64,000 bases of DNA from an uncultured virus (IMG/VR IMGVR_UViG_3300042691_055981) (IMGVR_UViG_3300042691_055981); one strand, 5' to 3'; positions 1 to 64,000 are shown, counted from the stretch's first letter. Notes: generated from the sequence alone by a model not told the origin. Made by a program: numbers and translations.

Positions 1-357
1 TGGGTTAAAGAATGGTGAATCAATTCGGGGAAACCTTGATAACAAAGCTTCTCCTGCTTGTTGTGAGAACTCGTATTCCCAGCTATAAGCAGTTACCTTT
101 GCCATATCTTCCATAATAGCCAGACCATATTTGTCGGCCACAATCTTTGCAATATCCTTTATATAATCACCGAAGTAAGGCGGCCTGGCGTACTCTACCT
201 CGCTCGGGCACAATTCAGCTACATGCCTAAGAGAAATTTCGCGGAATGCTTCACGAACTGAATCTCGAAATTCTTCTTCGCTGATATCAACATCTCCGGC
301 AAGAATGTAATGCCCCGAATCCTCATAACCACTGTAACCAATCTCGTATACTTTCAT
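1..357 (-). CDS. hypothetical protein, runs off the window edge (MKVYEIGYSGYEDSGHYILAG...)
   Basis: Manually translated open frame from ATG at 357 to base 1; overlaps the stop of 354..560. Confidence 0.7.
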   Translation of the reverse strand, partial: MKVYEIGYSGYEDSGHYILAGDVDISEEEFRDSVREAFREISLRHVAELCPSEVEYARPPYFGDYIKDIAKIVADKYGLAIMEDMAKVTAYSWEYEFSQQAGEALLSRFPRIDSPFFNP

Positions 358-560
358 TCGTTCTCCTTAATGTATCCAGCTTCGATCATCTTCTGTCGTA
401 GCGTGTCAAGATCTTTTTTCATAGACCTAGTAGTTGGGTAAGTCTTATATGGCTCAGATTTCCTCATTTTATCAATCTCTTCCCAACTGAAACCATCCGC
501 TCTCCAAGCCATCATAACATCTTCGATGTAGGGCTTATCGGGCATCATTCGTTCACCCAC
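354..560 (-). CDS. hypothetical protein
   Basis: ORF track; tightly packed in a minus-strand operon. Confidence 0.55.
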   Translation of the reverse strand: MGERMMPDKPYIEDVMMAWRADGFSWEEIDKMRKSEPYKTYPTTRSMKKDLDTLRQKMIEAGYIKENE

Positions 561-829
561 TGATTATCTGATCGCTCCATAGAAGCTAGAATAGTTTCTT
601 CCGGAGTGCGGAAAATAAACTCATTCAGATGATCGTTGATCTCCTCCGGGAGATCATGCTTTGTGATAACCGTCAACGCCTTAAGCCAATTACTGTGAGA
701 CTTGAGCCAAGCTGAATGATTCATTAGCCAATCTGCTTGGCTGTTGAGTCTTGATTGCAAATGCAAACAATAGCCAAGCAGTACCCCCATAACTACCCAG
801 GTGAGTACAAACATAATGTCAATTGTCAT
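545..829 (-). CDS. hypothetical membrane protein
   Basis: N-terminal hydrophobic helix; operon packing. Confidence 0.6.
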   Translation of the reverse strand: MTIDIMFVLTWVVMGVLLGYCLHLQSRLNSQADWLMNHSAWLKSHSNWLKALTVITKHDLPEEINDHLNEFIFRTPEETILASMERSDNQWVNE

Positions 830-832
830 AAT

Positions 833-1132
833 TTATTCTTCCCCCTCTGGCCCAATTCGATGACGAATGGACTCGAAAAACTCAGCCATGTAAGACGAAA
901 TAGCTTCATGTGGCTCGAAATTCGGGGCTTCGCATTCAACCTTATACACAATCTGATTACCAATCTCAACGTAGAATCCCCAAGGACTCCAATCTTCCTC
1001 AGCCTCATATCGTTCTGGGTCTGTGTCTTGAGCATACTCATAACCATAGTAGTATGTGGTATCTCCTAACTTAACGCAGGCGTAATCTCCTGCAATGTAT
1101 GTTCTTGCTTTTAGTGGCTCGATTTTCTCCAT
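833..1132 (-). CDS. hypothetical protein, leaderless start
   Basis: ATG 6 nt downstream of TATAAT of the conserved promoter element. Confidence 0.75.
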   Translation of the reverse strand: MEKIEPLKARTYIAGDYACVKLGDTTYYYGYEYAQDTDPERYEAEEDWSPWGFYVEIGNQIVYKVECEAPNFEPHEAISSYMAEFFESIRHRIGPEGEE

Positions 1133-1139
1133 TACTTAA

Positions 1140-1397
1140 TTATACCTCCAGATTGTGAGAGATGGAAATATACTTAGCTGGCCTCTCTGGAAGAATAAAG
1201 AAATGAGTGGGATGACAGAGAGCTCCATTCTCAAGCTTCCAACTATGACAAGGGTTTGGACCCGCGAATCTCCCTTTATAAAATGGTTGTTCGAACCACG
1301 AATCTCCACCGATGAGAATCAACCAGCGACCATCTTTCACTCCCATCTTTTCTGCATCTTCAATAGGATGCCAAATTAGTCCCATTCTAGATCCCAC
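1140..1397 (-). CDS. hypothetical protein (W.PI..A..DG N-terminus typical of small phage proteins)
   Basis: ORF track; its stop lies inside the downstream promoter element. Confidence 0.55.
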   Translation of the reverse strand: MGSRMGLIWHPIEDAEKMGVKDGRWLILIGGDSWFEQPFYKGRFAGPNPCHSWKLENGALCHPTHFFILPERPAKYISISHNLEV

Positions 1398-1708
1398 TCC
1401 TTAATAATAAAATCCGCATGCAATTCATCTAGAGCTTTATCATATTCCGACCCGAAAAATCCTCGAAAAGCATTCCCATCACGATCTGAAATATCTGGGC
1501 CAGCACAATCTTCCACAAATATAGACTCACTCCAGCCTCCATCAGGATACCTGACACAAGGCCCAACATAACGGTAAAATTTACCACCCATTACGCAAAA
1601 TGCACCCAGCCAAACTCCTTCATAAGGAACTGCCCCCCCGATGTGACACTTTGCATCTTCAGTTAAATTACCGAATGCTTTTTCAAATACTTGTCTTACT
1701 GTAATCAT
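1376..1708 (-). CDS. hypothetical protein, leaderless start
   Basis: ATG at the promoter element. Confidence 0.75.
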   Translation of the reverse strand: MITVRQVFEKAFGNLTEDAKCHIGGAVPYEGVWLGAFCVMGGKFYRYVGPCVRYPDGGWSESIFVEDCAGPDISDRDGNAFRGFFGSEYDKALDELHADFIIKEWDLEWD

Positions 1709-2311
1709 TACTTCATTATACCTTCAGATTGTGAAAGATGGAAACACAATCTAGCCTCGAAAAACTCCAGATTGTGTTTGGCTCGTTCCACCCCATTATT
1801 TCTTCTTCCCAATTGCTGGAGAAATAAGCAATTTTCGAACAAAGTCAAAAAACACAGATAAGAAAACAATCGGGGCAAAAATCATGATGAGAAATTGTTC
1901 ACCCTTTGTATTAACTGTATCCCTCTCTGCATAACAAGAAATCAAACCCATCAAAATCCAACCTATAATAATTTCCATCATTCCTCCACACAATCTACAT
2001 CTAAATTAAAAGGCCTACCTCGTGTACAATCCTCATCGAGCATATCATACAACCTCTCTAATCCCTTATTTTTTGCCACCCATTCAGATTCAGCAAAAAC
2101 CTGCACTTGAACAGTAATTGTATACCTTTTCATCTGATCCATCTCCGGCATACATCCTCATCCAAAACTCTCTCTTGCCATTCATTCAACTTCAAATTCT
2201 CAGATTGTAATTGCTCGATTTTCTCCCTAAGCATAGACACAATCTCACCCTTTACCTTCTTTCCCTTATAGTCACCAGTGACCAACATATCCTCAATGTA
2301 ATTCCAATCCA

Positions 2312-2776
2312 TTATTCCTTCTCCAATGAAACATCAAATTCCCCGACGATGTATAGATATTCACCCACCCCAGGAGGAACCATGAACTCTACGAGATCAT
2401 GACCATCACATCTTCGCACACTCACAACTTTCCCCGTGAAAACCTCTTCCTCCACACAATCTTCCTCCACACAATCTTCCTTCGGACAATATTCCTTCCA
2501 ACTAAATGCTTTCAGGAGCTCTTCATTCACACAATCTTCATCAAGAAGCTTAAGGGGTAAAGCACCCTGATCATGCAAGTCTTTTTCCCAGAACATATCA
2601 ACCCCACCATCATCAAGATACCTTACCACTGCATAAAGATTGTCTCCTGAATCTTTACCTGAATGGATAACTTCAGCAAGAACATCCCAATAAGATCTTA
2701 CATGAGAAATATTTCCCAGCAGATTTCCATACTCAAGAACCTCATAAACCTTCTCGTCAATTTTAATAATTTCCAT
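2312..2776 (-). CDS. family-B paralog (YEVL...SHV...G.LPL...FTG.V)
   Basis: Start reassigned to MEIIKIDEK after a GGAGAAGGA SD-like tract; shared family motifs. Confidence 0.65.
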   Translation of the reverse strand: MEIIKIDEKVYEVLEYGNLLGNISHVRSYWDVLAEVIHSGKDSGDNLYAVVRYLDDGGVDMFWEKDLHDQGALPLKLLDEDCVNEELLKAFSWKEYCPKEDCVEEDCVEEEVFTGKVVSVRRCDGHDLVEFMVPPGVGEYLYIVGEFDVSLEKE

Positions 2777-3120
2777 TATTCCTTCTCCAAAAACAATTTC
2801 TTCACTAGAGTGCAAAGCTCAACATAAAGCTCACCCTGACTACGATCATTACCCAACAAAAGCAAATCCAACAAACGATCTTTATTTGTCTTATCAGGAA
2901 GCAAAATCGGAATTGCATTTATCCGCATTACACTCTCTGGGGTGTATACATCAAGCAAATTCACCTCTACAATACTACCGTCTGCATGCAAAGTGGCAGA
3001 TCGAGTATATCCCTTATCTACCATAGGAGCCCCCGAAACCCTACAATCTTCAGTAGATAGTACACGATTCTGTGCAGGAGTGGCATTCTCTAACAAAAGA
3101 TCAAAATTAAGTAAGAACAT
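2776..3120 (-). CDS. hypothetical protein
   Basis: ORF track; overlapping start/stop junctions with both neighbours. Confidence 0.6.
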   Translation of the reverse strand: MFLLNFDLLLENATPAQNRVLSTEDCRVSGAPMVDKGYTRSATLHADGSIVEVNLLDVYTPESVMRINAIPILLPDKTNKDRLLDLLLLGNDRSQGELYVELCTLVKKLFLEKE

Positions 3121-3283
3121 TATTTAGCCACCATAGCAATAAGACCTGCAAATCCAAGCACCAACGCACCCAGAACCTGAGATACCGCAACCTTACCTCC
3201 GAAAACAGAAATATAGCTGAAAACTAAAACAAGAAGAAAAACCACAGCGAAAATAACGCTGAGTAAAATAATCCCGCTCTTCT

Positions 3284-3514
3284 TCATTTCATCTCCTTTA
3301 AAGGCACAATCTGAAGATAGTTCATGTAAGCACACTTCACACTATCATCCTGCCCATCTGGATACTCATAAACCACATAATCCAATTCCCCGAACTCACC
3401 CTCGAAAAACTCCGCAGGCAAAATCATGCGACTCGCCAAACGCACATGGCTGAGATCAGCCATGCGAAACAACGGAAGAATTTCATAATCAACCCCAACA
3501 CTTGTTACCTTCAT
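3284..3514 (-). CDS. family-B paralog, leaderless start
   Basis: MKVTSVGVDYEIL...LSHVRLAS; ATG at the promoter element. Confidence 0.7.
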   Translation of the reverse strand: MKVTSVGVDYEILPLFRMADLSHVRLASRMILPAEFFEGEFGELDYVVYEYPDGQDDSVKCAYMNYLQIVPLKEMK

Positions 3515-3611
3515 ATCTTCATTATACCTCAAGATTGTGAAAGATGGAAATTTTCAGCTCGAAAAACTCCATACAAAGGAATATAAAAGAAAAAAACATA
3601 AACACAATCTG

Positions 3612-3926
3612 ATGTACAAATACTCAGCCACAGTAATCAAAGTAGTAGACGGAGATACCGTGGACTTAAATCTAGACCTCGGATTTAAAATCAGATTCCA
3701 ACTCAGAGGAAGATTAACAGGAATTAATGCCCCAGAAGGAAAACAAACAGATGCAGCCAATTGGCTACATGAACAATTACCCATCGGAAAAACGATAATC
3801 GTTGAAACAAAAAAAACCCAGGAAAAATACGGCAGATGGCTTGTAACAATTTTCCTGGATGATAAAAATCTTAACCTCGAATTACTCGAAAAAGGACTAG
3901 CTGTTCCTTACAAAAACACAATCTGA
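3612..3926 (+). CDS. thermonuclease (staphylococcal nuclease-like)
   Basis: VIKVVDGDTV, RLTGINAPE, EKYGRWL and LLEKGLA motifs of the SNase family. Confidence 0.9.
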   Translation: MYKYSATVIKVVDGDTVDLNLDLGFKIRFQLRGRLTGINAPEGKQTDAANWLHEQLPIGKTIIVETKKTQEKYGRWLVTIFLDDKNLNLELLEKGLAVPYKNTI

Positions 3927-4050
3927 ATTCAGCTCGAAAACCTTCATCTAAAAAATAAATCAAAAGTGATCTTAGCAAAACCAATCACAAAAATCAACAA
4001 GAAAACAACAATAAGACAAAGTAAAACAAAACCAAAAATATCTACACCAC

Positions 4051-4302
4051 TCACTTTAACTCAACCCTCGATTCACTCAAAACCTTATGACCATCATCAT
4101 AATAAGCCCGTAAACCCTCATCGCATTCATAGACCGTGTAAGGATTAACTCCAGGCCTACCCAAATAATGAAAAGAGGCACGAGGATTAGTGCAAAGAGC
4201 TTCCCTCCGCCGGCCTTCACCTACACCTTCAGCAAAAACACCTACTAACACAATACAAATCAAGATTGTGATTGTGACTAGGTGTTTTTCCCACCAGCTC
4301 AT
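4051..4302 (-). CDS. hypothetical membrane-anchored protein
   Basis: N-terminal TM helix; coupled to upstream gene. Confidence 0.6.
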   Translation of the reverse strand: MSWWEKHLVTITILICIVLVGVFAEGVGEGRRREALCTNPRASFHYLGRPGVNPYTVYECDEGLRAYYDDGHKVLSESRVELK

Positions 4303-4655
4303 TAGCTAACCTCCTCAACACAACGGAATTTCTTCCCAAGATATCTATCGGGCACTTCAATATACGCACTACCAGCAGATCCCTCCGACCATACTGCCTC
4401 ACCAACAAACTCAAAAGGCTCCACCTCAATCTCACACAATGGAATAATACCATAATGTGCCAAGCTACTCACCCAAAACTCGTCACTGGAACCATCAGGC
4501 AAAGTAATGTGAACAGTATCATACTCACTCTCATTGTATTCAGCGTTGCAAATCACACCAGTGGGGAGTTTCACAAACTCCAGACGACCTGAATCATTAG
4601 GCAAATCCAAAACCTCAAAGGTTCGACCATCTACTACGATTTCTTTAATATCCAT
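4302..4655 (-). CDS. family-B paralog, leaderless start
   Basis: MDIKEIVVDGRTFEVL; close paralog of 20576..20983; ATG at the promoter element. Confidence 0.75.
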   Translation of the reverse strand: MDIKEIVVDGRTFEVLDLPNDSGRLEFVKLPTGVICNAEYNESEYDTVHITLPDGSSDEFWVSSLAHYGIIPLCEIEVEPFEFVGEAVWSEGSAGSAYIEVPDRYLGKKFRCVEEVS

Positions 4656-4690
4656 ATCTTCATTATACCTCCAGATTGTGAAATCTGGAA

Positions 4691-5460
4691 AAAACACAAT
4701 CTGAAAACTTTTCGTGCGTGAATGGTGGCTCCAGATTGTGTAGGGGAATGTTAAGATTTTTTCAGATGGAGTGCCAGATTGTGTTGGAGCGAACGAAGTG
4801 AGCGGAGCGATAAACCAAATCCACCACACAATCTGAAATTAGCACCACACAATCTGAATTTAGCACCACACAATCTGAAATTAGCACCACACAATCTGAA
4901 TTCAGCTCGAAATTCTCCACTCTCTACTCTCAACCACAATCTCACCCACAATTCGTCCATTTTGTCCCACATTTCCACCACAATCTTGCCACTTCCACCA
5001 CACAATCTTACCACTAATTCACCCTTTGAATCTAGCAAAGGATATTGACAAAATTCCTGCTCATTTAGGTAGAAATTTGCATTTTTTTCTCATTAAGATT
5101 GTCTCGAAAAATTGTGTAAAAAAATGTTAAAAATTCCTAAAAAAGTCTGATTTTTCGGAAGGAAAAAAAGGATGAGAATCATAAAGAAAAAGTATCAGAT
5201 AATTAATGGAAAATGTTTTTCGAAACAGATTTTTCCTAAGATTAGTTTTCCGATCTTCCTTTACAATCTTTCATATGGTAAATAAAAAGATAAAAATCTC
5301 TTACACTTATCCTTCTTACGATTTGCACCTTACAGGTTCTTTATTTTTTCATTTAAGATTATGTGTGTCTATGATTCCGGCATGGTTTCTTGTCGCGTGG
5401 GCTTTCCCCACTTTCCCCGGTGGGTTATTTTCCCCTAATAAATATTATGGTTTGAAATGA
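4691..5460. other. large intergenic region, candidate replication origin or genome-end region
   Basis: Iteron-like repeats, AT-rich tract 5040-5330, + strand flips from C/A-rich to G/T-rich across it. Confidence 0.5.
4822..4905 (+). repeat. four tandem 21-bp direct repeats CACCACACAATCTGAAWTYAG (iteron-like)
   Basis: Units at 4822, 4843, 4864, 4885; further CACAATCT copies at ~4695, 4733(rc), 4777(rc), 4936, 4979, 5001. Confidence 0.9.
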
Positions 5461-5867
5461 ACAGAAAAGCATTTAAATTGGTGTGTGTTCGTCGGTGTTT
5501 TGTTAGTGGTGTTCAGTACGAGGTGGGTATTGTGAAAGTCTTTTACTCAGCATTAAAGCGTAAGCATTTTTTGTCTCGTATGCCTGTTGGTTCTTTCGAG
5601 ATTGTTCCTTTTCACAAGAAGGCCGATGATTCGTAATAACTGTCCTATTGCAATTCTTGTTTAGTACATTTATTCGGTGATCCAGATTGTGAATGATTGA
5701 AGCTCTGGAATATTGTATGGTGTGATATGATCTATGAGGGTGTCAAATGTTGCCTGGATATTGCTCCAAGTGTCTGTACGGTCATTCTCGCTCAATTGTG
5801 AGGGTTTTTCTATTAGTTGTCCTTTAGGTCGGATTTGCTCGAAATTAATGTATTGTATATTCATTTG

Positions 5868-6365
5868 TTATGCGGTGAGTTGTTCACAGATGCGGCAGAA
5901 GTGATAAGTTGTCTCGTCTTCTTGGTCTGGCAGGATGGTTTCACCGTCAATTGACAGGAAGAATGCTGGTTTTTGTATATTGCGGATTGTGTCGAACCTC
6001 CAGCCTTGTTCAGAGGCGTATTCTCTTGAGAGTTTTACGAATTCTTCTTGTTCTTCATCTGTTGTGTTTTCAAGTGTTTGATCAATGGTATCCCAGTTAA
6101 CGATGAGTGTTAGTGGTTCTCCTGCATCAATTAATCCTTGTAGTGTCATTTGTAGCCAATTGGAATGTTTCCATAAGGCTTGATTTTTTTCTACAAGGTT
6201 TTCCGCGATTTTCATTACATCTTCAATATCTAGTGGAGTGATTTGCGATCCATAGCCACGATTTTTAAGTGTTGATCTTAGGTCGTTCATTCCATGTGTG
6301 GTAATAAGTTCTTGTCCTTGTGTGAGGCAATCAAGTAGTTGTTCGTTGGTGATTTTGTTTTTCAT
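5868..6365 (-). CDS. hypothetical protein
   Basis: ORF track, 165 aa, packed in operon. Confidence 0.65.
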   Translation of the reverse strand: MKNKITNEQLLDCLTQGQELITTHGMNDLRSTLKNRGYGSQITPLDIEDVMKIAENLVEKNQALWKHSNWLQMTLQGLIDAGEPLTLIVNWDTIDQTLENTTDEEQEEFVKLSREYASEQGWRFDTIRNIQKPAFFLSIDGETILPDQEDETTYHFCRICEQLTA

Positions 6366-6369
6366 GTGT

Positions 6370-6888
6370 TCAGATAGCTCTCATGTCTTCAGATAGTTTA
6401 TGTTTGTGAAAGATGGGGGATAATGGTTGTAATCCCAATCTGTCGTAGAATTCCTCTAGAAATGTATCAGATAGTTTTGTTTTTCGTGAAATCCAGTACC
6501 ATTCCACACGATCTTTCATTTCTCTGATGAACGATTCAGATAGTGTTTGGTATTGTGAAACATATCTCCAATCCACTTGATCTTTGTGTTCTCTGATGAA
6601 ATCTTCAGATAGTGTTTGTTTAAAACAAATAATCCACCATTTCACATAACCTTGCATTTCTCGAATGAAATCTTCAGATAATATTTGGCAATGACAAACC
6701 GCGATCCAATCCACACGATCTTGAAATTCGCGGATGAATGATTCAGATAGTTTTTGGTGCATACAAATAACAGCCCAATCCACTTGATCTTTGTGTTCTC
6801 TGATAAAATCTTCAGATAGTGTTTCTTGCTCACAAAGTGCGTACCAATCTGTGCGAGTGTATTTGTTAATCATTTCTTGATTTGTCAT
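6370..6888 (-). CDS. 23-aa Trp-repeat protein (LSEDFIREFQDRVDWxxISxxQT), ~6 units
   Basis: Visible tandem repeats; own promoter element. Confidence 0.9.
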   Translation of the reverse strand: MTNQEMINKYTRTDWYALCEQETLSEDFIREHKDQVDWAVICMHQKLSESFIREFQDRVDWIAVCHCQILSEDFIREMQGYVKWWIICFKQTLSEDFIREHKDQVDWRYVSQYQTLSESFIREMKDRVEWYWISRKTKLSDTFLEEFYDRLGLQPLSPIFHKHKLSEDMRAI

Positions 6889-6946
6889 ATCTTCATTATA
6901 CCTTCAGATTGTGAGAGATGGAAAATATCGGGCGAGATTACAAGTT

Positions 6947-7369
6947 TCACCAATCTGATTGGGGTGAATCTTCATTTCTTCTTAGCCATATACCATTCCA
7001 ATCCACACGATCTTGAAATTCTTGGATAAAGTTATCAGACAGTGTTTGTCTTGATGAGATATAATACCAATCCACACAATCTTGAAATTCCCTGATAAAA
7101 TCTTCAGATAGTGTTTGGTATTCTGAAATTTTCCGCCAAGAGATTTGATCTAGGAATTCTATAATGAATGGTTCAGATAGTTTTTGGCAAGCTGAAACAA
7201 TTCTCCAATCCACTTGATCTTGATATTCTCTGATGAAGTCTTCAGATAGTGTTTCTGTTAAGCAAATTTTCTTCCAATCAATTGATTCTTCTGTAAAGAG
7301 TTTTGCTGTAGTTTTCTCGATAAACAGATATTGTTTGGTATATTTATCAATAATCTCTTGATGAGTCAT
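6947..7369 (-). CDS. 23-aa Trp-repeat protein, ~4 units
   Basis: Tandem repeats; own promoter element. Confidence 0.9.
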   Translation of the reverse strand: MTHQEIIDKYTKQYLFIEKTTAKLFTEESIDWKKICLTETLSEDFIREYQDQVDWRIVSACQKLSEPFIIEFLDQISWRKISEYQTLSEDFIREFQDCVDWYYISSRQTLSDNFIQEFQDRVDWNGIWLRRNEDSPQSDW

Positions 7370-7661
7370 GTGTATATTATACCTTCAGATTGTGAGAAAT
7401 GGAAAATATCGGGCGAAATTAGATGCTTGGTTCTTGTGGGGCTGTAGGCCGAGGAGGTGGATTTTCTGGTTCTGCTTTGATTTTATTGATTGGGAAGATA
7501 TTTTTTGAACCCTCGGTGACCCAATCAATTAAAAACAATGCCCATAGGGGTGTTCCAGATTGTGTAACAATGATTGCCACGATCATCGCAATAAAGTATA
7601 GTGTGAAAGGAATTCCCCGGAGAAGATAGATGGTTGTATTATTCATTTTCATTTTTCTAGA

Positions 7662-8087
7662 TTATCTTTCCAGTGGTACTGTGGCATTGAAAACTTGCCC
7701 AGGGAACATATGTTCGATATTTCCGAAGTCTGTTCCGTCCGTTGGCACAACTACCCACATTGCATGTTCCTCTTGCCATTTAATCCCTTTACTTTTTAGT
7801 TTTTCTTCAAGTTGTTTGTAGCTGAGAGATTCCAGGCGAAATTGGAAAAGCTCCGTTTTCACTCTGCACGGAATCAACCCAAGCATATCCATATCGTATT
7901 CATTGAATATGTGCGTGTCCGCTGAGTCGTCGCTGTAGCATTTCACAACCCAATCTTTTGGTGAAGCTCCTTCTCTCAGAAAGTTCACGTCTTGGATAAA
8001 GTAGGTTCCTTTCCCGTTATGGGTGAAAAGTAGTTCTGCTTCCATAATGTTGCATTTTTGCCATGTTTTGTTATCGTGTTTAAACAT
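7662..8087 (-). CDS. divergent family-B paralog
   Basis: Start MFKHDNK after AAGGAG SD; DMLGLIPCR motif. Confidence 0.55.
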   Translation of the reverse strand: MFKHDNKTWQKCNIMEAELLFTHNGKGTYFIQDVNFLREGASPKDWVVKCYSDDSADTHIFNEYDMDMLGLIPCRVKTELFQFRLESLSYKQLEEKLKSKGIKWQEEHAMWVVVPTDGTDFGNIEHMFPGQVFNATVPLER

Positions 8088-8541
8088 TGTTCTCCTTAAT
8101 AAATCCTGATTCCACCACCACATAAGATAGTCGCTCGAAATATCCCTTCCAGGGGTAGGTGAAGAATTGTACACCATCTACATCAGCTTTATTTTTGTAA
8201 CAATCGTAATCTAATTGCCTATCCTTTTTGTAGTAATCATCTTCGATGAAATGTTTGATTTTGTGAGCTAGTGTTGCATCTTGTGTGGTATGAATTAATT
8301 CAAGTGAACTATTTTCGTGATGTGAGAATGAGTCTCCTGTGCTATAGATCACAGCTACTGTGAACACGGGCTTTGTTACATCTAGGTTTGGCACATCACA
8401 GCATAGGTAATCATTTGCTTTTCCTTGTGTGAATCCATCGAATCGCCATGTTGATTCATGGCTATCTGCTGTCCATCTGTCATTCTCGTCGCGTCCTCCG
8501 AGGTTTATTGTATTTATGTTAAATAAAGATTTTACTATCAT
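8080..8541 (-). CDS. hypothetical phage protein (V.YSTGDSF...PW.GYFERL)
   Basis: ORF track; motif pattern typical of large-phage hypotheticals. Confidence 0.65.
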   Translation of the reverse strand: MIVKSLFNINTINLGGRDENDRWTADSHESTWRFDGFTQGKANDYLCCDVPNLDVTKPVFTVAVIYSTGDSFSHHENSSLELIHTTQDATLAHKIKHFIEDDYYKKDRQLDYDCYKNKADVDGVQFFTYPWKGYFERLSYVVVESGFIKENNV

Positions 8542-8598
8542 GGTTCTCTTAGTTTGTTGGGTTATTGTTTTAGTATGAAGATTTTCGGGCGAAATCTT

Positions 8599-8787
8599 TC
8601 ATTTGCTTATCTTGTAGTGTGCTTTGAATCTGTCTTCTTCTGCTTTTGTCATCATGCCATCATGCCCATGTCCAAACCAATCAAGGATTCCCAGCTTAGC
8701 ATCAATTTCCCATTGTTGTCTTTCGCTGAGGTGGAAATAGTTTTTTGGTCGTTGGAATGATTTTTCGTACATTTCTGCTTCAGTCAT
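8599..8787 (-). CDS. small hypothetical protein, leaderless start
   Basis: ATG at the promoter element. Confidence 0.75.
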   Translation of the reverse strand: MTEAEMYEKSFQRPKNYFHLSERQQWEIDAKLGILDWFGHGHDGMMTKAEEDRFKAHYKISK

Positions 8788-8836
8788 ATATTTATTATAC
8801 CTTCAGATTGTGAGAGATGGAAAAAGCTGGGCGAAA

Positions 8837-9454
8837 TTACCAATGATCTTGACCGAATTTTATTCGAATTTCTGGAGAAATCTTATTGTTATGGAAAATA
8901 TAGTCCCAGCCCACACGATCTTCGAATTCCATAATGAAGTCTTCAGAGAGTGCTTGGCTACTGCAAATGTAATCCCAGAAAACACGATCTTGAAATTCTC
9001 TGATAAAATCTTCAGATAGTTTTTGGTAGCCTGAGATTTCGGCCCAGCACACTTTGTCTTTGAATTCTCTGATAAAGGATTCAGACAATGTTTGCTTTTT
9101 TGAAACCCAGAGCCAATTCACACGATCTTTCATTTCTCTGATGAATGGCTCAGACAGTGTTTGGTATTGAGTGATGTTCCTCCAATTCACACGATCTTGA
9201 AATTCGCGGATGAAATCTTCAGACAGTGTTTGGCATTCAGAAATCCACAACCAATTCACACGATCTTTCATTTCTCTAATGAATGGTTCAGACAGTGTTT
9301 GGCAGTGGCAGATTGCATTCCATGCCACTTGATCTTGATACTCTCTAATGAAGTCTTCGGACAGTCGCTCATTAGAGATAGCCAGCCAATCGGTGAATTC
9401 TGGAATGATTTTCTCAGGTGTGGTAAATTTGTTAATTAATTCTTGATTTGTCAT
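8837..9454 (-). CDS. 23-aa Trp-repeat protein, ~7-8 units
   Basis: Tandem repeats; own promoter element. Confidence 0.9.
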   Translation of the reverse strand: MTNQELINKFTTPEKIIPEFTDWLAISNERLSEDFIREYQDQVAWNAICHCQTLSEPFIREMKDRVNWLWISECQTLSEDFIREFQDRVNWRNITQYQTLSEPFIREMKDRVNWLWVSKKQTLSESFIREFKDKVCWAEISGYQKLSEDFIREFQDRVFWDYICSSQALSEDFIMEFEDRVGWDYIFHNNKISPEIRIKFGQDHW

Positions 9455-9530
9455 ATCTTCATTATACCTTCAGATTGTGAGAGATGGAAAAAGCTGGGCG
9501 AAATCGTAATGTTCGTATTTGCAAGGGATA

Positions 9531-9920
9531 CTATGTTTTAACAATCAACGACGAGTCTTCAGAATAGTTTTTCCACAAATTCAGAAGAATTTCCAATGGA
9601 AGTTTCTCCAGAGTTCTTTGATGTGCCAATTTCATAAAAGCATTCAATCGGTATTCAAACTTTTCATCTGCTGGGCTAATTTTTGTGACGATTACATCAT
9701 ATTCACCCCTGTGATAATTGGTGCATTTATCTTCGCATTCTACTATTTTGCCTGGCCTGTAAACGCATCGGTGATCGCCACATTGTGCTTCAAGTGTGAT
9801 ACTTTCTAATCCTGAAAGCTCAAGATATTTATTCAACATCACGATCTTGTATTCCACACTTAATTTGTCGTCTCTAAATCCAATTTTGTCTTTCATCTTT
9901 TGTACCTTCCGTTCTCCCAT
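9531..9920 (-). CDS. hypothetical protein
   Basis: ORF track; start uncertain. Confidence 0.55.
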   Translation of the reverse strand: MGERKVQKMKDKIGFRDDKLSVEYKIVMLNKYLELSGLESITLEAQCGDHRCVYRPGKIVECEDKCTNYHRGEYDVIVTKISPADEKFEYRLNAFMKLAHQRTLEKLPLEILLNLWKNYSEDSSLIVKT

Positions 9921-10261
9921 AGCATTTTTGTTTTAAGTTTAGATCCTAGTGTTTCTGCATAGAATTCTATGAGTTCTGGTTTAGTAGTATTAAGTACGGG
10001 AACCACTTCACCAGAATCACCGAAAAGCTCGATAATTCCCACGATTTTCTTTTCGAAGTCGAAAGGACTAATTGTGAGCCAAGCTGTTGAATAATCTTCA
10101 TTTGCATCTTCTAGAATGTAGAATACATATGGATTCCTGTCACATCTCTCAAAGAGTTGCTCATTTTCTTTGAACCACTCCGTGATTTCTTCTTTCCAGC
10201 CTTCCATCCATGCGTAGTCGCAATTGAGATAGAATTTTTCCACTTCAGTGAGAGTTCTCAT
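9893..10261 (-). CDS. hypothetical protein, leaderless start
   Basis: ATG at the promoter element. Confidence 0.75.
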   Translation of the reverse strand: MRTLTEVEKFYLNCDYAWMEGWKEEITEWFKENEQLFERCDRNPYVFYILEDANEDYSTAWLTISPFDFEKKIVGIIELFGDSGEVVPVLNTTKPELIEFYAETLGSKLKTKMLWENGRYKR

Positions 10262-10299
10262 ATGTTCATTATACCTTCAGATTGTGAGAGATGGAAAAA

Positions 10300-11097
10300 T
10301 CACAATCTGTCTTTAAATTCTTCTCGAAATTCGTCAGATAGTGTTTGGTATTTAAAGATTAAAGACCAAATTACGCGATCTTGAAATTCTCTGATAAAGG
10401 CTTCAGATAGCTTCTGATCACTAGAAATGTAATCCCAATCCACACGATCTTTCATTTCTCGGATGAAATCTTCAGAGAGTTTTTGTCGCCAAGATATTTC
10501 CGGCCATTCCAAGCAATCTTTAAATTCCCTGATGAAATCTTCAGATAGTGTTTGGGAATTAGAGATAATTCCCCAGGTCACCCGATCTTTCATTTCTCGA
10601 ATAAAAGATTCAGACAGTTTTTGATCACTAGAAATATAACCCCAATTCAACCAATCTTGAAATTCTCTCATAAGGTCTTCAGACAGTGTTTTATTACAAG
10701 ACACGAAATGACAGTTTAATTCAGATTTAAATTCTTTGATAAATGATTTAGATAGCTTGTGGTTGCTCGAAATAGAATCCCAGCAAACACGATCTTGAAA
10801 TTCTCGGATAAAATCGTCAGATAGTGTTTGGAATAATGAAATATCCGACCAAAACATAAGATGTCTAAATTCCCGAATAAATTCTTCAGATAGTGTTTGG
10901 TGAATGGCGATCAAACGCCAATCCACACGATCTTTCATTTCTCTAATAAAGTCCTCAGATAGTGTTTGGCGAGATGAAATTCTATACCAATCAACATCAT
11001 CTTTATATTTCCTGATAAAATCTTCAGAAAGTGTTTCCTCGCTAAGCGTCGTCCAATTGACTCTTGTGTGTTTTTCGAATAATTCTTTTTCAGTCAT
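10300..11097 (-). CDS. 23-aa Trp-repeat protein, ~11 units
   Basis: Tandem repeats; own promoter element. Confidence 0.9.
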   Translation of the reverse strand: MTEKELFEKHTRVNWTTLSEETLSEDFIRKYKDDVDWYRISSRQTLSEDFIREMKDRVDWRLIAIHQTLSEEFIREFRHLMFWSDISLFQTLSDDFIREFQDRVCWDSISSNHKLSKSFIKEFKSELNCHFVSCNKTLSEDLMREFQDWLNWGYISSDQKLSESFIREMKDRVTWGIISNSQTLSEDFIREFKDCLEWPEISWRQKLSEDFIREMKDRVDWDYISSDQKLSEAFIREFQDRVIWSLIFKYQTLSDEFREEFKDRL

Positions 11098-11322
11098 ATA
11101 TCTATTATACCTTCAGATTGTGAAAGATGGAAAAATCGGGCGAGATTTAGTCATCTTTTGCCAGATTGGTGAATGCTTGGCGAAATTGATTCATTGTATG
11201 GTTTAACGCTTCCTCGAAAGACGGTGTGCTGACCGCCACCTCCTCTGATGATATGAGATGTTCGGCCTCATTGATTGCCAGGTCTGTTACTTCATCTGGT
11301 TTCATTTTTTTATAGGGCGAAA

Positions 11323-11988
11323 TTATGGCCTTAATCCCTTAGACAGTGCGTATTTGAAATGCTTATTAAGAGCAAGTTTTTGTTTAAATTCGTCTCGAAA
11401 TTCATCAGATAGTTCTCGGCATTCATCCACCACAGACCAATCAACCTGATCTTGAAATTCTCTGATAAAATCCTCAGATAATGTTTGATGTAGGGTAATA
11501 TCTCTCCATCTCACACGATCTTGAAATTCACGAATGAAATCTTCAGATAGTTTTTGACAGGATGAAATTACAGTCCAATCCACACGATCTTGAAATTCTC
11601 GAATGAAATCTTCAGATAGTGTTTGGTTGGTCGAAATAAAACCCCAATTAACATAGTCTTTCATTTCTTTAATAAAATCCTCAGATAGTTTTGTTTTTCG
11701 TGAAATCCAGTACCAGTCCACACAATCTTGAAATTCCCGAATAAAATCTTCAGATAGTGTTTGGTGATTTGAAAACATATCCCATTTCACACGATCTTTA
11801 AATTCTCTAATGAAATCTTCAGATAGTGTTTGGTTAGATGAGATCCAATACCAATCCACTTGATCTTTATACTCTCTAATAAAGTCCTCAGATAGTGTTT
11901 CTTCCCGGCAGATTGCCTCCCAATCAATTATTTCTGGAATAATTTGTTCTGGAATTGTGTGCTTTTTAATAATTTCTTGATGTGTCAT
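11323..11988 (-). CDS. 23-aa Trp-repeat protein, ~8 units
   Basis: Tandem repeats; keeps only the GGTATAAT-N6-ATG half of the promoter element. Confidence 0.9.
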   Translation of the reverse strand: MTHQEIIKKHTIPEQIIPEIIDWEAICREETLSEDFIREYKDQVDWYWISSNQTLSEDFIREFKDRVKWDMFSNHQTLSEDFIREFQDCVDWYWISRKTKLSEDFIKEMKDYVNWGFISTNQTLSEDFIREFQDRVDWTVISSCQKLSEDFIREFQDRVRWRDITLHQTLSEDFIREFQDQVDWSVVDECRELSDEFRDEFKQKLALNKHFKYALSKGLRP

Positions 11989-12011
11989 GTGTCTATTATA
12001 CCTTTTTACTA

Positions 12012-12281
12012 TTAATAGAGAGGAAGTTTTTCCAATGCTTCTACTGTCTCAATTACTTGTTGTAAATTGGTTGGCTCCGAGATTGGGAACCAATCCGATC
12101 TGATGTCCTTAAAGAGATAAAGAGTTATATCGTTGAACGATATAATCACCTTCAGTTTTTCTGAGATTTTCTTAAAGGCGTACCGACGATGTGGAAGTTG
12201 AAATTCAAATCCAGCTTCCGTAAAGAATTGGATAAATTCATCATGCGTTAGCTCTTGGAATGGTTTATCTTTCAGATTCAT
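12012..12281 (-). CDS. hypothetical protein, leaderless start
   Basis: ATG at the promoter element. Confidence 0.75.
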   Translation of the reverse strand: MNLKDKPFQELTHDEFIQFFTEAGFEFQLPHRRYAFKKISEKLKVIISFNDITLYLFKDIRSDWFPISEPTNLQQVIETVEALEKLPLY

Positions 12282-12511
12282 ATCCTCATTATACCTTCAG
12301 ATTGTGAGAGATGGAAAAAACGGGCGAGATTAAAGAGTGATAGTGTGATAGAATGTTGGTGCATTCTTTTGTGCATTTTCGATTTGTCGCCAATGAGATT
12401 CGCTCGTAGTGAGATTGTGTTGGCAGGAATGGTTAGCATCTAAATCAATTCCACAACAAGGACAGGGCTCTCCCAGGCCAGCTTCGTGTTCGGTTTCTAA
12501 TTGAAAATAAA

Positions 12512-12856
12512 TCATGCTTTCTTTGTTTTCTTCTTGGTTTTGTTAATCACCATTTTCTTATTCACTTTGGGTTTGCTCAATTTCTCAAGAACTTTCTCTT
12601 TAAGATCGGGGTTGATTTTCACATAGGCTTTTGCAAACTTACATTCATTATATCCATGCTCATTGTATGACCAGCTTTGTGAAATTTCAAGAATCTTCTT
12701 GAATGGTTTATTCGCCACTTGATTAGCTAGTTTGAGCAATTCTTGAGCGATCTGCGATTCTTCATCTTTGACACAGCATCCTTCTAGGAACTTTTCAGAT
12801 CGTGTGTCGAAGAAACACATATACCCTTCTTCATTTTGTTTAAAAATAATTTTCAT
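12512..12856 (-). CDS. hypothetical protein with Lys-rich tail, paralog of 27358..27894
   Basis: Shared N..G..C.FDTRS..FL.G.CV motif. Confidence 0.7.
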   Translation of the reverse strand: MKIIFKQNEEGYMCFFDTRSEKFLEGCCVKDEESQIAQELLKLANQVANKPFKKILEISQSWSYNEHGYNECKFAKAYVKINPDLKEKVLEKLSKPKVNKKMVINKTKKKTKKA

Positions 12857-13054
12857 TCTAGCTCTCCAACTATATACTGTTTCCCATCAATAATAATTTT
12901 GAATTCTTCTTTAGATTTCATTTTTTTTCGAAATTCTTGTCTGAGTTCATTTGATTCTCTAAGAGCCGCTAAAAACCTTGATCCTTTGATTTTCTTTTTA
13001 AACATTCAGATTGTGTCTCCCGTTGTGTAACAACTGTTCACGGTTGCAAGGGTT

Positions 13055-13231
13055 CTAAAAACCTTGGCCAATGTAATCAGAATCTTGTGTTAAGATCTCT
13101 CTTTGCAAGATCACTTCTGTATCATATCCAACAATACTCCATCCTTCTTTTCCAAGCTTGTTGAGCTTTTGCTCGAATGTGTCGCGGAAATAATCGTTTC
13201 TATTTATCACTTGAAATTCATACTTTGTCAT
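13055..13231 (-). CDS. small DUF4177-like protein (58 aa, not in ORF track)
   Basis: Manual translation MTKYEFQV...EQKLNKLGKEGWSIVG...ILQRE; ATG at the promoter element. Confidence 0.7.
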   Translation of the reverse strand: MTKYEFQVINRNDYFRDTFEQKLNKLGKEGWSIVGYDTEVILQREILTQDSDYIGQGF

Positions 13232-13280
13232 ATCTTCATTATACCTTCAGATTGTGAAAGATGGAAAAACTCGGGCGGAA

Positions 13281-13418
13281 TTATTTATTTTCCTCGGTAT
13301 AGGGCTTCCCAAGGCCGTTTAATATTACGGTTTTAATCGGAGTGATGTGTTTTTGGGAAGGAATCCAGTTTCCGCGATGAATTTGTCGAATAAGGTGCTT
13401 GATGGTGTTAATATTCAT
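13281..13418 (-). CDS. 45-aa hypothetical protein (not in ORF track)
   Basis: Manual translation MNINTIKHLIRQIHRG...TEENK; fills the space between two promoter elements. Confidence 0.6.
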   Translation of the reverse strand: MNINTIKHLIRQIHRGNWIPSQKHITPIKTVILNGLGKPYTEENK

Positions 13419-13464
13419 ATATTCATTATACCTTCAGATTGTGAGAGATGGAAAAAAGATTGTG

Positions 13465-13487
13465 TAGTGGGCTCTGCAGGAATTGAA
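13465..13487 (-). pseudogene. 3' remnant of a tRNA gene
   Basis: TTCAATT-CCTGC-AGAGCCC-A-CTA equals T-loop, T-stem 3' side and acceptor 3' side; 5' half absent. Confidence 0.45.
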
Positions 13488-13511
13488 ATTTATCATTTCG
13501 AAAACATACTT

Positions 13512-14245
13512 ATGGTTGTGCATGAATACAGTATAGACACTATTAAAGAAATATTAAAAAATTATAAAACAAAAGATCAACTTAGTTTTAAATGTTTTAT
13601 TTGTTCTGAAATTTTTCAAAGAACAAAAAATAGGCTGACACAAGATGTTTCTAAAAAACAAGATTTCATCGTGTGTAGCAGGGAATGCCAATATAAAACT
13701 AAAACATTTTTTTCAGAACAAATAGATGTAAAATGTTCGAATTGTGGATTGTGTTTTACAAAAAAACCATCAGCATACAAAAAAGCCGGAATCATTTTTG
13801 CTCACAATCATGCTCTGCCACTTATAACAATAAAAATAAAACTCACGGAAGCAGAAGATCAAAACTCGAAATTCATTTAGAGGAGCAGATTAGGATAAAC
13901 TATCCTGAATTAAAAATGCTTTGCAATCAGAAAGATGTAATTAATTCTGAATTAGATTTTTACTTTCCTGAGTTGAAATTAGCTGTAGAATTGAATGGTA
14001 TTTTTCATTATGAGCCAATTTATGGTGAAGAAAAACTTTCACAGATCCAGAATAATGATACCAGAAAATTCCAGGCTTGTCTGGAAAGAGGCATAGAGCT
14101 TTGCATTGTTGATTCATCAAAATGTAAATATTTAAAACAATCTGCAAAAGATGAGTTTTATAATATTTTTAAGAGCTTACTAGATTTAAAGTTGGTGCCA
14201 GCAGAGGGAATCGAACCCACAAAGTCTCTCGACGTACCCTTATGA
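13512..14245 (+). pseudogene. frameshifted homing-type endonuclease (Cys-rich Zn repeats plus Vsr/DUF559-like nuclease domain)
   Basis: CxxC...CSxxC repeats and ELDFYFPELKLAVELNGIFHY; two overlapping ORFs join if one A is added to the A6 run at 13779-13784. Confidence 0.75.
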
Positions 14246-14278
14246 GGGGTGACCATTTTCCATTCTGGACATACTGGC
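14193..14278 (-). tRNA. tRNA with CAU anticodon and long variable arm (86 nt, encoded CCA)
   Basis: Acceptor GCCAGTA/TGCTGGC, loop CTCATAA, V-arm GTC-GAGA-GAC, T-loop TTCGATT. Confidence 0.85.
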
Positions 14279-14304
14279 ATTACGATATTTAGTTGTCAAA
14301 TTTT

Positions 14305-14378
14305 TGGTTCCCCGCCAGAATGCCGACATCTGCTCTGAAGGTTAAAAGCCTACTGCATCGCTCCAATGCTTACGGGGA
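14305..14378 (-). tRNA. tRNA-Lys(UUU), non-canonical (74 nt, encoded CCA)
   Basis: Acceptor TCCCCGT/GCGGGGA, D-stem GCAT/ATGC, loop CTTTTAA; T-loop GTCGGCA and A8 are atypical. Confidence 0.7.
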
Positions 14379-14392
14379 ATACCTTTTTATCT

Positions 14393-14421
14393 ATTATACT
14401 CTACGTTTGTGAGAGATGGAA
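14393..14421 (-). promoter_or_regulatory. degenerate promoter element upstream of the tRNA pair
   Basis: TTCCAT-N17-TATAAT with no following ATG. Confidence 0.65.
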
Positions 14422-14434
14422 ATTCCGAGCAAAA

Positions 14435-14983
14435 TCACAATCTGTCTTTAAATTCCTCTCGAAATTCATCAGATAGTGTTTGGTATTCTCTGATAATCCC
14501 CCATTCCACCCGATCTTTCATTTCTCGGATGAATGGTTCAGATAGTGTTTGATATTTGGATATTAAAAACCATCTCAGGTGATCTTGAAATTCTTTGATA
14601 AAAGGCTCAGATAGTTTTTGTGTAGATGCAATTCCTAACCAACTAACACGATCTTGAAATTCTCTGATGAAGTCTTCAGATAGTATTTGATTGCACGAGA
14701 TGGCATTCCAGTTCTCACCATCTAAAGTGTTCCAGTTCTCACTTATAAGTTCTCTAATCAAAGATACAGATAGCTTTTGGCATCTTAGAATCCAAGGCAA
14801 AGCCATTTTGTTATGCTTGAATTCTCTGATTAAATCTTCAGATAGTGTTTGGTTTTTAGATAAAAGAGCCCAGTTAAAATTATCTTTATATTCTCGAATG
14901 AAATCTTCAGGAAGGTTTTTTATGTAAGATATACCATCCCAGTCAATGGTGGAATATTGTTCGATAATTTCTTCGTTTGTCAT
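14435..14983 (-). CDS. 23-aa Trp-repeat protein, ~7 units
   Basis: Tandem repeats; own promoter element. Confidence 0.9.
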   Translation of the reverse strand: MTNEEIIEQYSTIDWDGISYIKNLPEDFIREYKDNFNWALLSKNQTLSEDLIREFKHNKMALPWILRCQKLSVSLIRELISENWNTLDGENWNAISCNQILSEDFIREFQDRVSWLGIASTQKLSEPFIKEFQDHLRWFLISKYQTLSEPFIREMKDRVEWGIIREYQTLSDEFREEFKDRL

Positions 14984-15031
14984 ATTTTCATTATACCTTC
15001 AGATTGTGAGAGATGGAAAAAGCGGGCGAAA

Positions 15032-15364
15032 TTATTGATTTGGCTCAATTTTGCCAGAGTTGCTTTCGCCAGTTTTATTCAGGTCTTCTACCCCAAACCA
15101 CATATCTTCAAGCAACATCTTTTCGATTCTTTGCTTTTCTTTTTCCTCATTTTGCTTTCTTAATTCTCTTTCTTTTTCTTGATCCCGACGAAGCCATTCC
15201 AGCTCTTCATCTGTTGCTTCTCTGTAACCATGAACAGAGATGTCAAAATCATATCCAAGTGAAAAAGATTCAAATGTTGATGTGGAAAGTTTTTCCACTA
15301 GATCTTGTAGATCTTTTAGTGTCAATTCGTTTTCTATTGTGAAAAGAAATTCTGATATCTTCAT
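15032..15364 (-). CDS. hypothetical coiled-coil protein, leaderless start
   Basis: ATG at the promoter element. Confidence 0.75.
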   Translation of the reverse strand: MKISEFLFTIENELTLKDLQDLVEKLSTSTFESFSLGYDFDISVHGYREATDEELEWLRRDQEKERELRKQNEEKEKQRIEKMLLEDMWFGVEDLNKTGESNSGKIEPNQ

Positions 15365-15424
15365 ATTTTCATTATACCTTCAGATTGTGAGAGATGGAAA
15401 AGCGGGCCAAATCACAATCTGTCT

Positions 15425-15931
15425 TTAGATTTGCACACCTGTAATCCAGCTGAATTCTTGATTTACACAATCTGACACAGACGAATACTCAGTCTCTGAT
15501 ATTCCTTTGTCTGATGATCTGATAGCAGTAAAAGCGGTGTCAGTCACATACAATGTGAGTTTGTCATCTCCATTCCACCATTCAAACACAATGTGTCCAT
15601 CTGGGCTATTTAAAGGATGTGTAGGTTGATCCTTTATGTGTTTAACTATTTCATCAGCTAAATCTTTAGCTTTCATAATAGTCTTTGGCGAGGGGTAATT
15701 CCATCCTTCGTATTTGATCCATTCATATTTAGAAACGCGGTCAATTTCCTTGTGTAATGCATCTATCTTCACTTCTTCCATATACGCGGTCTTGAATTCT
15801 TCATCACCCGAAGCGAGATGTTCTTTTATTTTTTTGCCAATCCAGGTATCACTCATACAAACACAATCTATCCACTCCGAGCCACAATCTCTGCAATAAT
15901 TGAATACATCAAAAGTATCATCACTCCCCAT
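15425..15931 (-). CDS. hypothetical protein (GW..Y...P...DG.I.FEW motif)
   Basis: Start reassigned to MGSDDTF, overlapping the upstream gene's end. Confidence 0.65.
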   Translation of the reverse strand: MGSDDTFDVFNYCRDCGSEWIDCVCMSDTWIGKKIKEHLASGDEEFKTAYMEEVKIDALHKEIDRVSKYEWIKYEGWNYPSPKTIMKAKDLADEIVKHIKDQPTHPLNSPDGHIVFEWWNGDDKLTLYVTDTAFTAIRSSDKGISETEYSSVSDCVNQEFSWITGVQI

Positions 15932-16655
15932 CTTCGATATCCTCTTTGATGCAATCATATGGATTAAATCCTGTGATATTAATGTGTGGTGGAGCGTATT
16001 TTTGTTCCTTATCAAGATCGTTAAGATCAAGCTCGAAAATATCAGCAAGAGATTCTAATTGAGCATCAGTTAATTCCTTGATCTTAAAATCTTCGGAGCA
16101 TGAAAACTCACCCTCAACTTCAGAATGTTTTCCTAGAACTCCTGAATTGTGCCACTCTTTATCTTTAATTGATTCCCATACAGATTCTCGCATAAGAGCT
16201 TCTCCAGATAGTGTACCAATAGAGAAAGACACACGGAAACTAATTAGTAGAGTTTTTTTTATGTTTTTGAAAAATTCATTTTCGATATATTTTTTCAGTT
16301 CATCTTCTGAGTTGAATCCTGGCAAATCGCCAAAAGTATTTTTAAGAATCCAGATTGTACCATGATCTGCCACGCCGTATGCAAACCTAGATTTGTAGAG
16401 CCATTTCTGGTATTCCACTTCATCGTCTGTGGCTAGTTGACGATACACAAGTGTGTTGCCTTCAGTGAATACGAATGTATATTCTTGCTTAGTTTTATTT
16501 TTCATAAATTTATCTTTATCTTTGATTTCCAATCTGGTCTCTCTGCCATTCTTGAGATACCCTGCCGTAAAAGGAGGTGTCCAGGGTTGATATCCACCTT
16601 CTTTAATTGGAGTGTTATTAGAGAATAGCTTTTTGAGCCATTTGAATATAATCAT
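15921..16655 (-). CDS. hypothetical protein, leaderless start
   Basis: 244 aa; ATG at the promoter element. Confidence 0.75.
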   Translation of the reverse strand: MIIFKWLKKLFSNNTPIKEGGYQPWTPPFTAGYLKNGRETRLEIKDKDKFMKNKTKQEYTFVFTEGNTLVYRQLATDDEVEYQKWLYKSRFAYGVADHGTIWILKNTFGDLPGFNSEDELKKYIENEFFKNIKKTLLISFRVSFSIGTLSGEALMRESVWESIKDKEWHNSGVLGKHSEVEGEFSCSEDFKIKELTDAQLESLADIFELDLNDLDKEQKYAPPHINITGFNPYDCIKEDIEDGE

Positions 16656-16704
16656 ATCTTTATTATACCTTCAGATTGTGAGAGATGGAAAATATCGGGC
16701 GAAA

Positions 16705-16944
16705 TTATTGATTTGGCTCGGAAATCCGATTTTTCATTGAAATGGAAACGTAGCCCAGTGATGGATGTTTAATTTTGATCCAATTTTGCTTAATCCTAAT
16801 AATTTTGCACAAAGCAGATCGGTACAAGATATGGCCACCAGGCATTTCATACCATTGGTGATCCATCCTTAAAAAAACAAGCTGTCCTCGGATTGCTCTA
16901 AAGCAACTTTTTCTTCTCATTGAGTCATTTTGAATCATTCTCAT
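16705..16944 (-). CDS. hypothetical basic protein
   Basis: Part of ORF 16705..17037 downstream of tRNA-Leu. Confidence 0.45.
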   Translation of the reverse strand: MRMIQNDSMRRKSCFRAIRGQLVFLRMDHQWYEMPGGHILYRSALCKIIRIKQNWIKIKHPSLGYVSISMKNRISEPNQ

Positions 16945-16959
16945 GGTATTTCTTGTTTT

Positions 16960-17035
16960 TGGTAGCTCTGGTCGGAGTCGAACCGACAAACTTAGATTTT
17001 TAAGACCTTTGACTTTTCCGTTTGTCCACAGAGCC
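16960..17035 (-). tRNA. tRNA-Leu(UAA) with short variable loop (76 nt, encoded CCA)
   Basis: Acceptor GGCTCTG/CAGAGCT, loop CTTAAAA, T-arm GTCGG-TTCGACT-CCGAC, discriminator A. Confidence 0.85.
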
Positions 17036-17057
17036 ACACACTATCTTATACGGTCTT

Positions 17058-17444
17058 TCAGAAAGAATAATCGTAGTATTCCATTCTTTTTCCGATGATT
17101 AATCCGCACGAATTATCCTTACAAAATCTGGACGTTTCTGGATTCACATACACTCGTTCCCATTTTTGATTCTTCTCATTAAATCTAAAAATATTTTTCT
17201 CCCCCTTAGGGTTTGGTGTATAGCTATAGCTTTGACACTCGCTCATTCCATTGCCGTCTGTTCTTTTGGCATGATCTTCTTGCACTTCAATATATAGCTT
17301 TTTGTTTCTCCTTTCCACTTTAATAATCGTTCCTGCATGACGATCACTGTACATGAGGATTGTGGCCCCCATGCCCACTTCTGGTTCTGGTTGCCCTAGG
17401 GTTGATCGTGAGTAAATATCGTTGTGAAAACTACCGTATCTCAT
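17058..17444 (-). CDS. conserved phage hypothetical protein (PEVGMGAT...SDR)
   Basis: ATG at the promoter element. Confidence 0.75.
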   Translation of the reverse strand: MRYGSFHNDIYSRSTLGQPEPEVGMGATILMYSDRHAGTIIKVERRNKKLYIEVQEDHAKRTDGNGMSECQSYSYTPNPKGEKNIFRFNEKNQKWERVYVNPETSRFCKDNSCGLIIGKRMEYYDYSF

Positions 17445-17481
17445 ATATTCATTATACCTTCAGATTGTGAGAGATGGAAAA

Positions 17482-17883
17482 TCAAAAACATCTTTGGTTC
17501 CATAGCTCAATTGCATCTTGTTTGTCTTTTGCAAGCCCTGACCGACCACCACAATCATTGCATTGCACGGAATAATAAATCACATCCCTTGACATCTCTG
17601 AAACAGAGATGTCAACTTTATCACTATCACAGAATGGACACGAATTTAGTTTTTCACCTGAGATTAAGCAAAGTGGTTGAATACCAAGAAAATCAAGATT
17701 GATAACCCATACTTCATCTTGACTTCCGTTTGGGTAGTTAATATCCAGTGTGTCATGTTCAGGGCCATCAGGATCTCTGAACATAGAGGCGGAAGCTATT
17801 CCTCCAGAGGCTTTAACATGGGTTATTTTGCTGAGTTGGTCAAGCGACAAAACCTTGTATTTAATTCCTTCGACTTCAATCAT
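17482..17883 (-). CDS. family-B domain fused to a Lar-like zinc ribbon
   Basis: N-term YKVL...ITHVK; C-term CPFC...CNDCG...AIELWNQR. Confidence 0.75.
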   Translation of the reverse strand: MIEVEGIKYKVLSLDQLSKITHVKASGGIASASMFRDPDGPEHDTLDINYPNGSQDEVWVINLDFLGIQPLCLISGEKLNSCPFCDSDKVDISVSEMSRDVIYYSVQCNDCGGRSGLAKDKQDAIELWNQRCF

Positions 17884-18129
17884 ATATTCATTATACCTTC
17901 AGATTGTGAGAGATGGAAAAAACTTAATAGTTCGTCCGCATCTGTGCCTAAGAATTCAGCAAGTTCTTTTTCCGCGTTTATTCTCTCAATTGATTTACAA
18001 TCTGATACTGGAACTTTTACTCTAACATCAGATTGTGTGTCGTCTTCGACATAATTGCGGTAATTTTTCTTACAACCATAATCAGACTGTGTAACAGGGC
18101 GGTCAGACGCTCCAAAAGTCATTTATCGG

Positions 18130-19260
18130 TTAAACATCCTCTCGAAACGCAAGGCCCACTGGGAATCTAGGGATTGAATCTTCAGTTCTGTCGAAATACT
18201 TCACTGTGTATTTTCTTCCAATATAATCTGATTTATTGTCATAGATTTCTTTTCGCGTTTCCATAGTAGCTTTTGGTGCTACCTTGAATGTGGCGTCTGT
18301 CAGGTCATTCTGGCAGATAACAACAGCGTGTCCCTCCATCTTACCCTCACCTTCGATAATATCCACAACAAGGAATTCAGAATCTTGGAAGATCTTCACT
18401 TTAAGTAGATCGTTAGATCGGTAGCCCCAGAGATATTTTGAATTAGGTTCTCGTAGCATCAAGCCTTCATAGCCTTCCGATAGAAATTGTTTCAGATAAA
18501 ATTCAACATCATCACACCAATAAGTGCCCACTTCCACAATAGAAACATTGTCGTCGGTTTCAGGTTCCCAATCCAGCACCTCTTCGCTTGTCATTTTTGA
18601 AAAATACTTCTCATAATAATCCCCAAAAACTTTGTCGATTGAAGCATGACGATCCTTGAAAGGTAAATCATCATCACCATCTACAACAGGCATATCATAA
18701 ACCCAATACTTAATCTTATCACTTCTATCTTGTGGCTTCTTTACCAAAGAGATAATTGATTGTAGTGGCATGCCATGAATATAAAGTTCTCCATCGAAAA
18801 CATCATCTTTGCCCATGAATGTGGAAAGCTCATCTGAAATATGCTTCACATCATAAACTTTACCTTGTCTGGAATACAAGACAACAGAATCTCCTTCCCA
18901 CCTGGCAATACAACGTACACCATCTAGCTTAGGCTGACCTAAATAACATCCTTTGTGCTTCTTTGCATCGTATTTTCCAGCAAGCATAGGTAAGAGGAGC
19001 GGCATTTGTGCCTCTTCGGGGGATGCAGAATACTTTCTCTCAAGCTTAAAAGTATAGAGTGCCTGAACTTCCGCGAGAGCTTGCTCCTCTGGAGTAGTGG
19101 CATTTTTCTTGCCAACATTCTTGGGTGTGCATTTCTTTCTGGATGTTTGGAGAGCACCATCTACAACACCATATTCGGTGCAGATTGTGTCTCCTTCTGC
19201 CCAGGTTCTCCATTGTCTCAGTTCTCCGTTCTTTCCTTTATGATAAAGTGTGTTTAGCAT
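18130..19260 (-). CDS. lig: ATP-dependent DNA ligase
   Basis: Motif I KLDGVR, FDGELY, YDMP, EGLMLR, LLKVK and C-terminal OB PRFP; WGR-like N-terminus. Confidence 0.92.
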   Translation of the reverse strand: MLNTLYHKGKNGELRQWRTWAEGDTICTEYGVVDGALQTSRKKCTPKNVGKKNATTPEEQALAEVQALYTFKLERKYSASPEEAQMPLLLPMLAGKYDAKKHKGCYLGQPKLDGVRCIARWEGDSVVLYSRQGKVYDVKHISDELSTFMGKDDVFDGELYIHGMPLQSIISLVKKPQDRSDKIKYWVYDMPVVDGDDDLPFKDRHASIDKVFGDYYEKYFSKMTSEEVLDWEPETDDNVSIVEVGTYWCDDVEFYLKQFLSEGYEGLMLREPNSKYLWGYRSNDLLKVKIFQDSEFLVVDIIEGEGKMEGHAVVICQNDLTDATFKVAPKATMETRKEIYDNKSDYIGRKYTVKYFDRTEDSIPRFPVGLAFREDV

Positions 19261-19408
19261 ATCTTCATTATACCTTCAGATTGTGAGAGATGGAAAAAAT
19301 TCTCTACCTAATTTATCAAAGATCCATATTTAGGGCGAGTCAGCCTCGTCTTCCTGCCCTTCCTGTTGTTTCTCCTTTTAGGATTGTCATAGCTCTAATG
19401 AGCGATTG

Positions 19409-19978
19409 TCAATATGCAGATTTCTTAATTCTGTTAGTTGTTTTTTTGCCAAGTTCCCGATGGTTCTTTAGCAGATTGTTTAGCTCGTCATTAACCGAAT
19501 GAGGATAAGTAATCATCATACGGTTAAATCCTCGTTCTGTAATTGCTTGGAACGCGGCCTTTGCAGTCTTAAAGTGCAATTTCTCCTCTGGTTGTTGCTG
19601 GCAAATTCTGATGCCTCTCCAAAATGATCGCTCCTCGGTAGCGGCATAGACAATGATCTGGAATGGATCAACCTTGACTCCATTCGCCCAATAGACGGTG
19701 AAGAATGTCTCTCCATGAATCTGTGCATCGTTTACGGTCATAGTTTCCACATCAAACGATGCAGATGGAACCGACCATGTACCACTAAGTTCTCCAAGCG
19801 TGACGACAATTGAGACCCATCCCTCAAATTCTTTATGGGTAGAACCGTCCGAGCCCCGATGAATCTGCAATCGGTCTACGGTTATTTCTCTTAAAGCACG
19901 ATGGTATCTGTAGAGTGCATCCTCTATTTTAGCTTTACCAGGAGACACAATCTTGATTTCCTCATTCAATTCGCTCAT
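19409..19978 (-). CDS. hypothetical protein; start displaced by a 13-bp duplication
   Basis: ORF track; promoter-adjacent ATG at 19991 is out of frame. Confidence 0.65.
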   Translation of the reverse strand: MSELNEEIKIVSPGKAKIEDALYRYHRALREITVDRLQIHRGSDGSTHKEFEGWVSIVVTLGELSGTWSVPSASFDVETMTVNDAQIHGETFFTVYWANGVKVDPFQIIVYAATEERSFWRGIRICQQQPEEKLHFKTAKAAFQAITERGFNRMMITYPHSVNDELNNLLKNHRELGKKTTNRIKKSAY

Positions 19979-20055
19979 TCAATTCGCTCATATCTTCATT
20001 ATACCTTCAGATTGTGAGAGATGGAAAAATCGGGCGAAATTCACCCGATAAAACA

Positions 20056-20460
20056 TCACGAAACATAGAACTCCACATTATCAATGCCGCCATATTTATC
20101 AAAGAACTCGTTAGCTTCTTCTAAGAAGAAATCATAAGAAGTTTTGTAGTACAAGGTTTTACATTCCTCTGGCTTCAACATACCCAAAGACAATCTAATC
20201 GTTTCATCATAATCCGTTGCATAAGGCTTGGGCTCAGTTAGATAAGGATAATTCTCACAAACATATTTGCAGTAAGAATCAAAAATCTGCTGATTTGTTT
20301 TGTCAGGAATTTTTTCCTTACCATCATCAGACCAATACATAAAAATGTAAGCATCGGTGCTTCGGGTCTGCATCAAATGCAAGGAATCAACAAATGTCAA
20401 TTCCTTGTTTAATTTGCTCGAAAAAACTTCGCTATATTCGCAATTAAGTTGCATACTCAT
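20056..20460 (-). CDS. hypothetical protein
   Basis: ORF track. Confidence 0.6.
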   Translation of the reverse strand: MSMQLNCEYSEVFSSKLNKELTFVDSLHLMQTRSTDAYIFMYWSDDGKEKIPDKTNQQIFDSYCKYVCENYPYLTEPKPYATDYDETIRLSLGMLKPEECKTLYYKTSYDFFLEEANEFFDKYGGIDNVEFYVS

Positions 20461-20575
20461 TTAACTAAAACCTTCCATAACCATTTTGAAAATCCAATCA
20501 AGAAAATAACTAAAGAGATAATCAAAATAAGAACAACGAAACCAATCCAAATAGTTGCAAGAATCACACTAGATG

Positions 20576-20983
20576 TCATGCATGAACCTCTTCATAACAG
20601 ATGAATTTTTCCCCAAGAATCTTTTTTGGATTGCCGCAAGCGAAATCGCCACGATCCACTCGCATAGAGATAGTAAAATAATCTTCATCCTCAACAAAAT
20701 GAGTGACTAAACCAGTAAACTCGGCCTGACAATCATCGTCATCAATTTCGCACAAAGGAACAATGCCATAATCATCCAAATTCTTCACCCACAATTCTTC
20801 AGGAAAGCCTGGTCTAATACTGAAACCAATAAAGTCAAATTCCCCCCAGCCTCCAGCACGATTATATTCAGCACTCACAATCTTTCCAGAAGACAGTTTG
20901 ACAAATCGGAGATCCTCTGATTGTTCTGGTAAAGACAAAACCTTAAAGGTGCGTCCATCTGCTACAATTTCCTTATTTTCCAT
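20576..20983 (-). CDS. family-B paralog, leaderless start
   Basis: MENKEIVADGRTFKVL...YGIVPLCEI. Confidence 0.8.
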   Translation of the reverse strand: MENKEIVADGRTFKVLSLPEQSEDLRFVKLSSGKIVSAEYNRAGGWGEFDFIGFSIRPGFPEELWVKNLDDYGIVPLCEIDDDDCQAEFTGLVTHFVEDEDYFTISMRVDRGDFACGNPKKILGEKFICYEEVHA

Positions 20984-21051
20984 ATCTTCATTATACCTTC
21001 AGATTGTGAGAGATGGAAAAAGCTGGGCGATTCTAATTTTGCCCAGCTTTT

Positions 21052-21762
21052 TTATCGAGACAAGCTTTTTGCAAGCTTAATATATTTCCAATCAACACAA
21101 TCTTTAAATTCTTCAGCGAACCCAGGCGACAATTCTTGAGAAATTGAGATCCACTTCCAGTTCACACGATCTTGAAATTCTCGAATAAAGTCTTCCGACA
21201 ACTGCTGGTAATAAGAAACTCCTTCAAAGTCCAAGTAGTCTTTAAATTCTCGCATGAAGTTTTCAGAAAGATTTTGATACCTCGAAATACTTTCCCACTC
21301 AACTTGATCACGAAATTCTCTAATGAAATCTTCTGACATCACTTGATTATGAGAAGCGTAATTCCATTGCAATTTGTCTTGGAATTCTCTCATAAAATCT
21401 TCAGACAGTTTTTGATTGATGGAGATATAACTCCAATTCACACGATCTTTAAACTCTCTGATAAAGTTTTCAGATAGTGTCTGATTGTAGGAGATTCCAC
21501 GCCAATAAACTCGTCCTTCGAACTCTCTAATGAAATCCTCCGAAAGCGTTTGATGTTCGGAGATAAAATCCCAATCCACACGATCTTGAAACTCTTTAAT
21601 GAAAGGTTCAGAAAGAACTTGGTAACGGGAAATCACACCCCACTTCACTTTATCCTTAAACTCTCTGATAAAATCTTCAGATAGTGTTTCGTTTTTTGAG
21701 ATGGAAACCCAATTCGTGATAGCAGGAACTGTGTTTCGATTGATTAATTCTTGATTTGTCAT
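21052..21762 (-). CDS. 23-aa Trp-repeat protein, ~9 units
   Basis: Tandem repeats; directly downstream of infC, no own promoter element. Confidence 0.9.
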   Translation of the reverse strand: MTNQELINRNTVPAITNWVSISKNETLSEDFIREFKDKVKWGVISRYQVLSEPFIKEFQDRVDWDFISEHQTLSEDFIREFEGRVYWRGISYNQTLSENFIREFKDRVNWSYISINQKLSEDFMREFQDKLQWNYASHNQVMSEDFIREFRDQVEWESISRYQNLSENFMREFKDYLDFEGVSYYQQLSEDFIREFQDRVNWKWISISQELSPGFAEEFKDCVDWKYIKLAKSLSR

Positions 21763-21773
21763 TTTTCTTCTCT

Positions 21774-22283
21774 TTATTTTTTTGGGCTTACGATGATTGA
21801 CATAATCTTGCCTTGCAAGACTGGCTCACCTTCATATACGCAATAATCGCTTAGTTCCTCAAGAACTATCTTAATTTTTGCAAGTCCTAACTCAGGATGG
21901 TCTAATTCCCGGCTTTTAAAAAAGCACGAAACTTTCACCTTGTCGCCATGCTCTAAAAACTTTATAGCCCTTTTGACGAAGGTTTCGATATCATGTTTTT
22001 GTATCCTCGGTGACACTTTAATCTCTTTAGTATCTTGCTTAGGTTTATGATTAGCCCTTTCTCTCTTTTGCTCTTCGTATCTCATCTGTCCGTAGTCTAA
22101 AATTTTACAAACTACTGGCGATGCATTCGGATTAGCAACATAAAGATCAAGGCCTTCATTCTTAGCAAGATCGAGTGCTTTTCTTGTAGGAATTACACCC
22201 AAAGAACTGCCGTCACTATTGATAACTAGGGCTTCTCGAAATTTCAATGCCCTTTCATTTAAAAAAACGAATTGTTTTTTCAT
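21774..22283 (-). CDS. infC: translation initiation factor IF-3
   Basis: NE..., ALDLAKNEGLDL, PVVCKILDYG, KEIKVSPRIQKHD, FLEHGDKVKV. Confidence 0.93.
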   Translation of the reverse strand: MKKQFVFLNERALKFREALVINSDGSSLGVIPTRKALDLAKNEGLDLYVANPNASPVVCKILDYGQMRYEEQKRERANHKPKQDTKEIKVSPRIQKHDIETFVKRAIKFLEHGDKVKVSCFFKSRELDHPELGLAKIKIVLEELSDYCVYEGEPVLQGKIMSIIVSPKK

Positions 22284-22523
22284 TTCTCTTGTTGGTTCTC
22301 TTTTAAGAGTGTGTCGATTTGTATTTTTACCATCTGTGCTTCATTATATCGTTCCAAAGAACACAATCTTTGGAACTCTTTTTCTAGATTTTCAATCTTT
22401 TGTAGATTGTCCATAATTATTTATACGTTTTTTGTGTGAAATTTAACGAGTTAAAATTTCAAAAATTTATAAATAATCCAAATCAGCACTACGCAACAAA
22501 AGCATCCCATAATTTCCACCTCC

Positions 22524-22790
22524 TTATTTAATTGATACATCTTCACCTTCAATAATTCGCAAAAGCTGTACGCCTTCCAATTCGTTGTACATAAGAACAT
22601 CACAGGAGGCATCTTCATGCATGACATCAATAAACTTAATTCCATGCTCAGTTTCTCTGTTATACGCCTTGCTGGGAGCCTCCCAGGAATCAAGCACATT
22701 TACTTCCAAAAATTTCACATGAGTAATCTTGTCAATCTGGTTCATAGTCAGAATTTCATATTTAATTCCTTTATCTTCAACAATGCTCAT
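22524..22790 (-). CDS. family-B paralog, leaderless start
   Basis: GIKYEIL...ITHVK; ATG at the promoter element. Confidence 0.75.
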   Translation of the reverse strand: MSIVEDKGIKYEILTMNQIDKITHVKFLEVNVLDSWEAPSKAYNRETEHGIKFIDVMHEDASCDVLMYNELEGVQLLRIIEGEDVSIK

Positions 22791-23626
22791 AATTTAATTA
22801 TACCTCCAGATTGTGAAAGATGGAAAAAGTTTTTTTTCCATCTTTTTTTAAAGGAAATGGTCATGCTACGGTCAACCTCATCGGTTTGAAGTTGAAGAAA
22901 GACATCAGCCCCGGTTGGTATTCGATGCACTTCCAGTTTGGGTTCAGTGGTCGTTTTGGTCGGCTCATGTATCGCACGAACAACACCGTCGATTCCGGTT
23001 CATCTGCAACAAGCCGGAAGTTTCGGTGCAACGTAAGTCCTGATTTAGCTCTATCTAGTTTCACCCCTTCACCTCCGGCATCCCCTTCTCTTTGGCAAAG
23101 GCTATAAGTTCGGCGTTGGTCAGGTACTTTGGGTCATTCTCCCCAACTTTCCATCGCATCACCCAAATTGGCTCAAACTCAAAGCACTGTTCATTTAGAA
23201 ACTCTTCGGCTTTCGTGAGTTCGTCGGTCATGGTTGCACCTCTTATACCGCCTCCGCGTCGTTCGGAAAACCAACAAACACTTCTGGTTGCTTGATGTCA
23301 TGGAATCGGAAGTCACCAAAACGGCTTTTAATGGCAATGTATTCACCAAAGTTGCCACCATGCCACTTGACTGCATATATCTTGCCTTCCTCCAACTTCA
23401 CCCCTCCACCTCCGGCCATATCCGCACTAAGCCGCTGGGGGTTGGGCGGTGGACTACTCTCGTAAGGATGTCTTCCCGATATACATACCTGGAGTTGTCT
23501 GGATTTTTGAATTCAACACGGTACAATTCAGGTGAAACAACCCTCACAATCTTTGCGACTTGAGGCGTTCCGTCCCACCATTTTCCGCGAGTCTCGTAAG
23601 TATCGCCAACCATTAACTCCGGAAGC

Positions 23627-24148
23627 TTATCCACAATCTGACTCCTTTATGTAATCATAGAGCGATTTAGACCAAACGGCGTAGTCCGGTGAACTTGCTA
23701 AATATACGGGGCCATTAAGTTTTAATGGATGGCGTATTTCCAAAGTTTCCCCGTCTCTAGCAAAGGAGATTTCACCTTTCATATTTTTGCGTAGTTCGTC
23801 GTACCCTTCAAGCACGGATCTTAGCCGATCTACTTCAGCATGTAGATCTTCATAAGTGGGTTTCCTAAATCTCGTTAACCTTCCATCAACCTTACTCTCG
23901 AAACCATCTAATTCACCTCGGTAGAAATAAAGATCGTAATCATCAATTTCAATACTTCCCGTGAAATCTTTATTTCTGGTTAATTTTGGTGATAGTTCGT
24001 CACAATCTCCACTCGCAATCCACAACTGGCCGAGAGAATCAATTTCATGTCTCAATAGTAAGCAATCAAATTCTTTTGTTTGATCTAGCACATTTCGCTT
24101 ACCATTGGGAAGCTCCACTTTGCATTTAATATAATCAAACATTCCCAT
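23627..24148 (-). CDS. conserved phage hypothetical protein (MGMFDYIKC...QTKEFDC.L)
   Basis: ORF track; SD-like AAGGAAGG upstream. Confidence 0.7.
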   Translation of the reverse strand: MGMFDYIKCKVELPNGKRNVLDQTKEFDCLLLRHEIDSLGQLWIASGDCDELSPKLTRNKDFTGSIEIDDYDLYFYRGELDGFESKVDGRLTRFRKPTYEDLHAEVDRLRSVLEGYDELRKNMKGEISFARDGETLEIRHPLKLNGPVYLASSPDYAVWSKSLYDYIKESDCG

Positions 24149-24236
24149 TTCGAAAACCTTCCTTCAATTTCAGAATTACATTATTCATATTCTTATTATA
24201 CCTTCAGATTGTGAGAGATGGGAAAAAATAACAAAT

Positions 24237-24425
24237 TTAAAACTCTCTCTGGTTCCATAATTCAATAGCTTTGGGCATTATCTCACTCAACAAAAGTCTA
24301 CCTGGGTTATGGGCTGGTTCAGATTCGTAGCCACAATCCATACAAATGTATAGCATATAACCAGGCTCCAGTTCAGCAAGGATATCTTTACCTCCACACT
24401 TTGGGCACGACTTTAATTCAATCAT
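24237..24425 (-). CDS. Lar-like (restriction alleviation) zinc-ribbon protein
   Basis: ELKSCPKCGG...CMDCG...AIELWNQR. Confidence 0.7.
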   Translation of the reverse strand: MIELKSCPKCGGKDILAELEPGYMLYICMDCGYESEPAHNPGRLLLSEIMPKAIELWNQREF

Positions 24426-25270
24426 TTTGACTCACCTCACTTTATTTAGGTAATGCAGGATCAAAGTCTTCAATACGAACCCTACCCAGGGAATCCATAG
24501 GATCAATTAATCCCTCAACATAATTAAAATTCTCTTCAATTCTAAGCATCCCACCGTCTGGGTCAATAGCAAAGACATTAGAATCATCAAACTTATTTAG
24601 CCATAGTTTCAAGTCTCCAACCGTTGCCCAATCTGATAATTTATTCAATTTGGTCACCATTTGATTTTTCGTAAGGAATTCCTTTCAGATAATAGTCAAC
24701 AGCTTCATATCCTTTTTTTTCTGATGTTGACAGGTTTTTGTATTTTACCCTGGCAAAAGTAACTTTTCTATCAGCATAAGATCCTTGAATATCGCTAACA
24801 AGCACTTTTTTATTTTCTTTTAACCATTTTTTTATTTTCTTAAACATAGATTCTCCAATTGATGTCCCTCTTTTTGTATGATAGTGTATTTTTTCCAGGA
24901 AAAACAATCATCAACTGCTTGAACTTCGACCCACCCGTGATACAATACCCACTCCAGCCACACCCAGGTGCCGCACTCACATCGTACCGGCGACCATGAA
25001 AATATTAGTCGCGGAAGTATTTCTTTCCGTCGTTCCTTTGGTTTATACCTCACTCCTCCACCTCAAGTCCCTTCTCTCTGGCAAAGGCTATTAGATCTTC
25101 AAGTGAAAATCCTGTTGTAAAAACCCCATTCTTGCCATTGGAAGTGGTTGCCCAAGAAACTTCCCAGAGTCCGGTTGTAATGCTAGGGTCAATACACTTG
25201 ACATAACAACCTAATCCGGTCAAGAACTCCTCTGCGGAATACCGTTGATCAGATGCCTTATCTGCATCGG

Positions 25271-25645
25271 TCATGGTTTCACCTCTTCTGTTTGCCCAGC
25301 TTCATACTCAGCAAACGCTTTTGTCACTAGAGTGTGGAGCTCTGGATGTGTGTCTTTAGAAAATCCCCGCAAACCCTGGCTTTCCCATCGAAGAAACTCA
25401 ACATGGGCGTCAAAATCCAACATATCATCGGCAGTTCGGCAAGTAGTAGCTGTTACATATTTAACCTGCCCAGGTCTAATTTGAACTCTAGCCCTGCCAT
25501 AATCAATTATAAACTCTGGCTCCTCTTTTTCCAATTCCAGGTCATCGTACGCCTCAGGATCGAACCAGGCAAGAGCTAAATCCTTACCGTCTGTAGTTGC
25601 CTGAATCTCGCCGTACACACGGTAACCAATATCTTGAACTCTCAT
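25271..25645 (-). CDS. hypothetical protein
   Basis: ORF track; SD GGGGAG upstream. Confidence 0.6.
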   Translation of the reverse strand: MRVQDIGYRVYGEIQATTDGKDLALAWFDPEAYDDLELEKEEPEFIIDYGRARVQIRPGQVKYVTATTCRTADDMLDFDAHVEFLRWESQGLRGFSKDTHPELHTLVTKAFAEYEAGQTEEVKP

Positions 25646-25808
25646 TATTTTCTCCCCTTAAACTTTGCAAAAGCAACGATGGCTTCGTTATCTGTATGTT
25701 GAGTAAACGTCATCCCGTCCCATACAAACCAGCCCCAGGCATCCGCCCAGATTGTTTTGTACCCATGTTTGTCTAACCATCTACAGGCTCGATCTACCTC
25801 ATTATGAC

Positions 25809-26237
25809 TCAAGAAATCACCACCATTTTAAGAATCTCGTCTTCAAGCATCACGCCCTCTGGAACATACATGATTTTTCCATCTGAGTCTACACCAGACA
25901 TCCACCCCCTATCTTCCATAACAAATTGATCTTCCATAGCTGATACCAAACGCATAACATCTGTTTTATGCAGACGAAGTTCAACATAATCGCTATCTTC
26001 TTCGAAAGTCAGATTGTATCCATAGCGGCTGGACAAAGAAACAAGCCAGTTATCAAACCCATCACAATCGCATTGAACTTTTCCTGGTCTGACAACACAT
26101 AAGGAACAGTTCGCGTGGCAAGTTCGCCATGCGGAGCCAAATCCATCTTCAATGATGGGAAAATTCAAATAATCTCGGTCGTTCCCTGCGTCTCCCGTAA
26201 ACTCCTTTCTCTCCTCTGGGGTCATCCATTCTTTCAT
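25809..26237 (-). CDS. hypothetical Cys-containing protein
   Basis: ORF track; SD AAGGAG upstream. Confidence 0.6.
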   Translation of the reverse strand: MKEWMTPEERKEFTGDAGNDRDYLNFPIIEDGFGSAWRTCHANCSLCVVRPGKVQCDCDGFDNWLVSLSSRYGYNLTFEEDSDYVELRLHKTDVMRLVSAMEDQFVMEDRGWMSGVDSDGKIMYVPEGVMLEDEILKMVVIS

Positions 26238-26429
26238 TTAGTCTCCTTGTGGTCGTGTGTTCCATTTCTCAATGGCAATCAGGTCAATGGCGTCAAAACC
26301 GTCGGCGGGCGGGCCGCTTCCGTAGCAAGCTCGACACTCGACGCGATAGTAGCGATCATCGTCACTCCCTCCAGCTACAACTTCTGCAGAGGACAAAGCC
26401 CCACAGAACGGACACGGTAACAAACTCAT
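26238..26429 (-). CDS. Lar-family restriction alleviation-like protein
   Basis: MSLLPCPFCG...RVECRAC...AIEKWNTRP. Confidence 0.8.
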   Translation of the reverse strand: MSLLPCPFCGALSSAEVVAGGSDDDRYYRVECRACYGSGPPADGFDAIDLIAIEKWNTRPQGD

Positions 26430-26607
26430 TTCTCTCCTTGTGTATACTTGTCGCATGTTTTTAATACTTTTGTCAATTCATTGATTGCCGCATCTGTGGT
26501 CAATCCCTTTGCTTCGTAGCAGTCAATCAACCCCGAAATCGCCCAAGTCAATGACTCATCCGCCAAGGCAGAAGGCAAAAGCATCATAGATTTTAGTTCA
26601 GGGTAAG

Positions 26608-26958
26608 TCATTTATTTTCTCCCAAAATCTCAACACAATGGAACCATACAGAGTTTTCGTTTGTCACCGGGGAAGACCGCTTCCACAAGCCATTCACAAA
26701 CTCAAATGGAGCTTCAAAAGACCTAGGTTCCCGAGGCACATGGCGGAGGGGGATCAGTTTATTTTCGTCTAGCTCTCGTTCATCAAAAGGGGTCATGAAT
26801 TTTGTCCTGTCTTCATTTAATTGGACATGAACTAATCCATCGAATTCGGCGGTCATAACTTTTTCATCATCGCCAGCATACTTCGCGTGAGTGATCATGT
26901 GGATTTGGTCTAGTGTTAGCACCTCATATGTTTCATTCTCAAATTTAAATTCTTTCAT
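26608..26958 (-). CDS. family-B paralog
   Basis: YEVLTLDQIHMITHAK...LIPLR...SFE..FEFVNG.W. Confidence 0.75.
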   Translation of the reverse strand: MKEFKFENETYEVLTLDQIHMITHAKYAGDDEKVMTAEFDGLVHVQLNEDRTKFMTPFDERELDENKLIPLRHVPREPRSFEAPFEFVNGLWKRSSPVTNENSVWFHCVEILGENK

Positions 26959-27320
26959 TATTTCTCTCCATCTATAAGTTCAGTAACTCGGAACCGCTTA
27001 GTGGGTCTATCCCCTGCGGCAAAACCAAAAGGTAAAAGCCTTTGTGGTGTCCACGCACCATTGACGAATTCAAATGTTTCCTCAAAACTCACAGGAGTTT
27101 CTGGAGCTACACGAAGAAGCTCGATGCCGAATGCTTCAAGATAATGTTTTCCAATGTCATATCGGTCAGCTCGCACAAGCACTCCGACAACTCCCTCTCT
27201 ATGTAAATATTCAGCCTTCTTAATTTCCCCGCTGGCCAATCGCACATAGAGCTGATAGTGAATCTCGCCGTGCAATTCATCCAGGTCAACAATTTCATAT
27301 TCTTGATTTAATTCTTTCAT
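26958..27320 (-). CDS. family-B paralog, leaderless start
   Basis: YEIV...VRLASG...FGIELLR...SFEETFEFVNGAW. Confidence 0.75.
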   Translation of the reverse strand: MKELNQEYEIVDLDELHGEIHYQLYVRLASGEIKKAEYLHREGVVGVLVRADRYDIGKHYLEAFGIELLRVAPETPVSFEETFEFVNGAWTPQRLLPFGFAAGDRPTKRFRVTELIDGEK

Positions 27321-27357
27321 ATCCTTATTATACCTTCAGATTGTGAGAGATGGAAAA

Positions 27358-27894
27358 TCAGAATGAAGCTTGAGCTTGTTGATTTTTCGGCGGACGACCT
27401 CGCTTCCGTCGCTGTCCGTTTGCGTCTAGCACAGGCATCTTGATAGGTTTGATTGTGGTTGATTTTGGCCGCCCTCGCTTTCGATGAACGGGAGTGCCAT
27501 CTTCATTAAACCCAATAACAACCTTTTCTTTCACCGGTTTAACAGCTTTCTCAGCCTTGACCTTCACTGGCTTTTCAGCCTTAGGTTTTCGCTTAGTTTT
27601 AGTTCTCTTATCTTCCTTTCTTGAAATCTTTTCAAGCACAGACAATCTGATACTTGGATTGAGACGAAGCAGTTCACGGGCAATCATCGCCTGTGCATAT
27701 CCATCACCGTCCTGATAGTTATAGTTGTCTGCGATTTCCAAGATTGATTTGAATGATTTACGAGCGATATTATTGGCAATCTCAAGCAAGCCACTTTCCT
27801 TTGATCTTACGCAACCTCCTCTTAGAAATTGTCCAGATCGTGTGTCGAATAGGCAATAAATACCGTCTTGATTTTCTTGTAATGTTATTTGCAT
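27358..27894 (-). CDS. putative DNA-binding protein with two AT-hook motifs
   Basis: RKRGRPK and RKRGRPPK in a Lys/Pro-rich tail; paralog of 12512..12856. Confidence 0.7.
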   Translation of the reverse strand: MQITLQENQDGIYCLFDTRSGQFLRGGCVRSKESGLLEIANNIARKSFKSILEIADNYNYQDGDGYAQAMIARELLRLNPSIRLSVLEKISRKEDKRTKTKRKPKAEKPVKVKAEKAVKPVKEKVVIGFNEDGTPVHRKRGRPKSTTIKPIKMPVLDANGQRRKRGRPPKNQQAQASF

Positions 27895-27904
27895 TTTCTT
27901 TCAG

Positions 27905-28159
27905 TTATTTTTCAAAAGGATTGGCGATTTCTGCCCAAAGGCGAGGATCTTCAATAGTGTGAGTGAAGCCCCATTCATGGTCGTAATCGTAGACCCAACC
28001 ATATTCTCCAGAACCGTTTCCATAATTGTCTGGAATTTCTTCCCACTCAACCACTCTGCAAGTGTATCTGCAAAATTCACGATCTTCAGCCCAATCTGGA
28101 TTAACCATTAAGATCGGGCGATCTTTGAATGCGTTTTCAATGTCATTTCTCCAATTCAT
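27905..28159 (-). CDS. hypothetical protein, leaderless start
   Basis: ATG at the promoter element. Confidence 0.75.
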   Translation of the reverse strand: MNWRNDIENAFKDRPILMVNPDWAEDREFCRYTCRVVEWEEIPDNYGNGSGEYGWVYDYDHEWGFTHTIEDPRLWAEIANPFEK

Positions 28160-29217
28160 ATCTTCATTATACCTTCAGATTGTGAAAGATGGAAAAATTG
28201 GGCGAAATCATCTCCGCCATAGGCAGATTTAGTAAGAGAAGCAATCTCTCGAATTGTAATTTGATCTGGGAAAGTCTTTCCAGACATCCACTGCCTAACT
28301 CCCTCTCGGCAAGCTCTAGTGACAGTCCGATAGACATTAATTGCTTCTTCATGTGACATTGGCTTGTCCAGATCAAGTTCTTTAATTAGGTCTAAATTAG
28401 CTTCATTAATCAGCTTGAAATTGTAGTCTTGGGTGGCTTCTCGAATTGTCCGGCCATGTGCCCAAACAGAATCTTTACCAACAATGTAATCGAATGGAGT
28501 TTTAAGGATTGTTAGATCGTTTAAGGTTTTTCTTGACACAATCTCACGAACAATTCCATCAATATAACACCAGTCTTTTTCAATGGTCTGAGTCATACTT
28601 GATATACCTTCATTAGGTGAATATTTATATTGATTTATCCACAATCTGCCGCCAATCTGAAGATTGACAAAAGATTCAGGGTAAGATTTAAGCCGGTTGT
28701 TATGCATCCACAAACTACCACCAATCTTAAGATTACCGAAAGATTCTGGAAGAGATATGAGTGAGTTACCAGATAGAGACAAACAACCACCAATCTTCAG
28801 ATTACCAAAAGATTCTGGAAGGTATTCAAGAGAGTTGTTGTTTAGCTCCAAACTACCACCAATCTTAAGATTACTAAAAGATTCTGGAAGGTATGTGAGT
28901 GAGTTACCAGATAGAGACAAACAACCACCAATCTTCAGATTGCCAAAAGATTCTGGAAGAGATGTGAGTAAGTTGTTAGATAGAGACAAACCACGACCAA
29001 TCTTCAGATTGCCAAAAGACTCTGGAAGATATGTGAGTGAGTTGCCGTCTAGATACAAACTACCACCAATCTTAAGATTACCAAAATCTTCTGGAAGAGA
29101 TGTGAGTGATTTGGCAAATAGAAGCAAGTCTTTCTCCACTTCAACACAATCTGACTTAACAGTGTATGTAACGCTGTATTTATCTAGAAAATCGGTGAGC
29201 TCTTGAAATTGATTCAT
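28156..29217 (-). CDS. leucine-rich repeat protein (~7 x 23 aa) with C-terminal phage domain
   Basis: LxxLPESFGNLKIGGxLxLxxN repeats; ATG at the promoter element. Confidence 0.88.
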   Translation of the reverse strand: MNQFQELTDFLDKYSVTYTVKSDCVEVEKDLLLFAKSLTSLPEDFGNLKIGGSLYLDGNSLTYLPESFGNLKIGRGLSLSNNLLTSLPESFGNLKIGGCLSLSGNSLTYLPESFSNLKIGGSLELNNNSLEYLPESFGNLKIGGCLSLSGNSLISLPESFGNLKIGGSLWMHNNRLKSYPESFVNLQIGGRLWINQYKYSPNEGISSMTQTIEKDWCYIDGIVREIVSRKTLNDLTILKTPFDYIVGKDSVWAHGRTIREATQDYNFKLINEANLDLIKELDLDKPMSHEEAINVYRTVTRACREGVRQWMSGKTFPDQITIREIASLTKSAYGGDDFAQFFHLSQSEGIMKI

Positions 29218-29254
29218 ATCTTCATTATACCTTCAGATTGTGAAAGATGGAAAA

Positions 29255-29536
29255 TCATCTGTACACTTTCTTGATTTCAAATTCTCGATAATTAAGTGAA
29301 GGTGTTGTTTTTAATTCTGCAATTATCACTTGTTCTTCGAGAGAGATTTCCTCAGATTCGTAAATGTCATTATCGGAAATCACGCGATAAATTTCACTCT
29401 CTAATTCTTCTTGATTGCGGCAAACATATGGATCGCAAAAAACCACACCATCGCCCATAGTGTCTCGCCCCACAACGTAGCATTGCTTTTTGTCAAAAGG
29501 CATTTTGCAACTTATTTCAAAATCGATTGTATTCAT
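29255..29536 (-). CDS. hypothetical protein
   Basis: Preceded by CACAATCT-N5-TATACT-N6-ATG. Confidence 0.65.
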   Translation of the reverse strand: MNTIDFEISCKMPFDKKQCYVVGRDTMGDGVVFCDPYVCRNQEELESEIYRVISDNDIYESEEISLEEQVIIAELKTTPSLNYREFEIKKVYR

Positions 29537-29767
29537 ATTTTAAGTATACGCTCAGATTGTGTTATTTTGTGGCCAAAGATCTGAATCTTTCATTCAAATC
29601 TTTAAGATTTTCGATGTGATAATCAATATTTAATTCTGATCCATCAGAAAAATGAAGGTTTAACTTGCTAGTTTTTGCATCAAAACGATACCAAAGAACT
29701 TTCATTAAATCAAAGCAAACATGATTTCCGAAATCATTGCCGACATAAGGAACTATAATTGGCTTCA

Positions 29768-30073
29768 TTAATACAGAACTCCTAGTATCTCATTGTCAAT
29801 AAGTTTTAGGTCGTTTTCAATTCTTTTTATAAAAGAACTTTCGCTATCGTCACCGGAAACAAGCCAATCGATTCTTTGTGCGTAGATTTGTGCTACCTTA
29901 AGCACAGTATTCCCAATCTTGAATTGTTCAATAGTCTCTGAACTGTAATTTTTACTAATGGGAATACCCCATTCATCTAATTCCTGAGAATCGTTGTCGA
30001 TAATTAATTGCTCGATTGAATCAATTATTGCTTGAATTTGATATTGTTTATAGTCGAAGTGTCCGCCACTCAT
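29768..30073 (-). CDS. conserved phage hypothetical protein (MSGGHFDY...RIDWLVSGDD)
   Basis: ATG at the promoter element. Confidence 0.75.
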   Translation of the reverse strand: MSGGHFDYKQYQIQAIIDSIEQLIIDNDSQELDEWGIPISKNYSSETIEQFKIGNTVLKVAQIYAQRIDWLVSGDDSESSFIKRIENDLKLIDNEILGVLY

Positions 30074-30144
30074 ATCTTCATTATACCTTCAGATTGTGAA
30101 AGATGGAAAAATCGGGCGAAATTCGCCCGATCAATCTTCATGAT

Positions 30145-31400
30145 AGTAGTGGCAAGGAAACCAATGACTTTAGTCGTTGGAGGAATTGCCTTCAGAATAT
30201 TATACGATCAAAATCCGACAAATGGAAAAAATATTTTTAAAAAAGAAGGTGAAAATATATTCTATGTATAATATCAATATATAATGAAGAAAACATTGAA
30301 AATCAAAATAATAACAGATGATTTTCAACATCGTGCCCTCTTGGGCACGATGAATATGTTTAATCAAATTCAAAATGAAATTTCTTCATTGGCGTTTGAA
30401 CAGCAGGAATACAGAAAATATCATGTGCATCAGATTGTGTATAGAATAATGAAAGAAAAATATCCAAAATATTCTTCTCAGTTGATAATTAGAGCTACAG
30501 ATAATGTTACAAATTCCTATAAGACCAGTAGAAGAAAGACACCTAATGGATTCAAGAGAACATCAGCGGTTGTGTATGACGAAAGAATACTGACAATCTA
30601 TGACGACACAATCTCAATATGGACTATTGAAGGACGATTAAAGAAAATACCTATAATTGTTCACAATAAAGAACTATTCAGTCTAAGAAAAGGCCAATGT
30701 GATCTAGTATTGAATAATGGTCAGTTCTATTTAATGTGTACTATAGATGTGCCAGATGTAGAACAGTCGGAATCAAAAGATGTGATTGGCGTGGATTTAG
30801 GAATTAATAAGATCGTTACAGCTTCTGATGGAACTGTGTATTCTGGTGATCAGATTAAAAAGAAAAGACAACAATTTCATGATCATAGATCAAGACTGCA
30901 GAAATGCGGTACACGATCTGCAAATAGAAGAATTAAGAAGATAGGAAATAAGGAATCAAGATTCAGAAAAGATGTGAATCATTGTATTTCAAAGCAATTA
31001 GTAGAGAAAGCCAAAGGCAATCTGTCAGCTTTAGCTCTGGAAGAGCTAAAGGGTATTAATAACAGAGTATCGGTCAGGAAATCTCAACGAAATGAAAGAT
31101 TAAGTTGGTCATTTTATCAGCTTAGATCATTTATAGAATATAAAGCTAAAGAAGCTGGTGTTCAGGTATTGATAGTACCTGCTCCATATACTTCTCAGAC
31201 TTGTTCAGATTGTGGACATTGTGAGAAAGGAAACAGAAAAAGTCAATCTTACTTTAGCTGTTTGAGGTGTGAATTTAGCATGAATGCTGATCTGAATGCT
31301 TCTAAGAATATTCGTAATTTAGGGTTGCAGTCAATCAACCTATTGTTCTCAGATTATTCTGATTGTAACAAGCCAAAGACTTTAGTCGTTGGTAGTTGAC
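30145..31400 (+). mobile_element. IS200/IS605-family element, tnpB only (IS1341-type), copy 1
   Basis: Ends shared with copy 2; subterminal hairpins CCAAnGACTTTAGTCGTTGG at both ends; right end GTAGTTGAC; removal restores the RNA ligase C-terminus. Confidence 0.88.
30284..31399 (+). CDS. tnpB: RNA-guided endonuclease TnpB
   Basis: RuvC GVDLG / LEEL / NADLNA and zinc finger CSDC...CLRC. Confidence 0.95.
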   Translation: MKKTLKIKIITDDFQHRALLGTMNMFNQIQNEISSLAFEQQEYRKYHVHQIVYRIMKEKYPKYSSQLIIRATDNVTNSYKTSRRKTPNGFKRTSAVVYDERILTIYDDTISIWTIEGRLKKIPIIVHNKELFSLRKGQCDLVLNNGQFYLMCTIDVPDVEQSESKDVIGVDLGINKIVTASDGTVYSGDQIKKKRQQFHDHRSRLQKCGTRSANRRIKKIGNKESRFRKDVNHCISKQLVEKAKGNLSALALEELKGINNRVSVRKSQRNERLSWSFYQLRSFIEYKAKEAGVQVLIVPAPYTSQTCSDCGHCEKGNRKSQSYFSCLRCEFSMNADLNASKNIRNLGLQSINLLFSDYSDCNKPKTLVVGS

Positions 31401-32475
31401 CCTTATTCGAAAATGGCTGAACGAATTTGCTCGGTTTAACCATGTCCCAAATGATTTCCGTATAAGACTTTCCGTCCAACATATTGAACACAATATGAGA
31501 AACATCTTTATGATTTGAAATCAATTCTAAAGCCTGTTCTCTTCTGGATTCAATATTCTTAATAAAACCGAAAACTAGATTAGCCTTGGCCAATACCACT
31601 TCGTATTCATTTTCCAGATTGTGTTTGGTTTGTTTAAGCCAATTGCAAAATTCATCGGGGCAAACCTCAATGATTTCATCAAACGATCTGTTGTCCCGAA
31701 GATATTCCCAGACATCTCTGTTTGAGATTTTTGTTACGATAGAATGCAACCTGCAATACTCCGAAAATTTGATTTTACACCGCCAATCTGGTTTAAATTC
31801 GTTGCCGATTGCTCGAATAACAAATCCTTCCTCATTTGCGGTATTCAGTGAATTAAGAGTTTGATAAACTTTTGAGCCAAAAATACTACAATCTGAATCA
31901 AGCTTTCCGCCCTCTACCTCGTACACTTTTACGCATTTGAATCTTTCATCTCTTGGAAGATCGTGTCCGTTAGTTGTATCAAGCAGAGCTAGATGAACCA
32001 AATCATTCTTCTCATAGCTGACAACAATTCTATTGTCTGGGCCAATTAGCTCGAAAAGATAAGTGAGGCCATTTTCAATAATACCTTCGTCATAAAGCTC
32101 ACGAAATAACTCACCACCTGCAATCGCTTGATCAGAATAAAAGCTCCCTCTGGTTGCATAAACCACTTCTTCACCATATTTGAATACGATGAGCAAAGAT
32201 CCATCCATCTTAAGGGTTACTTCGATATCCTGACCGAAAGGAAATTCCGATAATTCATGCTCTTCGTAATTGTGGAATTTAGAAAACGGTCTTGCCCAGA
32301 TCTTACCTTCATCATCTAGAACCAATCCTCTACACGATCTGAGGATTGGAAAGTCTCCGAAAGCCTTTTCATATTGTGTTTTAGGTGTGTAGTTCCAGAT
32401 TGTCAAAGGCAATTCTTTGTGTTTAACGGAACGAACGTATCCTTCCGATTCTAATTTTTTAAGTTCTTCAATCAT
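31354..32475 (-). CDS. RNA ligase, T4 Rnl1-like; last residues replaced by the IS end
   Basis: CRGLVLD, RPFSKFHN, KMDGSL, TRGSF, FELI, EGFV, KIKF. Confidence 0.88.
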   Translation of the reverse strand: MIEELKKLESEGYVRSVKHKELPLTIWNYTPKTQYEKAFGDFPILRSCRGLVLDDEGKIWARPFSKFHNYEEHELSEFPFGQDIEVTLKMDGSLLIVFKYGEEVVYATRGSFYSDQAIAGGELFRELYDEGIIENGLTYLFELIGPDNRIVVSYEKNDLVHLALLDTTNGHDLPRDERFKCVKVYEVEGGKLDSDCSIFGSKVYQTLNSLNTANEEGFVIRAIGNEFKPDWRCKIKFSEYCRLHSIVTKISNRDVWEYLRDNRSFDEIIEVCPDEFCNWLKQTKHNLENEYEVVLAKANLVFGFIKNIESRREQALELISNHKDVSHIVFNMLDGKSYTEIIWDMVKPSKFVQPFSNKGQLPTTKVFGLLQSE

Positions 32476-32482
32476 GTATTCA

Positions 32483-32968
32483 TTATACCTTCAGATTGTG
32501 AGAAGTGGAAAAATCAGGCGAATCTGGAAGATTGAATTCCTGTCGAAATTCATCAGACACAATCTGATAGAATGAGATCTTCGGCCAACTAACACGATCT
32601 TGAAATTCCCTAATAAAATCTTCAGACAGAATCTGGCGAGATGAAACACAATCCCAATTTAAGCTATCTTTCATTTCTCTCATAAAGTCTTCAGATAGTG
32701 TTTGGCACCAAGAGATTTCTGCCCAATCAACACGATCTTGAAACTCTCTAATAAAGTCTTCAGATAGTTTTTGGTTTGAAGACAAAGCATGCCAGCTAAA
32801 GCAATTTTGAAATTCTCTGATAAAATCCTCAGAAAGAGCTTGGAATCGGGCGATTCTATGCCAATTTAATTTCTCTTGATATTTTCTGATAAAATCTTCA
32901 GATAAAATTTCAACCCTAGAGATCGCGTCCCAATCAATATGCTTTTCAATGATTTGTTTTTCGTCCAT
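32483..32968 (-). CDS. 23-aa Trp-repeat protein, ~6 units
   Basis: Tandem repeats; own promoter element. Confidence 0.9.
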   Translation of the reverse strand: MDEKQIIEKHIDWDAISRVEILSEDFIRKYQEKLNWHRIARFQALSEDFIREFQNCFSWHALSSNQKLSEDFIREFQDRVDWAEISWCQTLSEDFMREMKDSLNWDCVSSRQILSEDFIREFQDRVSWPKISFYQIVSDEFRQEFNLPDSPDFSTSHNLKV

Positions 32969-33300
32969 GTTTACATTATACCTTCAGATTGTGAGAGATT
33001 GAAAAACAATCAAATAGGTTCCGGCGGCTCGAAATATTCTGTAGACCGCACATGGTTCCAATAAGCGATACCTTCAGGGGTTATTGACCAGCCACCATTA
33101 ATTAGACCACTTGAAGTAACCCATACAACACAATATGAATCGCCTGAATTGGGAAAAAGCTCGTAGGAAACATGTTTCACGATAAATTCATTATCTGAGC
33201 CAAAAATAGTTAAGGATGAATTAATCTGCGGGACTTGTCCATTAACAATCTGACACAATTCTTCTTTAGTTGTTTGGTCTTTCACGACATACTGCATACT

Positions 33301-34149
33301 CTATCTACGTCGGTTGCCGAAGATAGATTGCAATATTTGATTGATATTTTCTGAATTAGCATTTTTAAGCTTCAAAATGATTGTATTATCCACCAAATCT
33401 GATTTTTGATCCAGAGCAGACACAATCTTTTTAACATTCTCCACATGATCTTCTCTACAAGAAACAATTAATGAATTTGTTCGGGAATCAACACTAACAT
33501 TAAATTGCCCCGTTTTATCCAATTGCGTAAGAACATTTCGAATAATTCCGGCCAGCTCCATTCCTGAGGCATATTTTAAACTTAAGACATTTGTTTTCAG
33601 CGGCAAGTTTCTATCAATGTCTAGTTGCACCAAGATTAATCTTGCTTGTTCTTGATAATCATTAGTAGTGTTTATTAACAAGACGTTTGAATAAATATCA
33701 GCAGAAGCTTTGAAATAATTTGTATTATTCGTGAAGAGAGAGTTTAGAATATTTGCAACATTCATTGCATTTGCATATTTCAGATTGTGTGTTCTGAGAA
33801 TTGTTGGCTCGGGGAATTTGAATTGTGAAAGATCGATTTTCTTTTTATCAGATTGTGTCAGAATGACAAAACCATCTGAAATAGCTGAATCAATCTTGGA
33901 TAACTTCAGGGTTTTGAACAAGAGATCGAAGGCTTCAGCATGTGTGAATTTACTATTGCTAAAGATTGAGATATTTGTTTTAATTTTAGGATCTTTAATG
34001 ATCGTGACATTTGTTTCCTTGATGTAATAGTTAATCACCGTATCAATGTTTGTGTTTTTGAAATTTACAGACATTGTTTTAGTTTTGCTGAAATCCTGCG
34101 ATAAAGCAAAAGATGCAATTGCCAGCATAATCAAGGGTGAATATCTCAT
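33301..34149 (-). CDS. secretin N-terminal-domain protein (GspD-like N0-N1-N2) lacking the secretin barrel
   Basis: Signal peptide, VNFKNTNI...IIKDPKI (N0), repeated LKYA.A...D.RTNSLIV...LD (N1/N2). Confidence 0.8.
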   Translation of the reverse strand: MRYSPLIMLAIASFALSQDFSKTKTMSVNFKNTNIDTVINYYIKETNVTIIKDPKIKTNISIFSNSKFTHAEAFDLLFKTLKLSKIDSAISDGFVILTQSDKKKIDLSQFKFPEPTILRTHNLKYANAMNVANILNSLFTNNTNYFKASADIYSNVLLINTTNDYQEQARLILVQLDIDRNLPLKTNVLSLKYASGMELAGIIRNVLTQLDKTGQFNVSVDSRTNSLIVSCREDHVENVKKIVSALDQKSDLVDNTIILKLKNANSENINQILQSIFGNRRR

Positions 34150-34276
34150 ACTTTAATTATACGGTATTACCGCAGTGGTATAAATCCAAAAGACCCAATC
34201 TGAGATATTGTTGAATGTTTATTCAGATTGGGTGTGGTATAAATTGATTAAGCATGAAATGCTTAAGGGAAAAAAA

Positions 34277-34669
34277 ATGAAAAAGTTAATGATTCTACTC
34301 TCGATTTTTGCAATTGCAGGATGTTCTTTCGCTCAAGATGCGGGGCCAAGAAACCAAAATGGTAAACCGCCAGTTCAAGAGGGCAAGAGAAGACCAAATC
34401 CTTTGGGTATGGACGCTAAAGTGCTAGAAGATCTGAAGCTAAACCCGGAGCAAAAGAAAAAGATCGGGGATTTAAAGAAGGGGGTGGCTGATAAACTGAA
34501 AGTGATGAGAGACAAACCCGAGCAAGACCGTGAAAAGATGCGAGAGACGATGAAAGCTATGCTTGATAAATATCAAACAGAACTCAAGAAGATTCTAACA
34601 AAAGAACAAGCCGAGAAATACGACAAAGCAATGAAAGAATTACGAAATAAGAAGATTGGGCGAGTTTAA
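34277..34669 (+). CDS. exported Spy/CpxP-like (LTxxQ) helical protein
   Basis: Signal peptide, LKLNPEQKKKI and ILTKEQ motifs. Confidence 0.7.
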   Translation: MKKLMILLSIFAIAGCSFAQDAGPRNQNGKPPVQEGKRRPNPLGMDAKVLEDLKLNPEQKKKIGDLKKGVADKLKVMRDKPEQDREKMRETMKAMLDKYQTELKKILTKEQAEKYDKAMKELRNKKIGRV

Positions 34670-35133
34670 TTCGCCCTGAAATTATCCAAAAAATTGAATA
34701 GATAAGAATTATCTAAACTCGCCGGGGATACTTTACAATCCCCAAAGTCAAAAGAAATATAATCTGCCCGATCCTCATTTTCATCTTCACAAATGTCATC
34801 GTCAACATATTTCTCCCAAGGAATATGCTCCCATGTATAATAGCTCGTTCCTTCAATAGGAATTCCCTTACACGGTCTTCCGCAGTTGGAGCAGATTGTC
34901 GCAAGGCTGATCTTTAAATCAATCCAGCTTGGTACTTCACCAATTTCCTTTATCGGCCTTGCTGTGCCAAAGGTTTCCCCGTAATATTGCTCTGAATCCA
35001 AATATCTAGAATCAAATTTTTGACGAATTCCGATGAATGAATCATTGCCGTCAAAAACGCCAAGATCCAAATTTCTAGAATTAAGGGAATATATCTTCCC
35101 CCTAACACAATCTGATAATTTTAAGAAATCCAT
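34666..35133 (-). CDS. hypothetical protein, leaderless start
   Basis: ATG at the promoter element. Confidence 0.75.
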   Translation of the reverse strand: MDFLKLSDCVRGKIYSLNSRNLDLGVFDGNDSFIGIRQKFDSRYLDSEQYYGETFGTARPIKEIGEVPSWIDLKISLATICSNCGRPCKGIPIEGTSYYTWEHIPWEKYVDDDICEDENEDRADYISFDFGDCKVSPASLDNSYLFNFLDNFRAN

Positions 35134-35173
35134 ATGTTGATTATACCTTCAGATTGTGAAATCTGGAAAAAGA

Positions 35174-35545
35174 TCAATCCCAAAGATGAATATAATGTTT
35201 AGCAAACAATGCTAAACCTTCTTCAACTTGTTGGTCTTGTTCTCTCGTAGGAAAATCCAAAAGATTGTTCTCGAAAGCCAAGATCATTTGATCTAAAACT
35301 CCTCTCCACTCTTCCTTAGTCATACAAGAGGGGTGGGATTGCTGATATGCCTTAAACCTTTTCAGTCTAGGGAGAACAAACTCTGAGATTGTGTTGTCTA
35401 AATTCCAAAGCTCGCTATCATCCCAGCCTCTTGTCAATCTTTGACCATAATACCTAAACTCCCTTTTATACAAACGCAGATTGTATCTTCCTGATGTGCC
35501 AGAGTGAAACATTAAATTGATTATTTCTTTGATTAATTTTTTCAT
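35174..35545 (-). CDS. conserved phage hypothetical protein (WNLD.TI...LPRL..FK...EEW...LDQMI.AF)
   Basis: Motif pattern common in large myophages. Confidence 0.7.
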   Translation of the reverse strand: MKKLIKEIINLMFHSGTSGRYNLRLYKREFRYYGQRLTRGWDDSELWNLDNTISEFVLPRLKRFKAYQQSHPSCMTKEEWRGVLDQMILAFENNLLDFPTREQDQQVEEGLALFAKHYIHLWD

Positions 35546-35546
35546 A

Positions 35547-36392
35547 CTAGAAATCACCTTCTGCCACTTGGAAGCATTTTAGCCCGATTTCACGCCAGGT
35601 TTTTACTACGGAATTTCTATCGTCGAGAACAAATTTAATGTTCCAATGCCCTCTAATGTAATTGTCAAAGATTTCTCTTTTAACAACATAATCCTTTCGG
35701 GAATCTCCCTGAGCCCTCATGTAAATATAATCGAAGGGGATATTATGCGAATTAAGCCAATCTTCAGTGATTTGTCTACAAACAGCATCTCTACCAGAAA
35801 CAATGATAATATCATATCCAGCCGCTTTATGCAGTCTAACCACATCAGCAACAGTATCATCCACGGAATCCTCTCCCACTCTGCTCCAATCGAATGGAGA
35901 TCGCCCACTCATGTGAGCTAGAGTTCCGTCTTGATCCACAATGATTGCTTTTTGCAGGGACTCATCTTGAACTAATAGCTCAGGGGCTTTTCTTAGCCAT
36001 TTATTGTATTGATCTCTAATTGCTTTTTCGCCCACTGGGTTGATTCGATTTTTATCTCTCGAAATACAATCTTCAATTGAAACTTGCAAGAAATGATCCA
36101 CAATCTCCACACAATCTGACAAAGTTCTTGCTCTCTCTTCGTGGATTGGGTTTAGGTTTGTGTCAGACCAAATCACATCATGCCCCATAGAAAGGGCCAA
36201 TTTAGTAAGTGCTGTTTGAGATTCAATAACAAACGCCTCTCTATATTTAGATCCCTTACCTGCATGTAGCATTGATCGAAGATCATCTTTGTTAATGTTG
36301 ATGATTTTGCCTTCTCCTGTGCTCACTTTTTCGTTTGCCCAGGTTGTCTTTCCAGAGGCTGGCAAGCCCTTCGTTACATAAATCTTATTCAT
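35547..36392 (-). CDS. pseT: polynucleotide 5'-kinase/3'-phosphatase (T4 PseT-like)
   Basis: P-loop GLPASGKTT, HAD DQDGT, SGR, DDR, GLKCFQVAEGDF. Confidence 0.92.
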   Translation of the reverse strand: MNKIYVTKGLPASGKTTWANEKVSTGEGKIININKDDLRSMLHAGKGSKYREAFVIESQTALTKLALSMGHDVIWSDTNLNPIHEERARTLSDCVEIVDHFLQVSIEDCISRDKNRINPVGEKAIRDQYNKWLRKAPELLVQDESLQKAIIVDQDGTLAHMSGRSPFDWSRVGEDSVDDTVADVVRLHKAAGYDIIIVSGRDAVCRQITEDWLNSHNIPFDYIYMRAQGDSRKDYVVKREIFDNYIRGHWNIKFVLDDRNSVVKTWREIGLKCFQVAEGDF

Positions 36393-36440
36393 ATCTTCAT
36401 TATACCTTCAGATTGTGAGAGATGGAAAAATCGGGCGAAA

Positions 36441-36854
36441 TCAAAGATCATTTTCGGCCTCAGATTTCTTTTTCCAAACTTTTAGCTTACCCGACTGATT
36501 TTTATATGACCAGCTAACAGAAGAAGATAAAACACCGTTTTTGCTAATGCCTCGGCAGCTACCCACTCTTTTAATAACTCTTACTTGGCCCTGGGTGTAA
36601 AAGTCGTCCCAAGTTCCTTTGTAAACTTTTTTTAGTGGTTCTACTTCATACACTTCCCAATTTTCGGCCAAAGCTTTTTCTAAGATAGTATAATGCGGGA
36701 CGGGTGTCCAGGTCATGAATATTGCATCACCATACCAGGTGGAGGCATTATAGTTCCTGTCCTGAATAGTATGAAGTAGAAAGTCACCAGGGCTAAATAT
36801 TACAGGACTGGCGTGATAATATTTCTTTTTTTTAATCTTTTTCTTTTTACTCAT
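36441..36854 (-). CDS. putative ADP-ribosyltransferase (Arr-like)
   Basis: YYHAS...FSPGDFL, IFMT, VYEVEP, VRVI..V resemble Arr-family motifs. Confidence 0.5.
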   Translation of the reverse strand: MSKKKKIKKKKYYHASPVIFSPGDFLLHTIQDRNYNASTWYGDAIFMTWTPVPHYTILEKALAENWEVYEVEPLKKVYKGTWDDFYTQGQVRVIKRVGSCRGISKNGVLSSSVSWSYKNQSGKLKVWKKKSEAENDL

Positions 36855-37058
36855 TTATAAAAATTACGCCCATGCGTCATATACGCCGAATTCATCTTCA
36901 AAGTCAAACTCTTGAACAAAATCAAAATCTTCGATATCTTCTGAGGTAACATTTTCAGATTGCATATACCTATTGATAGCCTCTTCTCTTGGTACATTAA
37001 GATAAGCTGTTTTTACACCCATCCACCCAATCACAATAAGTTTGTTTTTCATATTCCT

Positions 37059-37496
37059 TTAGTCGCAAATTTCATATTGATATTGAGGCAATTCTTCCAT
37101 GAGCCCCGCGACAATTTCAGGGATGTCATCTCCGAATTGATCAGCAGTAGGATCGATGATATAATACTTTTCAGAAGTCTTATCCAAAACTTCTAGCCAA
37201 GCATGATCATGACCGTTATAAGTCCCAAACTGAACAGATGTCATACGAATATGGTGTGGTTCTAAATATCTCAACAATTCATCCGCAGCCAAAAGGCAAG
37301 ATCCAGTATTACTCCCCTTTTGACACCAGTCATTTTCATCTTTGAACTTCCCTGCTAGTTCCGCCGCTCGGGCAACAGCATCTACGGGATGTAGCTCGTA
37401 AATTATAGCTCTTCTAGCAGCACAAGCTTCGGCTGAAAAATCATTTGAAGCATAAGGGAAATCGGTAGTAGTTAAAAATTCGAGAAACGTGTCCAT
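37059..37496 (-). CDS. transglutaminase/papain-like Cys-His-Asp protein
   Basis: GSCLLAA, HAWLEV, IIDPTADQF; leaderless start. Confidence 0.65.
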   Translation of the reverse strand: MDTFLEFLTTTDFPYASNDFSAEACAARRAIIYELHPVDAVARAAELAGKFKDENDWCQKGSNTGSCLLAADELLRYLEPHHIRMTSVQFGTYNGHDHAWLEVLDKTSEKYYIIDPTADQFGDDIPEIVAGLMEELPQYQYEICD

Positions 37497-37532
37497 ATAT
37501 TCATTATACCTTCAGATTGTGAGAGATGGAAA

Positions 37533-38243
37533 TTAATTCCATTTAGATATGAATTTGGATTGCAGACCGTGTGTCATTTCGTAGATTTTTTCGGGCGAAA
37601 TATGAGCATAAGATTTTTGCCCCAGATGATATACTTTGCTTGCGGTTACTGTGGCATGCTTATAGCCCATCGTCTGAAGTTGCATACTCATGTGATTATC
37701 TACAAACCAGAATGTGAGATCTTCTGGTTGTGGTATAAGTTTCTCAAGAACAGATCGTTTCATCAACCAGCCCCATCCAGAGAAGATCGTCAATACTTCA
37801 TATCCGACGATTACAGCATGATCTGGATAGCTAAGGATTTTCTGTTGTGCCAGAGGGCTTGGGCCAACTTGCGGGATTGGGCACCAAGGTGAAGCAGAAT
37901 CAAGATTAAATGCATTCATAAAAAAGTGAATATAGCTGAACCATTTATCTGTGAAAATCACATCATTATTAAACACTCCCACATAATCTGATTTAATATG
38001 TTCAAATGCCAGATTGAGTGCTCTGTTATAGCTAAATTCGCCTGTGTATGGAACTGTGACATCTACATTATATTGGTAAGATTGTTTTCCAGATTCAACA
38101 AGAATTACTCGAAAATTATTATCATCCTCGGAAGCGTACAGACTGTTAATGGCTGTTTCTGTCATCTTAAACACATCATCATTGACAGTTTTTGTCAAAA
38201 AAATGATATCACAAGTTTGGTTTTTAGGGAAATCAACAAACAT
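37533..38243 (-). CDS. glycosyltransferase family 2
   Basis: VILVES, FSYNRALN, FNNDVIF, WFVDN. Confidence 0.8.
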   Translation of the reverse strand: MFVDFPKNQTCDIIFLTKTVNDDVFKMTETAINSLYASEDDNNFRVILVESGKQSYQYNVDVTVPYTGEFSYNRALNLAFEHIKSDYVGVFNNDVIFTDKWFSYIHFFMNAFNLDSASPWCPIPQVGPSPLAQQKILSYPDHAVIVGYEVLTIFSGWGWLMKRSVLEKLIPQPEDLTFWFVDNHMSMQLQTMGYKHATVTASKVYHLGQKSYAHISPEKIYEMTHGLQSKFISKWN

Positions 38244-38258
38244 AATCTATTTATACTG

Positions 38259-38282
38259 AAAAAGCCGCCCAAGGGCGGCTTT
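38259..38282 (-). terminator. intrinsic terminator
   Basis: AAAGCCGCCC-TT-GGGCGGCTTTTT after the 3D-domain gene. Confidence 0.75.
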
Positions 38283-38305
38283 CTTTAGTCGTTGGCACAA
38301 AGCAA

Positions 38306-38890
38306 TTATTTTTTCTTGCTTTTGAAAGGAGATTTATAACCAATGATGGTAATTTCAACCTTCCTTCGCCCAAATCTATTACACCAGCTTCGTGAAGCAT
38401 GACACAAGTCAATTCGCTTTCCTCGGATTGCACCACCTGTGTCCGTAGCCCATCCCTCACCGTAGCCTGGAACATAAAAAATAGTCCCCAGAGGAATAAC
38501 TTTGGGATCTACCGCAACCATTCCTTTCTTAAGCGAGTGTCCCGTGGCAGTAATAGTGTAGCCGCCATTTTGGGCTGGAGACGTATCGTACGCTGTGGCT
38601 ACTACTGTGATCTTTCTGCCCTTGGGTGCTTCCTTGGGCTTCGTGGCCGGTTTAGTGGCTACCTTAGGCTTGATAAAATCAAGGATTGATACCTGATTGA
38701 TTTTATCGCTTTTTGGCTTGTATGGGTCTGAGTTAATCGTTGGAACGAAAAAACTCAATGCTGTCTTGTTTGTTTTACTCGCATCGGGTTTCGAAACCAC
38801 GTTGCTTTGAGCTTTTGGACTAGGCTTGGTGCTAAGTCCTACCGATTTTTGGCTACATAAAAGTACGCTCGCCATTATTGCAGTAAGCAT
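38306..38890 (-). CDS. exported 3D-domain (lytic transglycosylase-like) protein
   Basis: VATAY, TATG, VAVDPKVIPLG, ATDTGGAIRGKRIDL, FGRR. Confidence 0.9.
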   Translation of the reverse strand: MLTAIMASVLLCSQKSVGLSTKPSPKAQSNVVSKPDASKTNKTALSFFVPTINSDPYKPKSDKINQVSILDFIKPKVATKPATKPKEAPKGRKITVVATAYDTSPAQNGGYTITATGHSLKKGMVAVDPKVIPLGTIFYVPGYGEGWATDTGGAIRGKRIDLCHASRSWCNRFGRRKVEITIIGYKSPFKSKKK

Positions 38891-38932
38891 TCTTAACTAT
38901 ACGGATGGAAGAGAGGAAAAGTTGCAATAATT

Positions 38933-39736
38933 TTAATATTTATTTCCTTTTTCTAAATTATCATACCACCACAGGGGTTGAAGATTAGTATAATTAAAGC
39001 ATTCTTTCTGTTGTTCTGGGTCGGATAAGTCAAATAATGAACATGGCTTAATATGGTCTATATGCCAACCTTTGAAACCATAATTATCCCAGTTCATGCC
39101 ATCTTCAAATTTTTCTTCTAAGTGTAATTTCAGAAAACTCAAAGTACACCCTATTAGTTTTTCGGTTGAATTTGATTTTTTATTTTTTGACAAAGCTTGT
39201 CTGATCCGACGGGACAAATTTTTCTTTATCTTAAAATCACAATTTTCAGCCCTGCATTTCGATTCATATAGTTTGCGTGTTTCTTTAACTTGCTCTTTAT
39301 TATTATAGTACCACTCAAGTTTTCTGTCAATTAAAGTTTCTTTGTTTTTTTCGTAATATTTTTTTGATTTTTCTTTAATCTTCTCTTTGTTTTTTTCGTA
39401 ATATTTTTTTGATTTTTCTTTAATCTTCTCTTTGTTTTTTTCGTAATATTTTTTGTTAATGTCCCTAATCATATCCTGATTTTCGAGCTTGTATTTTTTT
39501 GATTGCTCTTTTATTTTATCTTTATTTTCGGAACGATATCTTTCTCGATATTCTTTTGATTGCTTTTTGATTTTATCTTTATTTTTAGCACGATATTCTC
39601 TGGCTTGGGCGTTGATTATATCTCTTTTATTTTTTGCACACTCTCTTCTTTTTTCATTTATCAAATCTTTGTTTTTATCGTAATACTCTCTTCTTTTTTC
39701 ATTTATCAAATCTTTGTTTTTATCATCCATATTCAT
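38933..39736 (-). CDS. HNH homing-type endonuclease with 15-aa basic N-terminal repeats
   Basis: GMNWDNYG..WHIDHIKPC, FNYTNLQPLW..DN.EK; 45-bp DNA repeats. Confidence 0.85.
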   Translation of the reverse strand: MNMDDKNKDLINEKRREYYDKNKDLINEKRRECAKNKRDIINAQAREYRAKNKDKIKKQSKEYRERYRSENKDKIKEQSKKYKLENQDMIRDINKKYYEKNKEKIKEKSKKYYEKNKEKIKEKSKKYYEKNKETLIDRKLEWYYNNKEQVKETRKLYESKCRAENCDFKIKKNLSRRIRQALSKNKKSNSTEKLIGCTLSFLKLHLEEKFEDGMNWDNYGFKGWHIDHIKPCSLFDLSDPEQQKECFNYTNLQPLWWYDNLEKGNKY

Positions 39737-39853
39737 TCATTCAAGAAATACAACTTACGAACCTTCACTAAAAGAAAATTTAAAAAATTGCCAGGTATTT
39801 TTCAACCTGGCTTTAAACGCGGCCTAAATCACCTCCTTGGCCACGAAATCTAT

Positions 39854-40459
39854 TTATTGTTTTGGGCATACAGGAATGCCCATTAGTGTTTTTTCCACGA
39901 AATCAACAAAATCATATTCTGGGGGTAAAGGGGCACCAGACGCATACTCATTGACAAGAGATCTCAATCTGTCGATAGAAATTAACATAGAAGGCTCCAT
40001 CTCGGCAGCCTTATGAAATTCTTCAATAAGCGACTCGAATGAAACAACACCCTGCCGCCAGAGGTCATACACCTTGTTGAGAGCAGAATGTTGAATACTT
40101 TTACATGTGATTCTTTCCTGCATATTAGTAGAAGATCCAATCTGATCATCAAATTCTGGCACCGGGGTTTCTTGCCGTTGTTGTTTCTGGTGAAGCTCCG
40201 CCCTGTGAAACCTCAAGTATTGAAGCCATTCTATACCATTAGTGAGCATGTCAATGTCGTAGAAAACATTCCTTGCACTTCTAAAGCACAATCTTTTACC
40301 ATCAATCAAAAAGCCATTTTCATTATCATCGTAATAATTGTCTTTTTCCAAAGTTGCAACCCAATATGTGACGAAACGATCATCGGGATATTGGAAACGA
40401 ACATCGTAAATTCTAATTTTTTTGCCACAAGTGGTCAGACAAGATTTAATTTCTTTCAT
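39854..40459 (-). CDS. hypothetical protein
   Basis: Preceded by CGTATAAA-N5-ATG. Confidence 0.65.
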   Translation of the reverse strand: MKEIKSCLTTCGKKIRIYDVRFQYPDDRFVTYWVATLEKDNYYDDNENGFLIDGKRLCFRSARNVFYDIDMLTNGIEWLQYLRFHRAELHQKQQRQETPVPEFDDQIGSSTNMQERITCKSIQHSALNKVYDLWRQGVVSFESLIEEFHKAAEMEPSMLISIDRLRSLVNEYASGAPLPPEYDFVDFVEKTLMGIPVCPKQ

Positions 40460-40465
40460 AATCTT

Positions 40466-40837
40466 TTATACGTTTAGGTTTTTTTTGGTTTGACATTTTT
40501 CTGATGAAATTTTGGGGAACTTGTATTTTTTCATCAAAAAATCAAAAGTATCTGAATATAGACTTTTATACTCGTCACGCTCAAAAACTATTTCATTTTG
40601 ACAAAATATTGTTTCAATTTTTGAATTTTTGATTACAACCCAATACTTGTTGTCGTCATTTGCGTCTTCACAAAGACCGTCATAAACACCATCAGCGAAA
40701 CAAGTAGAAAAGTTTTTTTCAGGATTAACGTAATAGGGCACAGAATCTCCAATTTCGTAAGTTTCCAGCATATCGCCGCCACAGTATATTTGAATAAACT
40801 TATTATCGTTTGTTCTTACTCTCGTAAATAGACCCAT
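40466..40837 (-). CDS. hypothetical protein
   Basis: Preceded by CACAATCT-N5-TATAAA-N5-ATG. Confidence 0.65.
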   Translation of the reverse strand: MGLFTRVRTNDNKFIQIYCGGDMLETYEIGDSVPYYVNPEKNFSTCFADGVYDGLCEDANDDNKYWVVIKNSKIETIFCQNEIVFERDEYKSLYSDTFDFLMKKYKFPKISSEKCQTKKNLNV

Positions 40838-40869
40838 AATCTTTTATACGATTAGATTGTGTGAGAAGT

Positions 40870-41397
40870 TTAACTAAACTTAAAAAGTTTCAAATCTCCG
40901 CCCCAGCTTAAATGAATACCTTTTACTTTAAGTGTGTCATTGGTCAATTCAATGTCATTCACATCAAATGGCTCGCTGTAAGCTAGTGTCATATGCGGAA
41001 TAAAACTAGGAGAATCTTCGGGCTCAATGATATTAAGTTTATCCATACAATCCAAAATCGCATTCCTCAATACCTCAACCTCTGGAGCATTCACCGTGAA
41101 AACAAAAGGATTCTTGTCTTTATCTGAAAAGAATTTGGTTATTCCACCTAGCTTTAAATCAAACGGTTTGTGCTTTTCTGCCAATTTCTCTAAAGCTTTC
41201 TCGATGTGTGATTTGTCTTTTTTTAAATTCTTTAGTTCTCCGAGATACATCATTGTGACGTGGTATTCGTCTTTAGGTACTATTTCTTCTTTAGAAAGAT
41301 TGTGTTTAATCTTAAGAGAACTAATTTCTTTTGGAGAGAAACAAAGTGCGACTATAGCAGAATCATATTTTTTTTTAGAAAATCTATACCACATCAT
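40870..41397 (-). CDS. 2H phosphoesterase (2'-5' RNA ligase / Acb1-like)
   Basis: Two HxT motifs: YHVTMMY and FIPHMTLAY. Confidence 0.85.
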   Translation of the reverse strand: MMWYRFSKKKYDSAIVALCFSPKEISSLKIKHNLSKEEIVPKDEYHVTMMYLGELKNLKKDKSHIEKALEKLAEKHKPFDLKLGGITKFFSDKDKNPFVFTVNAPEVEVLRNAILDCMDKLNIIEPEDSPSFIPHMTLAYSEPFDVNDIELTNDTLKVKGIHLSWGGDLKLFKFS

Positions 41398-41433
41398 CTT
41401 GAATTTACAACTAAAACACTGGTTTACCTAAAT

Positions 41434-41853
41434 TTAAGCCAGTTCTTCTCTAACTTCCATTAGAAGTTTTCCTAGAAAATTCTCGCCCTTGCCGTTGCAA
41501 ACCCCCCAGAAAAAATCTTTATGAAAATTTGTTTCCTCCAAGTAAGCATCTTCGGTGGCAAGAAGTTTCTCAAGTAAATGAGGATTTTGAGAGAATTTAA
41601 GAATCAAAGCTCGTTTCATTACAATAAGCTTCTCTGTTCCCCAATCATCTTGAAGAACCACTGTCTTGCCTAGCTTCTTGGCTGAGAAGCCATTTAAACC
41701 TGAGAATCTAACTAAGTCTGAAGCTATCCCGCTTTTATGACCCATATAATAAGATTCAGTACATGAAAATGTAACCCCATTTTCTGAAAAAGAAGCGGGG
41801 AACATATTGCTTAAAAAAGCGTATTTGTCTTTAAATCCTTTAATTTCTTTCAT
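41434..41853 (-). CDS. NADAR (YbiA-like) protein
   Basis: FLSNMF, AKKLG, KFSQN, LLAT, FWG...GENFLGKLLMEVR. Confidence 0.9.
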   Translation of the reverse strand: MKEIKGFKDKYAFLSNMFPASFSENGVTFSCTESYYMGHKSGIASDLVRFSGLNGFSAKKLGKTVVLQDDWGTEKLIVMKRALILKFSQNPHLLEKLLATEDAYLEETNFHKDFFWGVCNGKGENFLGKLLMEVREELA

Positions 41854-42576
41854 TACTTTATACGTCCAGATTGTGTGGGAAGTTATTGAAATTTCTCCAA
41901 AAGTAGATGCTTATTATGATTGTAAGCTGATTCATGGTCTGAGTCTCTCCAGACATACAATGTACAAATCCATAACACTGTCCAAAATAACGCAAGTACA
42001 GATAGCCCCGCGATCACTAGAATCGGCCAGGTATCTCGCCCAGACAGTTTTGTTAAAAACGCAAAGACGAACATCATTACTGGCAAACTTATGCTGTGAG
42101 GATTCGACAACATGTATTGCGTAGTGAATTTCGCTGATATTTTACTTATTTTCATTTTTCTCCTTATCAAAATATGGATCACCAAATTCTTTGACATTCC
42201 AATTTTTAGTTTGCTCTCCGGTTCTCACGTCAGTTTTAACACCAGTTTGCAAATCATAATGATATCCAAGTTCTTCATAAACTTTCCAACTAATTTTAAG
42301 ATTCGTATTCATTTTTTCTCCTGATTATTGCAATCACCGGGATCTGAACAGTGAACGGCTCCAGTCTGTCTACATCCCACACAATAAAAATTGTATTTTT
42401 TCCTTTGATCTATAGTGAAATCAACAAGTTGCTTATGTGTGAAACAAGTTTCTGGTGAAGCACCATTCGCGTTTTTATGAGAAATAACCCAATCGTATGT
42501 ATCTCCATCATGTTGCCAAGTGGTGTAACCCATAGTGTTAAGTTCTTTCGAGCAATTTATTGCCCAGACTGTGTAT

Positions 42577-42939
42577 TCACTCATGTTCAAATTCCTGTAT
42601 CATTCTAATGGCCTCTCTTGTGTTTTCAGTTAACTTAGGCGGTGTAGTTGTAGCAAGAAAGCCTACAGTCCAATCATCAACATCATTATAAATGTCTGCC
42701 TTTTCTGTTAACCAATAACACGGGAAATGCCTGTAAGTATCATGCCATTCAGAATATTCGCTGTCCCATGTTATATGCCGGAGAACAATTTCACAATCTA
42801 TTGTGAAAACAAACGCCGTGACATCATCAAAATTTCCAAGCTCCATCCAACCGTCTTTCATGAGCAGACTTTTTGCTTGCTCCATCATCAATTGAAACGG
42901 AGTGGGATTAAGATTATGTAACTTAAGATTGTGTTTCAT
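42577..42939 (-). CDS. hypothetical protein
   Basis: ORF track; start after AAGGAG SD. Confidence 0.55.
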   Translation of the reverse strand: MKHNLKLHNLNPTPFQLMMEQAKSLLMKDGWMELGNFDDVTAFVFTIDCEIVLRHITWDSEYSEWHDTYRHFPCYWLTEKADIYNDVDDWTVGFLATTTPPKLTENTREAIRMIQEFEHE

Positions 42940-43306
42940 TTTTCTCCTTAGATATATACTCAATCCCTCGAACTGTTTCAGCCCAATTTTTCATTTTTTC
43001 CACTTCTTTTTTTGAAAGCCAGAATTTCCTCCGATTTTGAGAAACACAGCCATCGAAAAAAGTCTGAACAAAGCCAAAAGGCTTTCGCCGTCTGAAAACA
43101 GATTTACTCACTTGAGTGCAGACGATGACAGTGGCACCAAGAAGCCCTTTTCGCTCGTCTAAAAAAATATCTCCTTCTTTAATCATACCCTCCCACAATC
43201 TTAACACAGTTGTTTTGACTCTAAAAACCATATAAAATCAAATATAGCATAACCACTGACGAGCCACTCTCCAATATAATGCGTCCAACATTTCCTTTGT
43301 CACGAT

Positions 43307-44559
43307 AGTAGTGGCAAGGAAACCAACGACTTTAGTCGTTGGAGGAATTGCCTTCAGAATATTATACGATCAAAATCCGACAAATGGAAAAAATATTTTT
43401 AAAAAAGAAGGTGAAATTAAATATAATATATAAACACATATAGTGAAGAAAACTTTGAAAATTAAACTAATAACGGATGATTTTCAACATCGTGCTCTTT
43501 TGAGCACGATGAATGTGTTCAATCAAATTTGTAATGATTTTTCAAAACAAGGTTTTGAAAATAATGAATTAAGAAAAAATCAATTACAAAGAATAGTTTA
43601 TCATCAATCTAGATTAGATTATCCTAATTTTTCTTCACAACTAACTATTAGGGCAATAGATGTTGTTAGCTGTTCTTATAAAATTAAAAAAGATAGACAT
43701 AGACCGAATGGCTTTAAAAAGACATCAGCGGTTGTGTATGATGAAAGAATACTTAGTTTTAAAGATAATACAATAAATATCTGGACCACCGAAGGTAGAT
43801 TAAAAATACCTATCATTATATATAACAAAAAGCTATTTAAACTAAGAAAAGGTCAGTGTGATCTAGTTTTAAGTAATAGTAATTTTTATCTAATGTGTAC
43901 TATAGATTTACCAGAACCTGAATTAGTTGAAAGCAAAGATGTGATTGGAGTGGATTTAGGAATAAATAAGATTGCTACAGCATCCGATGGAACTGTGTAT
44001 AGTGGTGATCAGATTAAGAAGAAAAGACAACAATTTCATGATCACAGATCAAGATTGCAGAAATGCGGTACACGATCTGCAATTAGAAGAATTAAGAAGA
44101 TAGGAAATAAGGAATCAAGATTCAGAAAAGATGTGAATCATTGTATTTCAAAGCAATTAGTGGAGAAAGCCAAAGGCAATCTGTCAGCTTTAGCTCTGGA
44201 AGAGCTAAAGGGTATTAATAACAGAGTATCGGTCAGGAAATCTCAACGAAATGAAAGATTAAGTTGGTCTTTTTATCAGCTTAGATCATTTATAGAATAT
44301 AAAGCTAAAGAAGCTGGTGTTCAGGTATTGATAGTACCTGCTCCATATACTTCTCAGACTTGTGCAGATTGTGGACATTGTGAGAAGAAAAATAGAAAAA
44401 GTCAGTCTTACTTTAGTTGTATGAAGTGTGGGTTTAGTATGAATGCTGATCTGAATGCTTCTAAGAATATTCGAAATTTAGGGTTGCAGTCAATCAACCT
44501 ATTGTTCGCCGCTCACGCGGCTTGTAACAAGCCAACGACTTTAGTCGTTGGTAGTTGAC
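43307..44559 (+). mobile_element. IS200/IS605-family element, tnpB only, copy 2
   Basis: Same ends as copy 1; removal restores a continuous minus-strand ORF. Confidence 0.88.
43443..44558 (+). CDS. tnpB: RNA-guided endonuclease TnpB
   Basis: GTG start; RuvC D-E-D triad and zinc finger intact. Confidence 0.95.
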   Translation: MKKTLKIKLITDDFQHRALLSTMNVFNQICNDFSKQGFENNELRKNQLQRIVYHQSRLDYPNFSSQLTIRAIDVVSCSYKIKKDRHRPNGFKKTSAVVYDERILSFKDNTINIWTTEGRLKIPIIIYNKKLFKLRKGQCDLVLSNSNFYLMCTIDLPEPELVESKDVIGVDLGINKIATASDGTVYSGDQIKKKRQQFHDHRSRLQKCGTRSAIRRIKKIGNKESRFRKDVNHCISKQLVEKAKGNLSALALEELKGINNRVSVRKSQRNERLSWSFYQLRSFIEYKAKEAGVQVLIVPAPYTSQTCADCGHCEKKNRKSQSYFSCMKCGFSMNADLNASKNIRNLGLQSINLLFAAHAACNKPTTLVVGS

Positions 44560-44700
44560 GATCAGATCTCGTTTTTCTCTGAAGTATTGCTGTGCTCTTT
44601 CGAGACTAATGCCACCATCTGCGTACCGCGTGACAAATCTTTCGTCCATTGCACTTAATTCAATATTTGATATATCTGTTTCCAATTTCAAATTTGCCCC

Positions 44701-45375
44701 TCAATAATTCCAAATATCAATCGTTTTTTGTGCATCTTCCTTTGAATCGAACTTTCCTGGTTGATTAAACCCATTTGAATCCACAATATACCAATAGGGA
44801 TCAAAATTTGGATCCCCCCGCCGATTATTATAAAGAATTTCATAAGTAACTGGGGTATTCCATTCATCTGCCCTAGAGGAGCAATCTACTTTATCTCCCT
44901 CTCTGAAGGGCAGACCCTCGGGTATCTTCACGGCATAAAAACCGCGAGGCGATGCATGACCGTGATTATCAACAGTATGAGTCTCAATAAATACCACCTC
45001 TCCGGTGAACTTAACAGGTTCTTTCTTTTTAACTTTAAGACATTTAATCCCAAGGATGTCAAAATCCAGTTCTTCAAAATCCGACCAGCGATCAAACTCA
45101 AATCTTAAAGAAATTGATCCTGGTTTTTTGTGTGCAGTTCCCCCTGGGATACTAAACATTTTATCTTTAATTGAAAAAAATGTAGCTTCTGTTAGATCAC
45201 ACTCAATGAAATCTAGTTGCGATAATGGTGGTGTTGGTTTCATATTTTTTTCTGAATCTGTTAATATAGCTGTTTCGCGGAAAATCTTGGCGGCTTCTTT
45301 GAATTTATGATCTGGCCATTTTCTGGAAGATCGCTCTGCTATTGCAAATTGTCTTTCTATACCATTCTTTCTCAT
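44701..45375 (-). CDS. hypothetical protein containing a family-B-like segment
   Basis: FDILGIKCLK...EPVKFTGEVV. Confidence 0.6.
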   Translation of the reverse strand: MRKNGIERQFAIAERSSRKWPDHKFKEAAKIFRETAILTDSEKNMKPTPPLSQLDFIECDLTEATFFSIKDKMFSIPGGTAHKKPGSISLRFEFDRWSDFEELDFDILGIKCLKVKKKEPVKFTGEVVFIETHTVDNHGHASPRGFYAVKIPEGLPFREGDKVDCSSRADEWNTPVTYEILYNNRRGDPNFDPYWYIVDSNGFNQPGKFDSKEDAQKTIDIWNY

Positions 45376-45748
45376 ATTTTAATTTACGATCAATTATCTG
45401 TTTTTAAGCAAGAAATTAAGCAAAGAATTGTGCCAAGTGTCAAAAACATAAACCCAATCTCAACAATAAATATCTTAACGTGTGTGAGAAATGAAATATA
45501 CAAGAATATCATCCCTAAAATTAAGAAAAGAATGCCGAAAACGTCAGTTCTGAACTTCACGGATGTAGTCCCCAACTTCAGTGGTGACACCATTATTCCA
45601 TGAAAATTCCCTAGCGGATTGAAGATTTCCAAATCTATGCTCAGTCACCCCAACACAATCTTCAAGAAATGAATCTGCGTATTTTCTAACGAAAACAGAC
45701 CATTGATTAACCCCAGTTTGAACGGGGAGTTGATAGTTGTAGTGCTTC

Positions 45749-46195
45749 TTAATTTTCATCATGATTAAATTCCTCTTCCCTATCAACAATCTCCGTGGTC
45801 GGCGTATAAGGGAATTCAACAGGCACGAAGCTATCTGAGCTTGTCCATGTGCTACCGTCCGGATCTCTAAAAACTTTCCCATTAATATCGTATGCCTGTC
45901 CGTTGAATCTATCCGCTTGTTTGAACAAGCCGCTATATCTTTTGTTCTGGAAACAGCCGTCGGAACACTCAAACCACTCGTTGTCTTCACCTGACAGAGG
46001 CGTGATAGGCTTAAAATTTGCAAGCTCCTTAAATAACCTCAAAGCCCAAGAAGCAGAAAAACCAGAGTGACCCTGCTCAGAGAAAACCTCGATAAGCTTG
46101 AGTACATCTTCGGCCATGGCTTCATTCATTACATCGCCATCGAAATAACCAGCGAATTCAAGTTCTGATTTTGCGAAATCAAGTAAATTACTCAT
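45749..46195 (-). CDS. conserved phage hypothetical protein (FSEQGHSGFSA...PL.G...EW...QNKR)
   Basis: Recognisable motif; CACAATCT-N5-TATAAA-N6-ATG upstream. Confidence 0.75.
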   Translation of the reverse strand: MSNLLDFAKSELEFAGYFDGDVMNEAMAEDVLKLIEVFSEQGHSGFSASWALRLFKELANFKPITPLSGEDNEWFECSDGCFQNKRYSGLFKQADRFNGQAYDINGKVFRDPDGSTWTSSDSFVPVEFPYTPTTEIVDREEEFNHDEN

Positions 46196-46444
46196 TGTTA
46201 TTTTATACGATCAGATTGTGTTAGGAGTTTCAGGAAAACTTAGTCCATTTTTTTCCGCATCTCAAGCAATGAAAATCACACCACCAACAATCGTCATTTC
46301 GATCCCAGTTTCCTGTATCTGATCCTGGCTTCTTAACAAGATCTTTCTCAGGATGAGGGCATTTTTCTTGAATTTTGAAGATTTTTTGATCTATTACAAC
46401 TCTTTCTTGAAATAATTTTTCGATTGATGGTAGCATGGTTTTTC

Positions 46445-46786
46445 TCATTCGTCTTCTCCGTCTACACTGATTAAATCAAAGAATTTTTGTCTCTCAGCTG
46501 GAGTTTTAGAAAGAAGAAATTTTCTTTGCTCGCTCCCATCCAGATTTAAAAATTTTGACTCATCCACCCAATCTTCGTCATTTGGGTTTTGAAAATCCAT
46601 CCCGCACACAATCTCGCCGCCATTTGCGATATGTTCTCGCACCATCTTAACCAATTCTTCCTCAGTAAGATCACTATGAGCTTCAAAACTAAGCTTAACC
46701 GTGGCATTAACTTTAAGAAGCACACGATCAAAAAGATCAGGATGTTTTGCGAAAAACTCGTCAGAATGCTCTTGATAACTATTCAT
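46445..46786 (-). CDS. hypothetical protein, leaderless start
   Basis: ATG at the last promoter element. Confidence 0.75.
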   Translation of the reverse strand: MNSYQEHSDEFFAKHPDLFDRVLLKVNATVKLSFEAHSDLTEEELVKMVREHIANGGEIVCGMDFQNPNDEDWVDESKFLNLDGSEQRKFLLSKTPAERQKFFDLISVDGEDE

Positions 46787-47025
46787 ATCTACATTATACC
46801 TTCAGATTGTGAAAGATGGAAAAACGCTCCTGGCCTACGAGAGTTAGCAATTCTCCGCAGCACCAGGCTTTTCAGCGTTAATAGATATACGATATTCAAA
46901 CATAAAAAGTTCTAATTCAAAGACGTTTTACACTTGATGGCACCACGCTCAAATAACTTAAGTGTCTTTCGTTTAAGTATGAAAAAAAATGAAACTTTTT
47001 TGAAATTTGATTGTATATTAATAGT

Positions 47026-48891
47026 ATGGCAAAAAATTACATAATCGGAATTGATCTTGGCACGACCAACTCGTGCGTTGCTGTTATGGAGGCTGGAGAA
47101 GCCAAAATAATTTCGTCGTCTGAGGGTGGGCAAACCACACCATCTGTCGTTTCTTGGAAGAAAGATGGAGAGAGGATTGTCGGGGTATCTGCGAAGCGAT
47201 CTTCGATCCTTAACCACCAAAACACAATCTCATCAGTTAAGCGATTCATGGGGCACAAGTATGATGAAGTGGCTCAAGAAGCTAAAAAGGTAACATATTC
47301 TGTTAAGAAAAATAAGAAAGGATTAGCTGTTATTGAAATTCCAGCCGTGGGTAAAGAATTCACCCCGGAAGAAATCTCAGCTGCAATCCTTCAAAAGATC
47401 AAAGCTGATGCTGAAAGTTATCTTGGAGTAGAAGTGAGCAAGGCTGTTATTACAGTGCCCGCTTACTTCGATGATTCACAAAGACAAGCCACGAAAAATG
47501 CCGGAGAAATTGCTGGCCTTGAAGTGGTGAGGATTATCAATGAACCCACCGCTGCCGCTCTTGCATATGGTGTTAGCAAGGACAAAGAAGGGTACATCTT
47601 AGTGTTTGACCTTGGAGGCGGAACATTTGATGTCTCGGTTCTTGATATTGGCGATGGCACTTTCGAAGTTCTTGGAACAAGCGGCGATTCACACCTTGGT
47701 GGTGACGACTTTGATAATAAAATTTCAGATTGGGTTGTTACTGAAACACTTAAAAACACTGGAGTGGATATTTCAAAAGATAATGCTGCGATGCAAAGAG
47801 TTAAGGACGCGGCGGAAAAAGCTAAGATTGAGCTTTCTACGCAAGTCACCACATCAATCAATCTTCCATTCATTACAGCTGTAGATGGAAATCCAGTTCA
47901 CGTTGATCTTGAGTTGACAAGGGCGAATTTCGAAAATATGGTTAAGGATTTGATTGAAAGAATTAAGCAACCAGTTCTCACGGCTCTTAATGATAGTGTA
48001 AATGATAAATCGAAGATCAATGAGGTTATCCTGGTTGGTGGAAGCTCGCGGATTCCATGCGTTCAGGCTCTGATCAAAGAGATCACAGGCCTTGAGCCAT
48101 CTAAGGGAGTTAATCCAGATCTAGCTGTGGCTCTCGGAGCGGCTGTCCAGGGTGGAATTCTTGCGGGCGATGTTAAGGATATTATCCTTCTCGATGTCAC
48201 GCCACTTAGTTTGGGTGTGGAAGTTAATGGAGGAATGGTTGATGTTCTTATCCCTAAGAATACTACTATTCCTACTCAGAAGAAAAGTGTGTACACCACT
48301 GCTGTAAACAACCAGACAGAAGTTACAATTCACATCCTCCAGGGTGAACGCCCTATGTCCAAGGACAATAAAAGTATTGGAATGTTTAATCTTTCTGGGA
48401 TTGCTCCCGCACCTGCCAGAGTTCCTCAAGTTGAGGTTGACTTCTCGCTTGATGCTAATGGCATCTTAAGTGTTAAAGCGAAAGATCTTGGAACTGGAAA
48501 AGAGCAATCAATCACCATCACACAATCTTCAAACCTCGATCAAAGTGAAATTGATCGAATGGTCAAGGAAGCAGAAGAATATGCTGAAGCCGACAAGGAA
48601 GCTAAAGATTTTGTTCTGCTGAAGAATGAAACTGAAATGCTATGTTCCAGCATTGAGTCAACCATCGAAATGGCAAAAGACAAGGCTGAAGACAGTTTGA
48701 TTAACGATGTGCAGGTGGCTTTGGACGCAACGAAGGAAGCATTAAAAGCTAATGAAAAATCTGAAATCCAAACTGCTAAAGAAAATCTGCTTCAGGTTTC
48801 GCATAAGCTTTCTGAGGTTCTGTACAAGAATGTAGCTGAATCTACTCCGTCTGACGAGGAAGTTATCGAAGCGGAAGTGGCGGAAGCCTGA
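47026..48891 (+). CDS. dnaK: chaperone DnaK (Hsp70)
   Basis: GIDLGTTNS, ITVPAYF, INEPTAAA, DLGGGTFDVS, LVGGSSRIP, LLDVTPLSLG; TATATT-N6-ATG upstream. Confidence 0.98.
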   Translation: MAKNYIIGIDLGTTNSCVAVMEAGEAKIISSSEGGQTTPSVVSWKKDGERIVGVSAKRSSILNHQNTISSVKRFMGHKYDEVAQEAKKVTYSVKKNKKGLAVIEIPAVGKEFTPEEISAAILQKIKADAESYLGVEVSKAVITVPAYFDDSQRQATKNAGEIAGLEVVRIINEPTAAALAYGVSKDKEGYILVFDLGGGTFDVSVLDIGDGTFEVLGTSGDSHLGGDDFDNKISDWVVTETLKNTGVDISKDNAAMQRVKDAAEKAKIELSTQVTTSINLPFITAVDGNPVHVDLELTRANFENMVKDLIERIKQPVLTALNDSVNDKSKINEVILVGGSSRIPCVQALIKEITGLEPSKGVNPDLAVALGAAVQGGILAGDVKDIILLDVTPLSLGVEVNGGMVDVLIPKNTTIPTQKKSVYTTAVNNQTEVTIHILQGERPMSKDNKSIGMFNLSGIAPAPARVPQVEVDFSLDANGILSVKAKDLGTGKEQSITITQSSNLDQSEIDRMVKEAEEYAEADKEAKDFVLLKNETEMLCSSIESTIEMAKDKAEDSLINDVQVALDATKEALKANEKSEIQTAKENLLQVSHKLSEVLYKNVAESTPSDEEVIEAEVAEA

Positions 48892-48920
48892 GCTGGTTAA
48901 AAACTGAATACAGTTTTTTG

Positions 48921-48949
48921 AAAGAGAGTGCTTGCACTCTCTTTTTTTT
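48921..48949 (+). terminator. intrinsic terminator after dnaK
   Basis: AAAGAGAGTGC-TT-GCACTCTCTTTTTTTT. Confidence 0.85.
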
Positions 48950-49197
48950 GCAGGTATAGAAGTAAAAAAAATGTAAAAATATCTTGATGGTGGAAATTGC
49001 TGAATCAGCTAAATTTTATTCGGGAGAAAGATTGTTACGGGTTATCAATCCCGGTTTTTATAACGAATCTGACTTAGTTGAAGTTTGTTACGACGAAGAT
49101 CTGACGAATTTTCCTATTGGCTCGGCCCAGGCACATTACATAGTTTACGGATACCATCTTGATGAAGAACGAAGCGTAAGCGAAGAGGAGACCACCA

Positions 49198-51684
49198 ATG
49201 GCTAGAATTTCTACTGAATATAATTTTGTCGGCTCAGCGTCCACTGGCCCATTAGAAAGCTTAGGGGCTCCTTCAGGCATCGCAGTCACTTTTTTTGGTG
49301 CTCCCGGTGCAACTACTTATGGATACAGGATCTCGGCATTAAATGGTTATGGAGAAACACTGGCTTCATCTTCGATTTCGCTAACAGTTGGCAATGCATC
49401 TTTAAGTGCGTCAAACTTTAATAGAATTGTGTGGGATAAAGTGATCGGAGCTAACTCATATAAAGTTTACGGCAGAACTCTTGATTCTGAATTATTCATG
49501 GCTTCTATTTCATCAAATGCTTATTTTGATGACACAGGCACTGTTACACCATCTGGTGCATTACCATTGGTTAATACCACGGGTTATTCTTCTACCAGAA
49601 CATCAATGGGAACATTAATGGTTCAAAAAACTGGGCCTGGGGCTAATGATAACTGGGTTGGGCCGATTCCCGTGGCTTTTGCAAGACCAGCAGAATCATC
49701 CCCGGCCATTCCAACATTCATGCCACATGCTATCAGGTGGAGCACGGAAAAAGATTGGGTGTTCTTTGCGGATAACGCAGCAGCGGCGGTCACTAGAAGA
49801 ATTTATTATGCAACATACAACCGTGCTAATAACAATTTGGCGTTAGAAGGATTTATCAATCTTGGGTATGCAGTGTCAAACACAGCCCACACAATTCGTG
49901 GCTTCAGAATGACATATGATAAATATAATGATGGAAGCATTTACGGCGTAGGAACAACCATAAGGGGAACGAATACAGCATGGGCTTCAAATCTTATACC
50001 GAGAGGTTGTCGAATCGGATTTGGTGCACCAGATCCTGTGTATATAACTCGTTGGTATGAAATCAGCGAAGTGACTAATGACAACACTATTAGGTTGACC
50101 ACCCCACTGGATGTAGGTTATGCTACAAACACGCCTTACGTTATCGAAGATCTAAGGGCGATATCTGCAAATACAAATGCAACAGTTGCTGGTGGGGGGG
50201 TGAACGTCACCAAGGGATTAAGGCCTGAAATATTCACTGTTTCTGGTATAACAATTGGGGTTTCAACTCTTGACGGATTCAGGGCCACTTATTGGCTCAG
50301 AGATGGAAATGTAGCTCCTCTCGGTCTTAACACGAATGCTATAGGAATGGCATTAGTTCCTAAAACGGGTTTCACCACTCAGATGTGTTATGTGCTTGAC
50401 GGAGTGGGTAACGCACCTGGGACAAGGGTGCATGCTTATAATATAAGAGCACCCCTAACGGGCATAGGAACCGGAGTTGGTGGATTCACCACTGGAAGTA
50501 CATTTAGAGGCTGGATGTATTCCACCGGTGCTCAGACTCTATCTGGAACCGCTGGGCAAGTTAATAATGGAAGATATGGAATATTGAATCATGGCCCAGG
50601 TGCTGGCGTTGAATGTATTTACTTCACTACCGGAACGAGAGTTTACCGAGCGGTGGTGTCAGATATTGTAAATGGAACTGTGGGGTGGATTTCAGATTGT
50701 ATGGTTGAAATTCCGCCCGGAAGTGTAAATACATATGCTGCTACAGGCAGCATGGCACAAGTTGAAATTGCAGACTCGATTGATAGATTAATTATTTCCA
50801 CTACAGGTGCGTCCGGGGCAAGAAATTACGTTACCAGATATCAAACATTTGTCGAGCAATTTGATATCATATGGGCGATTGATACTGGGCAACTTGACCA
50901 ATCATCGGCAATTCCCACTGTTCCAATTTTACCTGGAAATTCTAGGACCTCTAACTTCACCGTGTGGTCTGAATCGGGTCTAACTTATCTGAATAGAACC
51001 CAGACCACCATACCCCTGAACCAAATTTATACGGTGCCTTTCGGGGCACATTGGGGATTGACGACAAATCAAAGGATCATCACCGCTGCTATTAACACAC
51101 CAACCGCTGTTTCTTACAGCAAGGCGGTTATAGTCGATGTTAGGAAATTTGGTTCTGATCAATTTGCAGTACAATCTGAACCATATAATGTTTATTACAG
51201 AACTTATGGGATAACGGACAATTCCGGAGAATGGACTTTGCTACCCGAAAATGGCAGTCTTACTGGTGTATCCCCTGCGGATCAGATACAGTTTATGATT
51301 GAATTTAAAATCATAGGAAACTATTGCCTACCTGCAAGGATAATATCTATGGAAGTTATTTATAACATTGATGACAGTCTTCCATCGTTCTTGCAGTGGA
51401 ACTTTAGTGACTCCGATAATGCTGATGGAACGGTAGGGTTCATACAAAAAGGCACTTATGGAAGTGTACCAACGCTTCAGATAAATTATTATAGGGCTGA
51501 CAATGATGTAAACCTTTTAACTCAAGATAGCACATCAACAGCTTATGGCAACTTCCAGTTCTGGAACGGAGCAAGTTGGGTCAATGGTTTAGGAACCGAC
51601 ACTGATGGACTCAGGAGAAGATTTGTTCCTACGGCGGGACTTCCGAGTAACACGAATGTTTACTCGAAGATCAAGGTGATTTAA
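49198..51684 (+). CDS. putative tail fibre / virion structural protein, paralog 1
   Basis: 828 aa, Thr/Gly/Ser-rich beta-type composition; colinear with the next two genes. Confidence 0.6.
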   Translation: MARISTEYNFVGSASTGPLESLGAPSGIAVTFFGAPGATTYGYRISALNGYGETLASSSISLTVGNASLSASNFNRIVWDKVIGANSYKVYGRTLDSELFMASISSNAYFDDTGTVTPSGALPLVNTTGYSSTRTSMGTLMVQKTGPGANDNWVGPIPVAFARPAESSPAIPTFMPHAIRWSTEKDWVFFADNAAAAVTRRIYYATYNRANNNLALEGFINLGYAVSNTAHTIRGFRMTYDKYNDGSIYGVGTTIRGTNTAWASNLIPRGCRIGFGAPDPVYITRWYEISEVTNDNTIRLTTPLDVGYATNTPYVIEDLRAISANTNATVAGGGVNVTKGLRPEIFTVSGITIGVSTLDGFRATYWLRDGNVAPLGLNTNAIGMALVPKTGFTTQMCYVLDGVGNAPGTRVHAYNIRAPLTGIGTGVGGFTTGSTFRGWMYSTGAQTLSGTAGQVNNGRYGILNHGPGAGVECIYFTTGTRVYRAVVSDIVNGTVGWISDCMVEIPPGSVNTYAATGSMAQVEIADSIDRLIISTTGASGARNYVTRYQTFVEQFDIIWAIDTGQLDQSSAIPTVPILPGNSRTSNFTVWSESGLTYLNRTQTTIPLNQIYTVPFGAHWGLTTNQRIITAAINTPTAVSYSKAVIVDVRKFGSDQFAVQSEPYNVYYRTYGITDNSGEWTLLPENGSLTGVSPADQIQFMIEFKIIGNYCLPARIISMEVIYNIDDSLPSFLQWNFSDSDNADGTVGFIQKGTYGSVPTLQINYYRADNDVNLLTQDSTSTAYGNFQFWNGASWVNGLGTDTDGLRRRFVPTAGLPSNTNVYSKIKVI

Positions 51685-51685
51685 T

Positions 51686-54121
51686 ATGGCAAAAATTTGC
51701 GTGGAAAGCATAATGACTGATCCATATTGCCCTATTGAGAGCTTGCTTTCGCCTGGTGGAGTGTCTGTTACCCCGATAGGCACTGCAGGAGGCACAACTT
51801 ACGGATACCGAATTTCAGCAGTAAATTATGCAGGAGAAACGCTTGCATCTAGCACTGTTACAACATCTACTGGAAACGCAGTTCTATCTTCTACAGACTT
51901 CAACAGAATAACATGGTCACCTGTGCAATTTGCCACCAGCTATAAGATATACGGAAGGACATCGGGCTCTGAATTGCTGATAACTACAGTAACAGATTAT
52001 TATTTTGATGATTTCGGCTCGTTATCGCCTAGTGGAGCATTACCAACTACTAACTCAACAGGGTATAGCTCTAGCAAGATAAGCATCGGCTCGATGTTCA
52101 CGTCTCTATCAGATGGATCTATCTCAGTATTGCCAATAGCCGTTTCAAGACCTAGAGAGGCAGCTGGTGCGGTTCCTATCAATATTGGGTGTGCGGTTTC
52201 CTATGATAGCTATACAGATTTGGTTTTTGGTGCTGATAACGCTTCTGCGGGAGCAACGAGAAGAATTGTTCTCTACAAATATCTAAAACAATCTGGTGTT
52301 TTAGACTACATGGGTTTTGTTACACTGAACTTTCCATCTGGAGTCCCGTCATATGCTATTCGCGGGTTGCAGGCTTCTTATAATATCTATAATAAGGGGT
52401 TTGTTAATGGAGTGGGATGGGCAATAACAGGAACAAATACAACATGGCTTACTGATGGCATGGCTGTGGGCAGTAGAATCGGATTTGGCACGATTAACCC
52501 CAGTAATGTTAAAAGATGGTATGGTATAACATCGGTTTTCTCAGATACCACTATTGGATTAAATACAATCTTGGATTTTGGACTAAATGCTAATTCTGTG
52601 TATTGCATTGAAGATTTAAGATTGATCACTTCTGTAACAAATGGCACCACTACATTTTCGGGGCTCCATGTAACAAAAGGGCTAAGAATGGAGGATTTCA
52701 CAGCCACAGGAACAGCAATAACTTCTGCTGTGGTTACAGATCGTCAGAAGGCCACTTATCTTCTCTGTGGTGCGGCAAATACAAACCCTTTAGGTGTTGA
52801 TATAGAACCGTTTTCATCTTGGACAGACCAAAGTGCGTATTTTGTTAATAACAACGCCTCACCAGTAAGCATTCAGAAATTCAATATCAGGGCTCCTCTA
52901 AATAGATTCCTAGGTGGTGGAGTGAGCAATGATGGATTTGTTTTAACTACAGGAACTCAAGCAGTCACAGGAACTCCGAGCCAGGTTGGAAATGGAAGAT
53001 TGGCCGTGGCGAGCCACGGCCCAGGTGCTGGAGTAACCTCATTGTATTTCGTCACAACAAACAACGTATACAGAGCGGCTACGCCGGGGATAGTTAACGG
53101 GAGCACTACCTTCTTAAATAATAATATGCTTGAAAACCCGCCTGGCAGGGACAATACTTATGGTTTAACGTCCACCTTGAACACAATCGACTATATTCCT
53201 GGAAATGATAGATTCCTAATCTACACTACGGCGGCCAACGGAACGAGACATTACATCACGCAATATGGGATTAATACAGAGTATTCTGGTATTTTCGGTC
53301 TGGAATCCACACAAACGGATTCCTCATTGGGTTTCCCCGAAATATGCCCACCTACGCCAAATGCCGGGAGTTTATTTCAACATTTCAGTTATTCTTTAGG
53401 AAATATAACATACGTCTTCAGAGACAACACTACTACAGCCCAGGGGCAGCTTTACACTATGAATTTTGCTAGTGATTTTGGCACAAGCTTGGTGGGTAAT
53501 AGTCAGTTTATCATCAGTCCCACTTTAAGTTGCCCAAATAACGCAATGTTTGATTCAGTTTATGTGAATGTTCAAAGAAGCTATAACACCGGTAATGTTT
53601 ATAATCAGATGCCTCCAGCACCATACAGGATATGGTATCGCACTTCTGGTTTTGCAGACAACACAGGAATATGGACTTCAGCCCCCGCTAATGGGATTTT
53701 GACATCTATCGGAATTTCAACATTAATTCAATTTAGAGTGGGGCTAAGAACTATAGGAAACACGCTATACCCTAATAGAGTTTATGCAATCGGAGTTAAT
53801 TATGAAAATACAACTGATCTTCCATCATATCTAAACTGGAACTTTTCAGATTCTGTAAGTAGCACAGGCGTGGTTGGATTCATTCAGAATTACTACTACG
53901 GAAGTGTTCCTAACTTGAGAATTGATTATTTTGATGCCGCAACTAATGTGAATATTTTAACACAAACCAGCTTAGCTTCGACAAACGGAACATTCCAATT
54001 TTGGAATGGGTCTGGGTGGACTGTTGGGCTTGGATCTGATTTAATAAATCAAAGACGCAAATTCGAACCAAGTCTAGCTCTTGGATTTTCGAGTTATTAT
54101 GTGAGGTTAGCAACAATCTGA
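51686..54121 (+). CDS. putative tail fibre / virion structural protein, paralog 2
   Basis: 811 aa; shared YRISA.N..GETL, RIGFG, FQFWNG motifs. Confidence 0.6.
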   Translation: MAKICVESIMTDPYCPIESLLSPGGVSVTPIGTAGGTTYGYRISAVNYAGETLASSTVTTSTGNAVLSSTDFNRITWSPVQFATSYKIYGRTSGSELLITTVTDYYFDDFGSLSPSGALPTTNSTGYSSSKISIGSMFTSLSDGSISVLPIAVSRPREAAGAVPINIGCAVSYDSYTDLVFGADNASAGATRRIVLYKYLKQSGVLDYMGFVTLNFPSGVPSYAIRGLQASYNIYNKGFVNGVGWAITGTNTTWLTDGMAVGSRIGFGTINPSNVKRWYGITSVFSDTTIGLNTILDFGLNANSVYCIEDLRLITSVTNGTTTFSGLHVTKGLRMEDFTATGTAITSAVVTDRQKATYLLCGAANTNPLGVDIEPFSSWTDQSAYFVNNNASPVSIQKFNIRAPLNRFLGGGVSNDGFVLTTGTQAVTGTPSQVGNGRLAVASHGPGAGVTSLYFVTTNNVYRAATPGIVNGSTTFLNNNMLENPPGRDNTYGLTSTLNTIDYIPGNDRFLIYTTAANGTRHYITQYGINTEYSGIFGLESTQTDSSLGFPEICPPTPNAGSLFQHFSYSLGNITYVFRDNTTTAQGQLYTMNFASDFGTSLVGNSQFIISPTLSCPNNAMFDSVYVNVQRSYNTGNVYNQMPPAPYRIWYRTSGFADNTGIWTSAPANGILTSIGISTLIQFRVGLRTIGNTLYPNRVYAIGVNYENTTDLPSYLNWNFSDSVSSTGVVGFIQNYYYGSVPNLRIDYFDAATNVNILTQTSLASTNGTFQFWNGSGWTVGLGSDLINQRRKFEPSLALGFSSYYVRLATI

Positions 54122-56535
54122 TGGCCAAAATAGCAATTGAACACAATTTTGGTTCTCCCGTAGTACCATTGGTTGATTTATCTAGCCCTAGCGAGCTATC
54201 TGTTACTAATTTCGGAAGTGCTGGGGCTACAGCTTATACTTATTATGTTTCAGCTTTAAACTCTTCAGGCGAAACTTTGACAGAAGAAATTAGCACTAGC
54301 ACGGGTAACGCGAGTTTGTCCGCTTCAAACTTTAATAGAGTATCTTGGGAAAAAGTATGGGGGGCTACTAGCTATAAGATCTACAATGATTCTGGTTTAT
54401 TAGGAACAACATCAAATCTGCATTTTGATGACACTGGTGGAGCTGCTACAGCTGCAAGTTTACCTACCGCAAATTCCACGGGTTACAATCCAAACTTCAC
54501 ATCCGTGGGAACGCTGATGTATCAACAATCGGGGAGCATCGGCCCAATCCCTGTTGCAGTGGCTAGACCAATGCAACAATCTACCGCTATTACTTGCAGC
54601 TTCCCTGCTGTAATACCTTGGAGCTTTACATTAGATTGGGTTTTTCTAGCAGAAGGGTCGGCGGCGGCTGCAACCAGGCGGATTGTCTTATATACATTTA
54701 ATAGAGCTACAGCTTCCTTTACATGGCAGGGTTTCATAACATTAACATTCCCCACTGCAACAAACCATATCATTAGGGGGATAGCGGTTGATTATAACAT
54801 ATATACTACAGGAACTGTAGCTGTTTCTGGTACTGCGGTTACGGGAACAGGAACACTCTGGCAAACAGACAGAATGTGTGTTGGTAGTAGAATTGGCTTT
54901 GGCTCAACAGACCCAAATCAGATTGGTACATGGTATGAAATTTCAGCAATCACTAATAACACCAGTATAACACTTACTGGCTCAGCTGGCACTATTAATG
55001 CTAATTCGGTTTATTGTATTGAAGATTTGAGAATAAACGTCTCAACTACAAATGCTACAACAACTAATGGTGGACTGTTCGTGGCAAAAGGTATTAGATT
55101 TGAAAATTTCACCTCTGGTGGGACTACCATACTCGCTGCGGTGACAACGGACAATATTCGGGCGGTTTATTGGTTGTCTGATGCGGCAGTTGTAACAAAT
55201 ACAATAGCTACAGGTTTAGCCTTAGGCGATATCATAGACTGGCAGACACAAAATGTTTATATTGTAGATACTCCTTCGGGGTCTAACGTCAGATGCTATG
55301 TCTACAATGTAAGAGCATCATTAACGGGGCTCGCTTCTGGAAAATCTTCAGCTGCTTTTAGGTTTTCAACCGGAACACAAACGGTACCAGGAACAGCACC
55401 CCAAACTAATAATGGAGAAATCATCACCACTCAACAAGAGCATGGTGCAGGAGTTCCATCTTTATATTTCGTTACCACAACCAGGGTTTGCAGATCAGAG
55501 CTTTCCGAAATAACTAACGGTAATCTGTATTGGGTGAATGATTTAATGGTCGCATTGCCGCCAGGTGGGGCAAGTAATTTAGCATCTATCGGGGCCTTAA
55601 CCTATGTAGAACATTTAGACTTTATGGACACGTTTCTTTTATATAGTTCTGGAAATAATAGAAGCTATGTGTCAGATTATAATGTTTCGCAGAAAACTTT
55701 TCCCACGGTGTACACAATAGAGTCAAAGCAATTCGACTCAACTTTAGCAAGTTCTCTTTCAGCTCCTCATCCACAAATTGGCAGCGTTGGATTAATTTCA
55801 TGGAACGAAGAAGGGATGAGTTATCTTGTGAGGCAATCAACCTCCTTAACGCTTAATCAACTTTATGCCGTTCCGCAATCTGCATGCTACACGCTTGGGC
55901 ATATTGCGGGGAGAGAACAGGATGTTATTACGCCAGCAATCCCTACTCCAGCTAATTGCAGAGTGTATAGAGTGTACGCCAACGCTTTATCTTCATATGG
56001 AGGCTCTGACGCATTCTTAATTCCGCCAGAGGTTATCAATTTGTCATATCGGTTTGAGGGAGTGGCAGATAATACAGGAGCTTGGATACCACTTCCAGAT
56101 AGTGGTTTAATATCCGGCACACAAACTGGACAAGATATTCAATTTAGAATTCAATTTAAAGTATTAGGTTTCTTCCAATTACCCAGCAGTATTAACGGAA
56201 TTAATGTGGTTTATGAAACAGACACAGATATTCCAAGCTTCCTTCAGTGGAATAATGATGACACAAGTAACACAACTGGTGCCATTGGATTCATACAAAT
56301 ATCATCTTATGGAAGCGTTCCAGATCTAAATATTACATTCTACAGATCTGACAACGAAGATATTGTATTTTCGCAAGATAGCACAGTGACAACATATGGC
56401 AATTTCCAATTCTGGAACGGATCGTCGTGGGATAACGGACTGGGTACAGACACTGTGTTCTTGAGAAGAAGATTCCTTCCCAACAAAGGAACACTTACTG
56501 GTGTGAATGTTTATTGCAAAATTAAGGTGATCTAA
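54121..56535 (+). CDS. putative tail fibre / virion structural protein, paralog 3
   Basis: 804 aa; same architecture. Confidence 0.6.
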   Translation: MAKIAIEHNFGSPVVPLVDLSSPSELSVTNFGSAGATAYTYYVSALNSSGETLTEEISTSTGNASLSASNFNRVSWEKVWGATSYKIYNDSGLLGTTSNLHFDDTGGAATAASLPTANSTGYNPNFTSVGTLMYQQSGSIGPIPVAVARPMQQSTAITCSFPAVIPWSFTLDWVFLAEGSAAAATRRIVLYTFNRATASFTWQGFITLTFPTATNHIIRGIAVDYNIYTTGTVAVSGTAVTGTGTLWQTDRMCVGSRIGFGSTDPNQIGTWYEISAITNNTSITLTGSAGTINANSVYCIEDLRINVSTTNATTTNGGLFVAKGIRFENFTSGGTTILAAVTTDNIRAVYWLSDAAVVTNTIATGLALGDIIDWQTQNVYIVDTPSGSNVRCYVYNVRASLTGLASGKSSAAFRFSTGTQTVPGTAPQTNNGEIITTQQEHGAGVPSLYFVTTTRVCRSELSEITNGNLYWVNDLMVALPPGGASNLASIGALTYVEHLDFMDTFLLYSSGNNRSYVSDYNVSQKTFPTVYTIESKQFDSTLASSLSAPHPQIGSVGLISWNEEGMSYLVRQSTSLTLNQLYAVPQSACYTLGHIAGREQDVITPAIPTPANCRVYRVYANALSSYGGSDAFLIPPEVINLSYRFEGVADNTGAWIPLPDSGLISGTQTGQDIQFRIQFKVLGFFQLPSSINGINVVYETDTDIPSFLQWNNDDTSNTTGAIGFIQISSYGSVPDLNITFYRSDNEDIVFSQDSTVTTYGNFQFWNGSSWDNGLGTDTVFLRRRFLPNKGTLTGVNVYCKIKVI

Positions 56536-56831
56536 TGGCGAATACAGAGATTAGATACGGAGGTGGCGAGTTTAATCTAAACTTCACCACTTCACTATTA
56601 TTTAATCAAACAATTGTATCTATAACCGATCCACAAACTGAAACACTTATTGATTCAGGGGCACAATCTGCAATAGATGGAGTTTATGTTGAAAATGCAT
56701 ATTTCGGTTTGCAAGGCGGAAATAACATATCAAACATTGCTGTTATTCCCGGTGGTGGAGCATTCTTCTTCCAGATAGTACAAACGGCACAAGAGCTAAG
56801 AAGGGTATACCTACTCAAACGATGGTACTAA
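56535..56831 (+). CDS. small protein coupled to the fibre-like genes
   Basis: TAATG overlap with the upstream stop. Confidence 0.6.
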   Translation: MANTEIRYGGGEFNLNFTTSLLFNQTIVSITDPQTETLIDSGAQSAIDGVYVENAYFGLQGGNNISNIAVIPGGGAFFFQIVQTAQELRRVYLLKRWY

Positions 56832-58237
56832 CGGAATTTAACTGAGAAATTAAATGCGAATCTGTCAAACAGATGTGTATCCATGTTGTACTGAGCACTA
56901 AAGCTACCTAATCTTCCTGAATTAGTGACACTCATAAAATTCTGCTTCTGATCCTTAATCATCGAAAATGAAAAATTATTACTATTTTTATACATCACTG
57001 CGTAAATGTCGTTAATAACATCAGATGATAAGTTAAATTTAGGATTAACCAAACTAAAAGAAAAAGAGTCTTTGAATTGAGCCCGTGATTGGCCGATCAT
57101 TGAAAATGAATTTTCATAAACACTGAAAGCGTTCTGCTTAAAGTAAAAATCATAAACATCAAACTGATTATTATATTTCAATGAGACATTCGTGTTGCCA
57201 ATCATAGAGCTGTAACTAGCTTGCTCCATTCCATTTTCAGATGATGCCTTAATCGAGAAATTCTTAATTGGTTGCACAACCCCATAAGCTTCTCCATTCC
57301 TTACACCAAGATTACCCAGCTTGACATCATAATTTAAATCATCAACCCCATCAGACAATCTGTACTCCATCTTACCAATCTTTGATTGAATGAAGCTTTG
57401 GTCGTCTCCGTGAGCAATCGTTGTGCCTTTAAATTCCAACTGACTAATACTTGTATCATCATCGCTCGCCATCTTCAATTTATAATCTTTTCCTGAGACA
57501 TTCAAGAAGTTCTTAGAATAACCATCATTGAAATTTGTGTAAGATACACTATTTCCTTTAATGAAGTAATTAAGAGTATTTTCAGATCGACTGAGATGGT
57601 TTATGGAGCGAATTGACAAATTCTTTGAAGAATAAAGAACATCATCATAATTATCCATGATTTTAGCTTCTATTGAAGGAAGCTTCAGTGAAAGCTGTGT
57701 CTTGGATGCGTATGGTCTGTTCCAAGCGTCTAACATCATTAAAGGCGATTCAGAGCTAACATAATCCACTTTGATCTTTTTGTTAGCAAAAGAATAGCTA
57801 TCATAGCTGATATTGCCGGTGGTTTTCGACATTGACAATGAAAGATCTTTTTGCTTGTAAGATAGTGTATTTCTTTGGCTAATTAAGAGCTTTGACGCGA
57901 ACACATTCTGCACTTCATTTCTGTTAAAATCTTCAGATGTAAATGTCGCACCTCTGAATGTAATTCCGATTGTGTTTTTCGGCAAAGAACTGACATAACT
58001 CATTGTCATGTTGCTCAATGTTGTGTTGAAATTATGAACCTGAGAATTATTTGAAAAAGAGCCCGCATACTTCAGATTGCCAAGATCGTATTTTAAGGCA
58101 GATCCTGTCCAGTTAATCTTCTTATTTGCATCCACTGTGAAAGTAGATTTTCCGATAGGCAAAGATACATCTGCAGATTGTGAATTTGCAAATGCTGTAA
58201 TGAATGCTATCGAGATTGCTAAAGGGAGTTTCAACAT
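56828..58237 (-). CDS. exported beta-strand-rich protein, possible outer-membrane protein
   Basis: Signal peptide; alternating aromatic strands; C-terminal FAFNFSVKFR. Confidence 0.55.
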   Translation of the reverse strand: MLKLPLAISIAFITAFANSQSADVSLPIGKSTFTVDANKKINWTGSALKYDLGNLKYAGSFSNNSQVHNFNTTLSNMTMSYVSSLPKNTIGITFRGATFTSEDFNRNEVQNVFASKLLISQRNTLSYKQKDLSLSMSKTTGNISYDSYSFANKKIKVDYVSSESPLMMLDAWNRPYASKTQLSLKLPSIEAKIMDNYDDVLYSSKNLSIRSINHLSRSENTLNYFIKGNSVSYTNFNDGYSKNFLNVSGKDYKLKMASDDDTSISQLEFKGTTIAHGDDQSFIQSKIGKMEYRLSDGVDDLNYDVKLGNLGVRNGEAYGVVQPIKNFSIKASSENGMEQASYSSMIGNTNVSLKYNNQFDVYDFYFKQNAFSVYENSFSMIGQSRAQFKDSFSFSLVNPKFNLSSDVINDIYAVMYKNSNNFSFSMIKDQKQNFMSVTNSGRLGSFSAQYNMDTHLFDRFAFNFSVKFR

Positions 58238-58335
58238 AATATATTTCTGAACTTCTCTTATATTATACCTTGATTTTGTGAGAAATAGAAAAACCGAGCG
58301 AATCTTGCGTATCTATTTTTTGAGAGATAATTTCA

Positions 58336-58953
58336 TTATACTTTTCGAACTCCCTGTCTGCATTCATTACCTTTATGATGATCTACACTGTTATATTTTT
58401 TATTAACCATAAAACGCTTAAGTTGTTCATAGCTCACTGGGAAGTAATTCCAACAATCCACCCCAACATCACAAGAAAATGCATTTGGGTCATCTATCAA
58501 AGTGCCGTGGCTGTGGGCAAAAGCATTCCAAGACCCATAATGTGATTTATTCCATACCTTGAAAGCATAATGACAACAAACTATACTTTGCCAAGAGTCT
58601 TTAGCGTCAGAGTCTTTAACTTTTACTTCCAGGTAATCATAAATCCCACTAAACAATTGTTTAATTTGTCCGTCTTGTAATTTATCGTGATTACCCTTAG
58701 ATAAGATAATGTTTTTACATTTTAATTGATTTATAATTTCAACCCATTTGTCTAATGGCCCGAAGCAAAAATCACCGAGCATTAAAACCGTGTCGTCGGG
58801 TTTCACAACGCTATTGAAATTATCAATAAGTGCTTTATTCATTTCTGCCACGCTTTTGTATGGCCTGTCACAAAATTTAATTACGTTGGTATGATAAAAA
58901 TGTTGATCAGCGGTCAGCCAGAGCTTAGAAGAGTCATTGAAAGTTAAACTCAC
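58336..58953 (-). CDS. calcineurin-like metallophosphoesterase
   Basis: ADQHF.H, LGDF, GNHD, HSH, DVGVD. Confidence 0.9.
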   Translation of the reverse strand: MSLTFNDSSKLWLTADQHFYHTNVIKFCDRPYKSVAEMNKALIDNFNSVVKPDDTVLMLGDFCFGPLDKWVEIINQLKCKNIILSKGNHDKLQDGQIKQLFSGIYDYLEVKVKDSDAKDSWQSIVCCHYAFKVWNKSHYGSWNAFAHSHGTLIDDPNAFSCDVGVDCWNYFPVSYEQLKRFMVNKKYNSVDHHKGNECRQGVRKV

Positions 58954-59462
58954 ACTAGCATCCTGCCCACTGGAACATTAAACTTTAACGTGGGAATTCT
59001 CAAGTCTCTGTAAGCCTGGATATTATCCTCACTATCATCAACAGCATACACAATCTCATAATCAAGCATAAGTTTCATAGCCTCTTGCTTTTTGAAAACA
59101 GCATGATCAGATTGTGTTGTGAATTGATAATCATCAAAGTCTTCTGGTTGCATAATTAAGTAACAATCTTCACTCCAGATGCCTTCATCTTTAAGCCATT
59201 GAAGCGTAGGCTTATACCCACCAGCTCCTCTAGCTGTGATGAAGAATACACGATCTGGCTTATAGAACGTGCATAGCATATCAAGCAAGTCCACGCCAAG
59301 ATCAATCACTTCATCCCCGCGACAATCTGCATTATACCACTGGACAGATTTTATCCAAGCGGCTGAATCACGTCGGTTGTGAGCGTCCAGGTTAAGTCTC
59401 TTAAACCGCTGGGAGCTATCAACAAGTACCGCGTCCAAATCAAAAATTAAAGCTTTCATCAT
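58950..59462 (-). CDS. HAD-family phosphatase (Pnk phosphatase-like)
   Basis: FDLDAVL, ITAR, VDD. Confidence 0.75.
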
Positions 59463-60034
59463 TTTCTTAATATTTCATCCACAATTCCATAGTCAAGTGC
59501 CTCTTCGGCAGACATCCAATAATCTCTATCACAATCTTTCCTCACCTGCTCCACATCTCTTCCGGTGTGTTCAGATAAAATCTCCATAAGTCTATCCATA
59601 AGATAATTCGTCTCCTTAGCTTGTACATTGATATCAGCTATAGTTCCCCTGAATCCTGAAGATACTTGGTGAATCATTGTCCGAGAGTTTGGAAGAATTG
59701 ATCTTTTTCCTTTTTCTCCACCAGCTAAAAGCACAGCCCCCATTGATGCGGCCATTCCTACACATGTAGTGGCTACAGGACAAGACACAAACTGCATAAC
59801 ATCGTAGATAGCCAACCCAGCGTACACAGAGCCACCTGGTGAATTGATATACACATGAATGTCGGCTTTTGGATCCTCTTTCTCAAGGAAAAGCATTTGT
59901 GCATTAATCACATTTGCCATATGGTCATCTACGCCCTCTCCGATGAAGATAATTCTTTCCTTCAAGAGCCTAGAGAATAGATCATATGAGCGTTCTGTGT
60001 CACCTGTTTTTTCAATAACGTAAGGAATTAGCAT
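59459..60034 (-). CDS. clpP: ATP-dependent Clp protease proteolytic subunit
   Basis: [29 protein letters not shown]. Confidence 0.97.
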
Positions 60035-60052
60035 AGATGTATAATATACGGT

Positions 60053-60664
60053 GTGGATTACAAAATTATCTCAAATTCAGAAGAAGAATGTTTTATAGAA
60101 ATTATTAAAAATTCATTCAGAACAAGAATAGAATTAGACTGGACGCCAGAAAAAAATTTCAATGGGGTGGCTGTTGGATGCAATTACAGCTTTAAAGGGC
60201 ATCCTGTGGGCTTCCTGAAGGACAATGGCCTTATTCGCGGTGCAATAGACGGCAGAAGGCAGAGGGCTGTTTTCTGCGTGGATGAAACGGACACAATCAT
60301 ACAAGCTGGCCCATCTTTATTAATTGACGAAGAGCCTCAGAAAGATTTTAAAGCGGGGGGATTTGCCACACACTTTATTCTATCGGGATTACACTCACAC
60401 ATAGGCAAGAAGAAAAATGGCAATTACATAATTGGTTTCACGAAAAATTTAACATTCAATCAGATGATAGAGAAATATCAATCTTTGCAAGCTGAAGATG
60501 CAATTAAACTGCCTGGTCTTAAATATTGCTCTTACATTTTTCAGTCTAGGATTCAGACTGTGAAGCATGGCCTGTTTCCTGTTCCTGTAGCTTTAATTTT
60601 CGAGCCTAGACTCAAGGAATCCGGTGACCTCTTTAACGATGTCACCGAGCCCGTAGTGCTCTAA
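60053..60664 (+). CDS. degenerate phosphodiester glycosidase (NAGPA-like) domain protein
   Basis: QAGPSLL, HIG...G.Y, L.AEDAIKL; the usual NLDGGGS is replaced by KLPGLKY. Confidence 0.45.
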
Positions 60665-61363
60665 TAATTTGTAAATAATGTTGCTACATCTGTAGTTTGC
60701 AGATGGCAGATTGGGATCGGGCTTCTTATTGAAGTCTTTTCTCCTCTCATCTCTAATTTTATCAAAAAGAATAGACACCTTCACGGTCTGACTAATAATT
60801 TCTTCTAGTTCCTCTTGATTTCCAGAATAACCCTCAAGCATATTTTTGAGTGTCATGTACTCTTCTAGCACTTCATTGAACTCTTTTAAAGACGAGCAAT
60901 TTTTAATTATATCCTCAATATCGTCTTCGCTTATTGCCTCAGGTTTCTTTATCCATTTCTCGTTGGATAAATCATAGATTGCGTCTGCTTTAAATTTAAG
61001 ATATCTACGAGGGGAAAAGTAAAAATTCACAGGATGCTCATTTACAAATAGCTTCTCGTTAAAGCTATCAGCGGCAAGGGTATTCAGCTCTTTGTATTGA
61101 TCACCATCCAGCTCTTTCTTTAAAAAAATTGTAATATCTATGTCGGAATCTTTTTTCCATTGGTGAGTGAGGGTAGAGCCTAACGCCCAAATCTTATCCA
61201 CTTCATACCCAATCTGAGATGAGATCTTAGAAATCATGTTCAAGATTTTGTCTCTGATACTAGATCTGATTTTATCATCCACGATGATAGCTGGATCAAA
61301 TCCTGGCTTGATGGGGTCAATCACGCTATATTCTTGGGTTTTAGGCCGCATAAAGATTGACAT
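60593..61363 (-). CDS. Pol-beta-fold nucleotidyltransferase
   Basis: LGS...W...SDIDI motif; YDL...KWIKKP. Confidence 0.75.
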   Translation of the reverse strand: MSIFMRPKTQEYSVIDPIKPGFDPAIIVDDKIRSSIRDKILNMISKISSQIGYEVDKIWALGSTLTHQWKKDSDIDITIFLKKELDGDQYKELNTLAADSFNEKLFVNEHPVNFYFSPRRYLKFKADAIYDLSNEKWIKKPEAISEDDIEDIIKNCSSLKEFNEVLEEYMTLKNMLEGYSGNQEELEEIISQTVKVSILFDKIRDERRKDFNKKPDPNLPSANYRCSNIIYKLLEHYGLGDIVKEVTGFLESRLEN

Positions 61364-61507
61364 AGTTAATTATTTCTCTATTTATGAAGCTGATTCCTAA
61401 TTATAACAACACACATCCCGATTGTGAAGCCGCCAAGCACACCCCCAAGCAAAGCGGGATCTATGCATAAAAGCAATAGACAAATCGTAAGAATAAAAAA
61501 ATTATTC

Positions 61508-61804
61508 TTATTTGCCGCAGCCGCAATCGGCTTCTTCAATGTAAGATTTTTCCACTTTCTGCCAACACATAACGAGTGCATCGCCTTCTTCAGTCCATTT
61601 AACATAATCATCCTCGATTATTAGATCGTCTGCTGCAAAATAAGTTTGTGCCGCTTTAACAGCATTTTTCCTTAAAAGCTTTGGATTATCTAAAGAAAAA
61701 TTAACAAGCTTCGATCTAACATTAAAGTTTAAGGCGTGAAGATTGCAGTGCTTCAGCGTTTCAGTGATAATTTGTATTTCTTCGTCAGATAAATCAATCC
61801 ACAT
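61508..61804 (-). CDS. hypothetical protein
   Basis: ORF track. Confidence 0.55.
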   Translation of the reverse strand: MWIDLSDEEIQIITETLKHCNLHALNFNVRSKLVNFSLDNPKLLRKNAVKAAQTYFAADDLIIEDDYVKWTEEGDALVMCWQKVEKSYIEEADCGCGK

Positions 61805-61808
61805 AATC

Positions 61809-62525
61809 TTAGCTCTTTGATGAATTATACAAATTAAAGTTCAAATTTTTCGCCTTATTACTCTTTAGAAGATCATCAACAACTTTTCCTACTTTGAGCT
61901 TAGTTTGCAAATCTGTAGCTGTGATCTTGCCGCTGTCCCCGCCTTTTCTCTGCCATGTGATATGTTTGCCTAGACAGATCGTGGTTTTCTTGTCACTGAT
62001 AGTAAGCGGCTCTGACATAAGTAAACCAACAACATCATCATCTTTAGCCACCGTGATTCTACCATTCCAATTCACAAATACAAAATAATCTACATTGGAA
62101 TGTTCCATTAATGCACTGAGGATGATCTCTTCTTGAAACAAATGAATTGAGTTTTTAAAATCATCACTCAGCTGAAAGGGCTTCATTCGTTTCTTTTCTG
62201 GATAATATTCGCGGCCTGTGAACTTCGAAAGTTGATCTGCGTAGGATGAAGCAAGAGTGTCTCCCCATTTAGATACAGCACGTCGGTCTACTTGATTGAA
62301 TCCTTGACCGTTATATCTCTTGACTTGGAGATTCTTAGTAATAGCCCCATCTAAGCTCTTAATGATCAGATCGTGTTTTTGCCGGTCAACCACTTCAGCC
62401 ACGGAGGAAAAAGGCATATCTATCATTTTGCAAAAGTCGCTTCTAAAATCAGGATTTGTGTTAAAGATTTCCTTGATGGATTCTTCTAAGGCAAATCCTG
62501 ATTTAGCAATCTCAGATCCTGTCAT
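61809..62525 (-). CDS. type II restriction endonuclease, HinP1I family (predicted GCGC)
   Basis: GS.IAK.GF..E, K.D, N.QVK...GFNQ.D, FTG, KRM, T.QRKGGD.G..TA..LQ.K match R.HinP1I as recalled. Confidence 0.82.
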   Translation of the reverse strand: MTGSEIAKSGFALEESIKEIFNTNPDFRSDFCKMIDMPFSSVAEVVDRQKHDLIIKSLDGAITKNLQVKRYNGQGFNQVDRRAVSKWGDTLASSYADQLSKFTGREYYPEKKRMKPFQLSDDFKNSIHLFQEEIILSALMEHSNVDYFVFVNWNGRITVAKDDDVVGLLMSEPLTISDKKTTICLGKHITWQRKGGDSGKITATDLQTKLKVGKVVDDLLKSNKAKNLNFNLYNSSKS

Positions 62526-62542
62526 GCTTTAATATACGCTGA

Positions 62543-63007
62543 TTAAAGCAAGCATTTTCCTATGATTTGGCTTTTATGAATTAAACCGAAATTTTTTGAA
62601 TCAAAAGAGCCAGATCTGTTATCCCCTTCAACGAAGTAATAATTCTCGGGGATTTCCTTCAAAGATATTTTTTTGTTATTTTGTATGTGAAAGTTCAAAC
62701 CAGCTTTTTCTGACGCAAGCATATAACTGGCTTCTTTATTCAAATTTTCGACATACTTTTCGCCACGCATAGCTGTAATTCTTTTAACAATGATTCCGTT
62801 TTTCATTTTAATTACTATAATATCGTCTAGGAAAAGTGGATTGATTTCTTTCGTAGCAAGAACAAGTTGATTGTTCTTCAGAACGGGCTCCATAGAGCCG
62901 CCTTGGACAACAACAAAAAAATCATTACTGGGCTTAGACACGCACAAGAATATGCAGATAGCAAAAAACAATCTGAGAAACCGCTTGAAATTATTAGATA
63001 GTTTCAT
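62543..63007 (-). CDS. lepB: signal peptidase I (S26)
   Basis: TM anchor, GSMEP (Ser), VKRI (Lys), GDNR..S.DS..FG. Confidence 0.9.
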   Translation of the reverse strand: MKLSNNFKRFLRLFFAICIFLCVSKPSNDFFVVVQGGSMEPVLKNNQLVLATKEINPLFLDDIIVIKMKNGIIVKRITAMRGEKYVENLNKEASYMLASEKAGLNFHIQNNKKISLKEIPENYYFVEGDNRSGSFDSKNFGLIHKSQIIGKCLL

Positions 63008-63080
63008 TGTTTGTGCCCTTATATTATTTCTCTAAGGCTGGGCACAAACCTGGGGGAATTGTTAAGACAAAGTGAAGGTG

Positions 63081-63470
63081 TGGTGGAGGCGTCGGGGTTC
63101 GAACCCGATTGTTTTCGAATCAGCGTCTGGCTTCTACACAATTAGTTTATTTGTTACCGACTTTTGATCAATAAGCACAATTAAACAAAGCTTTATGATC
63201 TTGCATCTTGATTTTTATATCATACAAGATTTGATATTTTTCACCAGATTCATTTAAAGAAAATAGAACGCTACTGGTTCGCCTTCATATTTTCCAGACC
63301 GCTTAAGCAGTCATTGTAGCCGCACCATAGCCGAAGCCAGGATTGAATCTACGGGTTTTCTTTGATGTTTTTGCATCTATTTTTTGATCTTCTTTTTAAG
63401 TGGCCGGAAGATCAACCACTTTGTGCGACCTAGAGTCTGACATTCGAAAGTCGATACCAAACTCGCCCCC
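63081..63470 (-). ncRNA. ssrA: tmRNA; tag ORF 63374-63303 encodes AKTSKKTRRFNPGFGYGAATMTA*
   Basis: 5' GGGGGCG...GGTATCGAC, 3' GGGTTCGAACCCCGACGCCTCCACCA, G3-U70 pair, AATAGAT-GCA resume context. Confidence 0.9.
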
Positions 63471-63521
63471 ATACAACTATATTATACGATTTTAAACGCG
63501 GAAAAACCTATTATTTGCAAT

Positions 63522-63869
63522 TTAATCACAATCTTGAGAAATCCATCTTCTCATTTGTAGATGGTCAAAAGCGTTTCTCAAGATGTCAACAGATAAATCA
63601 CAATCTGACATTGATCTGAACACCTTCTCAATGGCGTATAACGCATTTCCACGCTCGACAGAAGAATAATCTGCGGAAGCAACATCCGCTGAGAAATAAG
63701 CAACAGAAAAGCCCCTAGTGCCCTCTGCCAGATACTCCATCGCTAGGGTGATTATTGCCTGTGCTTCCTTTAGCGTGTTTCTGTATGTTCCTTGGTACAT
63801 ATTTTTCAATTCGCCAGAAACAAAAAAATTCCTCAGACCATTAAGATCTGAGGAACGCAATGCAATCAA
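63522..63869 (-). CDS. hypothetical protein
   Basis: ORF track; start uncertain. Confidence 0.5.
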   Translation of the reverse strand: MIALRSSDLNGLRNFFVSGELKNMYQGTYRNTLKEAQAIITLAMEYLAEGTRGFSVAYFSADVASADYSSVERGNALYAIEKVFRSMSDCDLSVDILRNAFDHLQMRRWISQDCD

Positions 63870-64000
63870 AAGTAATCGTTACTTACCGAATGGGATCGAG
63901 AATCCAAGACCAAATACATAGCCCCGGTTGCCATCCTGGAGTCGGAAGTTATCAGCAAGATTAAGACCCTTCATACCTCCGAAGAGAGTGAGCTTATATC

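What the first reader, a model, noticed from the sequence alone, without database searches (positions are those of the whole stretch)
61809..62525. Solitary HinP1I-like (GCGC) nuclease in a genome window that appears to contain no GCGC
Seen: reading all 64 kb by eye I found no GCGC, whereas the same-composition CGCG occurs roughly 40 times and GGCC and CCGG are common. The ORF matches R.HinP1I motifs along its length and has no methyltransferase beside it or elsewhere in the window. Known: HinP1I cuts G^CGC. Inference: the phage carries an unpaired restriction enzyme to destroy host or competitor DNA and protects itself by purging the site rather than by methylation. The purge even covers the two IS copies, dnaK and clpP.
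Basis: partly seen in the sequence, partly recalled or inferred. Interest (0 to 1): 0.85.

Follow-up and report, generated by a model that had tools for sequence, protein, structure and literature searches.

The report
Lone GCGC nuclease in GCGC-free phage
A large uncultured freshwater phage carries an intact relative of the restriction enzyme HinP1I (which cuts GCGC) with no protective methylase in sight, and its DNA holds no GCGC at all, so the enzyme can probably cut other DNA while leaving the phage's own genome untouched.

Summary
GCGC occurs 0 times in 64,000 bases, against 57-64 expected. It is the only one of the 256 tetramers that is absent. Synonymous-codon shuffles of 62 ORFs give 39 +/- 6.

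ORF 61809-62525(-) is a divergent but full-length HinP1I-family nuclease:
- Pfam 28.9 bits against a cut-off of 25.
- A clade profile matches PDB 1YNM at E 5.7e-13.
- The catalytic and named base-contact residues are kept.

No DNA methyltransferase was found in 82 window ORFs or in 5.4 kb beyond the window.

The closest relative is a 347-kb record. It has the two flanking genes adjacent, lacks the nuclease, and keeps GCGC (228 found, 283 expected). Across viral and metagenome contigs, 4 of 4 carriers without an m5C methylase have zero GCGC. The 2 of 2 informative carriers with an M-R-Vsr arrangement keep it.

Against a simple reading:
- One distant phage record is GCGC-free with no such gene seen.
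- These phages also purge other sites with no matching nuclease.
- At least 78 kb of this phage is unseen.

Most likely this is a methylase-less GCGC cutter made harmless to its carrier by site absence. Whether it targets host or rival DNA is inferred, not shown.

The parts
61809..62525 (-). HinP1I-family PD-(D/E)XK nuclease gene, 238 aa. Catalytic residues E14, D52, Q67-V-K69; predicted base-contact residues Q78, R81, K194.
1..64000 (.). Stretch with no GCGC, coding and non-coding alike
   Evidence: 0 found against 56.9-63.9 expected. Only absent tetramer of 256. 0 against 39.3 +/- 5.6 in synonymous-codon shuffles.
62543..63007 (-). Upstream flank: S26/S24 signal-peptidase-like gene. It is one boundary of the presence/absence polymorphism of the nuclease gene.
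   Evidence: Pfam PF10502, 65.9 bits. Homologue in G001 at 322563-322982, lying 14 nt from the homologue of the downstream flank. Same gene order in L005.
61508..61804 (-). Downstream flank: conserved 98-aa gene of unknown function. It is the other boundary of the polymorphism, and it is kept in the relative that lacks the nuclease, so it is not a dedicated partner.
   Evidence: 68% identical homologue in G001 at 322997-323290. No Pfam family. Present in L005 at 9231-9527.
3537..3926 (+). Staphylococcal-nuclease-like ORF. A possible non-specific helper in breaking down cut DNA. The link is tentative.
   Evidence: Pfam PF00565, 36.9 bits. In the unrelated carrier L002, an SNase homologue sits directly after the HinP1I-family gene.

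Best explanation
The ORF encodes an active, monomeric Type IIP-like endonuclease of the HinP1I family that recognises GCGC. It is carried by a large lytic-type phage without a cognate cytosine methyltransferase. The phage is immune to its own enzyme because its DNA holds no GCGC. The enzyme in turn keeps the genome free of the site, since any new GCGC would be cut in every infection. During infection the enzyme cuts GCGC-bearing DNA in the cell: the host chromosome (shut-off and nucleotide supply) and/or co-infecting phages and plasmids (exclusion).

Shown: family, fold and residue conservation; absence of the site; absence of a methylase in 69.4 kb; the link between gene presence and GCGC absence among relatives and other carriers.

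Inferred: GCGC specificity, activity, the target DNA, and the direction of cause.
For: 1. Identity of the protein.
- The alignment to R.HinP1I is full length.
- By the alignment, HinP1I E18, D62, Q81 and K83 correspond to E14, D52, Q67 and K69.
- Passages of PMC7026639 name K96, Q93 and K223 as the HinP1I base contacts. They correspond to R81, Q78 and K194.
- E14, D52, K69 and K194 are invariant, and Q78 is nearly invariant, in 44 family members.
- The 6 clade members (48-100% identical) keep all of these residues; position 81 is R or K.

2. Site absence.

3. Natural experiment. G001 is a 347,392-base record rated 99% complete.
- It is syntenic with the window: ClpP 85%, DnaK 86%, nucleotidyltransferase 62%, 98-aa gene 68%, S26 peptidase 41%.
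- Its two flanking genes lie 14 nt apart, with no nuclease between them.
- It has no family match by profile, Pfam model or tblastn (best E 0.26). The window served as positive control, with 6 of 6 queries hitting at E <= 2e-6.
- It has GCGC 228 found, 283 expected.
- 3 of 3 GCGC sites in its orthologous genes are replaced by synonymous codons in the window.

4. L005 belongs to the same clade (70% identity, same gene order, no methylase in 11.7 kb). It has GCGC 0 found, 7.8 expected. Its other purge differs from the window's: GATC 0 found, 46 expected, where the window has 295 found, 369 expected.

5. Eight distinct carrier loci were found.
- Without an m5C methylase or Vsr, 4 of 4 have zero GCGC: window 0/57, L005 0/8, L002 0/7, L065 0/21.
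- With M-R-Vsr, or with Vsr at a contig edge, 2 of 2 informative loci keep it: L069 44/70, L064 8/7.
- 2 of 8 (L001, L071; both beside a C5 methylase) expect fewer than 1 site and say nothing.
- The other purged sites of the four methylase-less carriers all differ: GGWCC; GATC; AGCT with GGWCC; GGCC.

6. G001 has no PF00145 or PF01555 methylase, so this lineage appears to rely on avoidance and not on methylation.

7. The gene sequence is identical in contigs of a DNA run from another study.
Against: - No enzymatic test was made; specificity is inferred from 3 named contact residues and from the site's absence.
- The Pfam score is only 3.9 bits above the cut-off.
- G002 is a distant relative (ligase 47% identical; 109,785 bases; rated 64% complete). 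It has GCGC 0 found, 214 expected, and CTAG 0 found, 151 expected. It has no family member by profile, Pfam model or tblastn, and no restriction nuclease or methylase family in 119 ORFs. A full GCGC purge can therefore exist without this gene, unless the gene lies in the missing third of that genome.
- Strong purges with no matching nuclease occur in this group. The window has GGWCC 3 found, 41 expected, and ACGT 42 found, 100 expected, and several 6-bp palindromes are absent. G001 has CCGG 2 found, 103 expected, and GGCC 9 found, 331 expected, with no MspI- or HaeIII-family match.
- L002 and L065 carry N6_N4-type methylases close to the nuclease gene. If these make m4C in GCGC, those two loci are not methylase-less.
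- At least 78 kb of this phage is unseen.
- The host is unknown.
Confidence: 0.57

Rival explanations
1. The purge is the work of the host. The host or hosts carry a GCGC restriction-modification system of the HhaI or HinP1I type, and the phage lost every site to escape it, as it did for GGWCC and in part for ACGT. The nuclease gene is tolerated only because the sites were already gone. It is a passenger or a captured gene and contributes little to the purge.
For: - The window shows a wide avoidance pattern typical of host pressure: GGWCC 3/41, ACGT 42/100, GTAC 50/93 in coding sequence, and CGATCG, CTCGAG, TCGCGA, CCGCGG, AACGTT, CACGTG and AGTACT all 0.
- G002 is GCGC-free without the gene in 109.8 kb.
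- G001 is nearly free of CCGG and GGCC with no matching nuclease family found.
- Site avoidance is a recognised phage strategy (PMC6286503: title and abstract seen; my term search of its text found none of my terms).
Against: - The nuclease clade is small and old. There are 6 proteins at 48-100% identity among 5.8 billion, and 3 clusters among 1.84 billion representatives. It is only 21-31% identical to canonical members. That does not look like a recent capture from a host system.
- The window and L005 share only the GCGC purge and differ in GATC, ACGT and GGWCC. This points to a cause that travels with the phage and not with the host.
- Three unrelated methylase-less carriers all lack GCGC, while each lacks different other sites.
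- If the host methylated GCGC, the enzyme would have no host target and little reason to be conserved.
Confidence: 0.22
2. The phage is protected by DNA modification encoded outside the window, either a distant cytosine methyltransferase or a hypermodified base. The gene would then be half of a separated restriction-modification system.
For: - At least 78 kb of the genome is unseen.
- Separated systems are known: distant methylases were predicted for 57 of 272 solitary restriction genes (PMC3488263, abstract).
- L002 and L065 have N6_N4 methylases near their nuclease genes.
Against: - If the DNA were protected, nothing would select for the loss of all of about 57 sites in 64 kb (inference).
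- No methylase was found in 69.4 kb.
- The 99%-complete relative G001 has neither PF00145 nor PF01555.
- Carriers with an adjacent m5C methylase keep GCGC (L069 44/70).
Confidence: 0.06
3. The protein does not act as a GCGC restriction enzyme. It may have drifted to another specificity, be a nickase or inactive, or serve mainly as a selfish free-standing homing-type endonuclease that spreads itself into relatives lacking it.
For: - It is only 21-25% identical to HinP1I.
- The D-to-QxK spacer is 4 residues shorter, H51 stands where HinP1I has S61, and there is an extra C-terminal segment of about 25 residues.
- The gene is present or absent between two conserved genes, as free-standing phage homing endonucleases are (the comparison itself is recalled knowledge).
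Against: - All family-invariant catalytic and contact residues are kept.
- The only tetramer missing from the genome is the family's known site.
- No other word is fully absent that a changed specificity could explain.
- The nearest GCGC in G001 is 1,075 bases from the empty site, no closer than the median spacing of 974.
Confidence: 0.1

Closest known systems
R.HinP1I (G^CGC; PDB 1YNM, 2FKC; Pfam PF11463)
   Same: - Same catalytic residues: E, D, QxK.
- Same named base-contact residues: Q93, K96 and K223 correspond to Q78, R81 and K194.
- Similar length, 238 against 247 aa.
   Different: - 21-25% identity, and a Pfam score just over the cut-off.
- No adjacent m5C methylase. Canonical viral-contig members have one: L001, L069, L071.
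- It sits in a large phage.
- D-to-QxK spacer 4 residues shorter; extra C-terminal segment.
- The cut site is untested.
PacI, a solitary restriction enzyme with no methylase in a bacterium whose genome lacks the site
   Same: A restriction nuclease without a cognate methylase whose carrier survives because its own DNA has no recognition site (PMC3488263, discussion passage).
   Different: PacI is bacterial and recognises a long, rare site (8 bp, recalled). Here a 4-bp word expected about 57 times per 64 kb has been removed, largely through synonymous codon choice, in a virus.
Chlorovirus restriction-modification systems (PBCV-1 and relatives)
   Same: Virus-encoded restriction endonucleases used offensively. 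[quoted passage not shown]
   Different: Those viruses protect themselves by cognate methylation and infect algae. Here no methylase is found, and self-protection would come from site absence.
Marseillevirus GATC restriction-modification system
   Same: A viral restriction enzyme proposed as a weapon against co-infecting viruses that lack the system (PMC7253447 passages).
   Different: It has a cognate methylase and no site purge, and the host is eukaryotic.
Restriction-site avoidance in phages under host pressure
   Same: The same sequence signature: loss of short palindromes. The window also shows it for GGWCC, ACGT and several 6-mers.
   Different: In the usual account the cutter belongs to the host. 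Here a cutter of the fully purged word is encoded by the phage itself, and the purge follows the gene among relatives.
Phage T4 host-DNA nucleases with hydroxymethylcytosine DNA (recalled, not from a call)
   Same: The same logic: the phage degrades cytosine-containing host DNA while its own DNA is not a substrate.
   Different: T4 marks its own DNA chemically. This phage would mark itself by lacking a word.

Membership tests
HinP1I restriction endonuclease family (Pfam PF11463) | Sequence match to the family model over the curated cut-off | tested here: met
   28.9 bits against a cut-off of 25, E 9.7e-7, covering profile positions 40-203 of 208. Clade profile against 1ynm_A: E 5.7e-13, full length. 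The margin for the single sequence is small.
HinP1I restriction endonuclease family (Pfam PF11463) | HinP1I/MspI-type monomeric PD-(D/E)XK fold | tested here: met
   [not shown]
HinP1I restriction endonuclease family (Pfam PF11463) | Catalytic residues E18, D62, Q81-x-K83 (numbering read from the alignment to 1ynm_A) | tested here: met
   E14, D52, Q67-V-K69. E14, D52 and K69 are invariant in 44 members. Differences: H51 in place of S61, and a spacer of 14 residues instead of 18.
HinP1I restriction endonuclease family (Pfam PF11463) | Base-contact residues for GCGC (K96, Q93, K223, as named in PMC7026639) | tested here: met
   R81 (K in 2 of 6 clade members), Q78, K194. The original HinP1I structure papers were not held, so further contacts could not be checked.
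HinP1I restriction endonuclease family (Pfam PF11463) | Cleavage at G^CGC | not testable with these tools
   Indirect evidence only: GCGC is the one tetramer absent from the carrier.
Type II restriction-modification system | Cognate DNA methyltransferase, normally adjacent | tested here: not met
   No methylase family in 82 window ORFs or in 9 ORFs of the 5.4-kb extension. The neighbours are an S26 peptidase-like gene and a 98-aa gene, both kept in G001 without the nuclease. The rest of the genome is unseen.
Solitary restriction enzyme protected by site absence (PacI type) | No recognition site in the carrier's own DNA | tested here: met
   0 GCGC in 64,000 + 5,394 bases against about 61 expected. 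Holds only for the part of the genome that was seen.
Solitary restriction enzyme protected by site absence (PacI type) | No cognate methylase anywhere in the genome | tested here: inconclusive
   None in 69.4 kb. None of PF00145 or PF01555 in the 99%-complete relative G001. At least 78 kb of this phage was not available.
Free-standing phage homing endonuclease | Presence/absence polymorphism between conserved genes, with a cut site near the empty locus in the gene-less allele | tested here: inconclusive
   The polymorphism is met. The nearest GCGC in G001 is 1,075 bases away, no closer than the median spacing of 974. Transfer was not testable.

The most novel reading that the evidence does not exclude
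'Restriction without modification' may be a recurrent phage strategy. On this reading, unrelated phage lineages carry methylase-less 4-bp-cutting restriction enzymes as offensive weapons. Immunity comes from a genome-wide purge of the enzyme's own word, and that purge is imposed and maintained by the phage's own nuclease and not by host systems. Some of the restriction-site avoidance seen in phage genomes would then be self-inflicted, and the missing word would predict the specificity of an encoded nuclease. Here it would hold for three independent HinP1I-family lineages: the window/L005 clade, L002 and L065.
Probability: 0.45. Interest if true: 0.8.

Novelty: new variant of a known kind. Interest (0 to 1): 0.7.

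Why it matters
Restriction enzymes are thought to be lethal to their carrier without a partner methylase, and missing restriction sites in phages are usually read as escape from host enzymes. This case offers a clean natural comparison: the same locus with and without the gene, and the site absent or present accordingly. That suggests a virus can do without the methylase by deleting a 4-bp word from its genome and then use the enzyme against other DNA.

If this is general, three things follow:
- It changes how site avoidance in phage genomes should be read.
- It gives a way to predict nuclease specificities from genome word statistics.
- It adds a self/non-self principle (absence of a word) to those known for phage attack on host or rival DNA, namely base modification and methylation.

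In the literature I could search:
- Solitary restriction genes in phages are counted but not explained (12 in 831 phages; PMC4176335 Table 1 and passages).
- The one precedent I found for protection by site absence is bacterial PacI (PMC3488263 passage).
- Two phrase searches for a phage case found nothing relevant.
- I did not read the supplements of those papers.

Tried and rejected
- Whole genome of the window: none is held.
- Close DNA or protein match of the region or the nuclease in 50,697 phage records: none.
- Exact 34-base word of the gene in IMG/VR: none.
- Clade profile in 185,579 species genomes: none of 175 candidate stretches confirmed.
- Host identification by TnpB: 25 loci, best 44% identity, mostly archaeal or planctomycete MAGs, so no host call.
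- Host identification by DnaK against phage records: all 40 records under 60% identity, hosts mixed.
- Expression: contigs of three metatranscriptome runs cover only the tmRNA gene (63086-63462). There is no cover over the nuclease gene, which says nothing either way.
- Promoter-like and terminator-like scans of 58000-64000: 22 and 5 sites, against 18.3 and 4.0 in shuffles, so not informative.
- A nuclease to match G001's CCGG and GGCC purge: no MspI-family or HaeIII-family match. The HaeIII model rang in no control genome, so that blank is weak. Other families were not tried.
- Deletion scar in G001: its 14-nt spacer and the preceding bases resemble the 3' end of L005's nuclease gene (score 16, reached by 7% of shuffles). 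This is too weak to decide between loss and gain.
- The original HinP1I structure papers (PMC1363774, PMC1074309) are not held. I used the comparison passages in PMC7026639 instead.
- The 44-sequence alignment was too diverse for a locus scan. A 15-sequence alignment was used instead.
- The genome search would not take a 4-base pattern.
- Earlier-findings look-ups by place and by sequence: nothing.
- NCBIfam and PHROGs gave no family for the nuclease.

Full report
**Observation.** GCGC does not occur on either strand of the 64,000-base window.
- Dinucleotide-preserving shuffles give 63.9 +/- 8.6.
- An order-2 Markov model gives 56.9, so the Poisson chance of zero is about 2e-25.
- GCGC is the only absent word among the 256 tetramers; the next rarest, ACGT, occurs 42 times.
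- The same-composition word CGCG is at expectation (43 found, 43.5 expected).
- All 16 NGCGCN contexts are missing, although each is expected 1 to 6 times. The avoided word is therefore the 4-mer itself and not a 6-bp site.
- With protein sequences and codon usage held fixed, shuffling synonymous codons among 62 ORFs (14,523 codons) gives 39.3 +/- 5.6 GCGC (minimum 25 in 300 shuffles), against 0 observed. The absence is thus achieved through codon choice and codon neighbourhood.
- L004, a contig of the same phage, extends 5,394 bases past the window end and also has none (0 found, 4.2 expected).

**The gene.** ORF 61809-62525 on the minus strand encodes 238 aa.
- It passes the Pfam model R-HINP1I narrowly: 28.9 bits, cut-off 25.
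- It aligns over its whole length to the solved enzyme (1ynm_A; E 1.7e-4 alone; E 5.7e-13 with a profile of its six-member clade).
- An AlphaFold2 model (pLDDT 85.6) finds HinP1I bound to DNA as its best match. Foldseek gives E 6.7e-12 and TM 0.72, with only 3 matches at E <= 0.001.
- Reading residue numbers from the alignment, HinP1I E18, D62 and Q81-x-K83 correspond to E14, D52 and Q67-V-K69.
- Passages of the HhaI structure paper (PMC7026639) name K96, Q93 and K223 as the HinP1I base contacts. They correspond to R81, Q78 and K194.
- In an alignment of 44 family members, E14, D52, K69 and K194 are invariant and Q78 is nearly so.
- The differences are low identity (21-25%), H51 where HinP1I has S61, a D-to-QxK spacer shorter by four residues, and an extra C-terminal segment.
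- The clade is small. There are six proteins at 48-100% identity among 5.8 billion, and three clusters among 1.84 billion representatives, within a family of 188 at E <= 0.001.

**Surroundings.**
- The gene is packed between an S26/S24 signal-peptidase-like gene (62543-63007) and a conserved 98-aa gene (61508-61804). A tmRNA gene lies just upstream, and a nucleotidyltransferase gene and clpP lie downstream.
- Pfam scans of 82 window ORFs and of 9 ORFs in the L004 extension hit no DNA methyltransferase family.
- The window belongs to a large phage. It encodes DnaK, ClpP, IF3, DNA ligase, an RNA-repair set, Lar, Tad3 and NADAR domains, two TnpB genes and two tRNAs.
- No whole genome is held. The protein's cluster is seen on contigs of up to 142,633 bases.

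**A natural experiment.** G001 is an IMG/VR record of 347,392 bases rated 99% complete, and it is a syntenic relative of the window.
- Shared genes: the 469-aa protein 69%, a HAD protein 80%, ClpP 85%, nucleotidyltransferase 62%, the 98-aa gene 68%, S26 peptidase 41%, DnaK 86%, ligase 69%.
- In G001 the S26 gene ends at 322982 and the 98-aa gene starts at 322997. Only 14 nt lie where the window has the 717-base nuclease gene.
- G001 has no family member by the clade profile, by the Pfam model (with G006 as a hit in the same call) or by tblastn with six family proteins. The best E there was 0.26, whereas all six hit the window at E <= 2e-6.
- G001 holds 228 GCGC against 283 expected.
- In 9,420 aligned bases of 13 orthologous gene pairs, G001 has 3 GCGC. 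The window encodes the same amino acids with other codons at all three.
- G001 has no PF00145 or PF01555 methylase.
- L005 is a metagenome contig of the nuclease-bearing clade (70% identity, same gene order, no methylase in 11.7 kb). It has GCGC 0 found, 7.8 expected.

**Other carriers.** Scans of IMG/VR and one metagenome scan gave eight distinct loci with a HinP1I-family gene. L063 repeats L001, and L070 is identical to L069.

Loci with no m5C methylase or Vsr nearby (all four have zero GCGC):

| Locus | GCGC found/expected |
|---|---|
| window | 0/57 |
| L005 | 0/8 |
| L002 | 0/7 |
| L065 | 0/21 |

Loci with a methylase-nuclease-Vsr arrangement (both keep the word):

| Locus | Arrangement | GCGC found/expected |
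|---|---|---|
| L069 | methylase-nuclease-Vsr operon | 44/70 |
| L064 | Vsr present, with the methylase side cut off by the contig edge | 8/7 |

- L001 and L071 lie beside C5 methylases but expect fewer than one site, so they say nothing.
- The four site-free carriers come from three unrelated lineages.
- Their other purged words differ: GGWCC; GATC; AGCT with GGWCC; GGCC.
- In L002 a staphylococcal-nuclease homologue follows the gene directly. In L065 the gene sits among dUTPase, ribonucleotide reductase and polymerase genes. That setting fits nucleotide supply. The window also has an SNase-like ORF, but it lies far away at 3537-3926.

**What speaks against a simple story.**
- G002 is a distant relative (ligase 47% identical; 109,785 bases; rated 64% complete). 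It has GCGC 0 found, 214 expected, and CTAG 0 found, 151 expected. No family member was found, and 119 scanned ORFs hit no restriction or methylase family.
- The window itself almost lacks GGWCC (3 found, 41 expected), is depleted in ACGT (42 found, 100 expected) and GTAC, and lacks several 6-bp palindromes.
- G001 almost lacks CCGG (2 found, 103 expected) and GGCC (9 found, 331 expected), with no MspI- or HaeIII-family gene found.
- Strong purges therefore arise in these phages without a recognisable nuclease of their own, presumably from host systems. A host GCGC system could explain this window too.
- L002 and L065 have N6_N4-type methylases next to or near the nuclease gene. Their specificity is unknown.
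- Non-carriers checked only as 21-kb loci (G003 78/70.5, G004 18/15.3, G005 15/15.6) keep GCGC.

**Most likely mechanism.**
- The enzyme is an active GCGC cutter that the phage can carry without a methylase because its own DNA offers no target.
- Once the gene is present, every new GCGC is exposed in each infection, which would keep the count at exactly zero.
- The cause could also run the other way, with host pressure clearing the sites first and the gene then becoming affordable. The data do not order these events.
- The age and isolation of the clade, and the fact that the window and L005 share only this purge, favour a cause that travels with the phage.
- The target is inferred, not shown: the host chromosome, as with the packaged restriction enzymes of chloroviruses (PMC7019647 and PMC7253447 passages), or co-infecting viruses, as proposed for marseilleviruses (PMC7253447).
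- No statement about transcription of the gene is possible. RNA-run contigs cover only the neighbouring tmRNA.

**Comparison with what is known.**
- As a protein it is a divergent member of the HinP1I family.
- As a system it fails the defining feature of a restriction-modification pair, the cognate methylase, within the DNA that was seen.
- It resembles PacI, a bacterial solitary enzyme explained by absence of its site in the host genome (PMC3488263 passage). Here, however, the word is 4 bp and the carrier is a virus.
- Solitary restriction genes in phages have been counted (12 in 831 phages; PMC4176335 Table 1), without the link to site absence in the passages I saw.
- Two phrase searches for such a case found nothing relevant.
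- Earlier notes of this scan describe like cases with other enzyme families. They are unchecked leads, not support.

**Verdict.** I rate it a new variant of known kinds: a solitary restriction enzyme protected by site absence, and a virus-encoded restriction enzyme used offensively.

Noticed in passing
window 63081-63470 (-): A phage-borne tmRNA gene (ARAGORN; Rfam RF00023 at 102 bits) with an unusual predicted tag peptide. Contigs of three metatranscriptome runs from three studies cover it and almost nothing else of the 5-kb stretch.
   Followed up: partly
window 17482-17883, 31354-32475, 35547-36392, 40870-41397, 41434-41853, 45749-46195 (all -): A run of likely counter-defence genes: a Lar restriction-alleviation domain, T4-type RNA ligase 1, polynucleotide kinase-phosphatase, a 2H phosphoesterase, a NADAR domain and a Tad3 Thoeris inhibitor.
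   Followed up: no
window, whole: Besides GCGC, the window nearly lacks GGWCC (3 found, 41 expected) and is depleted in ACGT (42 found, 100 expected) and GTAC. It has 0 copies of CGATCG, CTCGAG, TCGCGA, CCGCGG, AACGTT, CACGTG and AGTACT. No nuclease of its own is known for these.
   Followed up: partly
G001 (L032-L049), whole 347,392 bases: The closest relative is almost free of CCGG (2 found, 103 expected) and GGCC (9 found, 331 expected), and CYCGRG is 0 found, 26 expected. It has no PF00145 or PF01555 methylase and no MspI- or HaeIII-family gene. Whether an unrecognised nuclease of its own matches these words is open.
   Followed up: partly
G002 (L057-L062), whole 109,785 bases: A distant relative with no GCGC (0 found, 214 expected) and no CTAG (0 found, 151 expected). 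It has many unannotated ORFs and several HNH and LAGLIDADG endonucleases, and no restriction or methylase family among 119 ORFs.
   Followed up: partly
L005, whole 11,757 bases: The sister phage of the nuclease clade has no GATC (0 found, 46 expected), while the window has 295.
   Followed up: no
window 30284-31399 (+) and 43443-44558 (+): Two TnpB (IS605 OrfB / Cas12f-like) genes, 81% identical overall but with a long central stretch that is identical. This suggests gene conversion between old copies. The best match in 185,579 species genomes is 44%.
   Followed up: partly
window 6370-6888, 6947-7369, 8837-9454, 10300-11097, 11323-11988, 14435-14983, 21052-21762 (all -): Seven ORFs all match the same region of G001 (about 73.9-74.9 kb) at 39-56% identity, so they form a multi-copy paralogous family of unknown function.
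   Followed up: no
window 49198-56535 (+): Three consecutive ORFs of 828, 811 and 804 aa on the opposite strand to most genes, with no Pfam family and no match in G001. The N-terminus of the first weakly resembles tail sheath proteins of Streptomyces phages.
   Followed up: no
window 17058-63007 against G001: The window maps to both ends of the G001 record: window 17058-22283 to G001 2047-13625, and window 37533-63007 to G001 347386-322563. G001 therefore looks like a complete, circularly permuted phage genome, although it is classed as a provirus.
   Followed up: no
L071 3231-5130: A record labelled as a giant-virus MAG (23% G+C) carries a HinP1I-family gene directly followed by a C5 methylase. 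This is a chlorovirus-style pair.
   Followed up: no
window 21774-22283, 47011-48891, 59459-60034, 33301-34149 (mixed strands): Host-like genes in the phage: full-length IF3, DnaK, ClpP and a secretin N-domain protein. IF3, DnaK and ClpP are shared with G001 at 70-86% identity.
   Followed up: no
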